A stretch of 64,000 nt of DNA from Porphyridium purpureum. Its lineage: Eukaryota. Below, in pieces: positions 1-64,000 of this stretch. The notes beneath the pieces are model-generated. The model worked only from the letters and a program-made list of their open reading frames with translations. It did not search any database and was not told the origin of the DNA. The position numbers and the translations under genes were made by a program. Each line of letters starts with the position of its first letter. The stretch's first letter is position 1. The DNA is taken from assembly GCA_008690995.1 (NCBI GenBank), contig VRMN01000004.1:620001-684000 (forward strand), written 5' to 3'.

Positions 1-1407
1 GCACGTGGACGTATTCGCGCGTCTTGAGTAGCGCCGTGCGCATCCAGCCCACTGGTGTTACACAAGCCCACGCGTCAGAAATCCGCGCGCGCCATCCAGG
101 CTCGCCCATCGCTTGCCCCGCACTTTCGCTCATACATCCACACGCCTTGCCGTGTGCACATGCATGCGCTTTCTGTCACTTCAGAGACTGGAACATGAAC
201 GAGTGCTCGCAAGCGCGTGGGCGTCGGTGGATCGCGAGGCGCCGGCCTTTGAAATGATGAAGAGTGGGTTCGACGAGGGCCTCCTGGAAGAACGGCTGGC
301 GGAGGCAATGGTGCAGCTGATTGAGGATAGTGCGAACCCGGCATTTGGTAGGTGAATGTTGAATTTGACATGAGAAGTACCCCACGTGCGTGCCCGTTCC
401 ATGCTCACGTAGATGACTCGCCCGTCGAAGGGCGATCGCGTTTACGATAAGCATGCTGCATGGCTCGCGAGGACTATTGACGCTGATCGAAACTGGTGCA
501 TGCTTCGCTTTGATTGTTGCTGCTTTTGATTCCAAACGCGTGCAGTGAGCAAAGTTTGTCATCTTGCGGGAACGAACGATCCCCGTGAGCTGCGCGCACG
601 TATTCTAGCAGTTTTGAGGTCGCATCACCTGGAGGGGGCGACTCCTGCTCACGTGACGACGTGGTCTGGAATTCAAGACGCAACCGTTGCTGAAGTTGGA
701 CGGGGCGAGACGACTGGTCTATGTGACCATGCTAATATTGCAAACCATATGCAGAATGATGCGGGCCTCAAGCATAAACAAGATTCATTTTTGGCAGACG
801 CCGAAACAGAACGTGTAGCATGCACGTCAAATGGTAGAGAGCCAGCTATCTGTACTAGCGTGATTCCGGACACAAGCGTGACTTCCGTGCTTGTCTTTAC
901 GGCAGAGCCTGTGGACTCGACTTTTGCTCACAAGCCGGTGTGATATTATCTACCACGAAGTTTGGCGCGCGTTTCCCTTCAGCTAAAACGTGTCCCTATC
1001 CTGAGAAAGCATCTAGGAAACTTGAAACCAATGCGCTACGTCTGCCGATAAGCGTTCGAGGCGTGTGGAGAGCTACGGAAGAGGCGGTTTTTGTGTGAAG
1101 ATGATATGGTCTCGATTCATAAGAACTGACGTCAAAGAAGTAAAAGGACGATTGAATATTTGTACAACACAGGCAACAAAGCACTCATGATTAGATCTGA
1201 CTTGGATGGAACAAGACACTCTCGACTTTGAACGCAACACAACAAGACGAACAGCGGGAGGAGGAATGAGACACACATAGCAAGGAATGGTCATACTGCA
1301 GGAACCGGAAAAATCAAAAGCTTGGGCACGTGTGGAGCCAGGTCTGCCAGCAACACCCTCCAATGGTGAACATGCTACTAGAAACGCAAAGCATGCACAA
1401 CATAGGC

Positions 1408-2190
1408 TCACTTGCCATGCTTTGGCATGACCTGACAAGCGCCGAGTAATTCCTCAAGATCTTTCGCTTGTTCATTGAGGACCTTGAGTTTTTTCTCGTA
1501 GCTCTGCTTGAGCCTAGCTTTTTCAGCAGGATCCATTTTGCCTATCTTCTTGAGCTGCTTCTCCTTCTTTGCGGGTCCGCCGACACCGGGAATAAGCGCC
1601 ATCAGTTTGTGACTAAATGTTTCGTGCTCCTTCTCTTCCTCTTCTCCTTTCTTCTCGGCACTAACACCCGTCGTGGCCGCTGCCGCCGCCGCAGCAGCAG
1701 GCTTTTCCGGTGTTTGAGCCGGTGTATCCGCCGGAGTCACCATCTCCACAGGAGAGCCCTTCTCTGCTTCGTCGCCAAATTTAACCCCTTCATCCATATC
1801 TACTGGCGCCTGGTGTATTCCCGGTTTCTGTTCTTCGACGGACTCCTGCTCTTCGGCCGACTCTTCGACGGGGTCGTGCTCCTCGCTCCCCTGTTCGGCG
1901 TGTTCCTCCTCCTCGGACGGCTGCTCTGGCTCCTGCACGTCTGGCACAGGTTCGGTCTCTTCCTCTACGCAAACCCTCGGCTCAGGTCCTTCCTCGAGCC
2001 CGACGCGCTCCTCAGCCTCCGGCTTGTCAGCGCGCAGCTCTGCCTGCTCTTCCACCCCCACTTGCGCTTCCTCGACGCTGCCCAGCTCCGCGTCGCTCTT
2101 ATTCTCCACGGTGGACAAACTCTGCTGCACCGGCTGCTCCTGCGCTAGCTCTGGTTCCTGCGGCTGCTGCACGCCCGCGCTGCCCTCCAT
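1408..2190 (-). CDS. Hypothetical Glu-rich low-complexity protein with a C-terminal coiled-coil-like segment
   Basis: 260-aa ATG-started ORF. The composition is strongly biased (E/Q/P/A) and the tail is basic and helical (EKARLKQSYEKKLKVLNEQAKDLEELL). No family motif recognised. Confidence 0.6.
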   Translation of the reverse strand: MEGSAGVQQPQEPELAQEQPVQQSLSTVENKSDAELGSVEEAQVGVEEQAELRADKPEAEERVGLEEGPEPRVCVEEETEPVPDVQEPEQPSEEEEHAEQGSEEHDPVEESAEEQESVEEQKPGIHQAPVDMDEGVKFGDEAEKGSPVEMVTPADTPAQTPEKPAAAAAAAATTGVSAEKKGEEEEKEHETFSHKLMALIPGVGGPAKKEKQLKKIGKMDPAEKARLKQSYEKKLKVLNEQAKDLEELLGACQVMPKHGK

Positions 2191-2772
2191 ACTTCCCTAC
2201 ACGCTCCGCGCCCGCTGCTCCACTTGCCCTCAGCCTTCTCTCCACGCGACGAACACAACACCCCCACACACGCTCACATGTGCCCCATGCCGCAGGGCCA
2301 CGCTTTCCCATGCCATTCCAAAGTGTCGCTGGTCCAGCGCATGCACGTGCGTTTCGTGCGACTCGCGTGTCACATCACGTCTTCGCCCTCCGTGCCTCCA
2401 GCGCCCAACGCGCGCATCACGCATCTCCTCCCGTCCTCCTTCCCCCTTCTTCAACACGCCCCTGCAACACGCGTCCGCACTCGCCAACTCGAAACGCACC
2501 AACCCGCCACCGCTCCAAACCACTTCACACACTGTACCTCGCGTGCAGCAGGAGGTACAGTGGATCCACTAGGTACAGCTAACTTCTCACTGTACTTTCT
2601 GCTGCGCGCGTTTCAAATGATGACATTGGCATGCGGTTTGTGGAAAGATGACACCGTCATGCTGTTTCTAGAAAGATGACATTGTCATCGCACTTTGTGC
2701 GGGCTGTTGGTGGTGGGTTGTGGGGGAGAGAGAGTGAGAGAGAGGGAGAAGGATTGTGTGAGGCAGTGTGAG

Positions 2773-4542
2773 ATGAAGATGGAGGAGAGTGAGCCGATCC
2801 GCCGTGAGTTGCGGCATGCCGTGCGAGCTTTGAGTGCACGAGGACTGGCAGCAAGCGCGAGGTTCTGCGCAGAGCTGCTGGCTTCGTTGCGATCCGAGAC
2901 GCGCGCGGCAGTCTCGGCATCTGCTGTAGCCACAGCGACGTCGTCGATGTCGTCATGCGTGTGCGGCGATGAACAGAGCCTGAGTGAGCTGGAGCAGGAC
3001 GTGTACTTGGTGGCAAAGGCGTACCTCGATTGTCGCGAGTATGAGCAGTGCGTGCACGCCATTTCAGACGAGGATGATCGCACGCACGACCTCCTGTTCT
3101 TCATGCGGTATTACGCGCTGTACTTGCTCGGCGAGAAGCGCCGCGCGGACGAAATGCAACCTCAATTTAATGAATTTGTCTCTTCTCCTCTCAGAGATGA
3201 CACGTATCGCAATCGCATGGTGCCCGAAATCCTCGCATCGATGCAGGCGCGGCGCAGCGCACGAGATCTCGACCCGTTCGCAAACTACTTACTGGGCGTG
3301 GTTCTCAAGCGCGAACGGCGCTGGGCAGAGTCGCGCAAGGCGCTTCTGCGGAGTCTTTCTGGCTTCCCGCTCAATTGGAGTGCGTGGCTCGAGCTTTCCG
3401 TCGTATCTGCAGAGATGGCGACTTCCGGCCGAGCTGGTGCCGCGCACAACGTCAGGGCAAGCCTGGATGCTATCTTGGACCCGATAAGTGTGGCGGCCAA
3501 GTCGTGGCAGAGTACTTCTAGAAGACGCTGCTGGGAACTTATGCGAGAGCTCGGCGAGGCGCGCACATATGCTCAGAACGCGCTTCACGAGGACGCTCTT
3601 GCCAAGTACGAGGCGCTGTCGGACGCACTTCCATCTTCAGCCTACGTGGCCACTTGTCTTGCGGTGGTGTATTATGAGATGCGAGACTTTGACCAAGCGG
3701 AGAGCCGCTTTCGCGACGTCTTTCATGCCGAACCGTACCGTCTAGAAGCAGCAGATATGTACAGCAATGTCTTATTTGTCAAGGAGGATGGCGCTGAGCT
3801 CAGCATGTTGGCGCAGCGCTGCTTGCGCCTCGATAAATATCGTCCAGAGACATGCTGCGTCATCGGCAATTATTACGCGCTTCGGCAGCAGCATGAAAGC
3901 GCGATCGCGTGCTTTGAGCGTGCGCTCAAGCTCAATCCCATGTATTCGCACGCCTGGACACTCATTGGCCATGAGTACGTGGAGCTCAAGAACACAGCCG
4001 CCGCAATTGAAGCGTATCGCCGAGCGGTTGATCTGAACCCAACCGATTTTCGTGCCTGGTACTCGCTTGGCCAGGCGTACGAGCTGTTGAGCATGCCTTT
4101 GTTTGCCTTGTTCTACTTCAAAAAGGGCGCCACGCTTTGTCCGCGCGATCCTCGCATGTGGTGTGCAGTGGGACACGTGTATGAAGAACTAGACCGCTCG
4201 CAGGACGCGATCCGATGCTACACGCGTGCCATGGACTGCAGCGAAGAGGGCGGCGACGCCGTGCATCGTCTTGCGCGATTATATCATGCACAGAACAGGA
4301 TGGAACTCGCAGCGCACTACTATGCGCTGGAGTTTGGGCGCCTAGAAGAGGACGGCGATGAAGGACCCGAAATGGCGGAAGCTCTCCTCTTTCTCGCGGA
4401 GTACGAATGCAACCTGGCAGAAGACGCCGACTTGGCTGAGAGGTATTGCTTTCGTGTGCTTGACCTTCCGGCCGGACCTGCAGAAAAAAATCGCGCCAAG
4501 CAGTTACTGCGTATAATTCAGGCACGAAACGCCAACGTTTAG
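2773..4542 (+). CDS. CDC23: Anaphase-promoting complex subunit 8 (TPR protein)
   Basis: APC8-like N-terminus (RELRHAVRALSARGL..SARF..ELL). Conserved blocks DKYRPETCCVIGNYY, AWTLIGHEYVELKNT, DFRAWYSLGQAYE. Start taken at ATG 2773. Confidence 0.93.
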   Translation: MKMEESEPIRRELRHAVRALSARGLAASARFCAELLASLRSETRAAVSASAVATATSSMSSCVCGDEQSLSELEQDVYLVAKAYLDCREYEQCVHAISDEDDRTHDLLFFMRYYALYLLGEKRRADEMQPQFNEFVSSPLRDDTYRNRMVPEILASMQARRSARDLDPFANYLLGVVLKRERRWAESRKALLRSLSGFPLNWSAWLELSVVSAEMATSGRAGAAHNVRASLDAILDPISVAAKSWQSTSRRRCWELMRELGEARTYAQNALHEDALAKYEALSDALPSSAYVATCLAVVYYEMRDFDQAESRFRDVFHAEPYRLEAADMYSNVLFVKEDGAELSMLAQRCLRLDKYRPETCCVIGNYYALRQQHESAIACFERALKLNPMYSHAWTLIGHEYVELKNTAAAIEAYRRAVDLNPTDFRAWYSLGQAYELLSMPLFALFYFKKGATLCPRDPRMWCAVGHVYEELDRSQDAIRCYTRAMDCSEEGGDAVHRLARLYHAQNRMELAAHYYALEFGRLEEDGDEGPEMAEALLFLAEYECNLAEDADLAERYCFRVLDLPAGPAEKNRAKQLLRIIQARNANV

Positions 4543-4841
4543 CTCGTCATTTAGATAAGGGCTGATGTACAAGAGCTAATAATAATGCACATACTTCAGT
4601 TTTCACATGCAGTGCGATCACTCTCGTAGCGCATCGATTCCATGTGATATTTCTCAATCCGTGTGCCGGCTGGTAGATTCACTCACGACACTGCAGGGAA
4701 TTTTTGAAAAAGCTTAAATAGAGAGCAAGCGCAGATGTGGATCATTGCCGGATCTTTCGATCAATGCCTAGTTCATCTCAGCCAGAAATCGTCGATACTC
4801 AGCCGGGTGGTTAAGCATCTTTGAAGCTTCATCACCACCTC

Positions 4842-5324
4842 CTAGGAGTGGCAGTCGATGAGGAATTTTGCACGCAACTCCCCGAGTTCCTGCAATGCAC
4901 CAAGAGCTGCATTTTCGACGCTCGATTCGAAGATGATTGCGCTTAAGAGGTATCGCTTAACCGCTTTGCCCAGCTTTGCCGCCATCCAGATGCTGCAGTA
5001 AGCAAACGGATACGGTGACACGTCTGCTTCGGGGTCCATCAAGGCGCGCTGCGTAAGTGAAGTGCCGAGCTCGGTGAAGTAGCGAAGCTCAAGCAAACCA
5101 AGCAGCCCTGCGCCATGGGAAGTGGTGGCTGGGTGCTTCCCATGGAAGCCTATGCGACTCCAAGCCAAGCTCAGCCAACCATTGTACCACTCCTGGCCGT
5201 GCACGAGCAAGCTCCACACCTGCCCAACGCTGTGCTCGAGCCCTGCGTGAACAGATTCAAATGGATGCTTTGCCAACCTCTGAAGGTGACGGGTAGTATG
5301 AGCAAGCTTTTGTACCATTGTCAA
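4842..5324 (-). other. Short ORF or possible gene relic of unknown function
   Basis: 160-codon ORF with protein-like composition but no recognisable motif. Confidence 0.2.
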
Positions 5325-5609
5325 TGAAAGAGTCGCAGCTTTTCAGAAAATGGCGCCAGCGAGACCAGACGCGTGGGTGCTTTTGCCCAATGAGGATACC
5401 CATCGTCACGCTGCTCTATTTCCTTTTCTTCCTTCGAAAGCCCGGCCCAAAGCCTCAATGAATGCGAAGCTTCCTCGCATTACCGTGCCTAAGCAGGTAT
5501 TTTTCGCAACTTGCGTGGTGACCCATGCTTTCAAACCGCGATGCACCTTTCAGGACAGGAATAGAGCCACATTTACATACTTTTTCCGAACTGTGCCCCA
5601 TTCAGTAAA

Positions 5610-6581
5610 TCAAGCGCCGTGCCGGAAAACCCACATGGCGCCGGGAAGCAGCTGGTAATGATCAAATATTCGACGATCTTCCATGTGGGCTACTAGCGCG
5701 TGCGACTCAACACCCGCTTCAGTCGCCTCGCGGTACGGAATGACCACAGATTGGATTAGTTCGAGCAAGTCGGGCTCGAATGTATAATCCCTGCCCGGTA
5801 AATGGGTACGAACTTCAAGGACGCAAAATTCGTGAACGTTCAGGAAACATGTACTTTCGTCAACTCCGTAAGCCGCGTGGGATCTTGGCGAGGTATTTCG
5901 ATGAACCAGCACCGGGCGGACGGAAAGCAGCGCCACGTCAGAGTCGCACTTGATGATACCGTGCTCGCGACACTGCAGAAGGAGATCGCGGTGCAAAAGA
6001 CAGATTTGTCGACATGATACGTTCTGAACCACAACTCTCATGCAAATACCCATGCGCTGCAGACGACAATCTTCACTAGGATGCACAGTGAGCCACATTG
6101 CAACGCTACGTGAAAAGCTTTTTCCAAAGACGGCATGTCTCTGCCCGCTGAGCGGCGAGCTTGGCATACGTATGGAGGCGTGCCAGCTCGAATAAATGGT
6201 CTTCCAATCCCTGACCTGGTGATTCAACGTATCTGCATTCAGGTTGACAGGCACGTGCTTGCCATCGCTCTCTTTCAAACGAGCAACTACAGTTCCGTGC
6301 TTTCCGGCAGCGCTGTTTCTCTCGCGCCAGAACGCACGCTCTCGCTCTCGCTGACTCCTTGGCAACACATTCCAGCGCTCAATGACGAGCTGTCGCCATA
6401 GGAGCGGATCGCCATCCGTTATTGCCTTTATCGAGCGCGACACGAGCATCAGCTGCACGAGATCGACGCCTCGCAGTTGCACAAAGATTCTCCATCGCAC
6501 GTCGTCCGGTAATAGGTCAAACAGATGCTCTCCACTACCACGCTTCGCCGCCATTCTTCCTGCGACTTTGGTCTCCTTCAT
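5610..6581 (-). CDS. F-box domain protein
   Basis: N-terminal F-box motif LLPDDVRWRIFVQL....LVQLMLVSRS......D..LWRQL. Confidence 0.8.
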   Translation of the reverse strand: MKETKVAGRMAAKRGSGEHLFDLLPDDVRWRIFVQLRGVDLVQLMLVSRSIKAITDGDPLLWRQLVIERWNVLPRSQRERERAFWRERNSAAGKHGTVVARLKESDGKHVPVNLNADTLNHQVRDWKTIYSSWHASIRMPSSPLSGQRHAVFGKSFSRSVAMWLTVHPSEDCRLQRMGICMRVVVQNVSCRQICLLHRDLLLQCREHGIIKCDSDVALLSVRPVLVHRNTSPRSHAAYGVDESTCFLNVHEFCVLEVRTHLPGRDYTFEPDLLELIQSVVIPYREATEAGVESHALVAHMEDRRIFDHYQLLPGAMWVFRHGA

Positions 6582-6652
6582 CTTCCACCTGCCGCTTCTT
6601 GCAGACGATCACCTTCATCGAGCACGAGCAAGCGAAAGAACGGGAACAAGAC

Positions 6653-8293
6653 ATGCCGCTCCTGGCGTTTGGACTAGCAACTGGGGCATTGAAAGGTGTG
6701 TCTGCAGGCAGGCGCCCAACGATCTGCGAGCCGAGGATCAAGCGTGGACTGCACGTTGCCCCGCATTCCGACAAGAGAGGCGTGACTGGAGGACGCAAAG
6801 GCGCCGTGAGGTGTATAGTACAAACCAGCGCTGCGACGATCATGAGTCAAGATCCGTCCAAGGGGCTCGCGCAGCCGCTTGCTGAAGAGTTTTGTGCGTT
6901 TGTAAACCGCGCGGTTTCGCCGTACCACGCAGTGCATCTACTGCAGAATCAGCTGGACGCGGGCGGCTTTGTGCGGCTGAGCGAGAAGCGGGCGTGGAGC
7001 AAGGACTTGAAACCTGGAGGCAAGTACTATTTTGTGCGCAACGGATCAACTCTTTGTGCTTTCACAGTAGGCGGCAAGTGGGACCCGAGCAACGATTCGT
7101 CTGGTGTAGCCGTCTTTGGCGCCCACACAGATTCACCCTGTTTCAAAGTCAAGCCCAACAGCGATATCCAGAGCCATGGGTATGTCTCGCTGGGGGTCGA
7201 GTGCTACGGAGGTGGCCTGTGGTACACATGGTTTGACCGCGACCTTACGCTTGCAGGGCGGGTCTTGCTTTCAGACGGCAAGTTTCACTTGGTTCACATT
7301 AATCGCCCGGTGCTCAGGATTCCGTCACTTGCCATTCACCTGAACCGTGAAGTGAATACCGCTGGATTCCAGGTAAACAAGGAGAAGCACACGGTGCCGA
7401 TCCTCGCCATGGTAAAGAAGGAGCTCGAAACAGCGCCAACGGACGAAAAGAAGGAAAAGCAAGAGCAAGTTACAGGGATTAAAAGCCGCGCGAGTCCTCT
7501 GTTTCTGCAGCTGATCTGCTCCGAGCTGGGAGTTGAGCTCGACGAGATTCGAGACTTTGAGTTTGTGCTGTCCGATACGCAGCCCGCGAGCACTGGCGGC
7601 GCATCAAACGATTTCATTTTTTCTCCGCGGCTAGATAATCTGGCATCGACCTTCGCGTCGTTCAAAGCGTTCATGGAGCCAGATCACCTGAGCGGACTCG
7701 CCGAAAGCGAGGATGTGCACATGGTCACGTACTTTGACCACGAAGAGGTAGGGTCGGACTCGGCGCACGGCGCGGGATCCCCGCTGGTCTCTGAGGTCAT
7801 GCGCCGCATCTGCAGAGACCTAGACAACGACGCGTACGCAGCCGTTCTGCATCGCAGCTTTTTTGTGTCTGCCGACATGGCTCATGCCATCCACCCGAAT
7901 TACGCAGACAAGCACGAGCCTCGCAACAGGCCAGAGATTGGTAAAGGGTTGGTGATCAAGACAAACCAGAACCAGCGCTACGCGACAACTGCATATTCCG
8001 GATATGTCATGCGAGAGTGCGGACGCCGAGCTGCAGCGCGCTGCGAGATCGGATTTGTGCCGATTCAGGAATTTGTGGTCCCCAACGATGTCGGCTGCGG
8101 CAGCACGATTGGACCGATCATTGCGGCTAACTGTGGTATCCGCACAGTCGACGTCGGGCAGCCACAATTGGCTATGCACTCAATTCGAGAAATGTGCGGA
8201 GTCTGCGACTTGTGGCTCTGCAAGGAAGTTTACAAGCAGTTCTTTCTGTCGTATGCGGACCTGAAGGAGCTTGACGACGACGTGCAGGTCTGA
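6653..8293 (+). CDS. DNPEP: Aspartyl aminopeptidase (M18 family) with a plastid-type transit peptide
   Basis: Motifs GAHTDSP, YGGGLWYTWFDRDL, RLDNL, DHEEVGS, SADMAHAIHPNY, CGSTIGP, QLAMHSIRE. Start at ATG 6653 (MPLLAF...); a second ATG follows the leader. Confidence 0.93.
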   Translation: MPLLAFGLATGALKGVSAGRRPTICEPRIKRGLHVAPHSDKRGVTGGRKGAVRCIVQTSAATIMSQDPSKGLAQPLAEEFCAFVNRAVSPYHAVHLLQNQLDAGGFVRLSEKRAWSKDLKPGGKYYFVRNGSTLCAFTVGGKWDPSNDSSGVAVFGAHTDSPCFKVKPNSDIQSHGYVSLGVECYGGGLWYTWFDRDLTLAGRVLLSDGKFHLVHINRPVLRIPSLAIHLNREVNTAGFQVNKEKHTVPILAMVKKELETAPTDEKKEKQEQVTGIKSRASPLFLQLICSELGVELDEIRDFEFVLSDTQPASTGGASNDFIFSPRLDNLASTFASFKAFMEPDHLSGLAESEDVHMVTYFDHEEVGSDSAHGAGSPLVSEVMRRICRDLDNDAYAAVLHRSFFVSADMAHAIHPNYADKHEPRNRPEIGKGLVIKTNQNQRYATTAYSGYVMRECGRRAAARCEIGFVPIQEFVVPNDVGCGSTIGPIIAANCGIRTVDVGQPQLAMHSIREMCGVCDLWLCKEVYKQFFLSYADLKELDDDVQV

Positions 8294-8703
8294 ATGTTGT
8301 CGGACTTGGAACATGAAAAAGCGTGACGTCGAGCCATGTAAGGAGTAGCCACTTGCACGAAGTTCTGGAACTGGAATGGAGATGGGTTTAGGGGTTGGAG
8401 TCGATGAGAGACGTCTGCATTCAGGCAGAGACTGAGAGAGAAAGAGAAGAAGAAGTAGTAGAAGTTTGTGCGAGAAGAGTACATGCAAGCACAGCTAAAA
8501 TAAACCCACGCAGTACTTTGCGCTGAATCCTTCCTCTTCTCGGCAACGTACTGCGCGAAATCAAGGCCAACAAACCTTTAATTCTTGAGAATTCACTTTA
8601 ATGTGGCTCCACAGGTACCAGACCCGTTGTCGGCCATACCGCCGGCGCTTACGGCCTTCATCGAGAGGATCCGAGCGCGCTTTCCGCACGGAAATGTCAC
8701 GCG

Positions 8704-9432
8704 ATGGCGGTGTGTTTGCGGGTTTTGATGTTGCATGGCTTTCGCCAGAATGCGGCGGTGTTTCGACGACGCACGGGCGCTTTTCGCAAAGCGGTCGCAA
8801 AGCAATTGAAGGAAAAAGACATGTCGATTGAGTTTGTGTTCCTGGACGCACCGCTGGTGGTGACGAGCGACCACGAGGCCGTGGCGGAGGAATCCAAGCA
8901 AAGAAGCTGGTGGGACGCAAACGCTCTGTCGGTTGACAGCGACAGCAGTAATGGTGACGAAACCCAGGCGTTTCGTTATGCACACTGGGAGGAGACCGTC
9001 AAGTACATCAAAGTCTTTTGCTCCTCGCAAAGCGCGGCGTTCGACGGCGTCGTCGGGTTCTCGCAGGGCGCGTGCGTGACCGCTTTGCTTTCAGCCTTGG
9101 CGGCACAGCGATCCGAAGGGGAGCTTCAGTGGCTCAAGTTCGGTATTCTGATTTCGGCGTTTCCGCCTCGAGATCCTGTGCTGCGCATGGCATTATATGA
9201 CCAAGCCCAGCCCATTCCAATACCGTGCCTGCATATTTGGGGTGAGCAGGATGAAATCATTCGGCCGTCGTACTCAAGACTCGTTATGGGAGCCTTTGAG
9301 CCACAAATGCAAGCCTCCTATACACATCCAGGCGGCCACGTCGTGCCAAGTTCAAAAGAGGTCGGCGCTGCGGTCGAAGAATTTTTGTCTGCTATCCGAT
9401 TTCGTTCAAGAAATGATCCGGCTCGAATGTAG
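8704..9432 (+). CDS. FSH1/OVCA2-family serine hydrolase
   Basis: Motifs LRVLMLHGFRQN, FDGVVGFSQGA, PCLHIWGEQD, HPGGHVVP. Confidence 0.9.
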   Translation: MAVCLRVLMLHGFRQNAAVFRRRTGAFRKAVAKQLKEKDMSIEFVFLDAPLVVTSDHEAVAEESKQRSWWDANALSVDSDSSNGDETQAFRYAHWEETVKYIKVFCSSQSAAFDGVVGFSQGACVTALLSALAAQRSEGELQWLKFGILISAFPPRDPVLRMALYDQAQPIPIPCLHIWGEQDEIIRPSYSRLVMGAFEPQMQASYTHPGGHVVPSSKEVGAAVEEFLSAIRFRSRNDPARM

Positions 9433-9667
9433 TGGAATCTCGTTTGCTATGTCGCTTACGCGCTACGCATTTATTCACGATGTCGAGCTTGATCCTGAGC
9501 ACTAGGGTTTGACTGCGTCATGTCTTTCTTTTGTTCATGCTCGATAGCAGATCACGTGCTTTGACAGGCGAAGAAAAAGAAAAGATGAGAAAAAACTGGC
9601 TTCTGAGCCGAATACCAAAAAATGGCGACGCTGCGTTTGACGCGCGCACATGCCGTCATTGTCGGAC

Positions 9668-11323
9668 TTAATCATCACCGCTCTTGGCGCCTTTCGCCAA
9701 ATTGCATTCCGCGTGAACCAACTGAGCGTTCTCGGCGTTCGTTGGCCCACCCTTGCTATGTGGTATAATGTGGTCGATATGCACATAGCCGGGCTCATTG
9801 AAGCGCGCCTCGTCCATGAATTGCTTGCATATTCCGCACAATCCGTTCTGGCTCTCAGAGAGCTTCCGAACGAATACCGGCCGGTTTGCGGAGGTGTCGG
9901 AGATGCTGGAAAAAGACCGGATGGGATCCAATGGCGGGGTAGAATTGGAAATCGCATCATTGACGATTCGCTTGAACTCATCGCGTCGAGCGATGAAGAA
10001 CGCAGTCCTCCTTTTTCCGTCGAGATCTCCTAAGGCCTCATTCTCGTAACTCTTCTGGATGCCCTGAATCATAGAACTCTTTGCCGCCGTGAACTGAGCC
10101 GATTTGTACAACCTAATGAGATCGATCATTGCAGCCACGCCCGCATCCCACAGCAAAAGATTGACAGAAGTCTCCCACTCATATTCTCCACCTCGGAGCT
10201 TCTTCCACCTCCTGAAGGCGTGTCGTCCAAACACGTTGCGCGAGATTTCCATCACTTTTTCAAAATCAGATCGCTTTCTGATCAGCTGGTCTGCCTTTTG
10301 CTTGTCGTTCTTTCCCTCCAGTTCTTCGTCCGTAAATCCTATGAGCTCTTCGTTCATCAGCTGATGCAGCCTCATGTCCCGTTTCTGAGTCCCGCTCTCC
10401 GTGAACGCAAGGGCACGAAGAATGAGCTGGCGATCTGCCTCCTTTCGACACGGCTTGTACGTTCGGTTTTCTACTGCTGTCGGGTCGCGAATCGCGTGAA
10501 AGTCCGTGCAAGTGTTTGCCACCTCATCAAGCATTCTGATGTATGGCCCATAGAAGAACGCGCGGCGCACCTGCTGCTCGTTCATTTTTTCTCCGCCGCT
10601 GTTGATGTCATTGTAAACATCAAACACTTCCTGCATCGGGGTACCGTACGGAATAATGGAGACGGTGATCTGGAAATTCTTGAACATGCGTCTTCGATCT
10701 TCACTCAAACCTAGGAAGGATATGCCGTTCAGGTTCTCGTAGTCATCGGAAAGCTTCTGAAGATACTCAAGCCGCGGCAGCACCGCATCGAATCTTTCGC
10801 GCCATTTGGGCGGCCGGCCGGGACCAATGTAGCGCTTCTGACCGTTCAACATGAACCCAAGCAAGGTGCACAGGCGCTGCTTACCATCCACACAGTCGTA
10901 TTTGCCCCTGGCTCTTTCGTGCAGCAACACTTGCGGAATCATCCGATTGCACAACGCCGTCACAATCAGGCGCGACGCCGTTTGCTCTTTCCACACATAG
11001 TCGCGTTGGTAGTCTGGAAAGAGATTCAGCTCATTTTCTTTCACTTTCTCCAAAAACATTCCCAGTTGCCAATTCTGAGCGCCTTGCCCTGAGCGCAGAC
11101 GATCCCCGCTGTCCAGTTTGACCAGTTCGCCCTCCCACAGATCTTCATCTGTCGCCACGCAACACATTGGGATTCCTCTGGCCCGCGATGACGCCCGCGA
11201 GGTCGGCGTCATCTGTTTCAGCGGGACACATTTCTGAACCCCATCTCGCCTCACGACCTGCACATGAGTGTTGGCCACAGCCCACCCGCACGCTGAATCG
11301 AGGCTTGCGGTCTTGACCAGCAT
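9668..11323 (-). CDS. DUF262 (ParB/Srx-like NTPase) plus C-terminal HNH endonuclease, GmrSD-like, with an N-terminal extension
   Basis: DUF262 motifs PDYQRDYVW, VDGKQRL, YNDINSGG. HNH motif CGIC...HIDHIIPHSKGG.T...NAQLVHAECNLAKG. ATG at 11323. Confidence 0.85.
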   Translation of the reverse strand: MLVKTASLDSACGWAVANTHVQVVRRDGVQKCVPLKQMTPTSRASSRARGIPMCCVATDEDLWEGELVKLDSGDRLRSGQGAQNWQLGMFLEKVKENELNLFPDYQRDYVWKEQTASRLIVTALCNRMIPQVLLHERARGKYDCVDGKQRLCTLLGFMLNGQKRYIGPGRPPKWRERFDAVLPRLEYLQKLSDDYENLNGISFLGLSEDRRRMFKNFQITVSIIPYGTPMQEVFDVYNDINSGGEKMNEQQVRRAFFYGPYIRMLDEVANTCTDFHAIRDPTAVENRTYKPCRKEADRQLILRALAFTESGTQKRDMRLHQLMNEELIGFTDEELEGKNDKQKADQLIRKRSDFEKVMEISRNVFGRHAFRRWKKLRGGEYEWETSVNLLLWDAGVAAMIDLIRLYKSAQFTAAKSSMIQGIQKSYENEALGDLDGKRRTAFFIARRDEFKRIVNDAISNSTPPLDPIRSFSSISDTSANRPVFVRKLSESQNGLCGICKQFMDEARFNEPGYVHIDHIIPHSKGGPTNAENAQLVHAECNLAKGAKSGDD

Positions 11324-11338
11324 GTCAACGTCGTCGGT

Positions 11339-11369
<31 letters not shown>

Positions 11370-11411
11370 ACTCACACACTCACACACTCACACACACTCA
11401 CACACACACAC
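11339..11411. repeat. (CA)n microsatellite, interrupted
   Basis: CA run with occasional CT units, immediately upstream of the DUF262-HNH start codon. Confidence 0.95.
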
Positions 11412-12166
11412 GGACTGTTCGAGCTTGCGGGAACCCGTCGCGTTCGTAAATGGATCCGCTCGTCACCGCGTTGTGTCCTCCTGTAAGCCACATTCTTCTC
11501 TGCGATGTGTCAGCGTGACGGCGTCAGCTGCCGCGCATCGGCTGACAGACACCGTGACTGAACGAGCTGGTTCTGCTTTCTTGCGGCGAACCGAAAAAGG
11601 TATCAATGCGACACAGGCATGTGCGCGGAAGGGGCGATGATATCAAACAGAGTAAAGAAACCACACGCCAGTTTTCTGTGTACTTCGTTCCCGACCCGCG
11701 ACGCAGCATATGGCGCAGGGTGTTTGATGCGCACGACTGAGCGGAAGCGTGATGAGCTTGTAAAAGGCATCTCGACCTCTTCGCTAGTGCAGCCAGCCGC
11801 GGCCGCGATCACGTGGCGTTGATTCAAGTGCACACTGCGCCGGCCAGTATCTTATTGCTCTTTACACGTGCTAAATCTTGTGCAGAACCTTCTTCAGGCA
11901 CTTTACTCTCTGCGTGTCTTGCACGACGTGACTCTCCGTTCCAGAGGTCGCGCGTTGCTTTGGATGTGCAACCAGGAGAGAGCGGTTCGGTGAGGAGAAG
12001 CGGCTTCGTACAGCGTGGCAGCTCTCCCAGACGCGCCGTCGTCGATCTCAGCGCCTGGCGCAAGGCGTGTCAACACTGCAAACACACGCCGTCCCCGGCG
12101 TCTTCTACGCGCTTACGTTTTCTCAAGTCGTAAGCCATCAAAGATCATTTGGACGCGGATCGCGAC

Positions 12167-13210
12167 ATGCGCACGCGAACGAACGGCATGAAGAGAAGCG
12201 CTGCACCTTGCTTCTCTTGGACAGCAGTGCCGGGAAGGCTCCAGGACCCGCAGCAAGCTGGGCTGGCCAGGCCGCGCGTGTGCAGCAGTCGTTGCCGAGG
12301 TGCCGTTTTTCGGCTAGCGCTGAAGTGCGAAGACGAAGCATGCCAGGGCCCAGATCCACGAGATCTCTCGCGCAGGGCTCTCGTTAAGGCTGCCTTGGCA
12401 AGTGCGGGCTTGTGCAATGTTTATTTTCTGCGATCGGACCGCGCGGCGGCTGAGGGACTGACATCAACGACAACGCCCGCCCTCTCGAAAAAGTACCAAC
12501 AGTTGAGAAGGCGATTGGATGACGAGGCGGCAATTAAGCAGGCGGGAGTGGCGCCTTTTGCCGAGGAGCAGTACTTTCCGGCCTGGATGAATGGTGAGTG
12601 GAATGTGCACAGTACAATCTGGCGGGTTCTCACGCCGCAGGGCGACCAGCTGGCCAACGCAGACGCCGCCCGCGTCGCTTTCGCCGATATCGGCCGCACG
12701 GTCGACTACTCTTTGAGGTTCAAACCCGTGCAACGAGAGGGCGACGCACAGCCCCGGTACGTTCCAGATCGGGTTTTCAACACCATCTCGTCGACCAACG
12801 CATTTGCGGGGCGTCCCGTGATTGCGTCTGTGTCCATTGAAAACTCGCGACCAAAGCGACTGATCGCCCTTTACAGAGGTGCAACAGGGGCACGCAGTTT
12901 GCAGTTCGTGAACAATCGAAGCGCTGAGATCATAACCAATCCGGACGGAAAACCTGAGTTTATCTGCTCGGAGTCATATCGTCAGGTTTTTTACAATCCT
13001 AGCAGTGATCGCGGCCCTGTCACCACGGACTACGAGATAATCCAGCGGTTTGTCCAGGTCAATGAGAAGCGTCTTGAGGGAACACTGCGTGTCGCTGTAT
13101 ACTTGCAGCCGCTCGACCAGAAGTATTTTGACGCAGGCAATAAGGCTGTCTTAATGACGGACTCGACAATCGTTCTGGACAAGCTCCAGCCCGGGGAAGG
13201 ATCGGTCTGA
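12167..13210 (+). CDS. Probable thylakoid-lumen protein of a conserved cyanobacterial/plant family (DUF6816-like)
   Basis: Bipartite leader with a twin-arginine motif LSRRALVKAAL...AAAE, followed by YFPAWMNGEW and DRVFN motifs. Confidence 0.65.
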   Translation: MRTRTNGMKRSAAPCFSWTAVPGRLQDPQQAGLARPRVCSSRCRGAVFRLALKCEDEACQGPDPRDLSRRALVKAALASAGLCNVYFLRSDRAAAEGLTSTTTPALSKKYQQLRRRLDDEAAIKQAGVAPFAEEQYFPAWMNGEWNVHSTIWRVLTPQGDQLANADAARVAFADIGRTVDYSLRFKPVQREGDAQPRYVPDRVFNTISSTNAFAGRPVIASVSIENSRPKRLIALYRGATGARSLQFVNNRSAEIITNPDGKPEFICSESYRQVFYNPSSDRGPVTTDYEIIQRFVQVNEKRLEGTLRVAVYLQPLDQKYFDAGNKAVLMTDSTIVLDKLQPGEGSV

Positions 13211-13256
13211 AGCCATTCCATCCACCGTGCTCAGAACGGCACAATCTGCCAATACG

Positions 13257-14270
13257 TCAGTCACGCTGGAGCCCAGAGGACATGTTACTCTGCGATCTGT
13301 ACTTCTGGTTGTACAGTTCCGATTCCTCGTGCGTTAAAAGCCCGTCACGGTCGAGATCTCTCTGATCAAAGGCACGTAACAGATCATCGACATCTCCCCT
13401 TTCGATCTTTTGCAAATGAAGCAGCATGCTGACCACAAACTCAAATCGACGAAGTGCGTTATCTTGGTCCAAATCCATCATTTTGAATCCTTGCCGAGTG
13501 AACGCCTTGCTTAGGAGCGCCTTGCGCGCCTTGCGCTCAGAGCGCGCCGCAAAGGCAGATGTGTAGTCACCAACGAGCTTACCCAGGCTGATTGTCATGA
13601 ACACAATCCAAAAAACAGAAACTGTCTGCATGACCGCATGTCTCGGGTGAAAGTCGCCCAAACCCACGGTGCTCGCGGTGATTATAACAAAGTAGATCGC
13701 GTCCACGAAGCCCATGCCGTCGCCAAAGTGAAACATGATGACAGACAGGAAAATCAGCCCCACAAAGAACGCCGTGGATGCTACTAAATGGTGCTGCTCG
13801 GCCTTGGTCAATCGATCAGTGGCTGTTGCGTCACTTATATCCTGCGAGTTATGATCTGCCACATTCTGCACAAGCTTGCCTAAATTGGAGTCGATCAAGT
13901 TCTCGACCAGAAGCGATAAAAAGCTGAACACAAAGCCAACGGAAAGGCAGATGTACAAGCATGTGAACAGTTTTGACAGGTCGGATGAAGGTGTGATGTC
14001 GCCATATCCCACGGTGGTCAGCACGACCACGCAGAAATACGCGCTTGCCTCGAGGGACCAATTCTCATAAAAGTGGAAAAAGCACGTTCCAACCACAAAA
14101 TGCGCGCACACCAGGACTACCAGCAGCCAATTCTTACCCAAAGTGCTCACCCACACCGGCGTCGTTCGCATCTGCTCCAACTTTGCCGACGACTTCTCGC
14201 CGTCATCCTCCATTCCCGCTGCGCTGGCCGCCGGCGCCAGCAGCGGCGCGGACTCTTCCACAAATGCCAT
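13257..14270 (-). CDS. TPK: Two-pore K+ channel (TPK/KCO type) with C-terminal EF-hands
   Basis: Four TM segments and two pore loops (TTVGYGD, STVGLGD). EF-hand loops DLDQDNALRRFE and DLDRDGLLTHEE. Confidence 0.9.
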   Translation of the reverse strand: MAFVEESAPLLAPAASAAGMEDDGEKSSAKLEQMRTTPVWVSTLGKNWLLVVLVCAHFVVGTCFFHFYENWSLEASAYFCVVVLTTVGYGDITPSSDLSKLFTCLYICLSVGFVFSFLSLLVENLIDSNLGKLVQNVADHNSQDISDATATDRLTKAEQHHLVASTAFFVGLIFLSVIMFHFGDGMGFVDAIYFVIITASTVGLGDFHPRHAVMQTVSVFWIVFMTISLGKLVGDYTSAFAARSERKARKALLSKAFTRQGFKMMDLDQDNALRRFEFVVSMLLHLQKIERGDVDDLLRAFDQRDLDRDGLLTHEESELYNQKYRSQSNMSSGLQRD

Positions 14271-14588
14271 GCCAACAGCGCTCTGAAAGGCTGCAGTGGA
14301 GTTCGTTGAGCGCTGCGCTCCCGACCGTCGCCGACGTTGGCGCCCTACTGCCGCGTCTTTGACGACACCTTGTCCGCAGCACCTCGGCTTACCGCGTCAC
14401 CTTGTTCGTTCCAGGAAGCCGACACGGTCAAAATGTGAAGGCTCGCGCGTTTTCTATAATAAAATGGTGCAGTTTCCTATGAAACCGGACGGACCGGTGT
14501 GAGGACGATTTGGAGGAGCAGCAGAGACTCCCGGGGAAGAAGGGATAGCGCTTGTTCAGACGTGTGGTATGAGTCGTGAGGACAAAGA

Positions 14589-15461
14589 ATGGCGCGAATA
14601 CTGCGAGACGCCGAGCTCTTTGGGCCGTCGTCCAAGGGCTCTACGCTGGGCTCGAAACAGGAGGTAATGACAGAGTCGGTTCCGCCGCTGAAGGAAAGGC
14701 TGCATGTGCACGGGAAACGGCGTATGGAGCCTGCGTCTGACATGCAGTCGAGGCCGGCAAAAGCGATGATGAGGGGCACGTCATCGAGCAGAAGGCTTCC
14801 ATGTGCTTCGGAGACTCCGGAGAAAAGATCATCCGAGCGTGTGCCGAGGGCGGTGATTCGGTCTCCGCGTACCTTGGACGAGACCATCAATCAGTTCACA
14901 ACCGCACAGTCGATGCTCCTGACTATCAGGCGGAACAGGTCAGCACCGCGTCCCAGCTCGAGCAGAAATACGCAACGGCACCCCGTGCCCACTTTGAGCG
15001 AATTTGCCCTCCGGGCGATTCGGCAGAACCTGTCACAACTCGACCGCCTGGGCGATCTCCCAGATGAGTTTGTGTTGCCCGCTTTGAGCGGTGTGAACAT
15101 GCTGAATTTGAGCAGAATTCATGCGCGAAACCCGGGACGCGACCGTCTCTTCGACGTCTTTTGGGCGAGAATATGTGTTTCTGAGTTTGGCAAACTGAAC
15201 TGCCCATCCCTTCCGGAGCGCTTCAACACGTGGCGCGAGTTCTACGAGTATCGCACACAAGAGCTCAAGGATAAGGAGGAACACGCGCGCAAAGTATTAC
15301 GTGCTGCCCAGGAGCGCGAGACCGCTCAGCGAGAAAGACGCTGCGTGCAGCGAATTTCGCATCAGGACCAGTTCCGCCAGATTTCCAGTTTTCGGCCGCG
15401 ATTCGAAAACACGCTCCGCAGCATTCGTAAGCAGATAGGGAAACGCCCAAATCTGTTCTGA
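14589..15461 (+). CDS. Elongin-A domain protein
   Basis: BC-box-like VPTLSEFALRAIRQNL..L..LGDLP, followed by L.RI...NP...W..IC..EF...TWREFY. Confidence 0.75.
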   Translation: MARILRDAELFGPSSKGSTLGSKQEVMTESVPPLKERLHVHGKRRMEPASDMQSRPAKAMMRGTSSSRRLPCASETPEKRSSERVPRAVIRSPRTLDETINQFTTAQSMLLTIRRNRSAPRPSSSRNTQRHPVPTLSEFALRAIRQNLSQLDRLGDLPDEFVLPALSGVNMLNLSRIHARNPGRDRLFDVFWARICVSEFGKLNCPSLPERFNTWREFYEYRTQELKDKEEHARKVLRAAQERETAQRERRCVQRISHQDQFRQISSFRPRFENTLRSIRKQIGKRPNLF

Positions 15462-15566
15462 TTGTTCCGCGACAAAAGGATATGTCTCTTCTCAACGGCG
15501 TACGAGGAGAAAGCTACTTTATTTTTTTATGACACATTAAACGGCGGATTAACCGTTCATACTAGG

Positions 15567-17357
15567 CTACTGCTTGAAGCTCATCGAGTACGATCCTGTC
15601 GTGGGATCCTGTTGTAAATTGAAGTTGTCCAGGCTGAGTCCAAACTTACCCAACAATGAGTTGCCTAGATCTTTCAGCTGGCTCATGGCCTGCGCCATAT
15701 CCTTTTCGTCCTTATCCTTACAGAGCTGTGCTAGTCTTGCCACCTCAGAGGCCGATATGGATGTCGCATCTAGCTCTCGCATCTTGCGAGCGGCTTCCAA
15801 TGCCTGGCCAAGCTGACCGTCAAGCTCACAGGCCATCTTCAGTCGCGCATAGCCCTTGACGTACGTGGCTTCAAGATGCACTGAACGTTTGGCATCCTGA
15901 AGGGCCTCCTTTGGGCGCAAGTTCGGACTGTCTTTACCCTCCTCTGTACGCAGCAGCGTTGCAGCACGATTTGCGTATAAGACGGCTCGTGTAGTGCTTG
16001 TCAAGCACGTGCATCGCAGTGCCATTGAATATTTTCTGCGAGCATCACTGAACGCATTGCGCGTAAACGACTCGTTGCCTTGTTTCTTAAGTTCCATGGC
16101 TGCATCCTCATCCACTTCGCCAGCAAGGATTAAAGGTACAAACCTTACTTCGGTCACAGAGCTTCCAAAAGCCTTGTCCAAAAGTCGTTTGAGAGACTGG
16201 CTCACTTGGCGTGTAGAAAACATAACGTAGGGCCGTTGCATGTTTTCATTCACGACCAAGCCAAGCAAGTTGTCCAGAACTTGCACGGCATCATCTCGGT
16301 ACGGATTCCGGGCATCGTCATCGTCATCCTCGGGCACGCGTCCGGGAGCCGGGACGTGAGGACTTGCCTGTCGAGCGAGAATTTCGTCCACGTTCGAGAA
16401 TGCAATCGAAAAGATTGCCTGAGGAAAGATCTTTCCATATTCAAGGAGTCGCAACAGGACAATTGGAGCAGTCACCAGCACATCTGGAAGCACCAGGTCG
16501 TCATCATCATCCAGGAATACTTCTGCGTCTTCTTCTCCCATCTTTGCAACATGAAGGCCTTCTGTGTCCGCCAGTAGGTGCCGCAACGTTTGAGCGCTCG
16601 CATTAATGTCTTGGTACGTGTTTGTGAGGAGCACGGAGCACTTGTGTTCAGAGCATCCTTTTGCGTCCCTCTGACGTTCTGATACTCGCTGCCAGAGCAA
16701 CGTAAACAGCAGACAGCCGATAGACTTGCCCGAACCTGTCGGAGCACATACGACCAGGGTTTTCAACAAACTCGGCAACGAAAAGGTGCCACTCTCTCCT
16801 TTTTCAGTCGATGGTGCGGGTTCGCTGGCACTGAGCTTGACAAAGTTGAGCACCAGCTTTTGCACCGGATTGAGGTCAGTGATATCTAGATCTATCCATG
16901 GAGCCACACGTACATTCGCTAATCCCGACATCTCTGCAAATACCGTTTCGAGTGATATCCTGTCCGACACACCAGCCAACAATTCCTTCGTGAGTGTTGT
17001 CCTCTGTTGAACACTTTGCCGCAAGGCAGTATCGTTATTGAAGATGACATCCATTAGCTGCTGCTGCGACACTGGAAGCGCTTCGACAGAAGGCTGCAGA
17101 TCATACAAAAGCTCATCCGGCTCCAAATCATGCTGCAACCAGTCATCCTGATCAGCCTCGTCCATCTCACTCGCGCCGGCGTCATTCATTGTCGCGCCGT
17201 GGCCTTCGTCCGGAGCCTGACTGCCAGGCGCCTCCAACTCCTCGTCCGACGACCACGAATCGGATTGGGCTCCAAGTGAGTCCGAGGACGACGACTGGGC
17301 CTTTTCATCGAGGTCCTCGACAAACGCCTTTGCGTGCGGAGCGGGCGCATTCTCCAT
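15567..17357 (-). CDS. Fusion of a degenerate DEAD-box RecA1 domain with a TTC1-like TPR domain
   Basis: APTGSGKS Walker A, DVLVTAP and MFST. TPR motifs LKKQGNESF...A...YS.AL, LYANRAA, YVKGYAR. TTC1-type tail LKDLGNSLLGKFGLSLDNFNLQQDPTTGSYSMSF. Confidence 0.75.
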   Translation of the reverse strand: MENAPAPHAKAFVEDLDEKAQSSSSDSLGAQSDSWSSDEELEAPGSQAPDEGHGATMNDAGASEMDEADQDDWLQHDLEPDELLYDLQPSVEALPVSQQQLMDVIFNNDTALRQSVQQRTTLTKELLAGVSDRISLETVFAEMSGLANVRVAPWIDLDITDLNPVQKLVLNFVKLSASEPAPSTEKGESGTFSLPSLLKTLVVCAPTGSGKSIGCLLFTLLWQRVSERQRDAKGCSEHKCSVLLTNTYQDINASAQTLRHLLADTEGLHVAKMGEEDAEVFLDDDDDLVLPDVLVTAPIVLLRLLEYGKIFPQAIFSIAFSNVDEILARQASPHVPAPGRVPEDDDDDARNPYRDDAVQVLDNLLGLVVNENMQRPYVMFSTRQVSQSLKRLLDKAFGSSVTEVRFVPLILAGEVDEDAAMELKKQGNESFTRNAFSDARRKYSMALRCTCLTSTTRAVLYANRAATLLRTEEGKDSPNLRPKEALQDAKRSVHLEATYVKGYARLKMACELDGQLGQALEAARKMRELDATSISASEVARLAQLCKDKDEKDMAQAMSQLKDLGNSLLGKFGLSLDNFNLQQDPTTGSYSMSFKQ

Positions 17358-17994
17358 GGCGATTTTTTGTTGTGAACACACAGAATTCAAGCCGCTGTCA
17401 TCACCGCCGCCGCCAACCACCACCACCACGACGACAGTCGCAGGAGCACGGCGCAAGGAACCGCGACGTCAACTTCCAACGACGACGCCGAGCCGCCTCC
17501 GCACACGTCTCGCGCACGCGAGAAAAGTCCGCTGAGAAAAGTACCGCACGGTACAGTGAATGTTGCTCACACTGTACTTTAGGGTTGACGCGGGATGCCC
17601 TGCCGTTTACAGCGCTCCGGAGGTAGCACGTGCGGCCGCTCTCTCTGTCTCTCGCTCTCTTCATGCGCAATCGGTGTTCGTTGGAGACGGTATGAGCTGA
17701 ACCATCGTGTCATGAAAGAGATAGCACGCAAAAGCTTGCCAAAGTCGGTTATCATGACCCGCTTGGCAGACAGAACAGGGCAGGAGAAAAAAAATTTAAA
17801 AAAAATTATCAATAAAATGGGCATGCTCGCAGGAAAACTGAGAAAAGTCGCGCTGTGGAAAAAAAAAGGTTTCACTTCGATGACTAAAGTTAAGTCGGCG
17901 AAAACAAAGTTGCGTGCCAAGACGATCTTCAAATTGCACACACAACAAACCCACTGCCTTCACACGACTGTCGATTGTACAATGACGGAGGCTA

Positions 17995-20900
17995 TCAATT
18001 CATGACCCTGCTCAACGCGTCAAACGCGAAGAAGGCGGCGCCTACTTTGTATGATTCGTGTTCGGACGCCCGCGTAGGAAGGCGGCGCAAGGTTGCTCCT
18101 CGCGCAAGAGTGCCTTGCGGGCCAAACGTACCAATCCGGTGGCTGGCCAGTCGAGAGCCGTGCGACGCTTCCAAATCAACGACCGTATGTTCGCTGGACC
18201 CGCCACTTTGCCAGGTGCTGGAACCTGAGACACTCTGAACTTCTCCAGCAAGACCCGAGCTGCGGCCAGCACCAGCCCCTGTTCCCGCGCCTCCTTTCGA
18301 GCGGGCGCTGACTTGGCCCTTGTCCAAGGCCTTTGTCTCGGCGAAGCTGTCCAACAGCACTGCGCGCTCTTCAATGTTCGTGCCGTGTATGCCTGCATAA
18401 ACCAGTGCCACCGTGAGATACAAGAGATTAAAGACAAACAAGCCTACAAAGAAGCCAGCGTACCCAGTCAAGTCCCCGATAAACTTGAGAGCGCTGTAGC
18501 TGGGAATCGTATTGAGCTCAACGGTATTATTGGCGCCAAAGTTGCCGCTCGTCGACCCGAACTTCAGGCGCGCACGCATGTATGCTTGCTGCGTGCTCTG
18601 TTCGAACACCCCCAGATCATGTGACGTGACACGATACCCGTAACGTGTGTTGTTATCAATGCTGCTTATGCCGAGCAGGATTTCAACCTGCGTATTGGGC
18701 GACTCGGTGGCTACCTGTTCCAAACGCTGAATACCAGTCCAAACGCCTGTACCTGACGGTTGCTCCATCAAGATACTCACCGAGTTGGAGAACGATTGAT
18801 TTGCAACACGATACGCGTCCCATGGATTGCTGCCTTCAATGGTGTAATTCCCGGCACCATTTTTGACAACCACAAAGTCTGCCTCAGAATCGGTCGGATA
18901 AATCACGCCACTGAAATATACCAATGAACAGAGCGCGTCGTCGTTGAATCCTTCAAACTCGCTCAAAGGCGAGCCGTCATCGATGCGAATTTTACCCGCA
19001 TCTAGTAGCTGATTCCGGCGCTGCATCAGAATCTGCTCCTGGTATGGATGTGAGTCTGCCAGAATCCTACCAAAGCCGGCGCCGTTCATGCAAGGCGTGT
19101 AGAGCGCGTCCGTAAAAAAATCAACAAAGATATCCGGCACTGGCTCGTCCTCAGCGACCGTTTCGTTGAACCACACACGGTAGCACACTCTGCAATCGTT
19201 TTGCGCATTTGCCGGGTCGATCGCAATGGTTGCCGCCGCCGCAGAACCGTCGCCGGCACAGCTGCTACCATTTGCCACGCGAGACACCTTATTGGCACCC
19301 CAGATCGGTCCAAAGATGACTTGGTCTGCGGTGGGCGCGAGAGAGTAACTGAACTCTCCGCGCCCGGCACGCGCAAACCCGAACATGGGCGTGCCGTCAT
19401 CAAGAATCTGAACGCCATTGTTTGTCCCATTGCGGTCTTGGCAAACCATAAGAGGAGGCAACGGCAGCGGGGCGCGCGGCAGTGTGTTGAAATTATACGC
19501 AAGTAGGTTGGGACTGTTGATGTAGAATGCGATAAGAAAGCCTGACGCAACCGCGGCACCTATGAACAAAATCAGAAGCAGTGTCAAGAGACCAATAAAA
19601 GCCCACTTGGATACCTGCTTGGCCAGCACTTGCTCCTCTTCCTCGACATTCGCAGTCGCAGATGCATCGATATTGGCACTGTTTCTCTTTCTCAGGCTCA
19701 GCCAAGCCACCAAAGGCGGAAGCAAGTAAAAGAAAATCCCAAAGACGCTCAAACCTGACAGGTTGCCGAGGACTGCGGCAACATCTTGCGTAAACTCCAG
19801 GTTTGAATATCTGTACACCATCGAAACCATTTCAAACAGCTGCGAATTGAAGGAAAACCCGATTTGGACTGAGAGGGCGCTATTCGTTCCCGACCAGCCG
19901 TCCAAGAACCGATCCCGCACACTTTCTCGAGTTTCAATTTGCGTCACCAGATCGGGAGCAAGCACAATGGAGGACGCCCCATTCTCCTGCTTGATATCCA
20001 CATCCGTTGTTTGAGCAAAGGAGACGTGCAGATCGCTGCTCATGGGCACGATGCCGCTAAGCTGAACATCTGATAAGTTGGCAGACAGTGCAGTGAACAT
20101 CTCAACCTGCTGGAAAACATCCACACGTGGAAGCGGAAAATGGCGCGGCGTTTGCGCGGACCCATACTCGAGTTTCAGGTTACTCTCATTCACAAAGGAA
20201 AACAACGGCGGCCCTAGTCCCGGCTCTGGCAATACATTAGCACTTCCTTCGACAGGGAAAACGGCCCCCGAAGTGAAGATGAGATCGCACAGCGCAAAAG
20301 CATTTGAGACCATATCTGCCTGGACCCTGAACTGTTCCGAAAATGGAGGCCTTGCCTGAGAGCTCGAACTTGAACTGCTGCTTCCGATAATGCCGCCTTC
20401 TGCCAGGGCGTCCCAATTGTCCACTACCCACTCCCAGGTTGGCGCCGCGGAGCAGCATAGCTCGCACGACGCAAAGCAGCAAGCGAATACATTATTCCAG
20501 AGGAAGCTGACAGTCAATTTGTCTCCTAGGCTGGCCGCCGAGACGTTGTTCGCAGCGCGCTCAAACATGTAGCACGTCTGGCATACCGTGTTTCCGGCTG
20601 ATAAGTCCAGCGCTGCTGTCAGATCACTCGGAAAGCTGGGCGCGCCAAGAGAGCCGCAGCCAAGCGATTCACCAAGCTGCTCATACTCATCATCCCCTCC
20701 TCCAAGTTCCAGAAAATGAAATTCCTCTACGTTCACAAAGAAGCCTCGCCGCAGAACACTTTTGGCCTCCTGGCCACACCGCGCCTGGCCCCCGAAAGTC
20801 ACACAATCTACATCATACGGCACAGACGGCGCATTCGTGGCAAGCGGCGAGAGCGGTGCGCCAGTGTTGGGCAATGCTTTGAGCTGCTCAGTGCCCCAAG

Positions 20901-22800
20901 CAGGCATACCCGGGCGCGTACAGAAAATGACTGTCGGCATGACGAATTCTTCAGCAGGAATGGTTTGATACTCTACAGCAAGCACAGGTTCCTGCGAAAA
21001 ATATTGCACAAACAGTATGACCAGAAGCACCACCGACGTAACGAGCAACGAAATAAAGACGAAAAGGTACCAAACCGCAACCTTTTCGTCCCTTGATATA
21101 TCTCCACTTCCATCTCGGTCCACATAACGCATAATCCACTCTTTTGCCGGATGGCCTTGGATCTGCTGGGTGACAACGGTCTGGTCGTCCGAAGGCTTTT
21201 TGCTCCATTTGGCGCACTGATCATGTAGCCAAACACAAGCCTCTGTGGCAAATATGATCATGGCGAAAATCGTCGTCCCGCTGAAAAGCGAGATCCAGCC
21301 GAATGCGTCCAGGAACCAGTTCAGTGCGGTGTCCGGGTATACCAAGGACACGGAAAAAATCACATCACCTATGTACGCAAATTCTGTCTTGGCTGTAAAC
21401 CAGTTGAACGTGTTGACAGTCGAGAGTTCATGCCGCACAATGCGACCCTCGCGAATTGGCGGGTCTCCAGGCTCCGTGGCTTCCCTTTCCTGCCTGAAAC
21501 GGAAGACAGCGATCTGCCCGACGGATGCCGTGCCGCGAAGATCCAGCTGGGGCATAAAAGATCCGTTCGCGAACGTCTCGCGAGCAACAAACACTTGCAT
21601 ATGATCCACTCGCTGACTCGCGCTTTCGATATATTTGTACAGGTTCTGGTCTTGTGCTCCCGACCGTGACCATTCAAACGTGTCTGCATCGACAAGTGTA
21701 AACCTTGCCGGAGTAAAAGGCTCCGTTACCGGATAAAGTTTGCCGCTGTACAAGACAAGCTCGCACAGAAAGTCCTTGGGCATAACAGTAAGAAACGGGG
21801 CGAATTGGCCCGAGCTGTCGGCATCCAGCGTACGCAGGAAATCGCGTGGCGCATTTACGATGATCCCATCGTCCACCAACTCTCCCCACAGCGCGTCAAC
21901 AAAGGCAAACGCAAGCGCGTTCGACATGAGGTCAGGAATCCCGCTAGCGCTTTGGTTTGCCTCCTCGGAAAGGAAACATTGACTGAGGGGGTTGATCTCC
22001 ATGTGGATTTGGAAAGCGTCTTCCAAGTCGTCCGACTTGGGTGCGCCTTCAAAAGAAGCACAAAACCGACACGCATCCAGTTCGGCGCGGTAAGTGGCCA
22101 TGTCAAACGGCAGGCTCTTGCTGAACAGCTCGGCACAGCGTTCCGCGCTCACAGAGTCTGGCAAGGTAGATTTCCAGTATTGCCGCAAGAATTTGTTGCA
22201 TTGGTTGTCACAGTTGTCTCCGCAGACGTCATCCTTGCGCTGAACGCATTTGAACAAACCTCCCGACGCTGTGGAAGGAAGTTCTGACGTAGGATAATTG
22301 CTACTCCTGAGCGGTTCAATGCGCTCAATGGGCGGAACGTTGGAGAGGGCATAAGGCATACACAGCTCCGAAGTGGGCATAACAAACTCTTCCAATGTCG
22401 GATACGGCGCAACCTCGACCTCGAAAACCGGTTCCTGGTGAATATATTGGTGTGTGATGAAAGTGAACGGGACGAGTGCGCCAAGAAATGCGACGAGCTT
22501 GAGCAGAGCTAATGTTCGTCTCAATCCAAACGCGCGCTTCTCCTTCGTACGAAATGTGCGGGAGCGCAACGCGGGACCCTCATCGCGCAGGTTCTGCTGC
22601 ACAAAATCTGGCTGCTGAGCGGACCGCAGGCTGTCTCCCGTGGGAAGAGTCGCACGTGAATCGGGCGCGGCCTGCAGCGCGGCTCTTAGTTTGTCGGCAC
22701 TGTCCGACGCCTCTGCAAACGCGACGCCCTTGGCTGTTCGGGATCCATCTGTTTTCGACGCCTTTGCCAACCCATCTTTTTCTTGCACTACCTGACCCAT
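17995..22800 (-). CDS. 1601-aa membrane protein with three tandem DEG/ENaC-like (TM1-ectodomain-TM2) repeats and an EF-hand
   Basis: Six hydrophobic segments in three pairs. Post-TM1 motifs FVMPTSELC, FVMPTVIFC, LPLPPLMVC. TM2 motifs DAFGWISLFSGTTIF, DVAAVLGNLSGLSVF, DLTGYAGFFVGLFVF. EF loop DRDGSGDISRDE. Confidence 0.75.
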   Translation of the reverse strand: MGQVVQEKDGLAKASKTDGSRTAKGVAFAEASDSADKLRAALQAAPDSRATLPTGDSLRSAQQPDFVQQNLRDEGPALRSRTFRTKEKRAFGLRRTLALLKLVAFLGALVPFTFITHQYIHQEPVFEVEVAPYPTLEEFVMPTSELCMPYALSNVPPIERIEPLRSSNYPTSELPSTASGGLFKCVQRKDDVCGDNCDNQCNKFLRQYWKSTLPDSVSAERCAELFSKSLPFDMATYRAELDACRFCASFEGAPKSDDLEDAFQIHMEINPLSQCFLSEEANQSASGIPDLMSNALAFAFVDALWGELVDDGIIVNAPRDFLRTLDADSSGQFAPFLTVMPKDFLCELVLYSGKLYPVTEPFTPARFTLVDADTFEWSRSGAQDQNLYKYIESASQRVDHMQVFVARETFANGSFMPQLDLRGTASVGQIAVFRFRQEREATEPGDPPIREGRIVRHELSTVNTFNWFTAKTEFAYIGDVIFSVSLVYPDTALNWFLDAFGWISLFSGTTIFAMIIFATEACVWLHDQCAKWSKKPSDDQTVVTQQIQGHPAKEWIMRYVDRDGSGDISRDEKVAVWYLFVFISLLVTSVVLLVILFVQYFSQEPVLAVEYQTIPAEEFVMPTVIFCTRPGMPAWGTEQLKALPNTGAPLSPLATNAPSVPYDVDCVTFGGQARCGQEAKSVLRRGFFVNVEEFHFLELGGGDDEYEQLGESLGCGSLGAPSFPSDLTAALDLSAGNTVCQTCYMFERAANNVSAASLGDKLTVSFLWNNVFACCFASCELCCSAAPTWEWVVDNWDALAEGGIIGSSSSSSSSQARPPFSEQFRVQADMVSNAFALCDLIFTSGAVFPVEGSANVLPEPGLGPPLFSFVNESNLKLEYGSAQTPRHFPLPRVDVFQQVEMFTALSANLSDVQLSGIVPMSSDLHVSFAQTTDVDIKQENGASSIVLAPDLVTQIETRESVRDRFLDGWSGTNSALSVQIGFSFNSQLFEMVSMVYRYSNLEFTQDVAAVLGNLSGLSVFGIFFYLLPPLVAWLSLRKRNSANIDASATANVEEEEQVLAKQVSKWAFIGLLTLLLILFIGAAVASGFLIAFYINSPNLLAYNFNTLPRAPLPLPPLMVCQDRNGTNNGVQILDDGTPMFGFARAGRGEFSYSLAPTADQVIFGPIWGANKVSRVANGSSCAGDGSAAAATIAIDPANAQNDCRVCYRVWFNETVAEDEPVPDIFVDFFTDALYTPCMNGAGFGRILADSHPYQEQILMQRRNQLLDAGKIRIDDGSPLSEFEGFNDDALCSLVYFSGVIYPTDSEADFVVVKNGAGNYTIEGSNPWDAYRVANQSFSNSVSILMEQPSGTGVWTGIQRLEQVATESPNTQVEILLGISSIDNNTRYGYRVTSHDLGVFEQSTQQAYMRARLKFGSTSGNFGANNTVELNTIPSYSALKFIGDLTGYAGFFVGLFVFNLLYLTVALVYAGIHGTNIEERAVLLDSFAETKALDKGQVSARSKGGAGTGAGAGRSSGLAGEVQSVSGSSTWQSGGSSEHTVVDLEASHGSRLASHRIGTFGPQGTLARGATLRRLPTRASEHESYKVGAAFFAFDALSRVMN

Positions 22801-23102
22801 CGCGGCGGTGCTGCTCCTTGAGCTGCGCGTGGTTCCCGAGCTACTTTTTCATGTCACCCAACCCTCAGACCCAATAGCCGCTCCTGCGCGTCGAGACCTT
22901 TCCCCTTTCAACGCGGCGCGTACTTGGGCGATTGTCACCTCAAATCTCGGTTACCACCCGCCAACCCACGCACCACTTGTGCGCGGCGCAGTCACGACCT
23001 GCTCCCTCTGAATTCACGCGCAAATCGGCCAACACCCAGCGCACATCTGTAGCGTCGCTCCACATAGCCACCGCTGTGCAAGTGCGAGCGTGTCTGTCTG
23101 TC

Positions 23103-23132
23103 TGTGTGTGTGTGTGTGTTTGCGTGTGTGTG
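23103..23132. repeat. (TG)n microsatellite
   Basis: Imperfect TG run in the intergenic region. Confidence 0.85.
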
Positions 23133-24609
23133 CGATCCGACACGTGTCGCCATGATCGAAGCTCTGTGGCCTGTTCACGGCGCTTTCAATCACTCCGAAT
23201 GACCGCTCCGCACTCACAACACGCTTCGTTCAGCCGCGCGCCTCTCCGGCAACAAAACACGCTTCGAAAATATCCACGCGTGGCACAAAACGCTCCATAT
23301 CAAAATAACACAAAGTAATGATATTTTGAGCGAGCGCGCGCAACACGGCGCGGCGCTTTGGACCGAATCCAAAACGGTTCAGTGGCGAGTTTTGTCCATG
23401 CCACACAAGAACAGCTGCGCGCGCACACTGTGGAAGGCACGCGCGCGCGCCGCAGGGAAGAATGCGCATGGTAGTGGACGCTCTGGGAAAGCGCACGGAC
23501 GGGTGGCGCCACTGGAGCAGTGCGGCCTGTACGTGGCTTGCGTGCGGTCGGGTTTGCTGTCTGGAATTGGAATCTGGTCGCGAGATCGTTGCAAAAGAGC
23601 GTGCTGGCCAACTACTGTGTAGGAATCTCCGCAGCGGAAGCGTTAAAAGACAAAAGAGAATTGGGTGTGGGCGCTTGCGGCAGAGCACGGCCTTCGCTGT
23701 GCGTGCGTGCTGGAGTGCCCCGGTCTGACGCCCGCGTTCGCGAGGCTAGAAGGGACGTGGTTCTGTTCCACTCAGCCGCATCGGCAGCTGGTATGGAAGC
23801 GAGTCTACACGGTTTGCCGAGAGGCCAAAGTAAAAGCCTGCTGAGGAATAAATTCCTTCAGCTCATGGCGCTCAAACGATCTGGCCGCTCAGAGAAAGCT
23901 TTCACTGTCACAATCCCACCACTCTTTTCCAGATATATACAGTGCACGGGCACGGAAAAGCCTGTGGCTCGAGACGGCATGGGCGAACGGGCTCAATGTA
24001 GACCACTCCCTGCTGCAATACGAGCCGAGCAGGGTGCCACCCGTCATGGCCATCATGTACATGGACTGCTTGAAAGACCGCTGTCGTAACGAGTATGATA
24101 AAGCCAGTCACAAGCGTTTCCTCTTGCGAATCGGTGAGGAAGCGTGCGTCTCCTCGCAGTCACGCCATCTCGGAGTCCTTCTATTTGCAGACTAAAGGCT
24201 CAGAGCTTGCCAATCGGTGGAGCGTTCGACTGAGCAGCGCTGCAGCTCTACCCGACACTTCCGAGTCCAACCTTGATGCCGTGAACGCCTCCGCGCCTCG
24301 TCACGCGCGCGCGTGCTCATGGGCACAAGTACAGTGCGTGCGCTGCGGAGGTTGCGAAAATGGGCTCCACGCGCGCGCGCGAGGTTGAAGGCGACGAGCG
24401 CGTGGTATCTCGGGCGTCTGCGTGGACGAGGACAGCGTGCGTGCGTGCGTGCGTGCGTGCAAGCGCGCGCGCGCGTGTGTCTCCAAGTCGAAGCGATGAT
24501 CTCGCGGTCCGTTAGCTGTTGTTGGGTTTGCGCAGGACCAGTCAAGGTATGCGATGGTGCGGTGTGGTGGCTGCGGCGCAGGAGACGGCGGCGCTTCGTG
24601 CGTGTGTGC

Positions 24610-27600
24610 ATGGCGCGGAGCACGGAGAGGTCCGCGTGGGCATCGACGCAGCGGTTGAAGATCGATGCTGCGTGCTCCGGGTCGGTGAGCGTGTTTAGGC
24701 TGCAGCATTGCCGTGCAGGACAGTTCAGGGTGACGGCGTGTGCAAGGGAAGCGGTAGTTCGCTCCGCTCGTGTGCGCGCGATGAGCATGGCAAAGCACGC
24801 ACCGGAGCGTCGTGAGCACGGCAATAGACCGTCACGAAGCGCAGACAGCAAGACGCGGCGCGAATTTGTGCTACATTCATTCGCAGCGGTACTGGGACTG
24901 ATCGCGTACACGCCGGTGCTGGACCGGCCTGATCCTAGTGAGACTATGAGGAGACCTCCACTCGGCTTGCGCACGAAGGACTTGAAAGAAGATATTCTGG
25001 AAGACATGGACACGGAAACGGAACGCCAATTGAATGGTGATAAATCTGGTGATGACGCGCCTCCAATCGGCAGCGAGGTCGACAAGGCAGACAAACCATC
25101 GTCAAGCGAGGGCAACTTTTCCGCAGGATCATCATCCGGTGCACCACCGTCCACCCGCACGCAGGAACTGCGGCGTGGGCCCTCGCGAAAAGACGAGCTG
25201 GACGAACTTGTGGAGATGGCAGGTAAGCCGTTTGTGCTGAATCCGCGGTGGATGGAGGATGATTTGGAAGACGCCAAGGCTGTGTTTCGGCGACTCGCAG
25301 TGCTGGGCTTTGTCGCGCTGTACAGTCTTACTGCGATTCTGATCTCCGAGCGGTCCGAAGGCCGCATCACGCTGCCTCGGCAGTATGACGTGGAGCAAAT
25401 TCGCAACTACTTTCGGCCACGACCGGAACTTGTGCTTGTGCGCACGTGCCAGATTCTGTGGGAGGCAGTCGGCTTCGGCACAGGTTTTGTGAGTGACAAG
25501 CTGTGGTATGAGCTACGACGCAGATTTGATGAATTTTTCATCGAGAACCTAGAAACGCGGCTCAAGCGGCTCGAGGCGGAGGACCAGAAGCTTAATGTAC
25601 GCGCCTTTGCGTGGAATACAATGCAGGTGAGCCTGATATCCGGAGCGCGAAAGGTATTTCGCGTGAAGCAGCCAAGTGTAGGTCAATATTGGGACTGGCG
25701 TTGGAGTCGCCGCGCCGCACTGAATAGGCAGGCAATTACACGACTTGGTCCGGCGTTCATCAAGCTTGGCCAGGCAATTTCGAGTCGGCCAGACGTTGTG
25801 GGCTCGCGCATGAGCCGCGAGCTGCAACGGTTGCAGGACGACATGCCATTTTTCTCGAACGAGGAAGCATTTGAATTTATTCGACGCGAAGTCGGGGCCC
25901 ACCCGCGCCGCCTCTTCGAGTCGATCTCGCAGCAGCCTGTCGCAGCAGCGTCGATCGGGCAGGTGTACAAGGCGAAATTGGACGGTATTGATGTTGCCGT
26001 CAAAATCCAGCGCCCGGGCATTGTCGAAGTCGTCGCTCTAGACTTCCATGTCATTCGCAACGTGGCCGAATTTGCCACCAGTGTGTTTCCGTTTTCTACG
26101 TTGGTGCCGCCGGATCTGTGTGATATTGTAGACGACTATGCATCGCGCCTATTCGAGGAACTCGACTACGTGCAAGAAGGAAGGAATGTGGAGCGTTTTC
26201 GTGAATTGTATGGAAATTATCCAGGCTTCAAGGTGCCCATGCTCTTTCAACAATACTCGTCTGAGCACGTACTAATCATGGAGTGGATTGACGGAACTCC
26301 ATTGATCAGTGAAGATTACAATTATGGATTGTCCGCATCAGGATCCGTGTCGACGGAAAGCAAAGCCCTAGATTCATATTCGAAACTTGTGTCGGTGGCC
26401 GATAATGATCTCGTCAGAATTGAGAACGGAATTCGATGTTGTCTCGCACAATTGCTTGACGTGGGCTTCGTGCATGGTGACCCGTCTGAGAATCTCATCC
26501 GAACGCGAGATGGCAAGCTTGCACTGGTTGATTATGGTGTTGTGGTTTCCATGGCACCGGCAAGCAGGTATGCCATCGTTTCTTCGCTTCTGCATCTGCT
26601 GAATCGGCAGTATGACTTATTGGCGGAGGATGTCTCCAGTGTGAGCATCATGAAAGACTCCGCACTTGACATGCGCTACGATGAACTCGCCAAAGCGCTG
26701 CGCACCGTGTTTGAGCCTTACGTAGGCGACGGCATTTCGGGCTTTTCCTTCATTGGGCTTGCGGATCAGTTCTTGACGCTAGCGTCTCGATTCCCTTTTG
26801 CGTTCCCGCCATTCTTTATCAACAACATTCGCGCTCTTGGTAATATGGAAGACATGGCGTTGCAGGTCGACCCCAACTTCAAGATGGCCAAGCTGGTATT
26901 TCCGCTTGTGATCGAAAAGGTGTTTAATGACCCGGCGCCAGAAATGCGTGAGACCCTGGAGGAAATTCTGTTGGCCGATTACACCTTCATTAATTGGAAA
27001 GACCTCCAGCGTATTATCACCCAAATGGCGTACATACGCTTAAATAATACCGTGCTCTTGAGCGACACCGCCAATGCTAGACTTGTGTCTGCAATGTCCG
27101 GGGCGCCTTCGCCGGCGCCGTCGACGGGCGGCGCTAGTGTTGGAAGTGGCGCAGATGTGTCCGCCGATGTGGTGGGTGGTGCTGGAAGGCGCAGACAAGA
27201 GAGGAGAAAGAGAAAGCGAAACAGCCGAGCAGGTTCGCTATCCGCCAGCGACAAGATGCTGGACGCGGCCTCAAAGAAGGCCGAAATGTTCGAGTTTCAG
27301 ACCTTCACGGAGCTAGTTTGTTCCCGCAACGGGAGCATGCTCACCACCGTGTACGCGCGCCAGGTGGTAGACATATTCGAGAACCAACTGGAGGCCAAGG
27401 TGAATGCAATTGAATCGTTCTTGCTTCCGCGCAATCTCCAGCCAGTCAAGGCACGCGCGCACAGCCTAGACAGAAGCCCCGCTGACGGCGCAAAGGGAGT
27501 CCGTCGCAAGATAAACTCAGCACCGAGCAGCGTTCCCGAAGGTGACCGCACTTCTCCTTTAGAGGACTCGAGCGCTTTGCCAACGACGGAGCACTCTCTT

Positions 27601-27843
27601 GCTGCAGTGCGGAGGAACCGCCGCGAGGCTCGCGTGCTAATCCGACGCATGGCGTCTTTGAAGTCGCGCAAACGCGATCGTCTGCGACTGCTGCCCCTCA
27701 TTCTGAGCATCGGCTTCCAGGTCTTCATGGCGGTGATTCTGCGCCTCGCTGTCCGCGTTACATCTGACGTTTTTCAGATCCTTGACCGTGTCAGCTCCAT
27801 GGTGCGACGTCCCAGACGCCGCGTCTCTTTGAAACAACTCTAG
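24610..27843 (+). CDS. ABC1/UbiB-family atypical kinase, probably plastid-targeted
   Basis: Motifs LGPAFIKLGQAISSRPD, LQD, AAASIGQVYKA, VAVKIQRP, EELDY..EG.N, MEWIDG. Start codon uncertain (24610 or 24781). Confidence 0.88.
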   Translation: MARSTERSAWASTQRLKIDAACSGSVSVFRLQHCRAGQFRVTACAREAVVRSARVRAMSMAKHAPERREHGNRPSRSADSKTRREFVLHSFAAVLGLIAYTPVLDRPDPSETMRRPPLGLRTKDLKEDILEDMDTETERQLNGDKSGDDAPPIGSEVDKADKPSSSEGNFSAGSSSGAPPSTRTQELRRGPSRKDELDELVEMAGKPFVLNPRWMEDDLEDAKAVFRRLAVLGFVALYSLTAILISERSEGRITLPRQYDVEQIRNYFRPRPELVLVRTCQILWEAVGFGTGFVSDKLWYELRRRFDEFFIENLETRLKRLEAEDQKLNVRAFAWNTMQVSLISGARKVFRVKQPSVGQYWDWRWSRRAALNRQAITRLGPAFIKLGQAISSRPDVVGSRMSRELQRLQDDMPFFSNEEAFEFIRREVGAHPRRLFESISQQPVAAASIGQVYKAKLDGIDVAVKIQRPGIVEVVALDFHVIRNVAEFATSVFPFSTLVPPDLCDIVDDYASRLFEELDYVQEGRNVERFRELYGNYPGFKVPMLFQQYSSEHVLIMEWIDGTPLISEDYNYGLSASGSVSTESKALDSYSKLVSVADNDLVRIENGIRCCLAQLLDVGFVHGDPSENLIRTRDGKLALVDYGVVVSMAPASRYAIVSSLLHLLNRQYDLLAEDVSSVSIMKDSALDMRYDELAKALRTVFEPYVGDGISGFSFIGLADQFLTLASRFPFAFPPFFINNIRALGNMEDMALQVDPNFKMAKLVFPLVIEKVFNDPAPEMRETLEEILLADYTFINWKDLQRIITQMAYIRLNNTVLLSDTANARLVSAMSGAPSPAPSTGGASVGSGADVSADVVGGAGRRRQERRKRKRNSRAGSLSASDKMLDAASKKAEMFEFQTFTELVCSRNGSMLTTVYARQVVDIFENQLEAKVNAIESFLLPRNLQPVKARAHSLDRSPADGAKGVRRKINSAPSSVPEGDRTSPLEDSSALPTTEHSLAAVRRNRREARVLIRRMASLKSRKRDRLRLLPLILSIGFQVFMAVILRLAVRVTSDVFQILDRVSSMVRRPRRRVSLKQL

Positions 27844-28745
27844 GTTGCCTAACAATCAGACCATGTCGTCACTAGGCACGCTTGTGGGTTCGATTTTGAT
27901 AAGCTCCAACGCCCCCATGAGGACAAAAAAAATTGCAAAGACGAGAGCATACGCAAGGCGACACAGTTCTATCGCAGAGATATAGCAAGGCATTGGCAAT
28001 TGGCTCGAGGCTGTCGTTGCTCAAAAACCAGGCGATACCCGGAATAAACATTTTTCCATTCACGCGCGCAGTAGGAGGCTTGGCGAGCAAGCTTGGATCA
28101 CTCCATGCCCCACCGACGAATCTAGGCCCAGCCTCTCAGTAGCTCATTTTGTAGGAAGCAACCCAGTCTCAACGTCGCAAAGCTTTGAGAACATGCTGAT
28201 GTGGATTCGAAGCATGTGTCTCGGTCCGAGCTCTTGTATCGTGGCTCATGGGCACGCCTAGACGCTCAGCAGCTTCGCGTTGCCTCGTGATGTCCCCGAA
28301 CACACGCGCTTTTCGAAAGCAACTTGATCGATTCAAGAACTCTGACGACTCAAAACGGCAAGTCTTCTGTGTAGCCGCTCTCGGTGCATCCGCGGACGCA
28401 CACTTTTGTCGCACCACTTTCCCCAGGACATTCGCATCTTCCTCTGCGGCAAGCGCAGAACCTCGCTCAATCGCCCTGCCGGTTGCTGCCAGTGGCGCCG
28501 TGGACGCCTCAATAGACACCACACGTCGACACCTAGCCGGGTCGCTGGCGGCGCATTGTAGCCGCGGGTGCCGTTGCCGCAGCATTGCTCCTTGGCTTCC
28601 TCCGTGACAATGCTACGAATGGCTCAAGACCCGCATGATGCATTTGCGTTGAGACACGCCGGTCTGTCTAAGGCGATGTGGGAAGAGGTCGTCCCAGGCA
28701 GGTTGTAGTGTGCCAAGGTGAGCGGGTGGCGTGCGCGACAGCACG

Positions 28746-29774
28746 ATGAAGGCGGAGATCGGACGCGCACGTATCCTGCTCATTGCTTGTGCTGCTGTAC
28801 ATTTCGCGCTCGAGACGGATTTGTGCCATGCGCAGGACGCGCCGCATCGGAGCGTGCCGCTTCACTTTGATCACTCCAAAGTGATGATGGCACGGCCAGA
28901 GGTGGATCTGATCGTTTCCTACTTGGCTGAATCGATCAATGCCAGCGGCACGAGTGATGCGGTCTACCTGGAGTACGGCTCTGGCGGAAGCACCGTGGCT
29001 TTCACACGGTTTGTCAAGCAGGCGTTCAGCATTGAGCACAATTGCGCGTTTGCACGCATGATGAAGGAAACGCTGGCTGAAGAAGGGCTCGGCGATCGCG
29101 TTGATATGCGCTGTGCGGCCGTACCTCCAGGGACAGGCGGGTGGGGTCGCATTCATGGCTTTGAACACGGCAGCTACCGCCAGTTCCAGAACTATGTCGA
29201 CGCCGTGGACCAACTTGGCGTGGCCGCGTTCGATTTCGTTCTCGTGGATGGACGAGCGAGGCTAGCTTGCGCATTGAAAGTCCTGCCTTATCTCAAGGAC
29301 AGGTCCATTGTCTTCTTGCATGATTTTTATGGAGATCGTGTGCAGCTCTACGGTGGGGTTCTCAAGTACTACGACGAAGTCGCTCGCGTGCTTGCTCGAG
29401 CCAACACGATGCCAACCATGGGCCCGGTCCACGAGCCGCAGGGTTTGCTTGTGCTGCGCAGGAAGCAAAATATTGAGCACCTGCTGCCGCTCAGTGCGGA
29501 ACAGATCCATGCAGAATACGACGCCATTAACTGGCACGGGAATGACCCAAAAGCTCCTGATACCGCCTTGGAAAGCGTTCTCTTTGTTCTGGGGGGTTAT
29601 TTGGATATTCGGAACTGGAAGCTGCTGCGAAATAGAAAAATGCTGCTTTCGACGATCCGGCACGACACCCAAATCGTGGTATTTGCGTTTGTTTGTGCGG
29701 TCTTTGTCGTGCGTCTCGTGAGGCCCGTTTTCGCCGGCCTCGGGTCCCGGGCTCGAGCAGATAAGCAGCGCTGA
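28746..29774 (+). CDS. Class I SAM-dependent methyltransferase with an N-terminal signal/anchor and a C-terminal TM segment
   Basis: Motifs YLEYGSGGST, SIEH, FDFVLVDGRARLAC, LHDF. Both termini are hydrophobic. Confidence 0.75.
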   Translation: MKAEIGRARILLIACAAVHFALETDLCHAQDAPHRSVPLHFDHSKVMMARPEVDLIVSYLAESINASGTSDAVYLEYGSGGSTVAFTRFVKQAFSIEHNCAFARMMKETLAEEGLGDRVDMRCAAVPPGTGGWGRIHGFEHGSYRQFQNYVDAVDQLGVAAFDFVLVDGRARLACALKVLPYLKDRSIVFLHDFYGDRVQLYGGVLKYYDEVARVLARANTMPTMGPVHEPQGLLVLRRKQNIEHLLPLSAEQIHAEYDAINWHGNDPKAPDTALESVLFVLGGYLDIRNWKLLRNRKMLLSTIRHDTQIVVFAFVCAVFVVRLVRPVFAGLGSRARADKQR

Positions 29775-29857
29775 AGTAAATCGAGATCATTCATCTATTA
29801 ACTGAACAAGAGAAAATGAGCTCGATCAAAATGCGTTGTGTATCTTTCCAAATGTTG

Positions 29858-29897
29858 TTTCTTTTTTTCCTTTTTCTTTTTTTTTTTTTTTTTTTTT
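29858..29897. repeat. T-rich tract between two convergent genes
   Basis: Run of about 21 T plus flanking T-rich sequence. Confidence 0.9.
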
Positions 29898-29924
29898 GCT
29901 TTGCTTTCGGGTTCTTTCCTGGGA

Positions 29925-32090
29925 TTATGCAGCCGGTTCTTGCTCGAGCTCGACAATGACGCTTCCGTGATTGACAAATGCACCCACGGTGTGATTCACA
30001 ATGAGCACGGTGGCATCCCTTGGTGCAAGCACATTGTACGACATTTTCATAGCCTCAACGACAAACAGCGTATCTCCCTTGCGGACTGCGGCGCCTGGCT
30101 CGCAAAGTATACGTACGACCTTGCCAGACATTGGCGTCAGGATCTTGCTGGAATTCTCGCCAGGACCAGCACGACTGTCGTCCTTAAGCAAGCCAGCATG
30201 CTCTCGACTCCGTACGCGTACGAACACGCTACGAGTCGTGTTCATATGCGTATAACGCACCCATGCAAGATCTTGGGCATCTACAAAGTCAATGCGCGCT
30301 TGCGGCACGTTATGCCGCTCACTCAAAGCAGTGTCCTCCGTCCAAGACAGAGCGAGCCGAACGCATTCATCTGAAATGTTTGAATGATCGACTTGGACAA
30401 AGTTGCGACGGGGATCCTGTCCCTCCGTGGAAGATTCGACGAAGAATTGGTTGACTTCGTCTTCGGGAAAAAGTCGAGTCGTTATGCATGCGCTGGTGCT
30501 GTCACTCGCGTCGCTGTCATTGGCCGGCAGTACCTGCAATGTGATTGCCTCGTGTTCATTCACTCGAAAGTTCGCGAGCGACGGATGCGCCCATACGCTC
30601 GAGGGCATGCGAGCATGCTGAGCATACCGTTCCCGAAGAAAACTGGCGACAGATAAAATGCACACTGCGAGCGTATCAACTTCAGGATACGCGGTAAACT
30701 CTGTCGCTCGGCGGATGGCGAGCGAGGTGTCGAATCCTCCAGCGATAAACTCGGCGTCCTCTAGGACATTGCAAATGTAGTTCAAATTGGTCTGGATGCC
30801 CAGCACTGCACTGTTTTGCAGGGCACTCAGCAATTTGCGCCGCGCCTGTTCGCGAGTACCGCCGTGTGAAATTAACTTTCCAATCATGGGATCAAAAAAG
30901 ACTGTGACCTGGTCGCCACTTTCGAGGCCGCAGTCGACGCGGACGCGATCACTTAAATTTCCAGCGGTATCTTCACCTCGGTCATCAAGCACAAGCCGCT
31001 CGATGCGACCGGACTGAGGCAAAAAGTCGTGGCGCGGGTCCTCAGCGTAGAGCCTCGCCTCCATGGCATGCCCAAGTGGAAGCGCGGGGCGCTCTAAAAT
31101 GTCTTCAAGTTTTGCGCCCGCCGCTACCGCAAATTGCAACTCGACGAGGTCCACGCCGGTAACAAGCTCTGTTACGGGATGCTCAACCTGAAGTCGCGTG
31201 TTCATTTCCAGAAAATACATCTTGCCGTGGTCCGCGTCCAGATCATAAATTAACTCGACTGTGCCGGCATTCTGATAGCCGACCGCGCGTGCCGCATTCT
31301 CTGCAATGTCATAGATTTCGTTGCGCTGCGTCTCAGACAGATGAGGCGCAGGGGCCTCCTCAATGACTTTTTGGTGCCTCCTTTGCAGCGAGCAGTCCCG
31401 ATCAAAAAGATGGCTCACCTTTCCGTGCTGGTCCGCAATGATCTGCACTTCGATGTGCCGTGAGCGGGGAATGTACTTTTCCAAAATCAGCGTGTCTGCG
31501 CCGAACGCGTTTCGCGCTTCCGACTTGGCCGAAAGCACGGCATCTTCAAACTGCTTTTCAGAGCGTACCACACGCATGCCCTTGCCACCACCGCCATGCA
31601 CGGCTTTGATCATGATCGGAAAGCCAATGTTTCGGCACGCCTCATACTTGAGCCGCTCCACGGACTGGTCCGCAAGATCTTCGTATCCGGGCACGACGGG
31701 CACCCCGGCGCCTATCATGATGCGTCGCGCCTCCGCTTTACTACCCATTGCCCGTATTGCGTGCGCTGGCGGCCCGACAAACACCGACGACCGCATTGAA
31801 TTGCATGCGTCCGCGAAGGCCGCATTCTCACTGAGAAAGCCGTACCCCGGGTGTACGCAACGCGCGCCGCTCTTTTCCACCAGCTCCAGAATTCGCGCCG
31901 CGTTCAAATACGCCCTACCGTCCTCCTCACGCAGCGCATAACTCTCATCTGCCAAGCGCACGTGCTTCGCGTACCGGTCGGCTGGACTATACACGGCCAC
32001 AGTCCGCATGCCAAGCTTGCGCGCGGTGCGAATCACGCGCACTGCGATTTCGCCGCGGTTGGCCACCAGCACGGACTCTAGCACCACCAT
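29925..32090 (-). CDS. MCCA: Biotin carboxylase plus biotin carrier, most like the 3-methylcrotonyl-CoA carboxylase alpha subunit
   Basis: Motifs VANRGEIA, HPGYGFLSEN, GGGGKGMR, RDCSLQRRHQKVIEEAP, FLEMNTRLQVEHPVTE, EARLYAEDP and the biotinylation motif EAMKM. Confidence 0.85.
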   Translation of the reverse strand: MVVLESVLVANRGEIAVRVIRTARKLGMRTVAVYSPADRYAKHVRLADESYALREEDGRAYLNAARILELVEKSGARCVHPGYGFLSENAAFADACNSMRSSVFVGPPAHAIRAMGSKAEARRIMIGAGVPVVPGYEDLADQSVERLKYEACRNIGFPIMIKAVHGGGGKGMRVVRSEKQFEDAVLSAKSEARNAFGADTLILEKYIPRSRHIEVQIIADQHGKVSHLFDRDCSLQRRHQKVIEEAPAPHLSETQRNEIYDIAENAARAVGYQNAGTVELIYDLDADHGKMYFLEMNTRLQVEHPVTELVTGVDLVELQFAVAAGAKLEDILERPALPLGHAMEARLYAEDPRHDFLPQSGRIERLVLDDRGEDTAGNLSDRVRVDCGLESGDQVTVFFDPMIGKLISHGGTREQARRKLLSALQNSAVLGIQTNLNYICNVLEDAEFIAGGFDTSLAIRRATEFTAYPEVDTLAVCILSVASFLRERYAQHARMPSSVWAHPSLANFRVNEHEAITLQVLPANDSDASDSTSACITTRLFPEDEVNQFFVESSTEGQDPRRNFVQVDHSNISDECVRLALSWTEDTALSERHNVPQARIDFVDAQDLAWVRYTHMNTTRSVFVRVRSREHAGLLKDDSRAGPGENSSKILTPMSGKVVRILCEPGAAVRKGDTLFVVEAMKMSYNVLAPRDATVLIVNHTVGAFVNHGSVIVELEQEPAA

Positions 32091-32422
32091 GGTCGATTCA
32101 GCCGCCGTGCTCTCTGTGACCCACACTGTCACCGTCGCTTCTTCTCAACACGCCCATCCCTTACAACCCACCTACTCTTCCCCCTCACTTCACATGTCGC
32201 AGCTGCCTTCCAACCACCATCAACCTCCCAGATTTTTTGGTTTCATCTCCAAACGGACAAAACGGTTTCCGGTTTATCGAATCGGTTCATGGTGAGCCAA
32301 ACCGGTAAACCGAATTCGGACGGGAAGTGGCTGCTGAGCCGGCGTGAAGGGGGGAAAGTTCTTGGGTCTGCGCAGCGACACACGGTCTTGGCAACAAAGA
32401 CCTGGGAAGGCGAATAGGAAAG

Positions 32423-35068
32423 ATGCGGATGCGCGTGCGCGCAAATGCGCTACGTCAGCCTATTCGATTCGGGCGGTACAGGTATGCTGTGTGGAGCGAT
32501 GGTGCCAGAGGCTATAACGTGTCGAGAGCCGCGAGCACATCGACGTATGCGTCGTCCTCGCAGCTGGCAGCGTCGTCGCCTTCGTTGCGGGCGCGAAAAG
32601 CGCCGCGGCCAGCTCCCAAGATCCAGAGTGCGGCAAAGATGGCAGCTTTCAACGGATGGGGCTTTACCGCGAATCTCATTCGCTCCAGAATGCTCGCGCG
32701 AATGGAACTGGACGTGGAAGCTCAGGTGGAATTGTCGAAAAGGCTCCGCGTGCAAGGGAGCCCGTCATGCGACGTTGTGACGCCTCTGGCAGATGTAGAG
32801 CAACCTCGAACGATTCCGGAAACGAAGGATCTGACGCTCGATGAAATCAGAACTCGTGATCGCACCGATTTTCTCCCTGAGAAAGACACACAAACAGGAG
32901 GAATGGAACGAGAGATGCACATCGCAGACAATGCGATAGACAGTGTCATCCTAGATCCAGAGATGCGCAGTCAGCGTGTGCTGGCGCAGAACCACTCATG
33001 CTTGCCGGACCTTACCAGCCAATCTCAGAAGCCGACGCCGTCGCCGCCGGTGCATCCTCAGCCGCAGCAACAAACCTTCGCCGACACCGACGGGTCCCAG
33101 CAGTCGAGGAAAACACTGTATGATTACAGAAAAGAGCAGGACGATGCCTGGGATCAGGAACGGCAGAAACTGCGCAGAGCCATGCCCTCGCTTCATAAGC
33201 TTGGCGTGCATGACATTACCTTGAGCTACATGGCGTCCCTTCGAATCAGCGAACCAAATCAGTTGCAGATGGATGCATTTGACCCAATTGCAAAGGGTAG
33301 AAACGTGTTGATTTCCTCTGAGACAGGTAGCGGTAAAACATTCGCGGCTTCTTTCCCAGTTATATCATCGCTGCTTGGTCGACAGGCAAAGCGAGGCGCG
33401 CTGCTGGATCCGCCTCGCCGGCCGATTGTGGTAGTGTTGGTTCCCACAAAGGAACTTGGAGCCCAGCACGCATTCGTGATGCGAAGTATGTCACGAGCAG
33501 GACATATCAACCCTTTGAACATAATCAGCCTGGTGGGCGTGCTTCATCAACAAACCCGCTTTAGTACGAAACGCTTCCGGACCATGCCGACGCACGTGCT
33601 CGTAACGACGCCAGATTTGCTCCTGAACTTTTACCACAATAAGGAAGTGTTCTTTTCGCGAACTTCCACCCTGATCATCGACGAGGCTGATATCATGTTT
33701 ACGCGAGAAGGCTTTCGGGAAGCAGTTGAGGAATTGCTTTCTATCATGCGCAAGACACCTACCGATCGACCAGCTGCGCAGAGCAGTGATAGCAGGAGTG
33801 TTGGCAGTCGCCGTCTTCAAGTGCTTCTACTATCGGCGATCGCCACTCGCGGAGTACAGCAATCGATTCGCAAGCTTGTGCCGGACTTTGAATTGATCCA
33901 GTCCGCACAGTTACATCACGTGAAGAATATGGAGAAATTGAAACTACGCTTCATCCAGCTGCACGGTACGGGGGCAAAGGAAAAGGCTTTCAAATCCATT
34001 CTTGAGGAGGACTCTTTGCAACTGGAAAAGAGTGAAAAGTCGATACCAAAGACGATGATCTTTTGCGCAAGTGTTCCTAGTTGCCGATTTGTCATGACCC
34101 TTCTGCATAATCACGTGTCGCAAAGCAGCTTTGTGGGGCTGCACAGTCAGCTGAGTCCGACAGTCCGCCGAAACCAGTGGAATACTTACGTGGATCCGGG
34201 CATGGATGTGCCGTACCTCGTGACAACTGATCTCGGCTCTAGAGGTCTTGACCATCTAGGCACACGACGCGTCATTTTATTCGACTTTCCAGGCAGCATG
34301 ACAGACTACATGCACCGCGTGGGCCGCATTCGTGGCCCGGGTCAAGTGGTAGCACTGATTGGCAAATCGGACCTCAAGGCAGCGACCATGGCAAATGCCG
34401 CGCACAAGCAGAGGAAAGGCTTCGAAGAAATTGGCTGGTTCGGCTCGAACAAGCGCACCATCAAGGTCAGTGCGGAAATGAAAGCGCACCACGCGAAATG
34501 GGAGCATGTTTACGCGGACGGGTTTGAATCATCACAAGACGGTGGTGAGAAGGAAGTTGCTATTGAAGACATATCACAGAATGAGGGACAGGCCGAAAAT
34601 TTTGCGAGTGACGGAGACTGGTGGCGCGCAGATGGATACAAGGCTCCTCGCTTCTTCAGTGCAGACGGGCAGGAGACTGATCGAACAGGTCGCACACTCC
34701 GCGCGAGAAAGTTGGCGTCTAATGAGCTCAAGGGAGAAGAACAGCCATCGGGTGCTACTCCTGTGGCCCAGAATGAAGTTGCGCGCGCGCGCAAACGTTC
34801 CACAAAGGAACAGGGGGCTCTTCATGCAGCACAGGAGACAGTCTCGCGTCGGCCACAACGCAATGAGAAGGAGCGGCGTGGGCCTACCATTTTGAAGATT
34901 TCCAAGAGACGTTTGCGACGAAAGGCCGAAGCGATGAAAAGGCTGAATGCAGCGGCGCGAATTGATCAAGCGCGGGTGCCCAGATCATCAAACCGGAAAA
35001 GATCTGTGCCAGCGAAGCGCAGCGACAGCCGACGAGCTCCAAAGGGGCAAAGTCGTGGTCGGAAATGA
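32423..35068 (+). CDS. DEAD-box RNA helicase with an organellar-type N-terminal extension
   Basis: Motifs SETGSGKT, PTKEL, TTP, DEAD, SAI, RGLD, HRVGR, plus a basic tail. Confidence 0.9.
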   Translation: MRMRVRANALRQPIRFGRYRYAVWSDGARGYNVSRAASTSTYASSSQLAASSPSLRARKAPRPAPKIQSAAKMAAFNGWGFTANLIRSRMLARMELDVEAQVELSKRLRVQGSPSCDVVTPLADVEQPRTIPETKDLTLDEIRTRDRTDFLPEKDTQTGGMEREMHIADNAIDSVILDPEMRSQRVLAQNHSCLPDLTSQSQKPTPSPPVHPQPQQQTFADTDGSQQSRKTLYDYRKEQDDAWDQERQKLRRAMPSLHKLGVHDITLSYMASLRISEPNQLQMDAFDPIAKGRNVLISSETGSGKTFAASFPVISSLLGRQAKRGALLDPPRRPIVVVLVPTKELGAQHAFVMRSMSRAGHINPLNIISLVGVLHQQTRFSTKRFRTMPTHVLVTTPDLLLNFYHNKEVFFSRTSTLIIDEADIMFTREGFREAVEELLSIMRKTPTDRPAAQSSDSRSVGSRRLQVLLLSAIATRGVQQSIRKLVPDFELIQSAQLHHVKNMEKLKLRFIQLHGTGAKEKAFKSILEEDSLQLEKSEKSIPKTMIFCASVPSCRFVMTLLHNHVSQSSFVGLHSQLSPTVRRNQWNTYVDPGMDVPYLVTTDLGSRGLDHLGTRRVILFDFPGSMTDYMHRVGRIRGPGQVVALIGKSDLKAATMANAAHKQRKGFEEIGWFGSNKRTIKVSAEMKAHHAKWEHVYADGFESSQDGGEKEVAIEDISQNEGQAENFASDGDWWRADGYKAPRFFSADGQETDRTGRTLRARKLASNELKGEEQPSGATPVAQNEVARARKRSTKEQGALHAAQETVSRRPQRNEKERRGPTILKISKRRLRRKAEAMKRLNAAARIDQARVPRSSNRKRSVPAKRSDSRRAPKGQSRGRK

Positions 35069-35182
35069 TCGGAATTGGGCACAAAATAAATGCACCTGAA
35101 GACCATGTACACTGCCCTTATAACGGATATGCTCAGCAGGACTCTAAGCATGACCGTCGAGTTCGGCTATGAGTCTTTCAAT

Positions 35183-36496
35183 CTACTGCTTCTTCTTTGC
35201 TACGGTGTCGGCTCGCTTCTCAGTGACGAGGCGCTTTGGACGGAACGGGAAAAATAGAACAAATGCACACCACAATATGCAAGCGCTGAGCCACGAAAAC
35301 TTCACGGTTGGTGTGAAGTAATCAAGAAAGCGATGCGGGAAAATGTCCGGTCCAAACTTGAGAATGATGCAAATCTCAGTAAGAATGATAGCGGAGAGGA
35401 TCCACGCCTGTGAGCCAAAGCGATGACATGATGGGTCTGACACGTACTGGTACATTTCTCGCACAGCCGGAAACGCAGCACACGCGTTTATAACTAAGCG
35501 GAAGAAGTTGAGCTTTGACTCCACGCGAACGTCAAGCACGGCTTTGAGAAAAAACGCGTTCAAGTCGGCCATCATGAGAAAGAAAAGTAGCGCTGACGAC
35601 GCGAGAAACTGAAACCTGCTCTCAAACACGTGCCATCGAAAGCTGTCGAATTTCTGTGGGGTGAAGAGACTGAAGAACGCCGCCGTCATGCGAACCGACA
35701 GCGGCGGCTGCTTATTAGACACGTACGTCCAGTGAAAGCGGCTGGCCCCGAGATACCGGCAGAACCACAAGCCAGCCTCAATTCCAATCCAGTTACACAA
35801 TAGCACGTCCAGCACCCAGCTGTCCCACCAACACTCTCTGAAATTCAGCAGCATATTTCGAAAGGTGAGCTCTAGCAGCTCAAATACAACAGACGCGACC
35901 AGCAGCAGAGCACGATCACGAATCATCATTGCCTTGACAAACCATCCCGCGGCATGGCTAATGACAAAGACGTCTATCTTGGCGCCCACGTTCGTCCAGG
36001 TCAGTGAGCAATCGTCTGCATGTGTGACGGAGTCCACAAAGTTAGTGCCTGTGTACAAAGGATCCAGATACGCCAGCACAGAAATGGCTGTCGTGCGTGT
36101 TTGCATGAGAAGAAAAACTAAGAACATGAGATACAGCAGCGACACGCCCATCACCAGCCTCCAGAATACAGGAAACGGGCGCCGATAAAGCCCGTCCTGA
36201 AATTGCAGACAGCCATACACCAGCAGCGGAATGCACGCCATCCACACGCCCAGCGCGACGGCATCTTCCTGCGACGCAGCTCTGTGAGTCCCGCCAAACG
36301 CGGCATATATGAACACACTCACCACGGACACCAGCAAGGTTGCGGTATGCGGGCGCTGGTAGACATCTTCCACCACGCGCGTCAGGCGCGATGAGATTGC
36401 CACCTCCGCGATAGCATCCACTGGATACGGTGGCTCGTTGCCCGCACGTGCTGCTCGCCGTCCCGCCTCTCCCGGCATGACGCCATGCCCATTCAT
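35183..36496 (-). CDS. PSS1: Phosphatidylserine synthase, base-exchange (PTDSS/PSS1) type
   Basis: Motifs RPHT, RPFPVFWR, FELLELTF...L.NFRECWWDSWVLDVLLCN, LNAFFLK, AVREMY.Y. Multi-pass membrane protein. Confidence 0.92.
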   Translation of the reverse strand: MNGHGVMPGEAGRRAARAGNEPPYPVDAIAEVAISSRLTRVVEDVYQRPHTATLLVSVVSVFIYAAFGGTHRAASQEDAVALGVWMACIPLLVYGCLQFQDGLYRRPFPVFWRLVMGVSLLYLMFLVFLLMQTRTTAISVLAYLDPLYTGTNFVDSVTHADDCSLTWTNVGAKIDVFVISHAAGWFVKAMMIRDRALLLVASVVFELLELTFRNMLLNFRECWWDSWVLDVLLCNWIGIEAGLWFCRYLGASRFHWTYVSNKQPPLSVRMTAAFFSLFTPQKFDSFRWHVFESRFQFLASSALLFFLMMADLNAFFLKAVLDVRVESKLNFFRLVINACAAFPAVREMYQYVSDPSCHRFGSQAWILSAIILTEICIILKFGPDIFPHRFLDYFTPTVKFSWLSACILWCAFVLFFPFRPKRLVTEKRADTVAKKKQ

Positions 36497-36649
36497 TCAC
36501 AATCTCCGGCTCGTCTGGCGCGCGCTGTCGTGTGGCTCCTTCCCTGCTTCGTCATGCGGCAAAATGTGTCGACAACGACGTGCGGCATTTGAATGTAGGG
36601 ACCCACGAAGACCAAATACATGGGCGGATGTGCTAGGCTTTACGTAGAT

Positions 36650-38089
36650 TCAAGGGCGGTCGATGAGACCGCGACGGTCTTCTGAGCGCAGGCAGCGCGC
36701 AACAATGGTTGCAGTTGCGACTACAGATAGAGCAACTAGAGAGACTTTAAGTATGCGCATCCAGTGCCATGCGCGCTGTGCTGCGATGGCTCCGGTCGAT
36801 GCGTTCACCCACACTTGGTACGTCTTTCCTGTCCGGTCCTGGTACTGCGCGGACCAGAATGGAAGCAAGACGCGCTCCACATTCAGAAAAGCGTACGACT
36901 CTTCTTCCACACTCAGCTTGAAAGCGCTTCGATCTTCCGGCCCGTCTAGAGGAAGCAAGCAGTCTTCTTGCCCGCGCCTTGGCCGCGGCGCTCGACGCTG
37001 GTTTTGTCTATATTCCCGCTGCTCCTGCTGCTGCATCAGCGAATGCTTCAGTTCCGCGCGACTCACTTTGCTCGCTTTGGCCTCCATCCGGCGCTCCAGC
37101 TCCCACGGCGAATTGATCGAAGTCATGTCCACCGGCACAGTGTGAACAGAAACCCCGTGACTTTGTTCGTCTTCCTGCATATCCAAGCCTAAGGCCTGGT
37201 GCGTGAGCGAGATCAGCCAATGGCCCGCCGAGGCCCCGCCGTGAATACGACTGACATGGTTCAGGTCGACGTGCTCAAACGCTTCGGACCAGCCATGGGG
37301 ACTCCTTCCGCGTTCTACCGGAAGCGACGTGAAACACGCACCGAGCACTGAAAGCTTGGCGTGGTGTTCAAAAATACCGCGCTGAATTCGCGTGTTTGAT
37401 GCCGAGACTCCACTGGATGACAGCTCTTGCAGGACCGCGTCTAGAACCGTCAGCGGATCCGACAGCGACGAAGAAGATAAGGATGGCGGCAATGTCTCCG
37501 TCATCATACAATAAGAGAGCGTGGCGTGACACTCCGCGAAATAGTACGGTACAAGGTACACGGTCATTCCAAGCAACCGCGGTGCCCGTCCTTGGGCATC
37601 CACTACGTTCTCATACGGAAGAAACCACTGGTGTTCAAACCACGCGTCAAATCGTTCTTGGAGCTGGACGGTGTTGCATACCACCCTCAACGGCACTACG
37701 CTATCTGCCCAACTTAACGTCATGGCTTCATCATGCACGAAATGTATGTCATAGCTTGGTTCGGGCACGCGCTCGGACGTGACACGCGGCTCTGAGTAGC
37801 TACCACGCACTTCCCGAACGTCTGGGTCTCTAGAACCTTGACTACGATGCACAAGGTCGACCAAGCGCACGGCGCGTCGGTCTACTGGTAGTGCCGCCAC
37901 GCCAGACGCATGCAGCACAAAGCTCGCTCGGCACTGCGGACATGAAACAGCGCCGCCTCCTGCCGCGTGTTGCACGAGCTGTAGAATGCAACCGCGGCAG
38001 AAAGTGTGGTGGCATGGTAAGAAGCGCGGGTCGCGCAGCTCGCCGAGGCAAATCCCACAGCTAATTTCCTCGCTCAAGGCTTCGTCCAT
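36650..38089 (-). CDS. C3HC4 RING-finger protein with an uncharacterised membrane-anchored C-terminal domain
   Basis: RING motif CGIC...LPCHHTFCRGC...CPQC. C-terminal LLPFW..QY...GKTY.VWVNASTG followed by a TM helix. Confidence 0.85.
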   Translation of the reverse strand: MDEALSEEISCGICLGELRDPRFLPCHHTFCRGCILQLVQHAAGGGAVSCPQCRASFVLHASGVAALPVDRRAVRLVDLVHRSQGSRDPDVREVRGSYSEPRVTSERVPEPSYDIHFVHDEAMTLSWADSVVPLRVVCNTVQLQERFDAWFEHQWFLPYENVVDAQGRAPRLLGMTVYLVPYYFAECHATLSYCMMTETLPPSLSSSSLSDPLTVLDAVLQELSSSGVSASNTRIQRGIFEHHAKLSVLGACFTSLPVERGRSPHGWSEAFEHVDLNHVSRIHGGASAGHWLISLTHQALGLDMQEDEQSHGVSVHTVPVDMTSINSPWELERRMEAKASKVSRAELKHSLMQQQEQREYRQNQRRAPRPRRGQEDCLLPLDGPEDRSAFKLSVEEESYAFLNVERVLLPFWSAQYQDRTGKTYQVWVNASTGAIAAQRAWHWMRILKVSLVALSVVATATIVARCLRSEDRRGLIDRP

Positions 38090-38130
38090 GCTTTCGCGGA
38101 TTTCTCGCGCCGTACAAGTGTTTAAGCGTT

Positions 38131-38970
38131 TTACTTTGGGGCGTCAGTGGTCTCCATCGGCTTCTCAGGGAGCAGAATGGTCTCTGTGGTGAAATTGAAG
38201 TTGGTGTAGCAGCACATTTGGGCGGCTATGCGCATCGACTTTGTCGCGATTTGTTCGGCATTCATCCCTTCCATGTCCATCAGCGCACGGGCGGCGGCTA
38301 TGGCAAACTGTCCGCCGCTCCCGATGCCCACAATACCGTCTTCGGTGTCAAGCACGTCGCCATTGCCAGTCAGTGTCAGGGAGAGATCATCGTCACACAC
38401 CAGCATGAGCGCATCCAGTTTGCGGAGGTACTTGTCCATGCGCCAGTCCTTTGCAAGCTCGACGCACGCACGCAGCAGCTGGCCCGGGTGCTCGTCGATC
38501 TTGAGCTCTAGGCGCTCAAGCAGGGTGAGTGCATCTGAAGTTGTGCCCGCAAAGCCGGCAATGACCTTCTTGTCGGGCCCAATACGGCGCACCTTGCGCG
38601 CGTTCCCCTTGACCACAATGGAGCCCATGGAGACCTGGCCATCGCCGACAACGCTGACCATATTTCCCTTGCGCACGGACAAGATTGTGGTTCCATGCCA
38701 CGTCACGCCGCCAGACAAGGTCCGTCTGGGCGGCATTGACCACGGCGCCATGTGCGCGCTCATGCCAGATCCCGGTGTGGCCATTGGCGCGCGGGACGAG
38801 CTTCTGATCGCGACGTCGGCACTGGGCCGCGATGCGGCCGACGCGGCCCATGCGCGCGATCCTTGCAGAAACCTAGACATACAGTGACGCATGCTATCCC
38901 AGCAGTGTTCTTTATCCTGTTCTACGCATCGATCCACCACACCACCACCAGCACCAGCTCTTGTCTCCAC
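38131..38970 (-). CDS. hslV: HslV/ClpQ protease subunit with a presequence
   Basis: [10 protein letters not shown] (N-terminal Thr nucleophile), [40 protein letters not shown]. Confidence 0.93.
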
Positions 38971-39040
38971 TATCCACCACCTGCTGCTTCTCGTAGTGCC
39001 AGCAAGGGGGAGACCAACCCGGCAACCAACGAGAAAAGAG

Positions 39041-39066
39041 GAACCCTAGAAACCCTAGAAACCCTA
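39041..39066. repeat. Three tandem (A)AACCCTA(G) telo-box-like units
   Basis: g-aaccctag-aaaccctag-aaacccta, about 70-95 bp upstream of the hslV ATG. Confidence 0.6.
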
Positions 39067-39108
39067 CGGCCAACAGAGGAGGGGGAGCGTGCACGTGCTT
39101 GCTGCTGC

Positions 39109-41880
39109 TCACGCCGGATTGGCAAGCTCGACCGTGGGATAAACGTCAATGGTCGGACTGATAAAGTTGCCCTCGCCAAGGATGTCCAGGCCAGACTTGC
39201 TCAGCGCGTTCGCGCAGCCTTGCTTCCGGTTTTCCGAGAAGAAGCCCTTGAAGTCGGCCAGATCGACGGCGTCAAAGCAAGACGCCGGGAGGAAAAAGCC
39301 GCTGTAGCCGGGCATGTTCAGCGGGATCGACTTGCGCGACTTTTGGCCGAGCGGCTCGCGGCAGACCTTGGACACGTCCGCTGGACCAGTTTCAGTGTGA
39401 CTTCTGCGACACGCCGCAGACGACGCGCTGCCGTCCGAAATGTACGTCACGCCGCCCGGCAGGAGCGGATTCGGACCGGCCTCGATCGACATGCCGGCCG
39501 ACGTGATCAAATGCACTTGGACGTCCGTACCATTATAGTCGCTTTCGAGTGCGGAATGCAGCGCGCCTTCAGCGTGGTCGAGGCAAATCTCAATGCCAAT
39601 CCGGATTCCGTCCACTTCGAGCACGTTGTTCTCCACGAGCGTCATGTTGCGCTTCTTAAATTCTTTCCGCGCCCAATCTGAGAACACTCCATATTCCGTG
39701 ATGCCTAATCGTCTTGGGTTCGGCAGCTTCACGCGATCAAGAAAGTCGATGCCAGAGACGTATTGCTTCGTTACTAGGTATCGCTCTTGCCATCGGGAAC
39801 CGCCCTTGACAATTGGGGCAAAGTTGAAAAAGGCAACGCCGCCGTGCTCCTTAGCATATGTGCTTGTGTCGTTGTAGATAAGCACGGTGCCAAAGACAAA
39901 CAACCAGTCCTCAAACTCGTCGCGCTCCGCGATGGAACTAAGTGCCGAGTTCAGACTCACGAGCGCTCCCGTGTCGTTGAACATGGTGTCCGATCGGTAG
40001 GCGCCTTCGGGACCTCTCCAGTAAAACTCTGGCAGCGACATGATCTTCAGCGTGCGCGGCGATGGATCGATAACGTCATGCGAGTCCTCTTCCATGTGCC
40101 GCTTGATCGATCCCAGCGCTTTCTCAAGGATTTGGTACCGTGCTAGCACGTCTTCCGTATGATTCTTTGCTCCTAAATAGCACGTGCCTATGTCCGAGAC
40201 CACCGACTGTGACGAGCACTCTCCCTCGCTCGCGACTCCGCCAAACGTGTTCAGAGTAAACGCAATGAACTGCGTCGCATTGTATCGTCCCGTTGTCTGC
40301 TCACTCCTGTGCTTGATTCGCCGTTCTTCCTTGCCAAACGGTGGATTGAGCATGTCGCCAATTTCGGCGGCAGGTAGTTTCACGGACGGGTAAAAGTCTA
40401 AACTGGGCAAAACCTTATCTTCCGGATCATAAGCGTCGTGCAAGCCGTAGTGATGGAGCGTCCAGCCACAGCCTTGCTTGCGATACCGACTGAAGACGCC
40501 TTGCAAAGATGCCGAAGACACGGCCGTAAAACAGCTGGCAGCAGGAAAGAAGCCCGAGTACTGATCGAGACCCCAAGGGATCGACTTGAGGTCATCACGA
40601 TCGTTTTTGCGACACGATGTGTCTGGATTGAACTTGTTCAGGTTTCCAAAACGCCTGCACGCGGCCGATGTAGCACTCGCACCGTCTACCATATAAGTCA
40701 CGCCATAGGGAGAAACAGGATTCACACCATCCTCAATTTCGACACCTGCAGACACGATAACGTGCACGTGGACGGCCTTGTCCTTTCCTTCGGCCTCGAG
40801 TTCTGTCAGGAGTACATTCTGTGAATGCTCGTGTGAAATTTCGATCCCTACTCGGATCCCCTCAACTACGATGACCTTTTCGTGGCGCAGCACGGTGATG
40901 TTGTTCTCCTTGAGACGTCTGTGCGCCTCAGACCCAGCGGTCAGCTGCACGATGGCACCCGGGGCATCGCGCGTGTCATGGTGAAAATGATGATGATGAT
41001 GAGACTCAGGATGGTGGTGATCGTGTGCTGAACTATTCGCAAGCACCTGATTAGAGATGAACTCCTTTTTCATGAGAATTTTTTTCCCTCCAGGTCCCCC
41101 GCGAATAATCGGCGCCACGGTCGCAAACGCCACCTCACCCTTGCGCAACTTGTGGCTGCCTGCCGAAGTATCATTGTAGAAGAGCATGGTGCCGAGAATG
41201 AAGAGCCAGTCCTTGTACCGCGGATGCTGCAGCACTTCGAGCGTGCTCCGCAACATGAGATTGATAGGCGAGTTCTGATCCATGAGCGAATGGCTTTTGT
41301 AGGCACCATACTGTCCTCCACCATGCCAGTACAAGTCAGGCATGGCAAAAATCTTGAGGACGTTCTCCGCCGGATCGACGAGTGAGTGACCCACCTTGTG
41401 GTTCTCCAACTCATCCTCGAGCATATGCTCATTCATTGCAAAGAGCGCTTCCGCCATCACAGAGAACCTTCGTCCGATGTCCACAAATGGGTCCTCGTAA
41501 CCAAGCAAGCAGTGCCCATCGCGTTTCTGGAATCCTGCTTCGCATTCGATGCCTTTCTCCAAGCCTCCCATTGTGTTGATCGTGAAGCTAATGAACTGGG
41601 TGAAGTCATACTTGCCCGAGACGGAAGAACCCGGCGTCTTGCTCTGCCGCAATTCCATATGCACTGTACGAGTGTCGGTGCTCGCGTCGGCGCCCACATG
41701 CTGCGTACCCTTCACGTCCGATCGAAGCCGATCTGGCGCCACGGCAATCCACGCGAACGCGCAGCACAGCAGCACGCTGACGCCTACCCCCCACGGCACG
41801 AGCTGTGCGCGCGTCAGACGTGCCGGCGTCCATCGCGCATGACGATCCACGCGCTCCCCGCTCAACAACCCGTGCTCCAT
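39109..41880 (-). CDS. Type II membrane protein with two tandem nitrilase/carbon-nitrogen-hydrolase-like domains
   Basis: N-terminal TM helix. Clear internal duplication (TQFISFTINTMGG / TQFIAFTLNTFGG; GIRVGIEISHEH / GIRIGIEICLDH). Domain 2 has the Glu-Lys-Cys triad (LPEF, TKQY, ICLD). Confidence 0.72.
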   Translation of the reverse strand: MEHGLLSGERVDRHARWTPARLTRAQLVPWGVGVSVLLCCAFAWIAVAPDRLRSDVKGTQHVGADASTDTRTVHMELRQSKTPGSSVSGKYDFTQFISFTINTMGGLEKGIECEAGFQKRDGHCLLGYEDPFVDIGRRFSVMAEALFAMNEHMLEDELENHKVGHSLVDPAENVLKIFAMPDLYWHGGGQYGAYKSHSLMDQNSPINLMLRSTLEVLQHPRYKDWLFILGTMLFYNDTSAGSHKLRKGEVAFATVAPIIRGGPGGKKILMKKEFISNQVLANSSAHDHHHPESHHHHHFHHDTRDAPGAIVQLTAGSEAHRRLKENNITVLRHEKVIVVEGIRVGIEISHEHSQNVLLTELEAEGKDKAVHVHVIVSAGVEIEDGVNPVSPYGVTYMVDGASATSAACRRFGNLNKFNPDTSCRKNDRDDLKSIPWGLDQYSGFFPAASCFTAVSSASLQGVFSRYRKQGCGWTLHHYGLHDAYDPEDKVLPSLDFYPSVKLPAAEIGDMLNPPFGKEERRIKHRSEQTTGRYNATQFIAFTLNTFGGVASEGECSSQSVVSDIGTCYLGAKNHTEDVLARYQILEKALGSIKRHMEEDSHDVIDPSPRTLKIMSLPEFYWRGPEGAYRSDTMFNDTGALVSLNSALSSIAERDEFEDWLFVFGTVLIYNDTSTYAKEHGGVAFFNFAPIVKGGSRWQERYLVTKQYVSGIDFLDRVKLPNPRRLGITEYGVFSDWARKEFKKRNMTLVENNVLEVDGIRIGIEICLDHAEGALHSALESDYNGTDVQVHLITSAGMSIEAGPNPLLPGGVTYISDGSASSAACRRSHTETGPADVSKVCREPLGQKSRKSIPLNMPGYSGFFLPASCFDAVDLADFKGFFSENRKQGCANALSKSGLDILGEGNFISPTIDVYPTVELANPA

Positions 41881-43927
41881 CCCTTCTCCAAAGCCCTACC
41901 GCCCGAGCTTCTGTCCAGTGTCGCTGCGTATGCCATAGTCACGACTCCGTTGCAACTCACCATGTCAATTCCAAATCGCATCTTTGCGCAAAAGGTATCG
42001 GAATCCTTTTTGTCCTCCACGTACAGTTAGACATGACCGATCTTCATGGCAGAGTTTACTCGTGCGTCGCAAAGTTGGTAAAAAGCAAGTGTCGATGTGA
42101 TGACACCTTCTGGGTCGTCCATAACAAAAGACTTACCCGGCCGCTCAAAGCCATGGATGGTGACAACCTCTCAGCGCCAGCAGGAAGGCACAAACGAGTG
42201 AGATCGGAGAAAGATCCACAGAGTTTGCCTGAAAAGAAAAATAAAAAATAGAAGGCCGTCTTGCTTTCCCGGCGGCATAGCCAACTGAATTATCCTGTTT
42301 GGCATGCTATCAAAAACATAGTCAACGCGAGAATTTTCCTGCTTGCTTCCTCAACTGCCTTGGGATACCTTTTCACAATGGATGTGCTGCTTGAATGGCC
42401 TGGAAAAACCTGCCGTATCTAACAGTCACAGACATTATCTTTTGGATTTGGGTAGTGCAAAAGCGCAGTCCTATCCAGCACTGCCATCATAATACCATTC
42501 AAGCAGTCGAACACCAACTGGGCCACGTGAAAAGCAGCTTCGTCTTCTAGACATTTGGTGTTGAAGAGCTTCTTTTCACTCTTCGCAATGACCCAAGGCT
42601 TGTTCAACATTTTCACATGTCTTACGTCGATTTAACCACCTGGAAAATAGTCATTGGCAAACAAAAGAGCAACGTTCCAGTTGCCAATTATTGCTTTGAT
42701 GACTGTCAATTACTTTCCTCCACAAATGCAACTGGAACATGCAGCTGACACACTCTCGGGGTCCGGTCAATAGAGTTTGAAGCCATAATTATCGTCAAGA
42801 TTTCTCATTTTCCCGTCCAGTAATACAAGATCCTGCAAGTCCGCTTGTTTCCAGTAGTGACGAAGCTTATATCGGACAAGGACCTACCTAGGACGACATT
42901 GCAAGCGCACCTTTCTCGTGTGCATCTTCCGCATGTGCCCATCTTCGATGGCAGCTCTGTCCCTTTGCACTGGAGCCGCTTTAGCCCGAACTGACTGGAC
43001 GCCTGCATCAAGCTCGCCTGCCCAACCTAACAGCCATTTCCGAACAAGTGACGAAGCGAGTCAGGTGTCAATATTGTAAAATTCTGCTTGGGTCCTCCGT
43101 TGTCGTTCATACTGAGGCGTCACAGAGGGTTTCTCGCTCGCAGATGATTGGACGGTGAATCCGACAAGGGCAAACGCGCGTGCTACACTGCAGTATTGAC
43201 ATGAAACCAAACGTGGCTTCCTTTCTCAAATGGCTGCGTCGAGCGCAAAGGCCTTCGAAATGTCCATTTGCAGTCATGAGTATCGAGTGAAGCTCCCGTG
43301 TCGTTCAATCGAACCATGCTGCGCACTTCATGCGAGCGGTTCTTCGAATCCACCTGCTCGCTTCACGAATACTGTACCTCCTTCTCGCATTACAGATCTT
43401 CCACAAATAACGCCATTTTGCCAGAAATTGCCGGGATTGTAAAGCAATGTCTGTGCAAAACGGTTGCCCGCGATAGGGCCTGTCGCATTGCGGTTGAGAC
43501 GTGTCGACACCATAACAAAACGCCTGCGTTTTGATGATTCCGCACATTCCACGTCTCCCGAAACATCCAATAACATGCAACGTCTTTTCACATTCCTTTG
43601 TAATGCAATGAACGCACAAATCTGTCCGATAAAAACGAGCTTTGCACGATAAAGAAACATTCTCAGAAATTTGTGTGGAATTTGTGAGGAATTTGGCGAG
43701 AAACCCAAAAAGGGAGAAAACGGAGAAAACGGCTCGCTCGCTGGCGGGCAAGTTGGCTGGCTGGGAGGCGGGGTTGGGGAGAAATGGGACGCGCCGAACT
43801 GACATTTGGTGATCGCGAAGGCTTTGCGAGCGATGTGTGCGACGTTCTCCCGCATTCCAGGTGTTAAGCGATAGTCGTTCGGCTGCGTGGCGAAGTGGAC
43901 CAAAGGTCAAAGTCGGTGTCGGCGGTG

Positions 43928-43937
43928 TATAAAAAAA
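43928..43937 (+). promoter_or_regulatory. Candidate TATA box
   Basis: TATAAAAAAA, 28 bp upstream of ATG 43956. Confidence 0.35.
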
Positions 43938-43955
43938 CGAGTGGACGCGGCAACG

Positions 43956-45128
43956 ATGGCTGCGTTTGGTGTGCGAGTGAGTGTGGTGGAGTGGGGTAGA
44001 CTACAGGACGCAAGCCGTGTCACAAAGATTGGGAGCGTGTGGGTTGCGGCAAGGACGAGTCAGCGGGCGAGTCTTTCTACAGGAAGGATAAGCGTGAAGG
44101 CACAAGCCGGGGCTGAAGCGGGGGTAGAGGCAGGCCAGGTGAAGCAGCAGAAAGCAGACAAGATGGTTGCCGGAACGCATTTGGCCGCGATGGACGATGT
44201 TTCCCAGAAGGGTGAGTTCAAGCGTAAGGATGCCGCGTTCCGAGATTGGATTTCGGCAGATCCGAGCGCCAAGTACCCAGCGGAGGCCGGGCGTTATCGG
44301 CTTTACGTCTCGTACGCGTGCCCCTGGGCGCACCGTACGCTTATTACGCGCAAGCTCAAGGGCCTCGAGGACGTGATTGATGTGCGCGTGGTCAACCACT
44401 ACATGGGTGACATGGGATGGACTTTTCCTGACCAGGAGAATGACGGTGCGACACCGGAAGACCTCTTCGGGTTCAAGAGCATTCGCGAGTTGTATTTCAA
44501 GGCGTGCCCCGAGTATGGCGGCCGCTTCACGGTACCGGTGCTGTGGGACAAGAAGACCAACTCGATTGTGAGCAACGAATCCAAGGAAATCATTGTGATG
44601 CTCAACAGGGAGTTCCAGGAATTTGCGGCCAACTCAAAGGTGGACCTGTTGCCCGCGGAACATGCGCAAAAGATAGAGGCGCTCGCGGAGCACTTGTACA
44701 CCATTAACAATGGCGTGTACCGCTGCGGGTTTGCTCGCTCGCAAGAGGCATACGACGAGGCTCTGCGCGAACTGTTCGCATGTCTGGACGAGGCAGAGGA
44801 AATACTGTCCAAGTCGCGCTATATTTACGGCAATATGTTGACTCTGGCCGATGTGCGTTTGTGGACGACACTCATTCGCTTCGATATGGTATACGTTGGC
44901 CATTTCAAAACGAACTTAAGGCGGATCCAGGACTACCCAAACCTGTATAACTATATGCTGGAGCTGTACCAGATGGACGCATTCAGGAGCACGACAAATT
45001 TCACGCATATCAAGCACCATTACTATGGAAGTCACCCCTCGATCAACCCGTTTGGAGTTATTCCAGGGGGTCCGCTTCTCGATTTCGACGTGCCACATGA
45101 TCGCAACGAGAAGTTCCCAATCGCCTAG
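43956..45128 (+). CDS. Glutathionyl-hydroquinone reductase (Xi-class GST, YqjG/ECM4-like) with a plastid-type transit peptide
   Basis: Motifs GRYRLYVSYACPWAHRT, RFTVPVLWDKK..IVSNES, NNGVYRCGFA, HIKHHYYGSH..INP. The leader starts MAAF. Confidence 0.92.
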   Translation: MAAFGVRVSVVEWGRLQDASRVTKIGSVWVAARTSQRASLSTGRISVKAQAGAEAGVEAGQVKQQKADKMVAGTHLAAMDDVSQKGEFKRKDAAFRDWISADPSAKYPAEAGRYRLYVSYACPWAHRTLITRKLKGLEDVIDVRVVNHYMGDMGWTFPDQENDGATPEDLFGFKSIRELYFKACPEYGGRFTVPVLWDKKTNSIVSNESKEIIVMLNREFQEFAANSKVDLLPAEHAQKIEALAEHLYTINNGVYRCGFARSQEAYDEALRELFACLDEAEEILSKSRYIYGNMLTLADVRLWTTLIRFDMVYVGHFKTNLRRIQDYPNLYNYMLELYQMDAFRSTTNFTHIKHHYYGSHPSINPFGVIPGGPLLDFDVPHDRNEKFPIA

Positions 45129-45164
45129 CGCAGTCCAGTGATAGATTGGACAGCATGTTCACAA

Positions 45165-47270
45165 TTAGTCTCGCGGCGGAGCGTACGCACCGGCGCCGAA
45201 AAGTAGATTTTTCCGTGTGAAACGAACAAATTGCACGGGCGTGTTTTTGGTCCTCATTGTGCGCAGCGGCGACGAGGTTTTTGTGTTCTTCATGTGCTTT
45301 GTCGCATGTACGGTGCTTGCTGCCGTGCCAGCTGCCGACGCGGATACCATGGAACCTGTGTGTGCTTCCCAAATGCGCACAGTGCAATCAGCGCTGCCAG
45401 ACGCAAGGAGTGATCCGTCCATGGAATACGCCAGCGACCATATGCTGTCCTCGTGGCCTTTCAGGGTCTGGATCTTGCGCCCCGATGAAATATCCCATTC
45501 CTCAATCACTTGACCTTCTCCGGCCATGGCCAATTTGGACCCATCCGGAGAGGTGGCGAGGGCGCCCACCGCACCGTCCTGTAGCCCAAACAGGCGAACG
45601 GCATCACCCGTACGGACGTCCCACATGCGTGCCGACCGATCCGAGGAACCCGAGAACACATAATTGCAGTTGACGTGCCACGCCACGCAGTCGACATCGG
45701 CCAAGTGGCCCGCGAAGATGCGCAGCGGAGAGATGTGATCCGTAGACCACAGCCTCGCGCTTCTGTCGTGCCCACCCGATACAAAGTAGTAGCCAAGCGG
45801 ACTGAACGAAACACACCACACCGGATAATTGTGTCCACGATAAGCTACAAGGTCAGTCTTCAACGCATTACTCCACAAGCGAATTGAGCCGTCCTCTGAA
45901 GAGCTGAGTGAGTATCGATTATCCGGCGACACCGAAACGTCATAAACTGGACCTTGGTGTCCAATGCATGTGCTGCAGGTGCCTGCCTTGACGTCCCACA
46001 TGCGCACAGTCGAGTCCTCAAAACCCGCGACCAACATGGACGCGTCTGGGGCTGCGTCCACGCAGTGCACCCCGCAACCCGCGGTATTCGTGAATGTATA
46101 GAACAGTGCTGAAGGTAGACATGTCCGGGAAAGGGCATGACGGTTTTTGATGTCGTCCGGCGTTTCCAAACCCTGCGCGCCCAAGCGAAATTTGGGCAGA
46201 GGAACTGGTGAGCTGGAGATGGTTCCGTCCGCCTCCGTGACAGCCGGTTTTTCCTCCTCGCCCTGATCACCGTCTGGAGCGGCGGCGGCGGCCGCCGCTT
46301 CGGTTGTCGCGGCTGGGTCGTCAGGCACAATGTACTGAGTAGGTTTGAGGCGACCCCACAGCACCGTCTTGGAGGCGATCAGATCCTCTTGTTCGCTTCC
46401 GCGTACGAAGCCGCTGGGCCTGCCCGACGCCGCTGCGGTTCTGGCAGCGCCCTTGTTTGCAATTGCACTGGCGATGACTGCGCCTGGCGCGCGAGGCACC
46501 TCGAATTTCACGCGGCAGCGTTGATTAAGGATACGTAGTAAAATAGTGCGGCTCGGATCGTCCGTCAAAAAGCCAATCAGCAGCTCAAACGCAAATGGCG
46601 TGAGGTAAATTTCGTACCGCTCCTTCAGGAAGCGACTGGATACCTCATTCTCCTCCATGTGCTGGATGGATGCGACGCCGGCCAGATGCAAGAGCTCATC
46701 CAGGTTGGATGCATTGAGCGTGCCGGACATTTTGAGCTCGGCACCTGCACGTTCGAGAAAGGTCTTACCCTCTGTGACGTAGCCGCGGCGTACGAGCTCC
46801 AAGAAGCAGTGCACAAGCATCGGGTAGAGCACACTGTGAAGCTCGCCTTTGTACAATTCCAGCGAGCTGTCGACCCACTTTTGCAGAACAAAGTAAGCGT
46901 GCTCAATGACCTGCGGGTCGAGCTCGGCCGCTGCATTTGCGCTCCTCTGCGTCATGAGCAAAATCACGTTGCGCAGCTCCTCATCTGTCCCTTGCGGCTC
47001 TGCCGTCCACTTGACCGGCGCCGGCGCGCGGTGGGCTGCGTCACCAGCCGCCGCTGCGGCCAGTACGATTTCCTGCGCCCCAGCTCCATCGCCATCACTC
47101 CCACTAGCCGCCGGCAACCGGGACGCCAGCGTCTCCTGCAGCAGCGCGTACTCTGCCTTCTTATAATTTCGTGCGCGCAAGTATGCGATCAGCGCGCTTG
47201 ATCCGTCGAGACCCGACCCAAGTCCCGGACCCATGGCATCACCACCCGTACCATCATAACTCCCCGCCAT
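45165..47270 (-). CDS. TAF5: TFIID subunit TAF5 (LisH, NTD2, WD40)
   Basis: LIAYLRARNYKKAE (LisH), WVDSSLELYK.EL..VLYP..VHCFLELV (NTD2), WD40 repeats YRGHNYPVW and PLRIFAGHLADVDCV. Confidence 0.92.
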   Translation of the reverse strand: MAGSYDGTGGDAMGPGLGSGLDGSSALIAYLRARNYKKAEYALLQETLASRLPAASGSDGDGAGAQEIVLAAAAAGDAAHRAPAPVKWTAEPQGTDEELRNVILLMTQRSANAAAELDPQVIEHAYFVLQKWVDSSLELYKGELHSVLYPMLVHCFLELVRRGYVTEGKTFLERAGAELKMSGTLNASNLDELLHLAGVASIQHMEENEVSSRFLKERYEIYLTPFAFELLIGFLTDDPSRTILLRILNQRCRVKFEVPRAPGAVIASAIANKGAARTAAASGRPSGFVRGSEQEDLIASKTVLWGRLKPTQYIVPDDPAATTEAAAAAAAPDGDQGEEEKPAVTEADGTISSSPVPLPKFRLGAQGLETPDDIKNRHALSRTCLPSALFYTFTNTAGCGVHCVDAAPDASMLVAGFEDSTVRMWDVKAGTCSTCIGHQGPVYDVSVSPDNRYSLSSSEDGSIRLWSNALKTDLVAYRGHNYPVWCVSFSPLGYYFVSGGHDRSARLWSTDHISPLRIFAGHLADVDCVAWHVNCNYVFSGSSDRSARMWDVRTGDAVRLFGLQDGAVGALATSPDGSKLAMAGEGQVIEEWDISSGRKIQTLKGHEDSIWSLAYSMDGSLLASGSADCTVRIWEAHTGSMVSASAAGTAASTVHATKHMKNTKTSSPLRTMRTKNTPVQFVRFTRKNLLFGAGAYAPPRD

Positions 47271-47841
47271 CCAAACCTTGCTCGGCACAGAGGCTTCACG
47301 AACCTTCGTAGCCGCGCTCCACCGCCACGCTCGCCCGCACCCTATCTACACTCCATGCATCCACCGATCGACGCCGCCACCCACTGCGCGCTGCTCCCGG
47401 GTTCCGTCTCTGCACGCGCGCTCGGTGTTGCCTCTTCTCCCAGCAGAACCGCGAAGTACAGCGACGCTTCTCGCGACGAATGTTGACGGCTGGCACAGAT
47501 GAACGCGTTGCGTCTCACTTGGAGAGACGTGTACGGTGGAAAAGTGCGCGCCGTGTGAAGCCACGTGCGTGCGTTTACGCATGCGACAAATCATCTCGAA
47601 CGAAGATGCGTCGAACGTATCCTGAGGCGACAGCTTTCGCGGTGACGAAGCGTCACAGGCCGGCTGGACGGCTGGCGTGCAGAAACGTGCCCGCATCGTT
47701 CGGCATGACCCACAGTGAAGATGATCCGACGCAGACCTGTTGCACGTGTTGCGTGCGCAGTTTGGCGGTCAATGCGCTGGATCGGCTGCAGACTCTTGAG
47801 CACATCTGCATCGCAACTTCGACCCGAAACATGATCCCACT

Positions 47842-48119
47842 AGTAGAGGAATACGTCCTCCTCGATGGCCAACGGAGTGGTGCGGCGATCGAGCTCACGC
47901 GTACGCGCTGTTCGTGTGCGCGTGAAGGGTGTGGCAGTGCCGCAGTAACCAACAAACACAGCTTTACTGGTAGTCGACGAGCACGCTCCAAGAAAACACT
48001 CCTTACCCGAAAGAGCGGGCTAGTGAGACCGTCCACGCTCTCCGGCCGCTTACAATCGCGGCGCGCTCCTCTACCCATACTGTACAGACCAACAAGGTGT
48101 ACACCCAGTGTACACTACA
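47842..48119 (-). repeat. 3' LTR (278 bp)
   Basis: Direct repeat of 54662-54932 plus 56283-56289, differing at only 4 positions. Confidence 0.95.
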
Positions 48120-48121
48120 CA

Positions 48122-48130
48122 CTCCTTCGC
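48122..48130 (-). other. Polypurine tract (PPT) of the Copia element
   Basis: Minus strand reads GCGAAGGAG-TG immediately before the LTR start TGTAG. Confidence 0.6.
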
Positions 48131-48205
48131 CGCGATGGAAGCTACCACCCGCTCCACACAAGCCACCCGACGGCGAAGCGAGTCACACGAGACGATGCGT
48201 ACGCC

Positions 48206-49370
48206 CTACGGTTCTTGCGCTGTCGGCGCACGCCCGAGGATCATATCACGGAGGTGTGCGAACCTCTTTCCCTGCAGCGGTTTGGTCAGCAGGTCCGCGA
48301 TCATGACCTCGGTGCTACAATGTACCATCGTCGCGACTCGCCTCTTCAGCAGATCGTGCGTGAAGAAGTGTTTGATCGCGATGTGGCGCGACCTACGCGA
48401 GGTCGCCCGACCGTGTGCAAGGAGAGACATGGTCGCCTCGTTGTCCTGGTGTAGGCGTACGCCAGCTGTGCGGATGCCCTGCGCCTCGAGGAAGTTCCGC
48501 GTCCATATCGCTTGCCCGATCACATCGCTCACGCCCACCAGTTCCGCTTCGGTGGAGCTCTTTGTGTTGAGCTTCTGCTTGACACTGGTGGCGTACGCCG
48601 CGCCGCGGCCCAGGCTCACAACGCCACCCGTGTGGCTCCTCATGTTCGCATGTGTCGCGAATGAGGCGTCGACATAGCACTCTACGTGCGGCTCCGCATG
48701 GCTCGCGCAATCGGGCTCGCGCTCGTCTGCAACCCAACCCGTGCCCAGCTCCAGCCTCATGTCTCGCGTCTTGTTGAGGTACCTCAGCAGGCGGGTCAGC
48801 TTCGCGCGGTCATTCTCGCCCGGGGCCTGTACTCGCGTAGCCAGAAACGCTACCGCAGTGAGCAGGTCCGGGCGTATGCGCTTCGCGAGGTATAGTACCT
48901 TTGCGGTGGCGCTGTGGAACGCCTCCTTGTCGTGCGACGTCAGTAACTGCGACTCGTCATCCACGAACAACCCGGCTTGAGCGGGCGTGTCTGCGGTACC
49001 GCGTACGTCATTCTCTCGCAGTAAAGAGTCTACAAACCCGCCCATCCCGATGCGCACCACCCCCGGGGAGGTATAGTCAAACTCCATCCCCAGGTAGCTG
49101 TGTGTGCGCCCTCGGTGCTCCTGCAGCGACGGAAACCTTTCGCGTACGCGCGCCACCACTTCATCAATCGCTTGCTCGCTTTCTGCGATCAGCTCCACGT
49201 CGTCCACGTGCACAAGCGCTGTGACGGAAGGCTCGCCCGTACGGGAGACTTTCCGCAAGACACAAGCGTCGTAAGCATTCTGTTCGAATCCGAGCTCGCT
49301 CAACATTTCGCAGAGGTGGTCATACCAACGCTTGGACGCATCGATGCATCCATACAACGGGCGCTTCAAC
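48206..49370 (-). CDS. Copia pol, C-terminal part (RT remainder and RNase H)
   Basis: Motifs LKRPLYG, HVDD, YLGM, RPDL, YVDASF, SSTEAE, QDN, ADLLTKPL. Rejoins in frame with the upstream part once the Merlin element is removed. Confidence 0.93.
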
Positions 49371-50600
49371 GGCTGACGGAGCGCGTGGGTGCGACCTGTA
49401 CATTCTCCATGAACTGTACTCAAGGAGGTAGAGTGAAATGATAAACCGATAAACCGAATCTGACGTTATGGAGCATGAATGCATGCTGACGAAGGGGCAA
49501 GGGAGGAGGAGCATGGAGGACGCCGGTATTCCTACGCTCAAGGAAGTCTATGCACTGCTCTCCGATGAGCATGCATGCATACAGTTCCTTATGAGTATCG
49601 GTGTGCTTGCGGCAAAAGTGCGTTGTCCTGCGGTGGGTTGCTCGGCGGAGATGCGCGAGATTCAGGTAAAGTGTGCATTCAGGTGCAAGAGAAAGGCTTG
49701 CCAGCAGTTTGTATCACTTCGATCTACAAATTCGTTCTTCTCTGCCCATAAAAATCTTGCTTTTCACGATGTCTTGTTTTGTGTTTTTCTTTGGCTCCAC
49801 TGTCTTTGTGCCACGCAGATTTCAGAGTTGACTGGACTCGCGAGGAGCTCAGTGCGCAGCATTCTCGTGCATGTACGCCAGTGCATGGTCGAGTACAATG
49901 CTATGCATGAGGCTCCCATTGGTGGCCAGGATGTTATAGTCGAAATCGACGAAAGCAAGTTTGGGAAGCGCAAGTACCATCGAGGACATCGCGTTGATGG
50001 GGTATGGGTGCTTGCCGGAGTGGAACGAACTGAAGAACGCCGTCTCTTCATGACAGTGGTGCCCAACCGGACAACGCGCACTTTAATTCCCATCATACAG
50101 CAGCGTGTGCACCCGGGCTCCATTATACATACGGATTGCTGGAAGTCGTACTTCATTTTGAAGTACCATCCGACACTCAGACACTATACCGTAAACCATG
50201 AAATGCACTTCAAGGATCCGGTTACGGGAGTGCACACGAATACAGTGGAAGGAACTTGGCGGGCCGTGAAAGCAACCATGCCTGATTCTGCTTATGATGG
50301 AAATCGTGTGAACCTTTATTTGGAGGAGTTCATATGGCGGCGTATCAACCACGGACGCGTTTGGGAAGCATTCATGCGTGTGCTTAAGTGGTGGCGCACC
50401 GAAAACCGCCAATTCAAATCGGTTTGACTCAGAGGTACAGTACGTTCCGTTGCTTGCTACAAAATAATCTAATTTTGTTGGACAGTTCCATTCTACTATA
50501 AAAGAATGTGTTCTATATATAAGCGTGATTCTATCACATTTGCGCTTTTTGATAGGATTCGAGGAGGAGGTACAGGTCGCACTCCGGCGCTCCGTCAGCC
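49371..50600 (+). mobile_element. Merlin (IS1595/ISXO2-like) DNA transposon, 1230 bp
   Basis: 31-bp TIRs starting GGCTGACGGAGCGC (3 mismatches). 9-bp TSD CGCTTCAAC at 49362-49370 and 50601-50609. Confidence 0.93.
49468..50427 (+). CDS. Merlin/IS1595-family DDE transposase
   Basis: N-terminal Zn-ribbon-like Cys cluster, VEIDESKFGKRKYHRG, IHTDCWKSY, VNH, HTNTVEGTW, YLEEFIWR. Confidence 0.93.
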   Translation: MEHECMLTKGQGRRSMEDAGIPTLKEVYALLSDEHACIQFLMSIGVLAAKVRCPAVGCSAEMREIQVKCAFRCKRKACQQFVSLRSTNSFFSAHKNLAFHDVLFCVFLWLHCLCATQISELTGLARSSVRSILVHVRQCMVEYNAMHEAPIGGQDVIVEIDESKFGKRKYHRGHRVDGVWVLAGVERTEERRLFMTVVPNRTTRTLIPIIQQRVHPGSIIHTDCWKSYFILKYHPTLRHYTVNHEMHFKDPVTGVHTNTVEGTWRAVKATMPDSAYDGNRVNLYLEEFIWRRINHGRVWEAFMRVLKWWRTENRQFKSV

Positions 50601-53503
50601 CGCTTCAACCTGCAGACCAGAACACCGTTCTTGACGAACTGCTTCATGCGCTTGTCTACGGCGGCGAGCAGCCCGGTCAGGTTTCTGTTGATCCTTACGT
50701 ACGTGTGTGGGTCGCTGTCGGGGATGCTTGCGTTGAGAAATGCCCCGGGGAAATCAATCGTGGCGACTGCGGCACCGCTTCTCGCTGCCTCGGCTGCCAG
50801 TAAGAAAATAGCCTCGGTCGCCACCGTGGGGGACGAACAGTCGGAGTACTCCGATCGATCTTGCTCGTTCCCGCCGGCCACCATTCGTGCTTTGATTTTC
50901 TCCAAGGCGCCTGAAGCATCGTGCTTCTCCTTCACGAACATGAACGACGGTATGATCCCGTCTCGTTGTTTCTTCGTGAGCGTGTGCACGTGGACCGGCT
51001 CCAGCACGTCCAGACCGTGCTTGGACAGCTGCAACAGCTCAGCGACAATCGCCTTGAGTCCTTCCATACCGTATTGGCGTATCGCCTGGCGTACGCCGAT
51101 CCTCAGCGTTTTGTGTCTGCGCTTTCCCGGCATCGCAGAAGATAGCAAGTCCTCCGCCTCTCGTTTCAGGGCGACCACGACCTCCGGCGCGCGCCGTACA
51201 CGCAGGCGTTCCTTCTCGCGGCGCGATAGCCGCTCATTCTTTTCGCGCTCGACGTCCGGGAATGTCCCTTCTGCTTTCCGCTTCCGTGTCCGACGCGGAG
51301 AGCTGACGGCGCGGGCATGCTCGGCTTCGCTCGTGCGCGGTACCGCATTTCGGACGGCGTCCGCGTACGATGGCTCCGTGGTCATCTGACTCAGCAGACG
51401 CGCCTCACGTTCCTCCAGCGCTCGCAGCTTCTCTTCAATTGCTTCCACCCGCGCTTTGGCCTGTTCCATTGTCACCTCGGCGACCGAGGGGGTCAAGGCC
51501 GCTTCGCCGTCTGAAGCGTCCGGACTGGTGATTGTGGCGTCGCCGTGCGGCCGTGCGGCAGTAGCGGGTGGATCAGTCGACGCCTCTTCCTCGGGCACAT
51601 GGGTTTCCACAGATTCTGCCACGATAAGCGGCTCCGGCAGTACTGCGTCCGTGCTTGGCAGACCCTCGCCGGTCGCTTCCGCAATCGCTGGCGTCATTGC
51701 TCGCCCCGCCTCGAAGAGTGAATCCGCTGCACGTCGCATCTCTTCCATGCGCAACTGCGTGGGAGTGGACGGTGACTCATCCTTACTCAGCACGTCGGCG
51801 CCCGCCGGTGCGGGGTGATCGGTGTCGGCGTGTGTCGGAGTCTGCGCCTGTTCACGCAGTACCGCGTCTTCTGGCTGGTCCAGATACGTGTGCCCCTCCG
51901 CCGCTGGCTCGTCGACCGGCCCGCCGTTTTTCAGCGCCGCCTCGACCTCCGCCGTCTCTTTGTCTTCCTCCTGCGAGAGTTCCACCTCCGTGCGGCCGAG
52001 GTCCTGATCGCCATCGTCGATGCCTGCCACGGTTGGGAGCGCATTTACGTACGTGATCAGGTGGTCCGGTACCGGGAGCTCTGTCCACACCTGTCTGACG
52101 ATGGGCTTCAGTGTGTTCAGATTCATGAGCACCCAGCTTCCCGCAGCATTCTCGGCGGAATGCAGGGTGAGGCAGCCCAACGTTCTGGGCCTCATCGTGC
52201 TGTCCACGGACGCTGTATGTGCCTGGACATACGCCCCGAATGGAGCACGTAGGTCCGTCTTCGCGTCTACTTTACGACCAAAGTAGATGGCGTGCGCCGG
52301 TTCGCCCGCGTCGGAGGCCTCGCTCGTCACCATGTTCAGTCTCTGTCGAGAGAACTCCACGGCTCCCGGCAGCATGCATAATGGCATGGTGTACGGCAGG
52401 TCGTACGACAATGTGCGGACCCTTTCCTTTAGAAGGCGAATCGCTCGCTCAGCGGCGGGCACCACCTCGTCTGCCGCGGTTAGCTCGGGCAGGATGCCGG
52501 CCTCCATCAACTCGATCCAGAGCGACAGGACTGCGCTTTCACGGTCGAACCGAATCTCAGGTATCTGCACTCCATGCCCGCGGGCCTCGTTCAACCGCCG
52601 CTGCACCGCCGCGCGCACCGAAGGCACGTCCTTCCGCTTCAGCTCGGTGGCCAGGATGTATTGACTCGGTTTCAAGACCGACACGAGGAAAGGCACCTTC
52701 GAGATGAACATCAGGTCGGAGTGCATCACCTGGCGCGCTTTGGGACCAGTGGCGACCGCTTCAGACAGCCTCGGTGTCGCGTGTCCCGTTGTCTTTCCCT
52801 TCACACACGGCAGTGGAGTACCCCAGATTGCATTCGCACGCTCGAGGTCCGCCGACGTGACGTCACAGTTGCTTATGTCCCCGCGCTGAAGCATGCGCTT
52901 CAGCACACCAAAGGATGGGAATCCCAGCCTCGCCTGCAGAGAGCGAGCGGCGCGTGCGCGTTCAACCTCGCGTACCGTGCATCGGGCAAGGTTGCTGGCG
53001 ACCGTCGTGATTGTGCTTGAGGTCCAAGCCTTGGCAGACGATGGACCGGCCCGGCAGCTGTTCCGGTTGTCCTTATTCGTGGCTGCCTTCTTGTATGCTG
53101 GGCCCGTCGTGTGCACGAGATCTGCACGCCGTATCATCGCAGTGTACATTCCGTGTGCATCGGGCGCGAAGACCAGCCAGCGCTTGGAGTTCGGCACGCG
53201 TACGCGGAAGCGGTTCTCATCCGCGTCGAAGCGTACATCATGCCCTTCCGCGACCAGCTTGGTCATAGACAGCACGTTGCCTGCAAGGTTCTCGTTGACG
53301 TACGCCATGCCGAAGGCCGTCTCACCGCCGTGCCCGATGGCCAGCTCGCTCGCCCGCGCGTCAATTCCGGACAGCAGCAAATACTCGTCAATTTTCTTTA
53401 CCCGATGGACTAACCCCTTATCCTTCATGACGTGAACACCCGAGCAGGTGTCGAGACCCAAAGGTATCTCGTCACCGAAGCCCGTGGGCCACGTCGCACA
53501 CCG
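50601..53503 (-). CDS. Copia pol, N-terminal part (protease, integrase, start of RT)
   Basis: Protease LDTCSG; integrase HSDLMF, RFDRE, AERAIRLLKE; RT KARMVAGG, DFPGAF, CRLKR. Same frame as gag, directly after the gag stop. Confidence 0.9.
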
Positions 53504-54613
53504 TCATGCATCGGCGTTCCTTTTCAACGCGTCAAGTGCGGCCCGCAGCTGTTGCTCCGTCGCCCCGGCCAGCACCGGCCCGCGTCCGCGCGTGTCGCGC
53601 CTCGCCATGCGCGCCTGCCTCTCCTTCGCCGCGCGCATCCTATCGGCCATTCCGCTGTCCAGCGGTCGCGCGTGGCAGTCGCGAAGGAGATGATCATCCG
53701 CGCCGCAGTTGTAGCATTCGCGTACGCGTGGTGCTGCTGCGAGCTCCACATCATCTGTGTCCTCGTCTTCTGGGTGTTCGGTGTCCGTCCGCCAAGTGCG
53801 ACCCTGTACCGGTTGTTTCGCGTACGCGAACTGCGCCATGAAAGACATTGCCTGGTCGACCGTGTCGAACCGTCGGTGCTCGTTGTTGCACTTGCGTACG
53901 GCTTCGTCCCAGCGCGTACCTTCAAGCTTTAGGATAAAGTCAGCCGCGCAGCGCTCGGAAGACGGCACTGGTTCGCCCACGGCTTCAAGGGCCATCACCG
54001 CTGCCTTGAAGCGCGTCTTGAACGAAACAAGTGATTCGTCTGCTCCAACTCTCAGTTGATCGTACGACATGCGAGCATACTGCTGGTTACGCAGCGGGTC
54101 GTCGTAGCCACGGGTCAGGTGCGCCTCGATCACGCGCTCGAGAAGCTGCAGCGGATCGTCCGATTCTCGTACGAGTTGACTCCAGCCGGGCTTTACGGCC
54201 AGCGCTTCCTTAGATGCGCGGCTCAGTTGGCCCATGATGAGTCCAAACACGCGCACGCGAGTTTCCTTGTCCTTGCGTATCGCGTCCGAGCGCGCCGCAA
54301 GCGCCAGCTTGAGCTCTTCCTTGGCGACGGTGGCGCTGTACCAATCCTCCCGTCCCGCCTCCCCGAGCCCTGGGGTTGCTTGCGGGATCGTCGGCAAGGT
54401 GGGGTACACGCGTCCTTGGCGCTCTATCGCAAACGCTGTGCCGATAGCGCCGTATTCCTTCTTGCAGTAGTTGCCGAGCTCCTCGACCCAAACTACCACC
54501 GCGGCCGGCACCACACGCGTGCTGTCGTAAGTGAGCAGCGGAAGTGTCTCTACAAGACCGGCTTCGCGTGGGTGCGGCGAACGGCCTGCGCCGCTTTGTC
54601 CGACACGTGACAT
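53504..54613 (-). CDS. Copia gag with a CCHC zinc knuckle
   Basis: 369-aa ORF just inside the 5' LTR, containing CYNCGADDHLLRDC. Confidence 0.9.
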   Translation of the reverse strand: MSRVGQSGAGRSPHPREAGLVETLPLLTYDSTRVVPAAVVVWVEELGNYCKKEYGAIGTAFAIERQGRVYPTLPTIPQATPGLGEAGREDWYSATVAKEELKLALAARSDAIRKDKETRVRVFGLIMGQLSRASKEALAVKPGWSQLVRESDDPLQLLERVIEAHLTRGYDDPLRNQQYARMSYDQLRVGADESLVSFKTRFKAAVMALEAVGEPVPSSERCAADFILKLEGTRWDEAVRKCNNEHRRFDTVDQAMSFMAQFAYAKQPVQGRTWRTDTEHPEDEDTDDVELAAAPRVRECYNCGADDHLLRDCHARPLDSGMADRMRAAKERQARMARRDTRGRGPVLAGATEQQLRAALDALKRNADA

Positions 54614-54646
54614 TCTCGTTTGTCACCGGTGTCGCAGACTCTCAGA

Positions 54647-54661
54647 TTTTCTTGGAGCGTG
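54647..54661 (-). other. Primer-binding-site position, complementary to the element's own LTR (54802-54816)
   Basis: Minus strand CACGCTCCAAGAAAA abuts the LTR end. It is the exact reverse complement of TTTTCTTGGAGCGTG inside the LTR. Confidence 0.75.
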
Positions 54662-54932
54662 AGTAGAGGAATACGTCCTCCTCGATGGCCAACGGAGTGG
54701 TGCGGCGATCGAGCTCACGCGTACGCGCTGTTCGTGTGCGCGTGAAGGGTGTGGCAGTGCCGCAGTAACCAACAAACACAGCTTTACTGGTAGTCGACGA
54801 GCACGCTCCAAGAAAACACTCCTTACCCGAAAGAGCGGGCTAGTGAGACCGTCCACGCTCTCCGGCCGCTTACAATCGCGGCGCGCTCCTCTACCCATAC
54901 TGTACACAGCCACGAGGTGTACACCCAGTGTA

Positions 54933-56280
54933 AAGTGCGTCTCAAACAAATAGGACACTGCAAAATTTGTCCATTTTCATAGTAAATTATGAAAGTTTAC
55001 TATGAAGACGTGTTTTAGAGGGGGAAACAGGATGCTCAAACAAATAGGACACTTGACAAAGAGAGACTATATGGAGCTCTAGGGACTAAAAGTTCTGGAC
55101 GTTTGCGCCCTCCTTGTTCACGCACCGGTGTAGACGTGCATTCCACCCCGTCAGAAGGCTCCGAACCTCTGCGTTCGTGATCGACGCCCAGACTTCTATG
55201 ATTTCAGCCTCCAGCTCCGAGAGAGACTCATACTGCCTGTTTCCGGCGTAAATTCGGCGCGACATAATGCTCCACACGTTCTCCACCGGATTCAGGTCTG
55301 GCGAGTACGCTGGCCAATCCATTGCATGCCATCCTTCGCGCGCAAAGAAGGACTTTGTATTCCGCGCCGCATGAGCAGGGGCATTGTCCTGCATGAATGT
55401 CCATCCTTCTGGATGGGTTTCACCGAAGATGGTCGCCACTCGAGAGGACTCCAGCATGGCCACATAGTTTTCTGAAGTGATCCTTGCTGGGGTCTTCAGG
55501 AGCGCCATCTTCCCGGCGGAAGAAATTGCCATCCAAAACATCACACTTCCGCCGCCCGTATGACGGCGGACTCGATCCGGGAGCTCTCCTGTCCGGACCC
55601 ACTGACCAGGATACCCATCAGGGCCATCTAAATTGAACTTCTTTTCATCCGTAAAGATGACTTTTCTATGCTCTTCAATTTTATTCAGATTTTGCATGGC
55701 AAATGCCACGCGACGCAGCCGATTCTCACGGGAAAGAGGCTGCCTCACGATGGCACGCCGAAAGGACAGATCATCGGCCATATTGCGCCTCACTGTCTCA
55801 CGGCTTACCGGCTTCCTTTGGGACCTGCCAGTATTGACCTGCATTGTGAGAGCCTTTAGAGGGCTCCTAGGAGCTGCTCTAAGTTTATTAAAAACACGCG
55901 TTTGAGCGGGTCCTGTGAATTTACGGGCATTCTGATTGCCGACGTAGCCTGGGGTCGCGTCGGGCTGGTCCAGAAAGCGTTTTACGGCATTTCTGGACCG
56001 ATCCGCGCGTTTGGCTATATCGGACAGCTTGAGCCCCTCCGCGCGCCATCCCCAGATGGCACGCTTCTCCGCCTCGGTCAACGCACCCGCGCGCCCCATT
56101 TCCCGCCCGAAATCGCCCTCTTCTTGTCGACTGGCCGCCGCCGGGCGCGCCAAAACGCTTGTGTCCTATTTGTTTGAGTATCCTGTTTCCCCCTCCGAAA
56201 CACGTCTTCATAGTAAAATTTCATAATTTACTATGAAAATGGACAAATTTTGCAGTGTCCTATTTGTTTGAGACGCACTT
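54933..56280 (-). mobile_element. Tc1/Tc3-like DNA transposon, 1348 bp
   Basis: 120-bp TIRs (54933-55052 and 56161-56280). TA TSD at 54931-54932 and 56281-56282. Confidence 0.95.
55086..56099 (-). CDS. DD34E transposase
   Basis: N-terminal HTH; FTDEKKFNLDGPDG, MQDNAPAH, WPAYSPDLNPVENVW. 34 residues lie between the second D and the E. Confidence 0.95.
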   Translation of the reverse strand: MGRAGALTEAEKRAIWGWRAEGLKLSDIAKRADRSRNAVKRFLDQPDATPGYVGNQNARKFTGPAQTRVFNKLRAAPRSPLKALTMQVNTGRSQRKPVSRETVRRNMADDLSFRRAIVRQPLSRENRLRRVAFAMQNLNKIEEHRKVIFTDEKKFNLDGPDGYPGQWVRTGELPDRVRRHTGGGSVMFWMAISSAGKMALLKTPARITSENYVAMLESSRVATIFGETHPEGWTFMQDNAPAHAARNTKSFFAREGWHAMDWPAYSPDLNPVENVWSIMSRRIYAGNRQYESLSELEAEIIEVWASITNAEVRSLLTGWNARLHRCVNKEGANVQNF

Positions 56281-56484
56281 TACACTACACCACTCATGTG
56301 CATCACTGTACACGCCGTACACACTGTACTTAACGCTGTCACTGTACCTGTGAAATTGATTGACGGCGCGCCGTTTTCGTGAAGTGTACCTCCGTGCATG
56401 GACTTTCTATAAGAAGGCGCTGAGAGGCGGTGCGAGGAAGGTGAGACGTCTGGCAATTGGAATAGCGATAGATGGAGAGTTGTC

Positions 56485-57597
56485 ATGATGGTGCGGTTGG
56501 TGCTGGCTGTGTGGGTTGCGCTGGTTGCTGGGCTGTACGGACGCGCCGTATGTGCGCAGAAGGATGCAGGCACTGCGGTTCCTGCGGTGGTGGCGGTGTC
56601 TGACGCAGTCGGGAACGGCTATGGCTTTGGTGCCGGACCGGCCGCGGCCCAGTCGGAAGAGGCGCTGAGCGTGATGCGCGAGGTGCAAAGTGCCGAGGCA
56701 GAGGCCGTGCGCGAAGTTCGGCAGGAGGGCGAGCGTAACGAGCTCGAGCTCGCTGCTCATGAGCTGTACGACGACGAGCCGCGCATTCGGTCCATGAATG
56801 ACCTCCTGAATTGGGCGCTCAGCCACAATAGCCCGCCGCGCGAGTTGGAGGCAGATGCTGCCTTACACGAGCATGGGCATGAACACTTGCGCACAAACGC
56901 GACCGGAGCCGCATACCAAGCAAGCCCGTCGAAAGTTGAGGCGTTCTACGAAGCGCTGGATAGCCTCGAGTCGGAGACGCAGATTATGAAGGAGGCGATT
57001 CGGACACTTAGAGACGCCCCGGAGAAGGACGCTCTGGTCACGCTGGACGTATTGGAGGACCTATGTCATCAAATTGACAACGCTGTCTTTCTTTCATCCA
57101 CCGGTGGCTTCAGAACACTCCAGAGCTACTTGCAGCGCCCAGAATCGGAAAAGCTGAGCGCAAGTGTTGCGCTGACGCTTGCCTCCTGCGCGCAGAACAA
57201 TCCGCAAGTCATTACAGAGCTCGTGGACCTCGACGTGCTTTCGGACCTGGTTACGCTTCTTTTGCGCGGTACGCTGCAAGTCAAGGCCCGCATGCTCTTG
57301 CTGTGCGCCGCCATCCTGGACTTCCCTTATGCTCACGAGCAGGTTCCACACACGGTGCGCAGGCTCATTCCCATGTCGATACAGCTCGTTGAGACGTTTG
57401 GCGCACGCAGCAATGATATCGCCGCCGAGCGCGTCGTGCGGCGAAGCCTGGACGTCGTGCGCTTGATTCTCCAGCATCAGCCCGAGATGCAGCTTGAGAG
57501 CCGCGATCAGGGTGTTGTAAAAGAATTGCTTACTTTGTCCACAAGCAAGGCCGTGCAGGAGAGCGCAGCGGAGCTAGCGCTTATTTTTGCACAATAG
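56485..57597 (+). CDS. Hsp70 nucleotide-exchange factor, Fes1/SIL1 type, with a signal peptide
   Basis: Signal peptide, MNDLLNWAL, LDVLEDLCHQIDNA..L...GG, LASCAQNNPQV. Confidence 0.85.
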   Translation: MMVRLVLAVWVALVAGLYGRAVCAQKDAGTAVPAVVAVSDAVGNGYGFGAGPAAAQSEEALSVMREVQSAEAEAVREVRQEGERNELELAAHELYDDEPRIRSMNDLLNWALSHNSPPRELEADAALHEHGHEHLRTNATGAAYQASPSKVEAFYEALDSLESETQIMKEAIRTLRDAPEKDALVTLDVLEDLCHQIDNAVFLSSTGGFRTLQSYLQRPESEKLSASVALTLASCAQNNPQVITELVDLDVLSDLVTLLLRGTLQVKARMLLLCAAILDFPYAHEQVPHTVRRLIPMSIQLVETFGARSNDIAAERVVRRSLDVVRLILQHQPEMQLESRDQGVVKELLTLSTSKAVQESAAELALIFAQ

Positions 57598-57670
57598 GGG
57601 GAGACTGAACTCAACATGTTGTCACAAGAAATGCACATAAAGGAAGTTTACAAGGCTCCGACCGATTACC

Positions 57671-59770
57671 TTATCCCTGCTTGGCCATGCTTGTTTGCGC
57701 AGCCTCATCACCGCTATTCGATGTTGCGGAAACAGCGGCATCGCCACTCGCCGCTTCGGCCATCGTGGCAGCACCGTCACTCTCAGCTTTTGCGCCTACG
57801 ACAGCATCGCTTGCTTCCGCTTCCGCTGCTACGGCAGCATCACTTGCCTCAGCCTTGGCTGCTGCTGCGGCATCGCCAGCCTCGGCCTCGGCTGCTGCAG
57901 CGGTATCGCTTGCCTCAGCCTCGGCAGCTGCGACTGGATCACTGGTCTCAGCTTGAGTGGCAGATTCAGAATCTTTACCCTCTGCCTGGGAAGAATTGAC
58001 AGAGCTCCCATCCCCTGCTTTCTCCGAGGTCCCAGCAGTCTCGCCGCTATCCGCGCCAGCGACAGCCTCACCGGACTCGCCGCTTCCCGCTACGGGGCCG
58101 GTACCAGAGAGACCATGAATCATCTCTTCAACCGCACCTTCGGCTTGCTCTTCTCGCACTGACTGCACAGCAACTTCAGCAGCATTGCCAGTCATGTTGC
58201 CAGATGCTGTGTCGGTCTTGGCACTCGTTTCCGCGTCAGTCTTGGCACTCGTCTCCGTGTCAGTCTTGGCACTCGGTTGCGTGCCACTCATGTCTGGTGT
58301 CATGAGAGCAGTGGCTTCAGCTGACGCAGCCGCAGAGTCCTCTCCGGCAAGGCTTGTTTTGCTGTTGTCATCGCCGAATGCGCGACGAAACATGCCTCTT
58401 GCCAGACTTGTGCTCGAACCTCTTTCATTCATCATTCTCATCACTTCCTTTGCTCGTGCTCGATCGTCCATGTTGCAATATAATTCGAGAAGGCGGTGTG
58501 CCTCCTCCTGACGAATAGTATACTTCATGGTTCGGTCAGAAAGCACGATTGCAATTGGATAGAGCTCTGGCCGGTCCAAAAGAGCCGACAAAATGTCTCC
58601 CAGGTGAAGAAAGTGGGGCTGCACATCCTTGCGCGCCAAACTCTTCATGAACTCGATTGCGGCCTCTTTTCTGCCCGTGCGGGCCGCCACCAGAAGGCCT
58701 TGTGTGTACAACTCTCGCACCATTTCTTTGTCTGTTTTCACTTCCTCGAACGCGAGAAGCTCGTCAATGTATTTGCATGCCTCGTCGTAATGTGAGCCTG
58801 CAACGACTAAATCAAGAACGCAACGGCGGTGCGCCATGGTCCTCTCCGATTCGGGAATATCGTCATAGATACGGATACCACCGCTCCAGTTTTCCCGCAG
58901 TTTCTCACATTCGATCAAATAAGGTGCAAAGGAATGGCCCGGATCAATCTTGTCCTCAACCATCGCGTCCCACAATGGTTTTACCCGGCCCTGGTGGTCG
59001 AGCGATCGGCAAGCGCCCTGAATGAGAATTTCGTACGTTTTCAGGTCGCGCGGTACACCAAGCATACGCATCTTCTGGTACAGGCTGAACGCGCCGTTGA
59101 CGTCGTCCACTTGAACATGCTGTCCCATGAGAAGGTTGTACGAGGTGGTGTCAAGTTGCACACCATACATCAATGCCTGGTCGATGACAAAGCGCATGTC
59201 GAAAGCGGTTCTGGCCATGTCCGTATCCCCGGTGGTGTTCTTTCTCACGGCATACTGCAATAACTCATTGAACACGCGCACATCAGGCATGATTCCAAGC
59301 GCCAGGCCACTCAAGTACACCTGTCTGGCGCAGGCAAACCTTGACTGATCCACGTATTGCTTAGGAAGAGTCTGCAGTTCCTCGATCAGCGTATTTACGG
59401 AAAGCACTGGCGAAGTAAGAGAGGTGCCCAATGCGTATTCGCGAAATCTTTGCTCTACCTTTTCATGGTCTCTAAAATGATAATCGACGAAGTACTGTGA
59501 GCCTTCGGACCCATTCACACGATCAGTCGCCAGCCCGCGCACGAGCATGCTTGATCCTCGTATGTCATCCACCGCAAACTCTCGTAAGTACGGCATTATC
59601 CGACGGAACCCGCATCTCCAGAAGGTGCCGCTTGTTCTCGCGACACCGGCGAATGATCTGTGCGCGCGGCGCCCACCCATCAACTCCTTCAGCAAGGACA
59701 CATGCCGCGCATTCCCCGCCGCAATCCGGCCCACTCGCGGTCCTCGCCGCCCCCAAACTGCTGACCACAT
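57671..59770 (-). CDS. Pentatricopeptide-repeat protein with a mitochondrial-type leader and an Ala/Glu-rich repetitive tail
   Basis: PPR-like motifs PDVRVFNELL, LDTTSYNLLM...AFSLYQKMR.LGVPRDLKTYEILIQGAC. Arg-rich leader from ATG 59770. Confidence 0.8.
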   Translation of the reverse strand: MWSAVWGRRGPRVGRIAAGNARHVSLLKELMGGRRAHRSFAGVARTSGTFWRCGFRRIMPYLREFAVDDIRGSSMLVRGLATDRVNGSEGSQYFVDYHFRDHEKVEQRFREYALGTSLTSPVLSVNTLIEELQTLPKQYVDQSRFACARQVYLSGLALGIMPDVRVFNELLQYAVRKNTTGDTDMARTAFDMRFVIDQALMYGVQLDTTSYNLLMGQHVQVDDVNGAFSLYQKMRMLGVPRDLKTYEILIQGACRSLDHQGRVKPLWDAMVEDKIDPGHSFAPYLIECEKLRENWSGGIRIYDDIPESERTMAHRRCVLDLVVAGSHYDEACKYIDELLAFEEVKTDKEMVRELYTQGLLVAARTGRKEAAIEFMKSLARKDVQPHFLHLGDILSALLDRPELYPIAIVLSDRTMKYTIRQEEAHRLLELYCNMDDRARAKEVMRMMNERGSSTSLARGMFRRAFGDDNSKTSLAGEDSAAASAEATALMTPDMSGTQPSAKTDTETSAKTDAETSAKTDTASGNMTGNAAEVAVQSVREEQAEGAVEEMIHGLSGTGPVAGSGESGEAVAGADSGETAGTSEKAGDGSSVNSSQAEGKDSESATQAETSDPVAAAEAEASDTAAAAEAEAGDAAAAAKAEASDAAVAAEAEASDAVVGAKAESDGAATMAEAASGDAAVSATSNSGDEAAQTSMAKQG

Positions 59771-59855
59771 CCTCCTCCTTCCCGCACGTGTCGCGGCTTT
59801 TCCTTTCCCACGTCCCTCAACTTCCCCGCGCGCGACACGCGCCGCGCCGGCTTCG

Positions 59856-59856
<1 letters not shown>

Positions 59857-59898
<42 letters not shown>
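59857..59898. repeat. (AAACCGG)6 tandem heptamer
   Basis: Six perfect copies in the divergent PPR/OTC intergenic region. Confidence 0.95.
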
Positions 59899-59903
<5 letters not shown>

Positions 59904-60164
59904 CGGCTCAACGAGTAGTGTACAGTTACCAAGATCACACTCGACCCGGAGGTACAGTTTGGCACAAACCAAATAGGTGCGCGCGTGCGGGCGGCGACTC
60001 GCGGAATTGGATCGAGATAAGACTTAATACTTCGGAACAGATCTTGTGCGGGGCAAGTTGTGTGTCGGTCGTTTGCTTGTGAATCGTGCTCACTTCCCGC
60101 ATAACGGTTGCGCAGCTCACGTCGCTCTTTCTCTATCGCTTTTGTGCGTGTCGAGTAGTGCTGA

Positions 60165-61292
<1,128 letters not shown>

Positions 61293-61467
61293 AGCGTTTT
61301 AGACAGGCGAGACTATCAAGTTGCTTTTGTAAAGGCCCTTGCTTTGAAACTCGAGAGAAGATTCTTCAGGTTTTCTGCGTCCACGTCCTGCAACCCTTTA
61401 CTTGTCTTGGGTTTTCATTTTTGCCGATACAGACAGTGCTTGAGAAGAAGCGTGATCGGCCTCTGTT

Positions 61468-62229
61468 TCAGGCTCCCATATCGTCTAAGAACGAGTCAAA
61501 ATCATCAGGTGCGCGGTTGTGCGCGCTATCGCCAACTTCGTTGAGCGTCTCTGCGGGAGCACTGAGATCAGGAATGGCAGCTCTGAAAACGTCGTCCCCA
61601 TTGTCCGCAGGGTGCTGGCGATCCTGTGCATGCCGACTTTCCTCAGCATCAGCATTCACGGTCACGCTTTCTGAATCCGCTTGTCTTTCAGCATTCTTTT
61701 GACGCGTCCACTTACGCAATGGTGCCTCGACGTTGCGTTCAGCAAGCTCATCTGCGGTCAAACCAAAAATATGGCACTGCTCGAATGGAACGTCCAGCAG
61801 CTCATTTATCGGCGCACGCGCGAGCAGCGACTCAAGTCCGCAGAACTCTGCGGTCCACCATTGCTGCTGCTCGTCTTGCAGCTCTTGCACCTCCGAGTCC
61901 TGCATGCTGTGCTGCCGGAGCTTGCCTCCTTTGGGCTCGAATTCTTCGTGTTCATCCCATACAGGCAAGTTCAGGCGCTGAAGCAGCTCCTCCATATCAA
62001 TCCCTGAACCGTCACTACTCGTAGAACCGCCTCCCTCATCCATCCACGCGGCGTGACGTTCCGTCTGTTGCGCAGGCACTTGCGGCGCGGCGCCCCGCAC
62101 AGCCGTGGGTCTCGCGGCGCTCTGAGCCACCGCACTTGACCCAGACTTTCGCGGGCGGTCTCGCGGGTGCTTCCGCGGCCGCCCACGGGATGACGGGGCC
62201 CCCAACCCGATTCGATCGTCTCTCTCCAT
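61468..62229 (-). CDS. Hypothetical protein with an N-terminal AT-hook motif
   Basis: RGRPRK near the N-terminus; the remainder is acidic. Confidence 0.55.
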   Translation of the reverse strand: MERDDRIGLGAPSSRGRPRKHPRDRPRKSGSSAVAQSAARPTAVRGAAPQVPAQQTERHAAWMDEGGGSTSSDGSGIDMEELLQRLNLPVWDEHEEFEPKGGKLRQHSMQDSEVQELQDEQQQWWTAEFCGLESLLARAPINELLDVPFEQCHIFGLTADELAERNVEAPLRKWTRQKNAERQADSESVTVNADAEESRHAQDRQHPADNGDDVFRAAIPDLSAPAETLNEVGDSAHNRAPDDFDSFLDDMGA

Positions 62230-62319
62230 ACTCCTTGGCCCTGCTCCCTCTACCCCTCCTCAGTTCCGACTGTGTGAACTTCGTGCAAATGGGTCGAGCC
62301 GAACGCACGCGAATGAACC

Positions 62320-62579
62320 TGCTGATGAGGAACAGGGCGCGCCAGAGCTTGCTGACGTGAAAGAGGGCGCACAGTAGTGTCGTGGCCCACAATGATTCGG
62401 TTGTGCGACCGTCCAGGGGGTCGTGACGGGAACGGACGCAGAGTTTTTTGCGCCTGAGGGGGCGTTTTCTCGAGCGGACCGTTTTGGACAGAAAGGTATA
62501 TAAAGTACGTTCGACAGGTGTTAGATTAGAGTGAGCCAAAATAAAGAGGGCACCGTTGACGAAGAAATAAGAGCCTACA
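62320..62579 (+). repeat. Candidate 5' LTR of a second retroelement (left boundary approximate)
   Basis: TATATAAA at 62497-62504, AATAAA at 62540-62545, and a ...CCTACA end upstream of a gag-like ORF. The partner LTR is not in the window. Confidence 0.4.
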
Positions 62580-62733
62580 AGGTGTTGAGAAGCTGCACAA
62601 CGGTCCTTTGGCAGCAAAGAAGAACAGGAGGTGAGCACCGTGTGTGTACAGTCGACGGACTGTGACACGCGGTGCACACAGAGTGGGAAGGCGTTTCCTA
62701 CAACAATCGCGATTTAAAGGGAAACGGAAGGAC

Positions 62734-64000
62734 ATGACGCAGACGCGCGGTGCTTTGCAACGTCGGAGGGATCAGCCGAGACAGAGCGGAATGCCAGATA
62801 CGTCGTCGTCCGAGGAAGCAGAAGCAATGGGGTCGGGAACAGGAAGCCCACCAGGGTCTGTGGCGCAAGACGCTGGTGCGAGTGGTGCTGCAAGCATTGG
62901 ACTTGCCTCGCAGACCGCCACACCAAGTGACGAGCACGCGCTTGCGGAATGGGAAGAACTGAAACGGTCGGTACTGGACTTGATGAGCGGACCAAGCTTG
63001 CTGGATGAATTTGCGTTGTCGGCGTCAAGGAAAATGATTGATGGCCTTTCGTGTGCAAAGCAGCGTGAAGTCGCTCTCTTCCTGAAACGTCAGGGAGGCT
63101 TGGACTTCGACAGCAACGAGCGGTACATTAACGTCTTGAAAAGAATGATACCTGATGATGACAGTGTGGCAAGTGGACGACTGGTTCGTGGGGTAGACCG
63201 TGGAGCGGCAACATTGGCGCGGTATCTGGAGAAAGCAACAAAGTTTGATGGGTCTGAGCACTGTGACATTCAGCTGTGTGAGCAAGACTTTCGAATGAAT
63301 TGCGACCTGGCGGGTGTGAATGCAGCGACCGCTTTGAGCGCGGTGCACATGGTCCTGGGAGGTGCCGCGCGCCAGTTATTTATAAAGGAGAGGAATCAGT
63401 TTGCGAGCATTGGCGACGTGTGGAAAAGGTTGCGTGAACGTTTTGTGGGTGAGGATCAGAAGGACAGTCTGGAGACTGCGTGGACAAACCTTTCGTTGGA
63501 CTCCTTCCGACGTGAGCACCCCGACGAGCCCGATACCAAGCTGCTGGAACGACTGATGGCCACCGCTACGACATTGCAGAATCAGCTGGACCGTGATTTG
63601 CAGAGCGATAAGAATCTGTTGATAACGTTGAAGCGGGCGGTCAAAGGAGAAAGCTTCAGCAGAGCGCTATGGTATAATCCGCCCAAGACAAGTCAGGAAG
63701 CGATCACGCGTCTCAAATTGGCGGCATCGGCGGAGCGGGTCGATAAAAGTGACACCTTCTGGACGGCGAATCGTTACGAGCGGAAGAAAAATCGGACAGG
63801 GCGAGACGGTAAGACCCTGAAATGCAACATTTGCTCGTCGGAGTGGCATCTCATGAGGGCGTGCCCGAAGGCCACAGTGGAGGACGATGTGAGACTGGCG
63901 GAGCTCTTGCGCGATACCACAGTAGACGAGGCCGAGAATGACGAGATGAGCGCGGACGCATCGGAGCGTGAAAAGGAGGCCAAAGCCTTTGACACTCATT
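62734..64000 (+). mobile_element. Gag-like ORF of an LTR retrotransposon, truncated by the window end
   Basis: Hand translation gives an open frame from ATG 62734 to the edge. Zinc knuckle CNICSSEWHLMRAC at 63823-63864, preceded by NRTGRDGKTLK. Absent from the ORF track because it has no stop in the window. Confidence 0.8.

Follow-up and report, generated by a model that had tools for sequence, protein, structure and literature searches.

A Probable Single-Chain Pseudo-Heterotrimeric Channel of DEG/ENaC-Like Type in the Red Alga Porphyridium purpureum

Introduction

Can a trimeric ion channel occur naturally as a single polypeptide? This question is raised by a gene of the red alga Porphyridium purpureum (Rhodophyta, Porphyridiaceae) that lies at 17995–22800 on the minus strand of a 64-kb window, i.e. 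the whole stretch of DNA that was analysed and to which all positions refer. An earlier note made from the sequence had proposed that it encodes three channel subunits of DEG/ENaC/ASIC type in one chain. Among other channels, four-repeat Nav and Cav versus tetrameric Kv as well as two-repeat TPC and K2P illustrate how tandem duplication fixes the order of subunits and permits an asymmetric pore. Yet these channels have an unrelated fold and comprise two or four repeats rather than three; if the proposal is true, the algal gene would be to trimeric channels what the transition from Kv to Nav/Cav is to tetrameric ones.

Outside animals, DEG/ENaC channels are reported only from heterokonts and a filasterean relative in one survey, whose BLASTp searches included Rhodophyta and whose named candidates are restricted to holozoans, a single alveolate and a single stramenopile (PMC10507113). 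The same source leaves open whether the family is of ancient or lateral origin (PMC10507113). An extension of the fold to red algae would bear on this choice between ancient presence in eukaryotes and sideways transfer. The literature matches listed here, obtained with partly broad queries and including few subscription papers, contain no natural multi-repeat and no red-algal DEG/ENaC or PAC channel, in line with the earlier remark that no natural example had been described. As discussed below, the gene probably encodes a single-chain, pseudo-heterotrimeric, DEG/ENaC-like cation channel that would be weakly selective, tuned by calcium and translated from one transcribed frame.

Architecture of the Gene and Its Units

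The frame comprises 1601 codons without internal stops, and residues 90–1485 of its translation (P0001) are identical to P. purpureum FVE85_2888, which is annotated as a hypothetical protein. Its hydropathy profile displays six segments peaking within residues 92–117, 499–525, 572–604, 1006–1037, 1061–1096 and 1444–1473, and a seventh, weak hydrophobic window at 830–848 (peak 1.53) that falls inside an ectodomain. Accordingly, all three units consist of two TM helices around a large ectodomain. TM2 positions are given below in prime notation, in ASIC numbering. Unit 1 (aa 94–529; 21214–22521, minus strand), delimited by the unit HMM and alignment, combines TM1 and a Cys-bearing ectodomain with a TM2 harboring D498 (0′), G508 (10′) and T510 (12′). 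The corresponding TM2 residues are D1006, G1016 and S1018 in unit 2 (aa 575–1035; 19696–21078, minus strand; unit HMM and Pfam) and D1443, G1453 and F1455 in unit 3 (aa 1069–1473; 18382–19596, minus strand; unit HMM and structure search). As each unit has two TM helices, both linkers would be cytosolic, judging from the family topology. Linker 1 carries an EF-hand-type loop found by pattern match (aa 561–572; 21085–21120, minus strand) that runs into TM1 of unit 2, while alignment and pattern match define linker 2 (33 aa; 19597–19695, minus strand) as devoid of a second such loop. A low-complexity, presumably cytosolic tail of 128 aa (17998–18381, minus strand), placed by alignment, ends in a short hydrophobic motif.

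The previously proposed reading as one 1601-aa frame with three two-TM units is in agreement with the open frame, the hydropathy profile and shuffle tests, and the unit ranges suggested then match the HMM units. The units are homologous to each other, since local alignment scores exceeded 300 of 300 shuffles for every pair (z 17.8, 5.0 and 7.1). They share only 14–20% identity, and blastn between different units gave a best E of 0.18, which rules out a collapsed or duplicated assembly. Five cysteines are conserved in all 17 units of the family and a sixth in 14 of them. The three motifs highlighted earlier after TM1 (MPTSELC, MPTVIFC and LPPLMVC) indeed fall into one shared block of alignment columns. 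Sequons are concentrated in the ectodomains (12 of 13 in P0001, where ectodomains make up 70% of the length, and 39 of 51 over four three-unit proteins), an enrichment that is too weak and was therefore not used for topology.

Two short motifs outside the units are conserved in all four three-unit proteins: the C-terminal hydrophobic motif (17998–18050, minus strand), which persists despite variable tails and is possibly an inner-mouth helix, and, ahead of the first TM helix, an Arg...Ser/Thr-Phe motif (22540–22570, minus strand), possibly a kinase site.

Relationship to DEG/ENaC and PAC

On the sequence level, the family assignment proposed earlier is borne out in part. The Pfam ASC model scores the full protein at E 0.0036 and 16.8 bits, below its cut-off of 23.6, with a weak match on unit 2 and no score for units 1 and 3 in isolation. 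Nevertheless, four of nine family proteins pass this cut-off, i.e. P0003 (30.5, with three ASC stretches), P0011 (27.8), P0005 (26.0) and P0009 (24.7); P0006 reaches 15.1, and P0004, P0010 and P0012 have no match. A family profile retrieved 14 matches from the PDB, the top four of which are DEG/ENaC channels (PPK26 and BRTNaC1, E 0.002–0.004). These alignments run through the post-TM1 motif and then the last strand plus TM2, in this order, and comprise only these two ends; further profile searches gave a similar picture. No PAC chain appeared among the PDB matches up to E 10, and phmmer with P0001 against the PDB gave only ABCA3 (E 2.7). In a language-model atlas, P0011 is placed with ASC clusters (0.92; 28 of 30 matches), and the first match of unit 2 is likewise ASC (0.81), which may serve as a lead only.

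DEG/ENaC channels carry the consensus FPxVTxC after TM1. Proline and cysteine of the corresponding P-x-x-x-x-C motif keep their register in all 17 units and align to the motif of PPK26 and BRTNaC1. The gapless TM2 block that the earlier note had seen relative to ASIC is recovered as well, as TM2 of unit 2 in the family profile aligns to ASIC2 387–450 (E 0.73). Hence, P0001 resembles DEG/ENaC channels (PF00858; ASIC1a, ENaC, FaNaC, PPK26, BRTNaC1) in its two TM helices, large ectodomain, P-x-x-x-x-C, Asp0′ and Gly10′, but differs from them by three units per chain, an EF-hand loop at the site of the HG re-entrant loop, the lack of E18′ and D21′ and cysteines at other places. Instead of a cysteine-rich thumb shortly before TM2, the three units have their last ectodomain cysteine about 150 residues before TM2. 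In this respect they differ from the ASC member P0007, and the region in question is unalignable. Thus, fold and sequence signals speak for a protein of DEG/ENaC type, whereas the HG motif, E18′/D21′ and the pre-TM2 cysteine cluster are absent, and owing to these missing canonical marks the protein is best described as DEG/ENaC-like, outside canonical membership.

The structural comparison is based on AlphaFold models of low confidence (pLDDT 58.5 and pTM 0.46 for a single-unit model; pLDDT 46.8 and pTM 0.36 for a longer model of aa 286–1485). The single-unit model gave no Foldseek match at E≤0.001, with PAC (TMEM206, ASOR) as the best at 0.14. In a comparison with 48,161 chains, PAC ranked first (Z 8.1, 237 residues aligned, rmsd 8.6) and was the only one among the best 50 chains that aligned over more than 100 residues. 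A second-look search yielded PAC or DEG/ENaC chains in 35 of 50 matches listed, with 177–251 residues aligned. The longer model, whose alignments cover unit 3 only, produced 41 Foldseek matches at E≤0.001; all 37 listed are PAC (17) or ASIC (20, including one generically titled match that we take to be ASIC). Similarly, all 50 VIA matches listed for this model are PAC (15) or DEG/ENaC (35) chains, all on unit 3. The best PAC match of unit 3 (Foldseek E 6e-6, target TM-score 0.5, Z 11.5, rmsd 7.6, 242 residues aligned) is followed by ASIC1 (Foldseek E 1.5e-4) and ENaC (Z 10.2) as the best DEG/ENaC matches. Full-length rmsd values amount to 7–15 Å, while unit 3 superposes on the ENaC ectodomain with 3.2 Å over 146 residues and the beta core with 3.2–3.8 Å over 146–164 residues. 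For P2X3, the alignment was limited to 80 residues (Z 5.0).

Although no similarity is visible between their sequences, PAC and DEG/ENaC channels possess a common 12-strand core (PMC7904269), and this core between two TM helices is found in the structure matches of unit 3. The structure and sequence signals therefore agree with each other: the modelled core is nearer to PAC, and the sequence points to DEG/ENaC. Taken together, the units very probably adopt the DEG/ENaC–PAC fold according to these models. The earlier expectation that modelled repeats would resemble ASIC, ENaC or related channels thus holds for unit 3, which matches ASIC, ENaC and PAC, whereas homology is the basis for assigning units 1 and 2; a lack of DEG/ENaC-like structure did not emerge from the unit 3 model. 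While PAC is the closest structural match, it exhibits no sequence match up to E 10 to P0001, which has a larger ectodomain with six conserved cysteines and lacks the TM2 lysine of PAC. In addition, PAC assembles from three identical but separate chains. Intermediate between the two families, with DEG/ENaC nearer in sequence and PAC nearer in the modelled core, the algal protein may help to settle whether both descend from one ancestor.

Pore Residues and Ion Selectivity

The ASIC pore is marked by Asp433, the GAS belt, the HG motif, Glu451 and Asp454 (PMC10148893). The equivalent of Asp433 of chicken ASIC1, Asp0′, is present in all three units of P0001 and in 14 of the 17 family units, with Asn in three unit-1 relatives, and Gly10′ occurs in 17 of 17. 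At the GAS position 12′, unit 1 has Thr and unit 2 Ser in all four three-unit proteins, while unit 3 has Ala in three and, in P0001, Phe, a bulky residue at a pore-facing site. Positions 6′/7′ are likewise fixed according to the place of a unit in the chain (S/L, G/N and G/F in units 1, 2 and 3 of four out of four proteins), the pattern to be expected of three distinct faces around a common pore. E18′ and D21′ occur in none of the 17 units, and HG before TM1 in none of the 12 repeats; among the four single-unit relatives that allow this test, one contains HG close to TM1. Basic residues at TM2 positions 1′–21′ (ASIC numbering) are absent from all 17 units, and this argues against an anion filter of the PAC type. 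An outer ring of acids, with none further in, suggests a pore that passes cations with low selectivity. On balance, these residues lean toward a flow of cations rather than anions, without strict sodium selectivity.

Conceivably, the protein could instead be a single-chain pseudo-trimer that works like PAC, i.e. as a proton-activated anion channel, perhaps of endomembranes. PAC ranked above every DEG/ENaC chain among the matches listed in five of five structure searches (best E 6e-6; Z 11.5 versus 10.2), and the acids of the DEG/ENaC sodium filter are missing. Such a function appears improbable, however, as PAC depends on its TM2 lysine (PMC7904269), whereas the algal units combine the lack of any basic residue at 1′–21′ with an acidic 0′ ring, and none of the 14 sequence matches is PAC. 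Moreover, PAC approximates the bare shared core, so that a poorly modelled periphery would presumably place it first regardless.

Relatives and Origin of the Three-Unit Form

A three-unit profile searched against 1.84 billion representatives gave 13 matches, comprising P0001, three further long proteins (1e-49 to 1e-73), five single-unit relatives (P0006, P0009, P0010, P0011 and P0012), three ordinary members or fragments of the ASC family (P0007, P0008 and P0014) and one false match, P0013, which consists of RCC1 repeats and was discarded. The clusters of two of the three long relatives are paralogues from the transcriptome of Timspurckia oligopyrenoides, the remaining one being P0004. This homologue survey, which the earlier note had suggested, thus revealed the same three-unit layout in three other proteins. 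All four full-length long proteins have exactly three units, and two or four units never occur among the 13 matches; P0005 and P0015 are partial copies. In the data searched, the three-unit form is represented by three organisms at most. Word-index searches retrieved no homologues beyond the protein itself, two metagenome scans no loci of relatives, and the 64-kb window contains no P. purpureum paralogues. The single-unit relatives align with the unit profile from one end to the other (hhalign 99.1%), and repeat identity between lineages is 26–45%. An N-terminal extension of 120–170 residues, partly alignable, occurs in P0006, P0009, P0010 and P0011 but in no three-unit protein.

A tree of 17 units was calculated without an outgroup, leaving out P0007, P0008 and P0014 and using P0016 and P0017 in place of P0003 and P0005, P0005 being truncated and P0003 having the same tail as P0017. 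The units cluster by position in the chain (support 100/99, 99/96 and 100/100), with units 1 and 2 as sisters (99/98) and the same branching within each position, and a grouping of the three P0001 units with each other is rejected (AU p 1e-38). Hence, the triplication is old and happened once. An ancestral single-unit gene may have undergone two tandem duplications, the first separating unit 3 from units 1/2 and the second unit 1 from unit 2, an order that is only inferred as the tree has three long end branches and no outgroup. Both duplications would predate the split of Porphyridium and Timspurckia, and would have fixed the order of the subunits and left each face of the pore free to specialize.

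Transcription of the Locus

Eight of 24 listed sequencing runs were compared with the locus, i.e. three stranded raw-read runs (one study, 150-base reads) and five contig runs. In the former, RNA reads from the expected strand are found in each bin of the frame, and no splice joint across it is listed in any of the eight. Single contigs span the whole frame in two of the five contig runs, namely X2 (RNA library; 17819–23079) and X15 (library kind not recorded; 17936–23204). In X1 and X6 the frame is covered by overlapping contig pieces, and the contigs of X5 leave a gap at 22463–22595. The contig ends fall near the gene ends, as is typical of transcripts, and the transcript extends approximately over 17800–23200 (minus strand), with candidate 3′ ends at 17875 and 17923. 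The gene is thus real, expressed and conserved. That it is a single gene, as claimed earlier, is sustained by stranded reads, whole-frame contigs and the lack of joints, and neither a transcription of separate units nor an assembly artefact came to light, as the units are unlike in DNA and the same fusion exists in three other proteins.

One base at about 22844 is absent from seven of the eight runs and is a probable assembly error upstream of the ATG. Since without this base an ATG at 22852 comes into frame, the protein would be 17 residues longer, and translation probably starts there, 17 codons earlier than called. The error may also explain the odd database gene model of 1644 aa with a different 43-residue extension, for which the three raw-read runs show no splice joint (depth 4–6 there). 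Many sites in 16500–23000 display two alleles near 50:50 (X21–X23), as in a diploid or a mixed culture.

Assembly within One Chain

Three units per chain equal the stoichiometry of the trimeric ASIC/ENaC (PMC10148893) and PAC channels (PMC7904269). The closest precedent is artificial: engineered ASIC1a concatemers likewise string three subunits together, head to tail, within a single chain and function like the wild type (PMC8871370), which renders a single-chain topology workable. Unlike the identical units of these constructs, those of P0001 are natural and merely 14–20% identical. Based on repeat count, topology and position-specific conservation, we infer that the three TM2 helices of one chain likely line one common pore.

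Alternatively, the units could assemble between chains, or separate subunits could be freed by shorter transcripts or proteolysis, in which case the fusion would merely ensure co-expression. The single-unit relatives prove that one unit can be a whole gene, and read depth drops toward the 5′ end, being roughly ten times lower in unit 1 than in unit 3, which fits a 3′ bias and equally internal starts. Small clusters of read ends within the frame (19203, 20278, 20422 and 21307; 5–7 molecules each) also speak for this scenario, but none recurs between runs or falls within a linker, and joints are missing in eight of eight runs. Furthermore, the 33-residue linker presumably leaves little room for three separate pores, and exactly three units were retained at 26–45% identity between lineages, so that this scenario is unlikely.

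Slightly less probable still is a channel-derived receptor or scaffold with a shut pore, in which the ectodomains would sense and the EF-hand loop and tail would signal. It would account for the loss of HG, E18′ and D21′ and for Phe12′ in unit 3 of P0001, and at least 18 allele differences listed within the frame (7 synonymous, 11 nonsynonymous, no stop), which give no selection signal, mostly change a residue. However, the relatives have Ala rather than Phe at this position, and TM2 ranks among the most strongly conserved blocks, with an invariant Gly10′ and small residues at 3′ and 6′ in 12 of 12 units. Finally, an artefact of assembly or gene calling that fused three tandem paralogues, to which the probable error of one base shortly before the ATG might point as a sign of an imperfect assembly, is refuted for practical purposes by the one open frame, the dissimilarity of the units in DNA, the contigs X2 and X15 and the same fusion in three other proteins, two of them from the Timspurckia transcriptome.

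EF-Hand Linkers and Proposed Mechanism

The earlier note had overlooked the EF-hand loops in the linkers, which vary from 33 to 102 aa. The pattern D-x-D-x-D/S-G-x-I/V-S/T-x-x-E/D, 12 residues between helices, occurs in linker 1 of all four three-unit proteins, directly before TM1 of unit 2, and in linker 2 of three of them, P0001 being the exception; it is absent from the five single-unit relatives. P0001 has lost the second loop, and the lone loop may be unable to bind calcium. Linker 1 matches Pfam EF-hand_1 below the cut-off (E 0.076) and is modelled as helix-loop-helix with pLDDT <50. Since the loop occupies the place of the HG re-entrant loop of animal channels, calcium could act directly on TM1. 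From this sequence pattern, regulation by cytosolic calcium through the linker has about an even chance.

For the favored single-chain pseudo-trimer, the following mechanism can be envisaged. The chain would close into one ring of three units with pseudo-three-fold symmetry. A complex prediction for units 1 and 2 (score 0.01, alignment unused, partner fold uncertain) counts neither way in this respect, and the 1200-residue model of aa 286–1485 gave no packing readout. An external or luminal cue, the opening stimulus probably acting on the ectodomains, would then move these large, disulfide-bonded domains, the TM2 bundle would open and cations would enter, while cytosolic calcium might modulate opening through linker 1. 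Luminal or external pH is a tentative candidate for the stimulus by analogy, given that both structural neighbors include proton-gated channels. Somewhat more likely than not, the gene represents the first natural single-chain channel of the DEG/ENaC–PAC fold. It would then belong to a red-algal lineage beyond the sequence reach of the surveys published so far, in which two tandem duplications produced a pseudo-heterotrimer with three distinct pore faces, EF-hand loops at the HG site and putative direct calcium gating at the inner mouth. As P. purpureum is transformable (PMC6110788), this natural heterotrimer of fixed order would make mutations in a single face of a pore directly testable.

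Genomic Surroundings

Divergent from the channel gene, a short transcript spans about 23440–24260 (plus strand; depth up to 43). It contains only ORFs below 100 aa and has no Rfam match, and neither does any other part of 16500–25000. Three genes downstream of the channel gene, a two-pore-domain potassium channel gene (13257–14270, minus strand; Ion_trans_2 E 8e-29) has weak EF-hand matches; its proximity is probably due to chance in a gene-dense genome. The gene at 9668–11323 (minus strand) combines GmrSD N-terminal and HNH nuclease domains, an arrangement of bacterial restriction type within a nuclear gene of an alga, possibly acquired by lateral transfer. A mobile-element cluster at 49468–56099 comprises an ISXO2/IS1595-like transposase domain (49468–50427), a weak match to a copia-type RT (50534–53428) and a Tc3/mariner transposase (55086–56099).

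What the first reader, a model, noticed from the sequence alone, without database searches (positions are those of the whole stretch)
54647..54816. Copia element with a self-priming signature instead of a tRNA primer-binding site
Seen: the 15 nt abutting the 5' LTR (minus strand CACGCTCCAAGAAAA, 54661-54647) lack the TGG start of a tRNA-3'-end PBS. They are a perfect reverse complement of TTTTCTTGGAGCGTG inside the LTR (54816-54802). The pairing places the 3' end of that segment exactly at the U5 boundary. A weaker stem (ctcctcgatggcc vs ggtagtcgacgag) continues inside the loop. Established: this is the geometry used by Tf1 of S. pombe, a Ty3/Gypsy element whose transcript 5' end folds onto the PBS and is cleaved to prime reverse transcription; Copia elements normally use whole or half tRNAs. 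Inference: this is a tRNA-independent, self-primed Copia lineage.
Basis: partly seen in the sequence, partly recalled or inferred. Interest (0 to 1): 0.88.

Follow-up and report, generated by a model that had tools for sequence, protein, structure and literature searches.

The report
Self-priming Copia element in red alga
A Copia-type jumping gene of a red microalga, and most testable distant relatives, carry right after the left repeat a site that perfectly matches a stretch of that repeat, so they likely start copying themselves with a piece of their own RNA instead of a host tRNA, as the yeast element Tf1 does.

Summary
Confirmed: the 15 nt directly after the 5' LTR of a Copia element (Porphyridium purpureum by database names) are the exact complement of LTR 54816-54802, with no TGG. 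In 32 of 45 testable metagenomic relatives, an 11-19-bp perfect complement starts exactly after the LTR-terminal CA. Among 29 non-redundant positives (RT/RH 33-79% identical) the sequences differ, each matches its own LTR, and in 25 the LTR arm starts at an initiator-like (T)CA. This supports clade-wide Tf1-like self-priming. Cleavage and the start site are not shown: RNA-seq gave no TSS, and this copy lacks the TCA motif. Self-priming Copia is not unprecedented: it is predicted for plant TAR/Houba (PMC6317226). I found no report for red-algal or diatom-type Copia in my searches. This scan noted the same design earlier on other DNA, mostly diatom. This copy is split by two DNA transposons and has TG...CT ends. 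Verdict: real; new variant of a known mechanism.

The parts
54802..54816 (-). Predicted self-primer segment in the 5' LTR (15 nt; 16 nt with a G-U pair if the RNA starts at G 54817)
   Evidence: Exact complement of the PBS; helix probability 0.96-0.98
54647..54661 (-). Primer-binding site abutting the LTR end, no TGG
54662..54932 (-). 5' LTR, main part; ends CTACT (not CA)
   Evidence: 267 of 271 nt identical to the 3' LTR; the end is confirmed by reads of other copies
56283..56289 (-). First 7 nt of the 5' LTR (TGTAGTG), split off by the Tc1/mariner insertion at a TA
54666..54680 (-). U5 hairpin (5 bp, 5-nt loop), 4 nt before the PBS
   Evidence: Pair probabilities 0.9-1.0
53504..54622 (-). 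gag ORF (first ATG 54613), CCHC zinc knuckle; ends in a single TGA in frame with pol
50601..53503 (-). pol N-terminal part: protease-like motif, integrase, start of RT
   Evidence: RVT_2 hit; 99% identical to the uninterrupted pol P0255 over 943 aa
48206..49370 (-). pol C-terminal part: RT and RNase H, with D-E-D-D residues read from the sequence
48120..48131 (-). Polypurine tract GGCGAAGGAG plus TG before the 3' LTR
   Evidence: the same R-rich GTG|TG junction is seen in relatives
47842..48119 (-). 3' LTR, 278 bp, TG...CT; second copy of the primer segment at 47996-47982
47837..47841 (-). Target-site duplication AGTGG (other copy 56294-56290)
49371..50600 (+). Merlin/IS1595-type DNA transposon inserted in RT (43-bp imperfect TIRs, 9-bp TSD CGCTTCAAC; ORF 49453-50427)
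54933..56280 (-). Tc1/mariner DNA transposon inserted at a TA near the start of the 5' LTR
   Evidence: DDE_3 and Tc3 HTH hits; long TIRs

Best explanation
This Copia element carries a primer-binding site that pairs perfectly with a segment of its own LTR, and it likely primes reverse transcription with the 5' end of its own RNA rather than a tRNA. Shown: the 15-bp complement ending exactly at the LTR boundary, its recurrence with different sequences across the clade, and, in relatives, its start at an initiator-like motif. Inferred: transcription starts at or just before 54816-54817. The first ~15 nt fold onto the PBS, closing a 140-nt loop. A cut just 3' of the paired segment (by the element's RNase H, by analogy to Tf1) frees a 3'-OH opposite the last LTR base, and RT copies U5 and the rest of R. 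Also inferred: plus-strand synthesis would copy the primer back into the PBS, so a change in the LTR segment would be written into the PBS in one cycle. That would explain perfect pairing alongside fast sequence drift. This copy is itself likely dead (RT split), but near-identical uninterrupted pol sequences exist in the species.
For: Exact 15-bp complement at offset 0. 32 of 45 testable relatives have >=11 bp starting right after CA, each beyond all 100 resamples; 29 of 42 after removing near-duplicates. 29 distinct PBS 11-mers among 30 elements; own-LTR match 11-19 bp against 3 of 870 cross pairs >=11 bp; 0 of 30 with TGG. The LTR arm starts at CA in 25 of 29 relatives (23 TCA; background 0.126; binomial P 5e-19, not corrected for kinship), which fits the diatom Inr-like TCAH+1W (PMC4686930). 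Primer length from that A peaks at 15 nt. Helix probability 0.96-0.98 here and >0.5 in 27 of 28 relatives folded. L068 keeps 14 bp through two G-U pairs (relaxed scan). The window element sits in a 32-row group (SH-aLRT 99, quick tree) holding 14 rows labelled as self-primer carriers. The Tf1 mechanism is as described in PMC7175516.
Against: No direct evidence of TSS, cleavage or a primed cDNA: 65, 247 and 74 RNA reads gave no start site in the LTR. This copy lacks the TCA motif at the arm start; a TCACT lies 27-28 nt upstream as a rival start. If the RNA started at the LTR edge, the helix falls to p about 0.44. Tf1's accessory duplexes are not enriched. 13 of 45 testable loci missed the preset rule; 5 (L001, L002, L017, L049, L058) show no convincing match even post hoc. 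Some LTR copies in the reads carry a change at 54802, the primer's last base. Host tRNAs were not available.
Confidence: 0.85

Rival explanations
1. The primer has the same sequence but acts in trans, without a fold-back cut: a short RNA from an LTR (abortive or processed transcript, or the 5' end of the second packaged genome) anneals to the PBS.
For: All sequence evidence fits equally. No pretzel to position a cut. The loop length varies from 54 to 461 nt.
Against: The cis helix is strongly favoured in folding. The known precedent (Tf1) works by cleavage of the same transcript's duplex.
Confidence: 0.08
2. The 3' copy of the segment (47996-47982) primes: the genomic RNA ends or is cut right after it, and its 3' end loops back to the PBS.
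For: The segment is present in the 3' LTR. Depth of reads with first mate on + falls from about 62 to 24 between 54900 and 54790 in X20.
Against: The arm's 5' edge coincides with an initiator-like motif in 25 of 29 relatives, which marks an RNA start. Priming from the 3' R would occupy the sequence needed for strand transfer (inference).
Confidence: 0.03
3. A host tRNA or tRNA fragment primes; the LTR match is a coincidence or a regulatory hairpin.
For: Copia elements usually use whole or half tRNAs (PMC6317226). Host tRNAs could not be screened.
Against: No TGG in 0 of 30. 29 distinct PBS 11-mers among 30 elements cannot match one tRNA, and each matches its own LTR. The chance level is far lower. 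A regulatory hairpin does not explain the exact start at the LTR end.
Confidence: 0.04

Closest known systems
Tf1/Tf2 and the Tf1/sushi group, Tcn1 (Ty3/Gypsy chromoviruses)
   Same: PBS abuts the 5' LTR and pairs with a segment at the RNA 5' end; no tRNA. In Tf1 the first 11 nt pair and RNase H cuts between nt 11 and 12 (PMC7175516, passages).
   Different: This element is Copia (RVT_2, integrase before RT) with no chromodomain hit. The primer is about 15 nt. The three-duplex 'pretzel' (PMC10085805) is not detected. Tf1 is proven experimentally; this is not.
TAR lineage of plant Ty1/Copia (Houba, Osr-1; GyDB Tork/Fourf)
   Same: Copia with predicted self-priming: 89% of 203 TAR elements, by a criterion (>=10 bp complement starting 0-5 nt after the LTR) that this element meets (PMC6317226, passages and supplement row).
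   Different: TAR was defined in green plants. This element is from a red alga, with diatom and aquatic relatives, weak RVT_2 scores (65-92 bits) and no rve or gag-pre-integrase hit, so it is likely a separate clade. No TAR sequence was available for a tree.
CoDi (Copia of diatoms; CoDi-I-like)
   Same: A self-primer-bearing relative (L054) is 63-64% identical to Fragilaria crotonensis RT proteins. The integrase N-terminal and RNase H motifs resemble CoDi-I (recalled, not from a call). Some CoDi families lack TG/CA ends (PMC2806351).
   Different: The CoDi paper's main text has no hit for 'primer binding' or 'tRNA'; its supplement could not be read. No named CoDi sequence was compared.
GalEa (including CoPorcru of Porphyridium cruentum; fungal GalEa with a conserved hairpin site)
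   Same: Copia found in red algae; fungal GalEa also lack a tRNA PBS (PMC5445492; PMC3587641).
   Different: Metazoan GalEa have PBS TGGTAGCAGAGC and an HHCC integrase finger; both are absent here. For fungal GalEa the authors found no LTR sequence complementary to the site; here the complement is perfect.

Membership tests
Ty1/Copia LTR retrotransposon | LTRs, TSD, PPT, and order gag-PR-IN-RT-RH with a Copia-type RT | tested here: met
   integrase and protease read from motifs, with no Pfam hit
Self-primed LTR element (Neumann 2019 criterion) | >=10-bp complement in the 5' LTR to the sequence starting 0-5 nt after the LTR, no tRNA PBS | tested here: met
   15 bp at offset 0; criterion
Self-primed LTR element (Tf1 mechanism) | Primer segment is the 5' end of the transcript | tested here: inconclusive
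   Initiator-like motif at the arm start in 25 of 29 relatives, absent in this copy; RNA-seq gave no TSS
Self-primed LTR element (Tf1 mechanism) | RNase H-dependent cleavage releases the primer | not testable with these tools
   RNase H acidic residues are present in the sequence; no cleavage data
Tf1/sushi group | Ty3/Gypsy order with chromodomain | tested here: not met
   Copia RT after the integrase; no Chromo hit in the window ORFs or the 7 intact polyproteins
Tf1/sushi group | Three-duplex pretzel around the PBS | tested here: not met
   Leader-loop z<-2 in 2 of 29, U5-loop 1 of 29, control 0 of 29; a crude test that could miss short helices
TAR lineage | Phylogenetic placement in TAR | not testable with these tools
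   No TAR reference was held; host and weak RVT_2 scores argue against
CoDi-I | Phylogenetic placement with named CoDi elements | tested here: inconclusive
   A clade member is 63-64% identical to diatom proteins; no named CoDi reference; motifs recalled
GalEa | PBS TGGTAGCAGAGC and HX4HX30CX2C integrase finger | tested here: not met
tRNA-primed Copia | PBS complementary to a host tRNA 3' end or half-tRNA | tested here: inconclusive
   3'-end type excluded (no TGG); half-tRNA not screened, no host tRNA set

The most novel reading that the evidence does not exclude
A large, deep Copia clade of red algae, diatoms and other aquatic eukaryotes self-primes independently of both Tf1/sushi and plant TAR. 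It uses a bare ~15-nt cap-proximal primer without the Tf1 pretzel, with primer and PBS kept matched by copying at each cycle. tRNA-free priming would then have arisen at least three times among LTR elements, or be ancestral.
Probability: 0.6. Interest if true: 0.62.

Novelty: new variant of a known kind. Interest (0 to 1): 0.5.

Why it matters
It extends tRNA-independent priming, proven only in Gypsy-type Tf1 and predicted for one plant Copia lineage, to a widespread algal Copia clade. It bears on whether self-priming is ancestral or convergent (PMC3601003 raises the ancestral idea). Such elements would escape control through tRNA supply or tRNA fragments (inference). In practice, annotation tools that require a tRNA PBS will miss or mislabel them, and the rule predicts their start sites. 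The species has near-identical uninterrupted pol copies and transcripts, so the mechanism is testable in a culturable alga.

Tried and rejected
Tf1-type pretzel: no enrichment. TSS from RNA-seq: 3 raw runs, 20-25% of each read, too shallow and mixed across LTR copies. Compensatory changes among close copies: not resolvable from the read tables. Viral-contig scan: no relatives. Host genome and tRNAs: not held; no tRNA gene in the window. Rfam on 54500-54940: no match. PDB sequence search with P0255: no match. Atlas: only RVT_2 clusters without useful taxa. Naming the clade by a tree: no named TAR or CoDi references among 360 protein hits. The tree is the quick version; rows under 300 aa were left out. 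L002's 10-bp hit lies in coding sequence and is treated as chance, although labelled it positive. An LTR ending in CA or TA: rejected by the TSD and by reads. Primary Tf1 papers were not held; Tf1 facts come from passages in PMC7175516 and PMC10085805. My first registers for the inner stem and U5 hairpin were off and were redone.

Full report
Observation. On the minus strand the 15 nt at 54661-54647 are the exact reverse complement of 54816-54802; outward the duplex extends by G-U pairs, inward it stops. The LTR pair is 54662-54932 and 47842-48112 (4 mismatches in 271 nt). The first 7 nt of the 5' LTR lie beyond a Tc1/mariner insertion at 56289-56283, preceded by AGTGG, which recurs right after the 3' LTR. 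So the LTR is 278 bp, TG...CT, and the PBS starts at offset 0. Reads and contigs from other copies diverge at 54662, confirming the end for the family. Chance: naive P 4e-7; internal positions never exceeded 12 bp against the LTR.

Element. gag with a CCHC knuckle, one in-frame TGA, then pol with a Copia RT (RVT_2) after the integrase. RT is split by a Merlin-type transposon at 49371-50600 with a 9-bp TSD. Database names give Porphyridium purpureum, with uninterrupted pol sequences 99% identical. Several other Copia families of the species are 44-46% identical in RT/RH.

Relatives. An RT/RH alignment fetched 77 metagenomic loci, the best 80 of 547 confirmed before merging. An exploratory scan showed 12-19-bp inverted repeats just before gag. 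I then fixed a rule that does not use the repeat to choose the region: 45 of 77 loci have non-coding DNA before a gag-like ORF. In 32 of 45 a perfect complement of 11-19 bp starts exactly after a CA, each beyond all 100 Markov resamples.

The 13 misses. L051 and L074 have 10 bp in the right geometry. L068 has 14 bp with two G-U pairs, L061 one terminal mismatch, and L021 9 bp plus a bulge. L055 has 14 bp outside the chosen region, L067 14 bp across the contig junction, and L040's region holds no LTR end. L001, L002, L017, L049 and L058 show nothing convincing; none shows TGG after an LTR-like end.

Non-redundant set. At 80% identity, 29 of 42 are positive, 33-79% identical to each other and 36-48% to the window element. 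PBS 11-mers are distinct in 29 of 30 elements. Cross pairs reach 11 bp in 3 of 870, likely between close families (not checked). TGG occurs in 0 of 30. The pairing therefore follows each element's own LTR, not a tRNA.

Is the arm the RNA start? In 25 of 29 relatives a CA sits at or just before the arm's 5' edge (23 TCA; background 0.126), and the length from that A peaks at 15 nt. TCAH+1W is a published diatom initiator-like motif, though common (68% of 80-nt upstream regions; PMC4686930 passages). The window copy has GTG|TTTT there. G 54817 fits a pyrimidine-purine start (general knowledge), and a TCACT at 54846-54842 is a rival. The helix dominates for starts from 54850 down to 54816 (p >0.9 at nearly all pairs) but is 0.44 for a start at the LTR edge. 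RNA reads show the element is transcribed but give no start.

Mechanism. Likely as in Tf1: fold-back, a cut 3' of the paired segment, extension into U5 (PMC7175516 passages). The cut and the enzyme are inferred. In 21 of 29 relatives the base after the primer is T and could pair with the LTR's last A, so the cut position is uncertain by one base. Tf1 needs two further duplexes (PMC10085805 passages); a duplex-energy test found no enrichment in 29 elements. Copying of the primer into the PBS during plus-strand synthesis would keep the arms matched (inference from standard LTR replication).

Placement. In a quick tree of 76 rows the window element groups with other Porphyridium families (SH-aLRT 94) inside a 32-row set (99) with 14 rows labelled positive, one of which (L002) I regard as chance. 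Positives are spread over the whole tree. One positive, L054, is 63-64% identical to Fragilaria crotonensis proteins. The label CoDi-I-like rests on this and on recalled motifs. GalEa features are absent.

Prior knowledge. Neumann 2019 (passages and one supplement table) predicts self-priming for TAR (89% of 203) and cites proposals for Houba and Osr-1; 'red alga' does not occur in its text. Searches for self-priming with copia and primer binding site, with red alga, with diatom, with Houba, and for self-primed copia, plus CoDi and Porphyridium searches, listed no paper on this clade (most seen as listings only). The library lacks most subscription journals, and the CoDi supplement could not be read, so absence is not certain. 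This scan's earlier notes report the same design in other genomes, mostly diatoms; I tested the claim independently here.

Verdict. Real and well supported by comparison, not yet shown by experiment. A new variant of a known mechanism in a likely separate Copia clade; interest 0.5.

Noticed in passing
window 54662-54663 and 47842-47843: The family's LTRs end in CT, not CA (TG...CT), in many copies, while the 29 relatives found by a CA-anchored rule end in CA. The integrase must accept a non-canonical U5 end.
   Followed up: partly
window 53504-53506 (-): gag and pol are in frame and separated by a single TGA (context GCA TGA CGG), suggesting stop-codon readthrough. Annotated pol proteins of sister copies also start after this point.
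   Followed up: no
window 54545-54644, run X20: RNA reads of a divergent subfamily (about 15 changes) carry a variant PBS with a substitution and a 1-nt length change. Its LTR arm could not be read, so compensation is untested.
   Followed up: partly
window 49371-50600 and 54933-56280: Two DNA transposons with open transposase ORFs (Merlin/IS1595-type, 9-bp TSD; Tc1/mariner with long TIRs holding internal repeats) are nested in one young Copia copy.
   Followed up: partly
window 45165-49465 (-): The Copia sits just upstream of a TAF5 gene; the public gene model P0001 fuses the Copia RT/RNase H piece to TAF5 (1121 aa), likely an annotation error.
   Followed up: no
window 54788-54767 (-): AGTAAA followed by a GU-rich run is a candidate poly(A) signal; depth of reads with first mate on + drops from about 62 to 24 near here, which would make R about 45 nt.
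   Followed up: partly
L003, L004, L018: Tandem arrays of elements sharing one LTR between neighbours; many other loci are circularly permuted single-LTR contigs (collapsed repeats or circles).
   Followed up: no
window ~52700-53000 (-): The integrase N-terminus lacks the HHCC zinc-finger pattern, and Pfam gives no rve hit even on intact copies.
   Followed up: no
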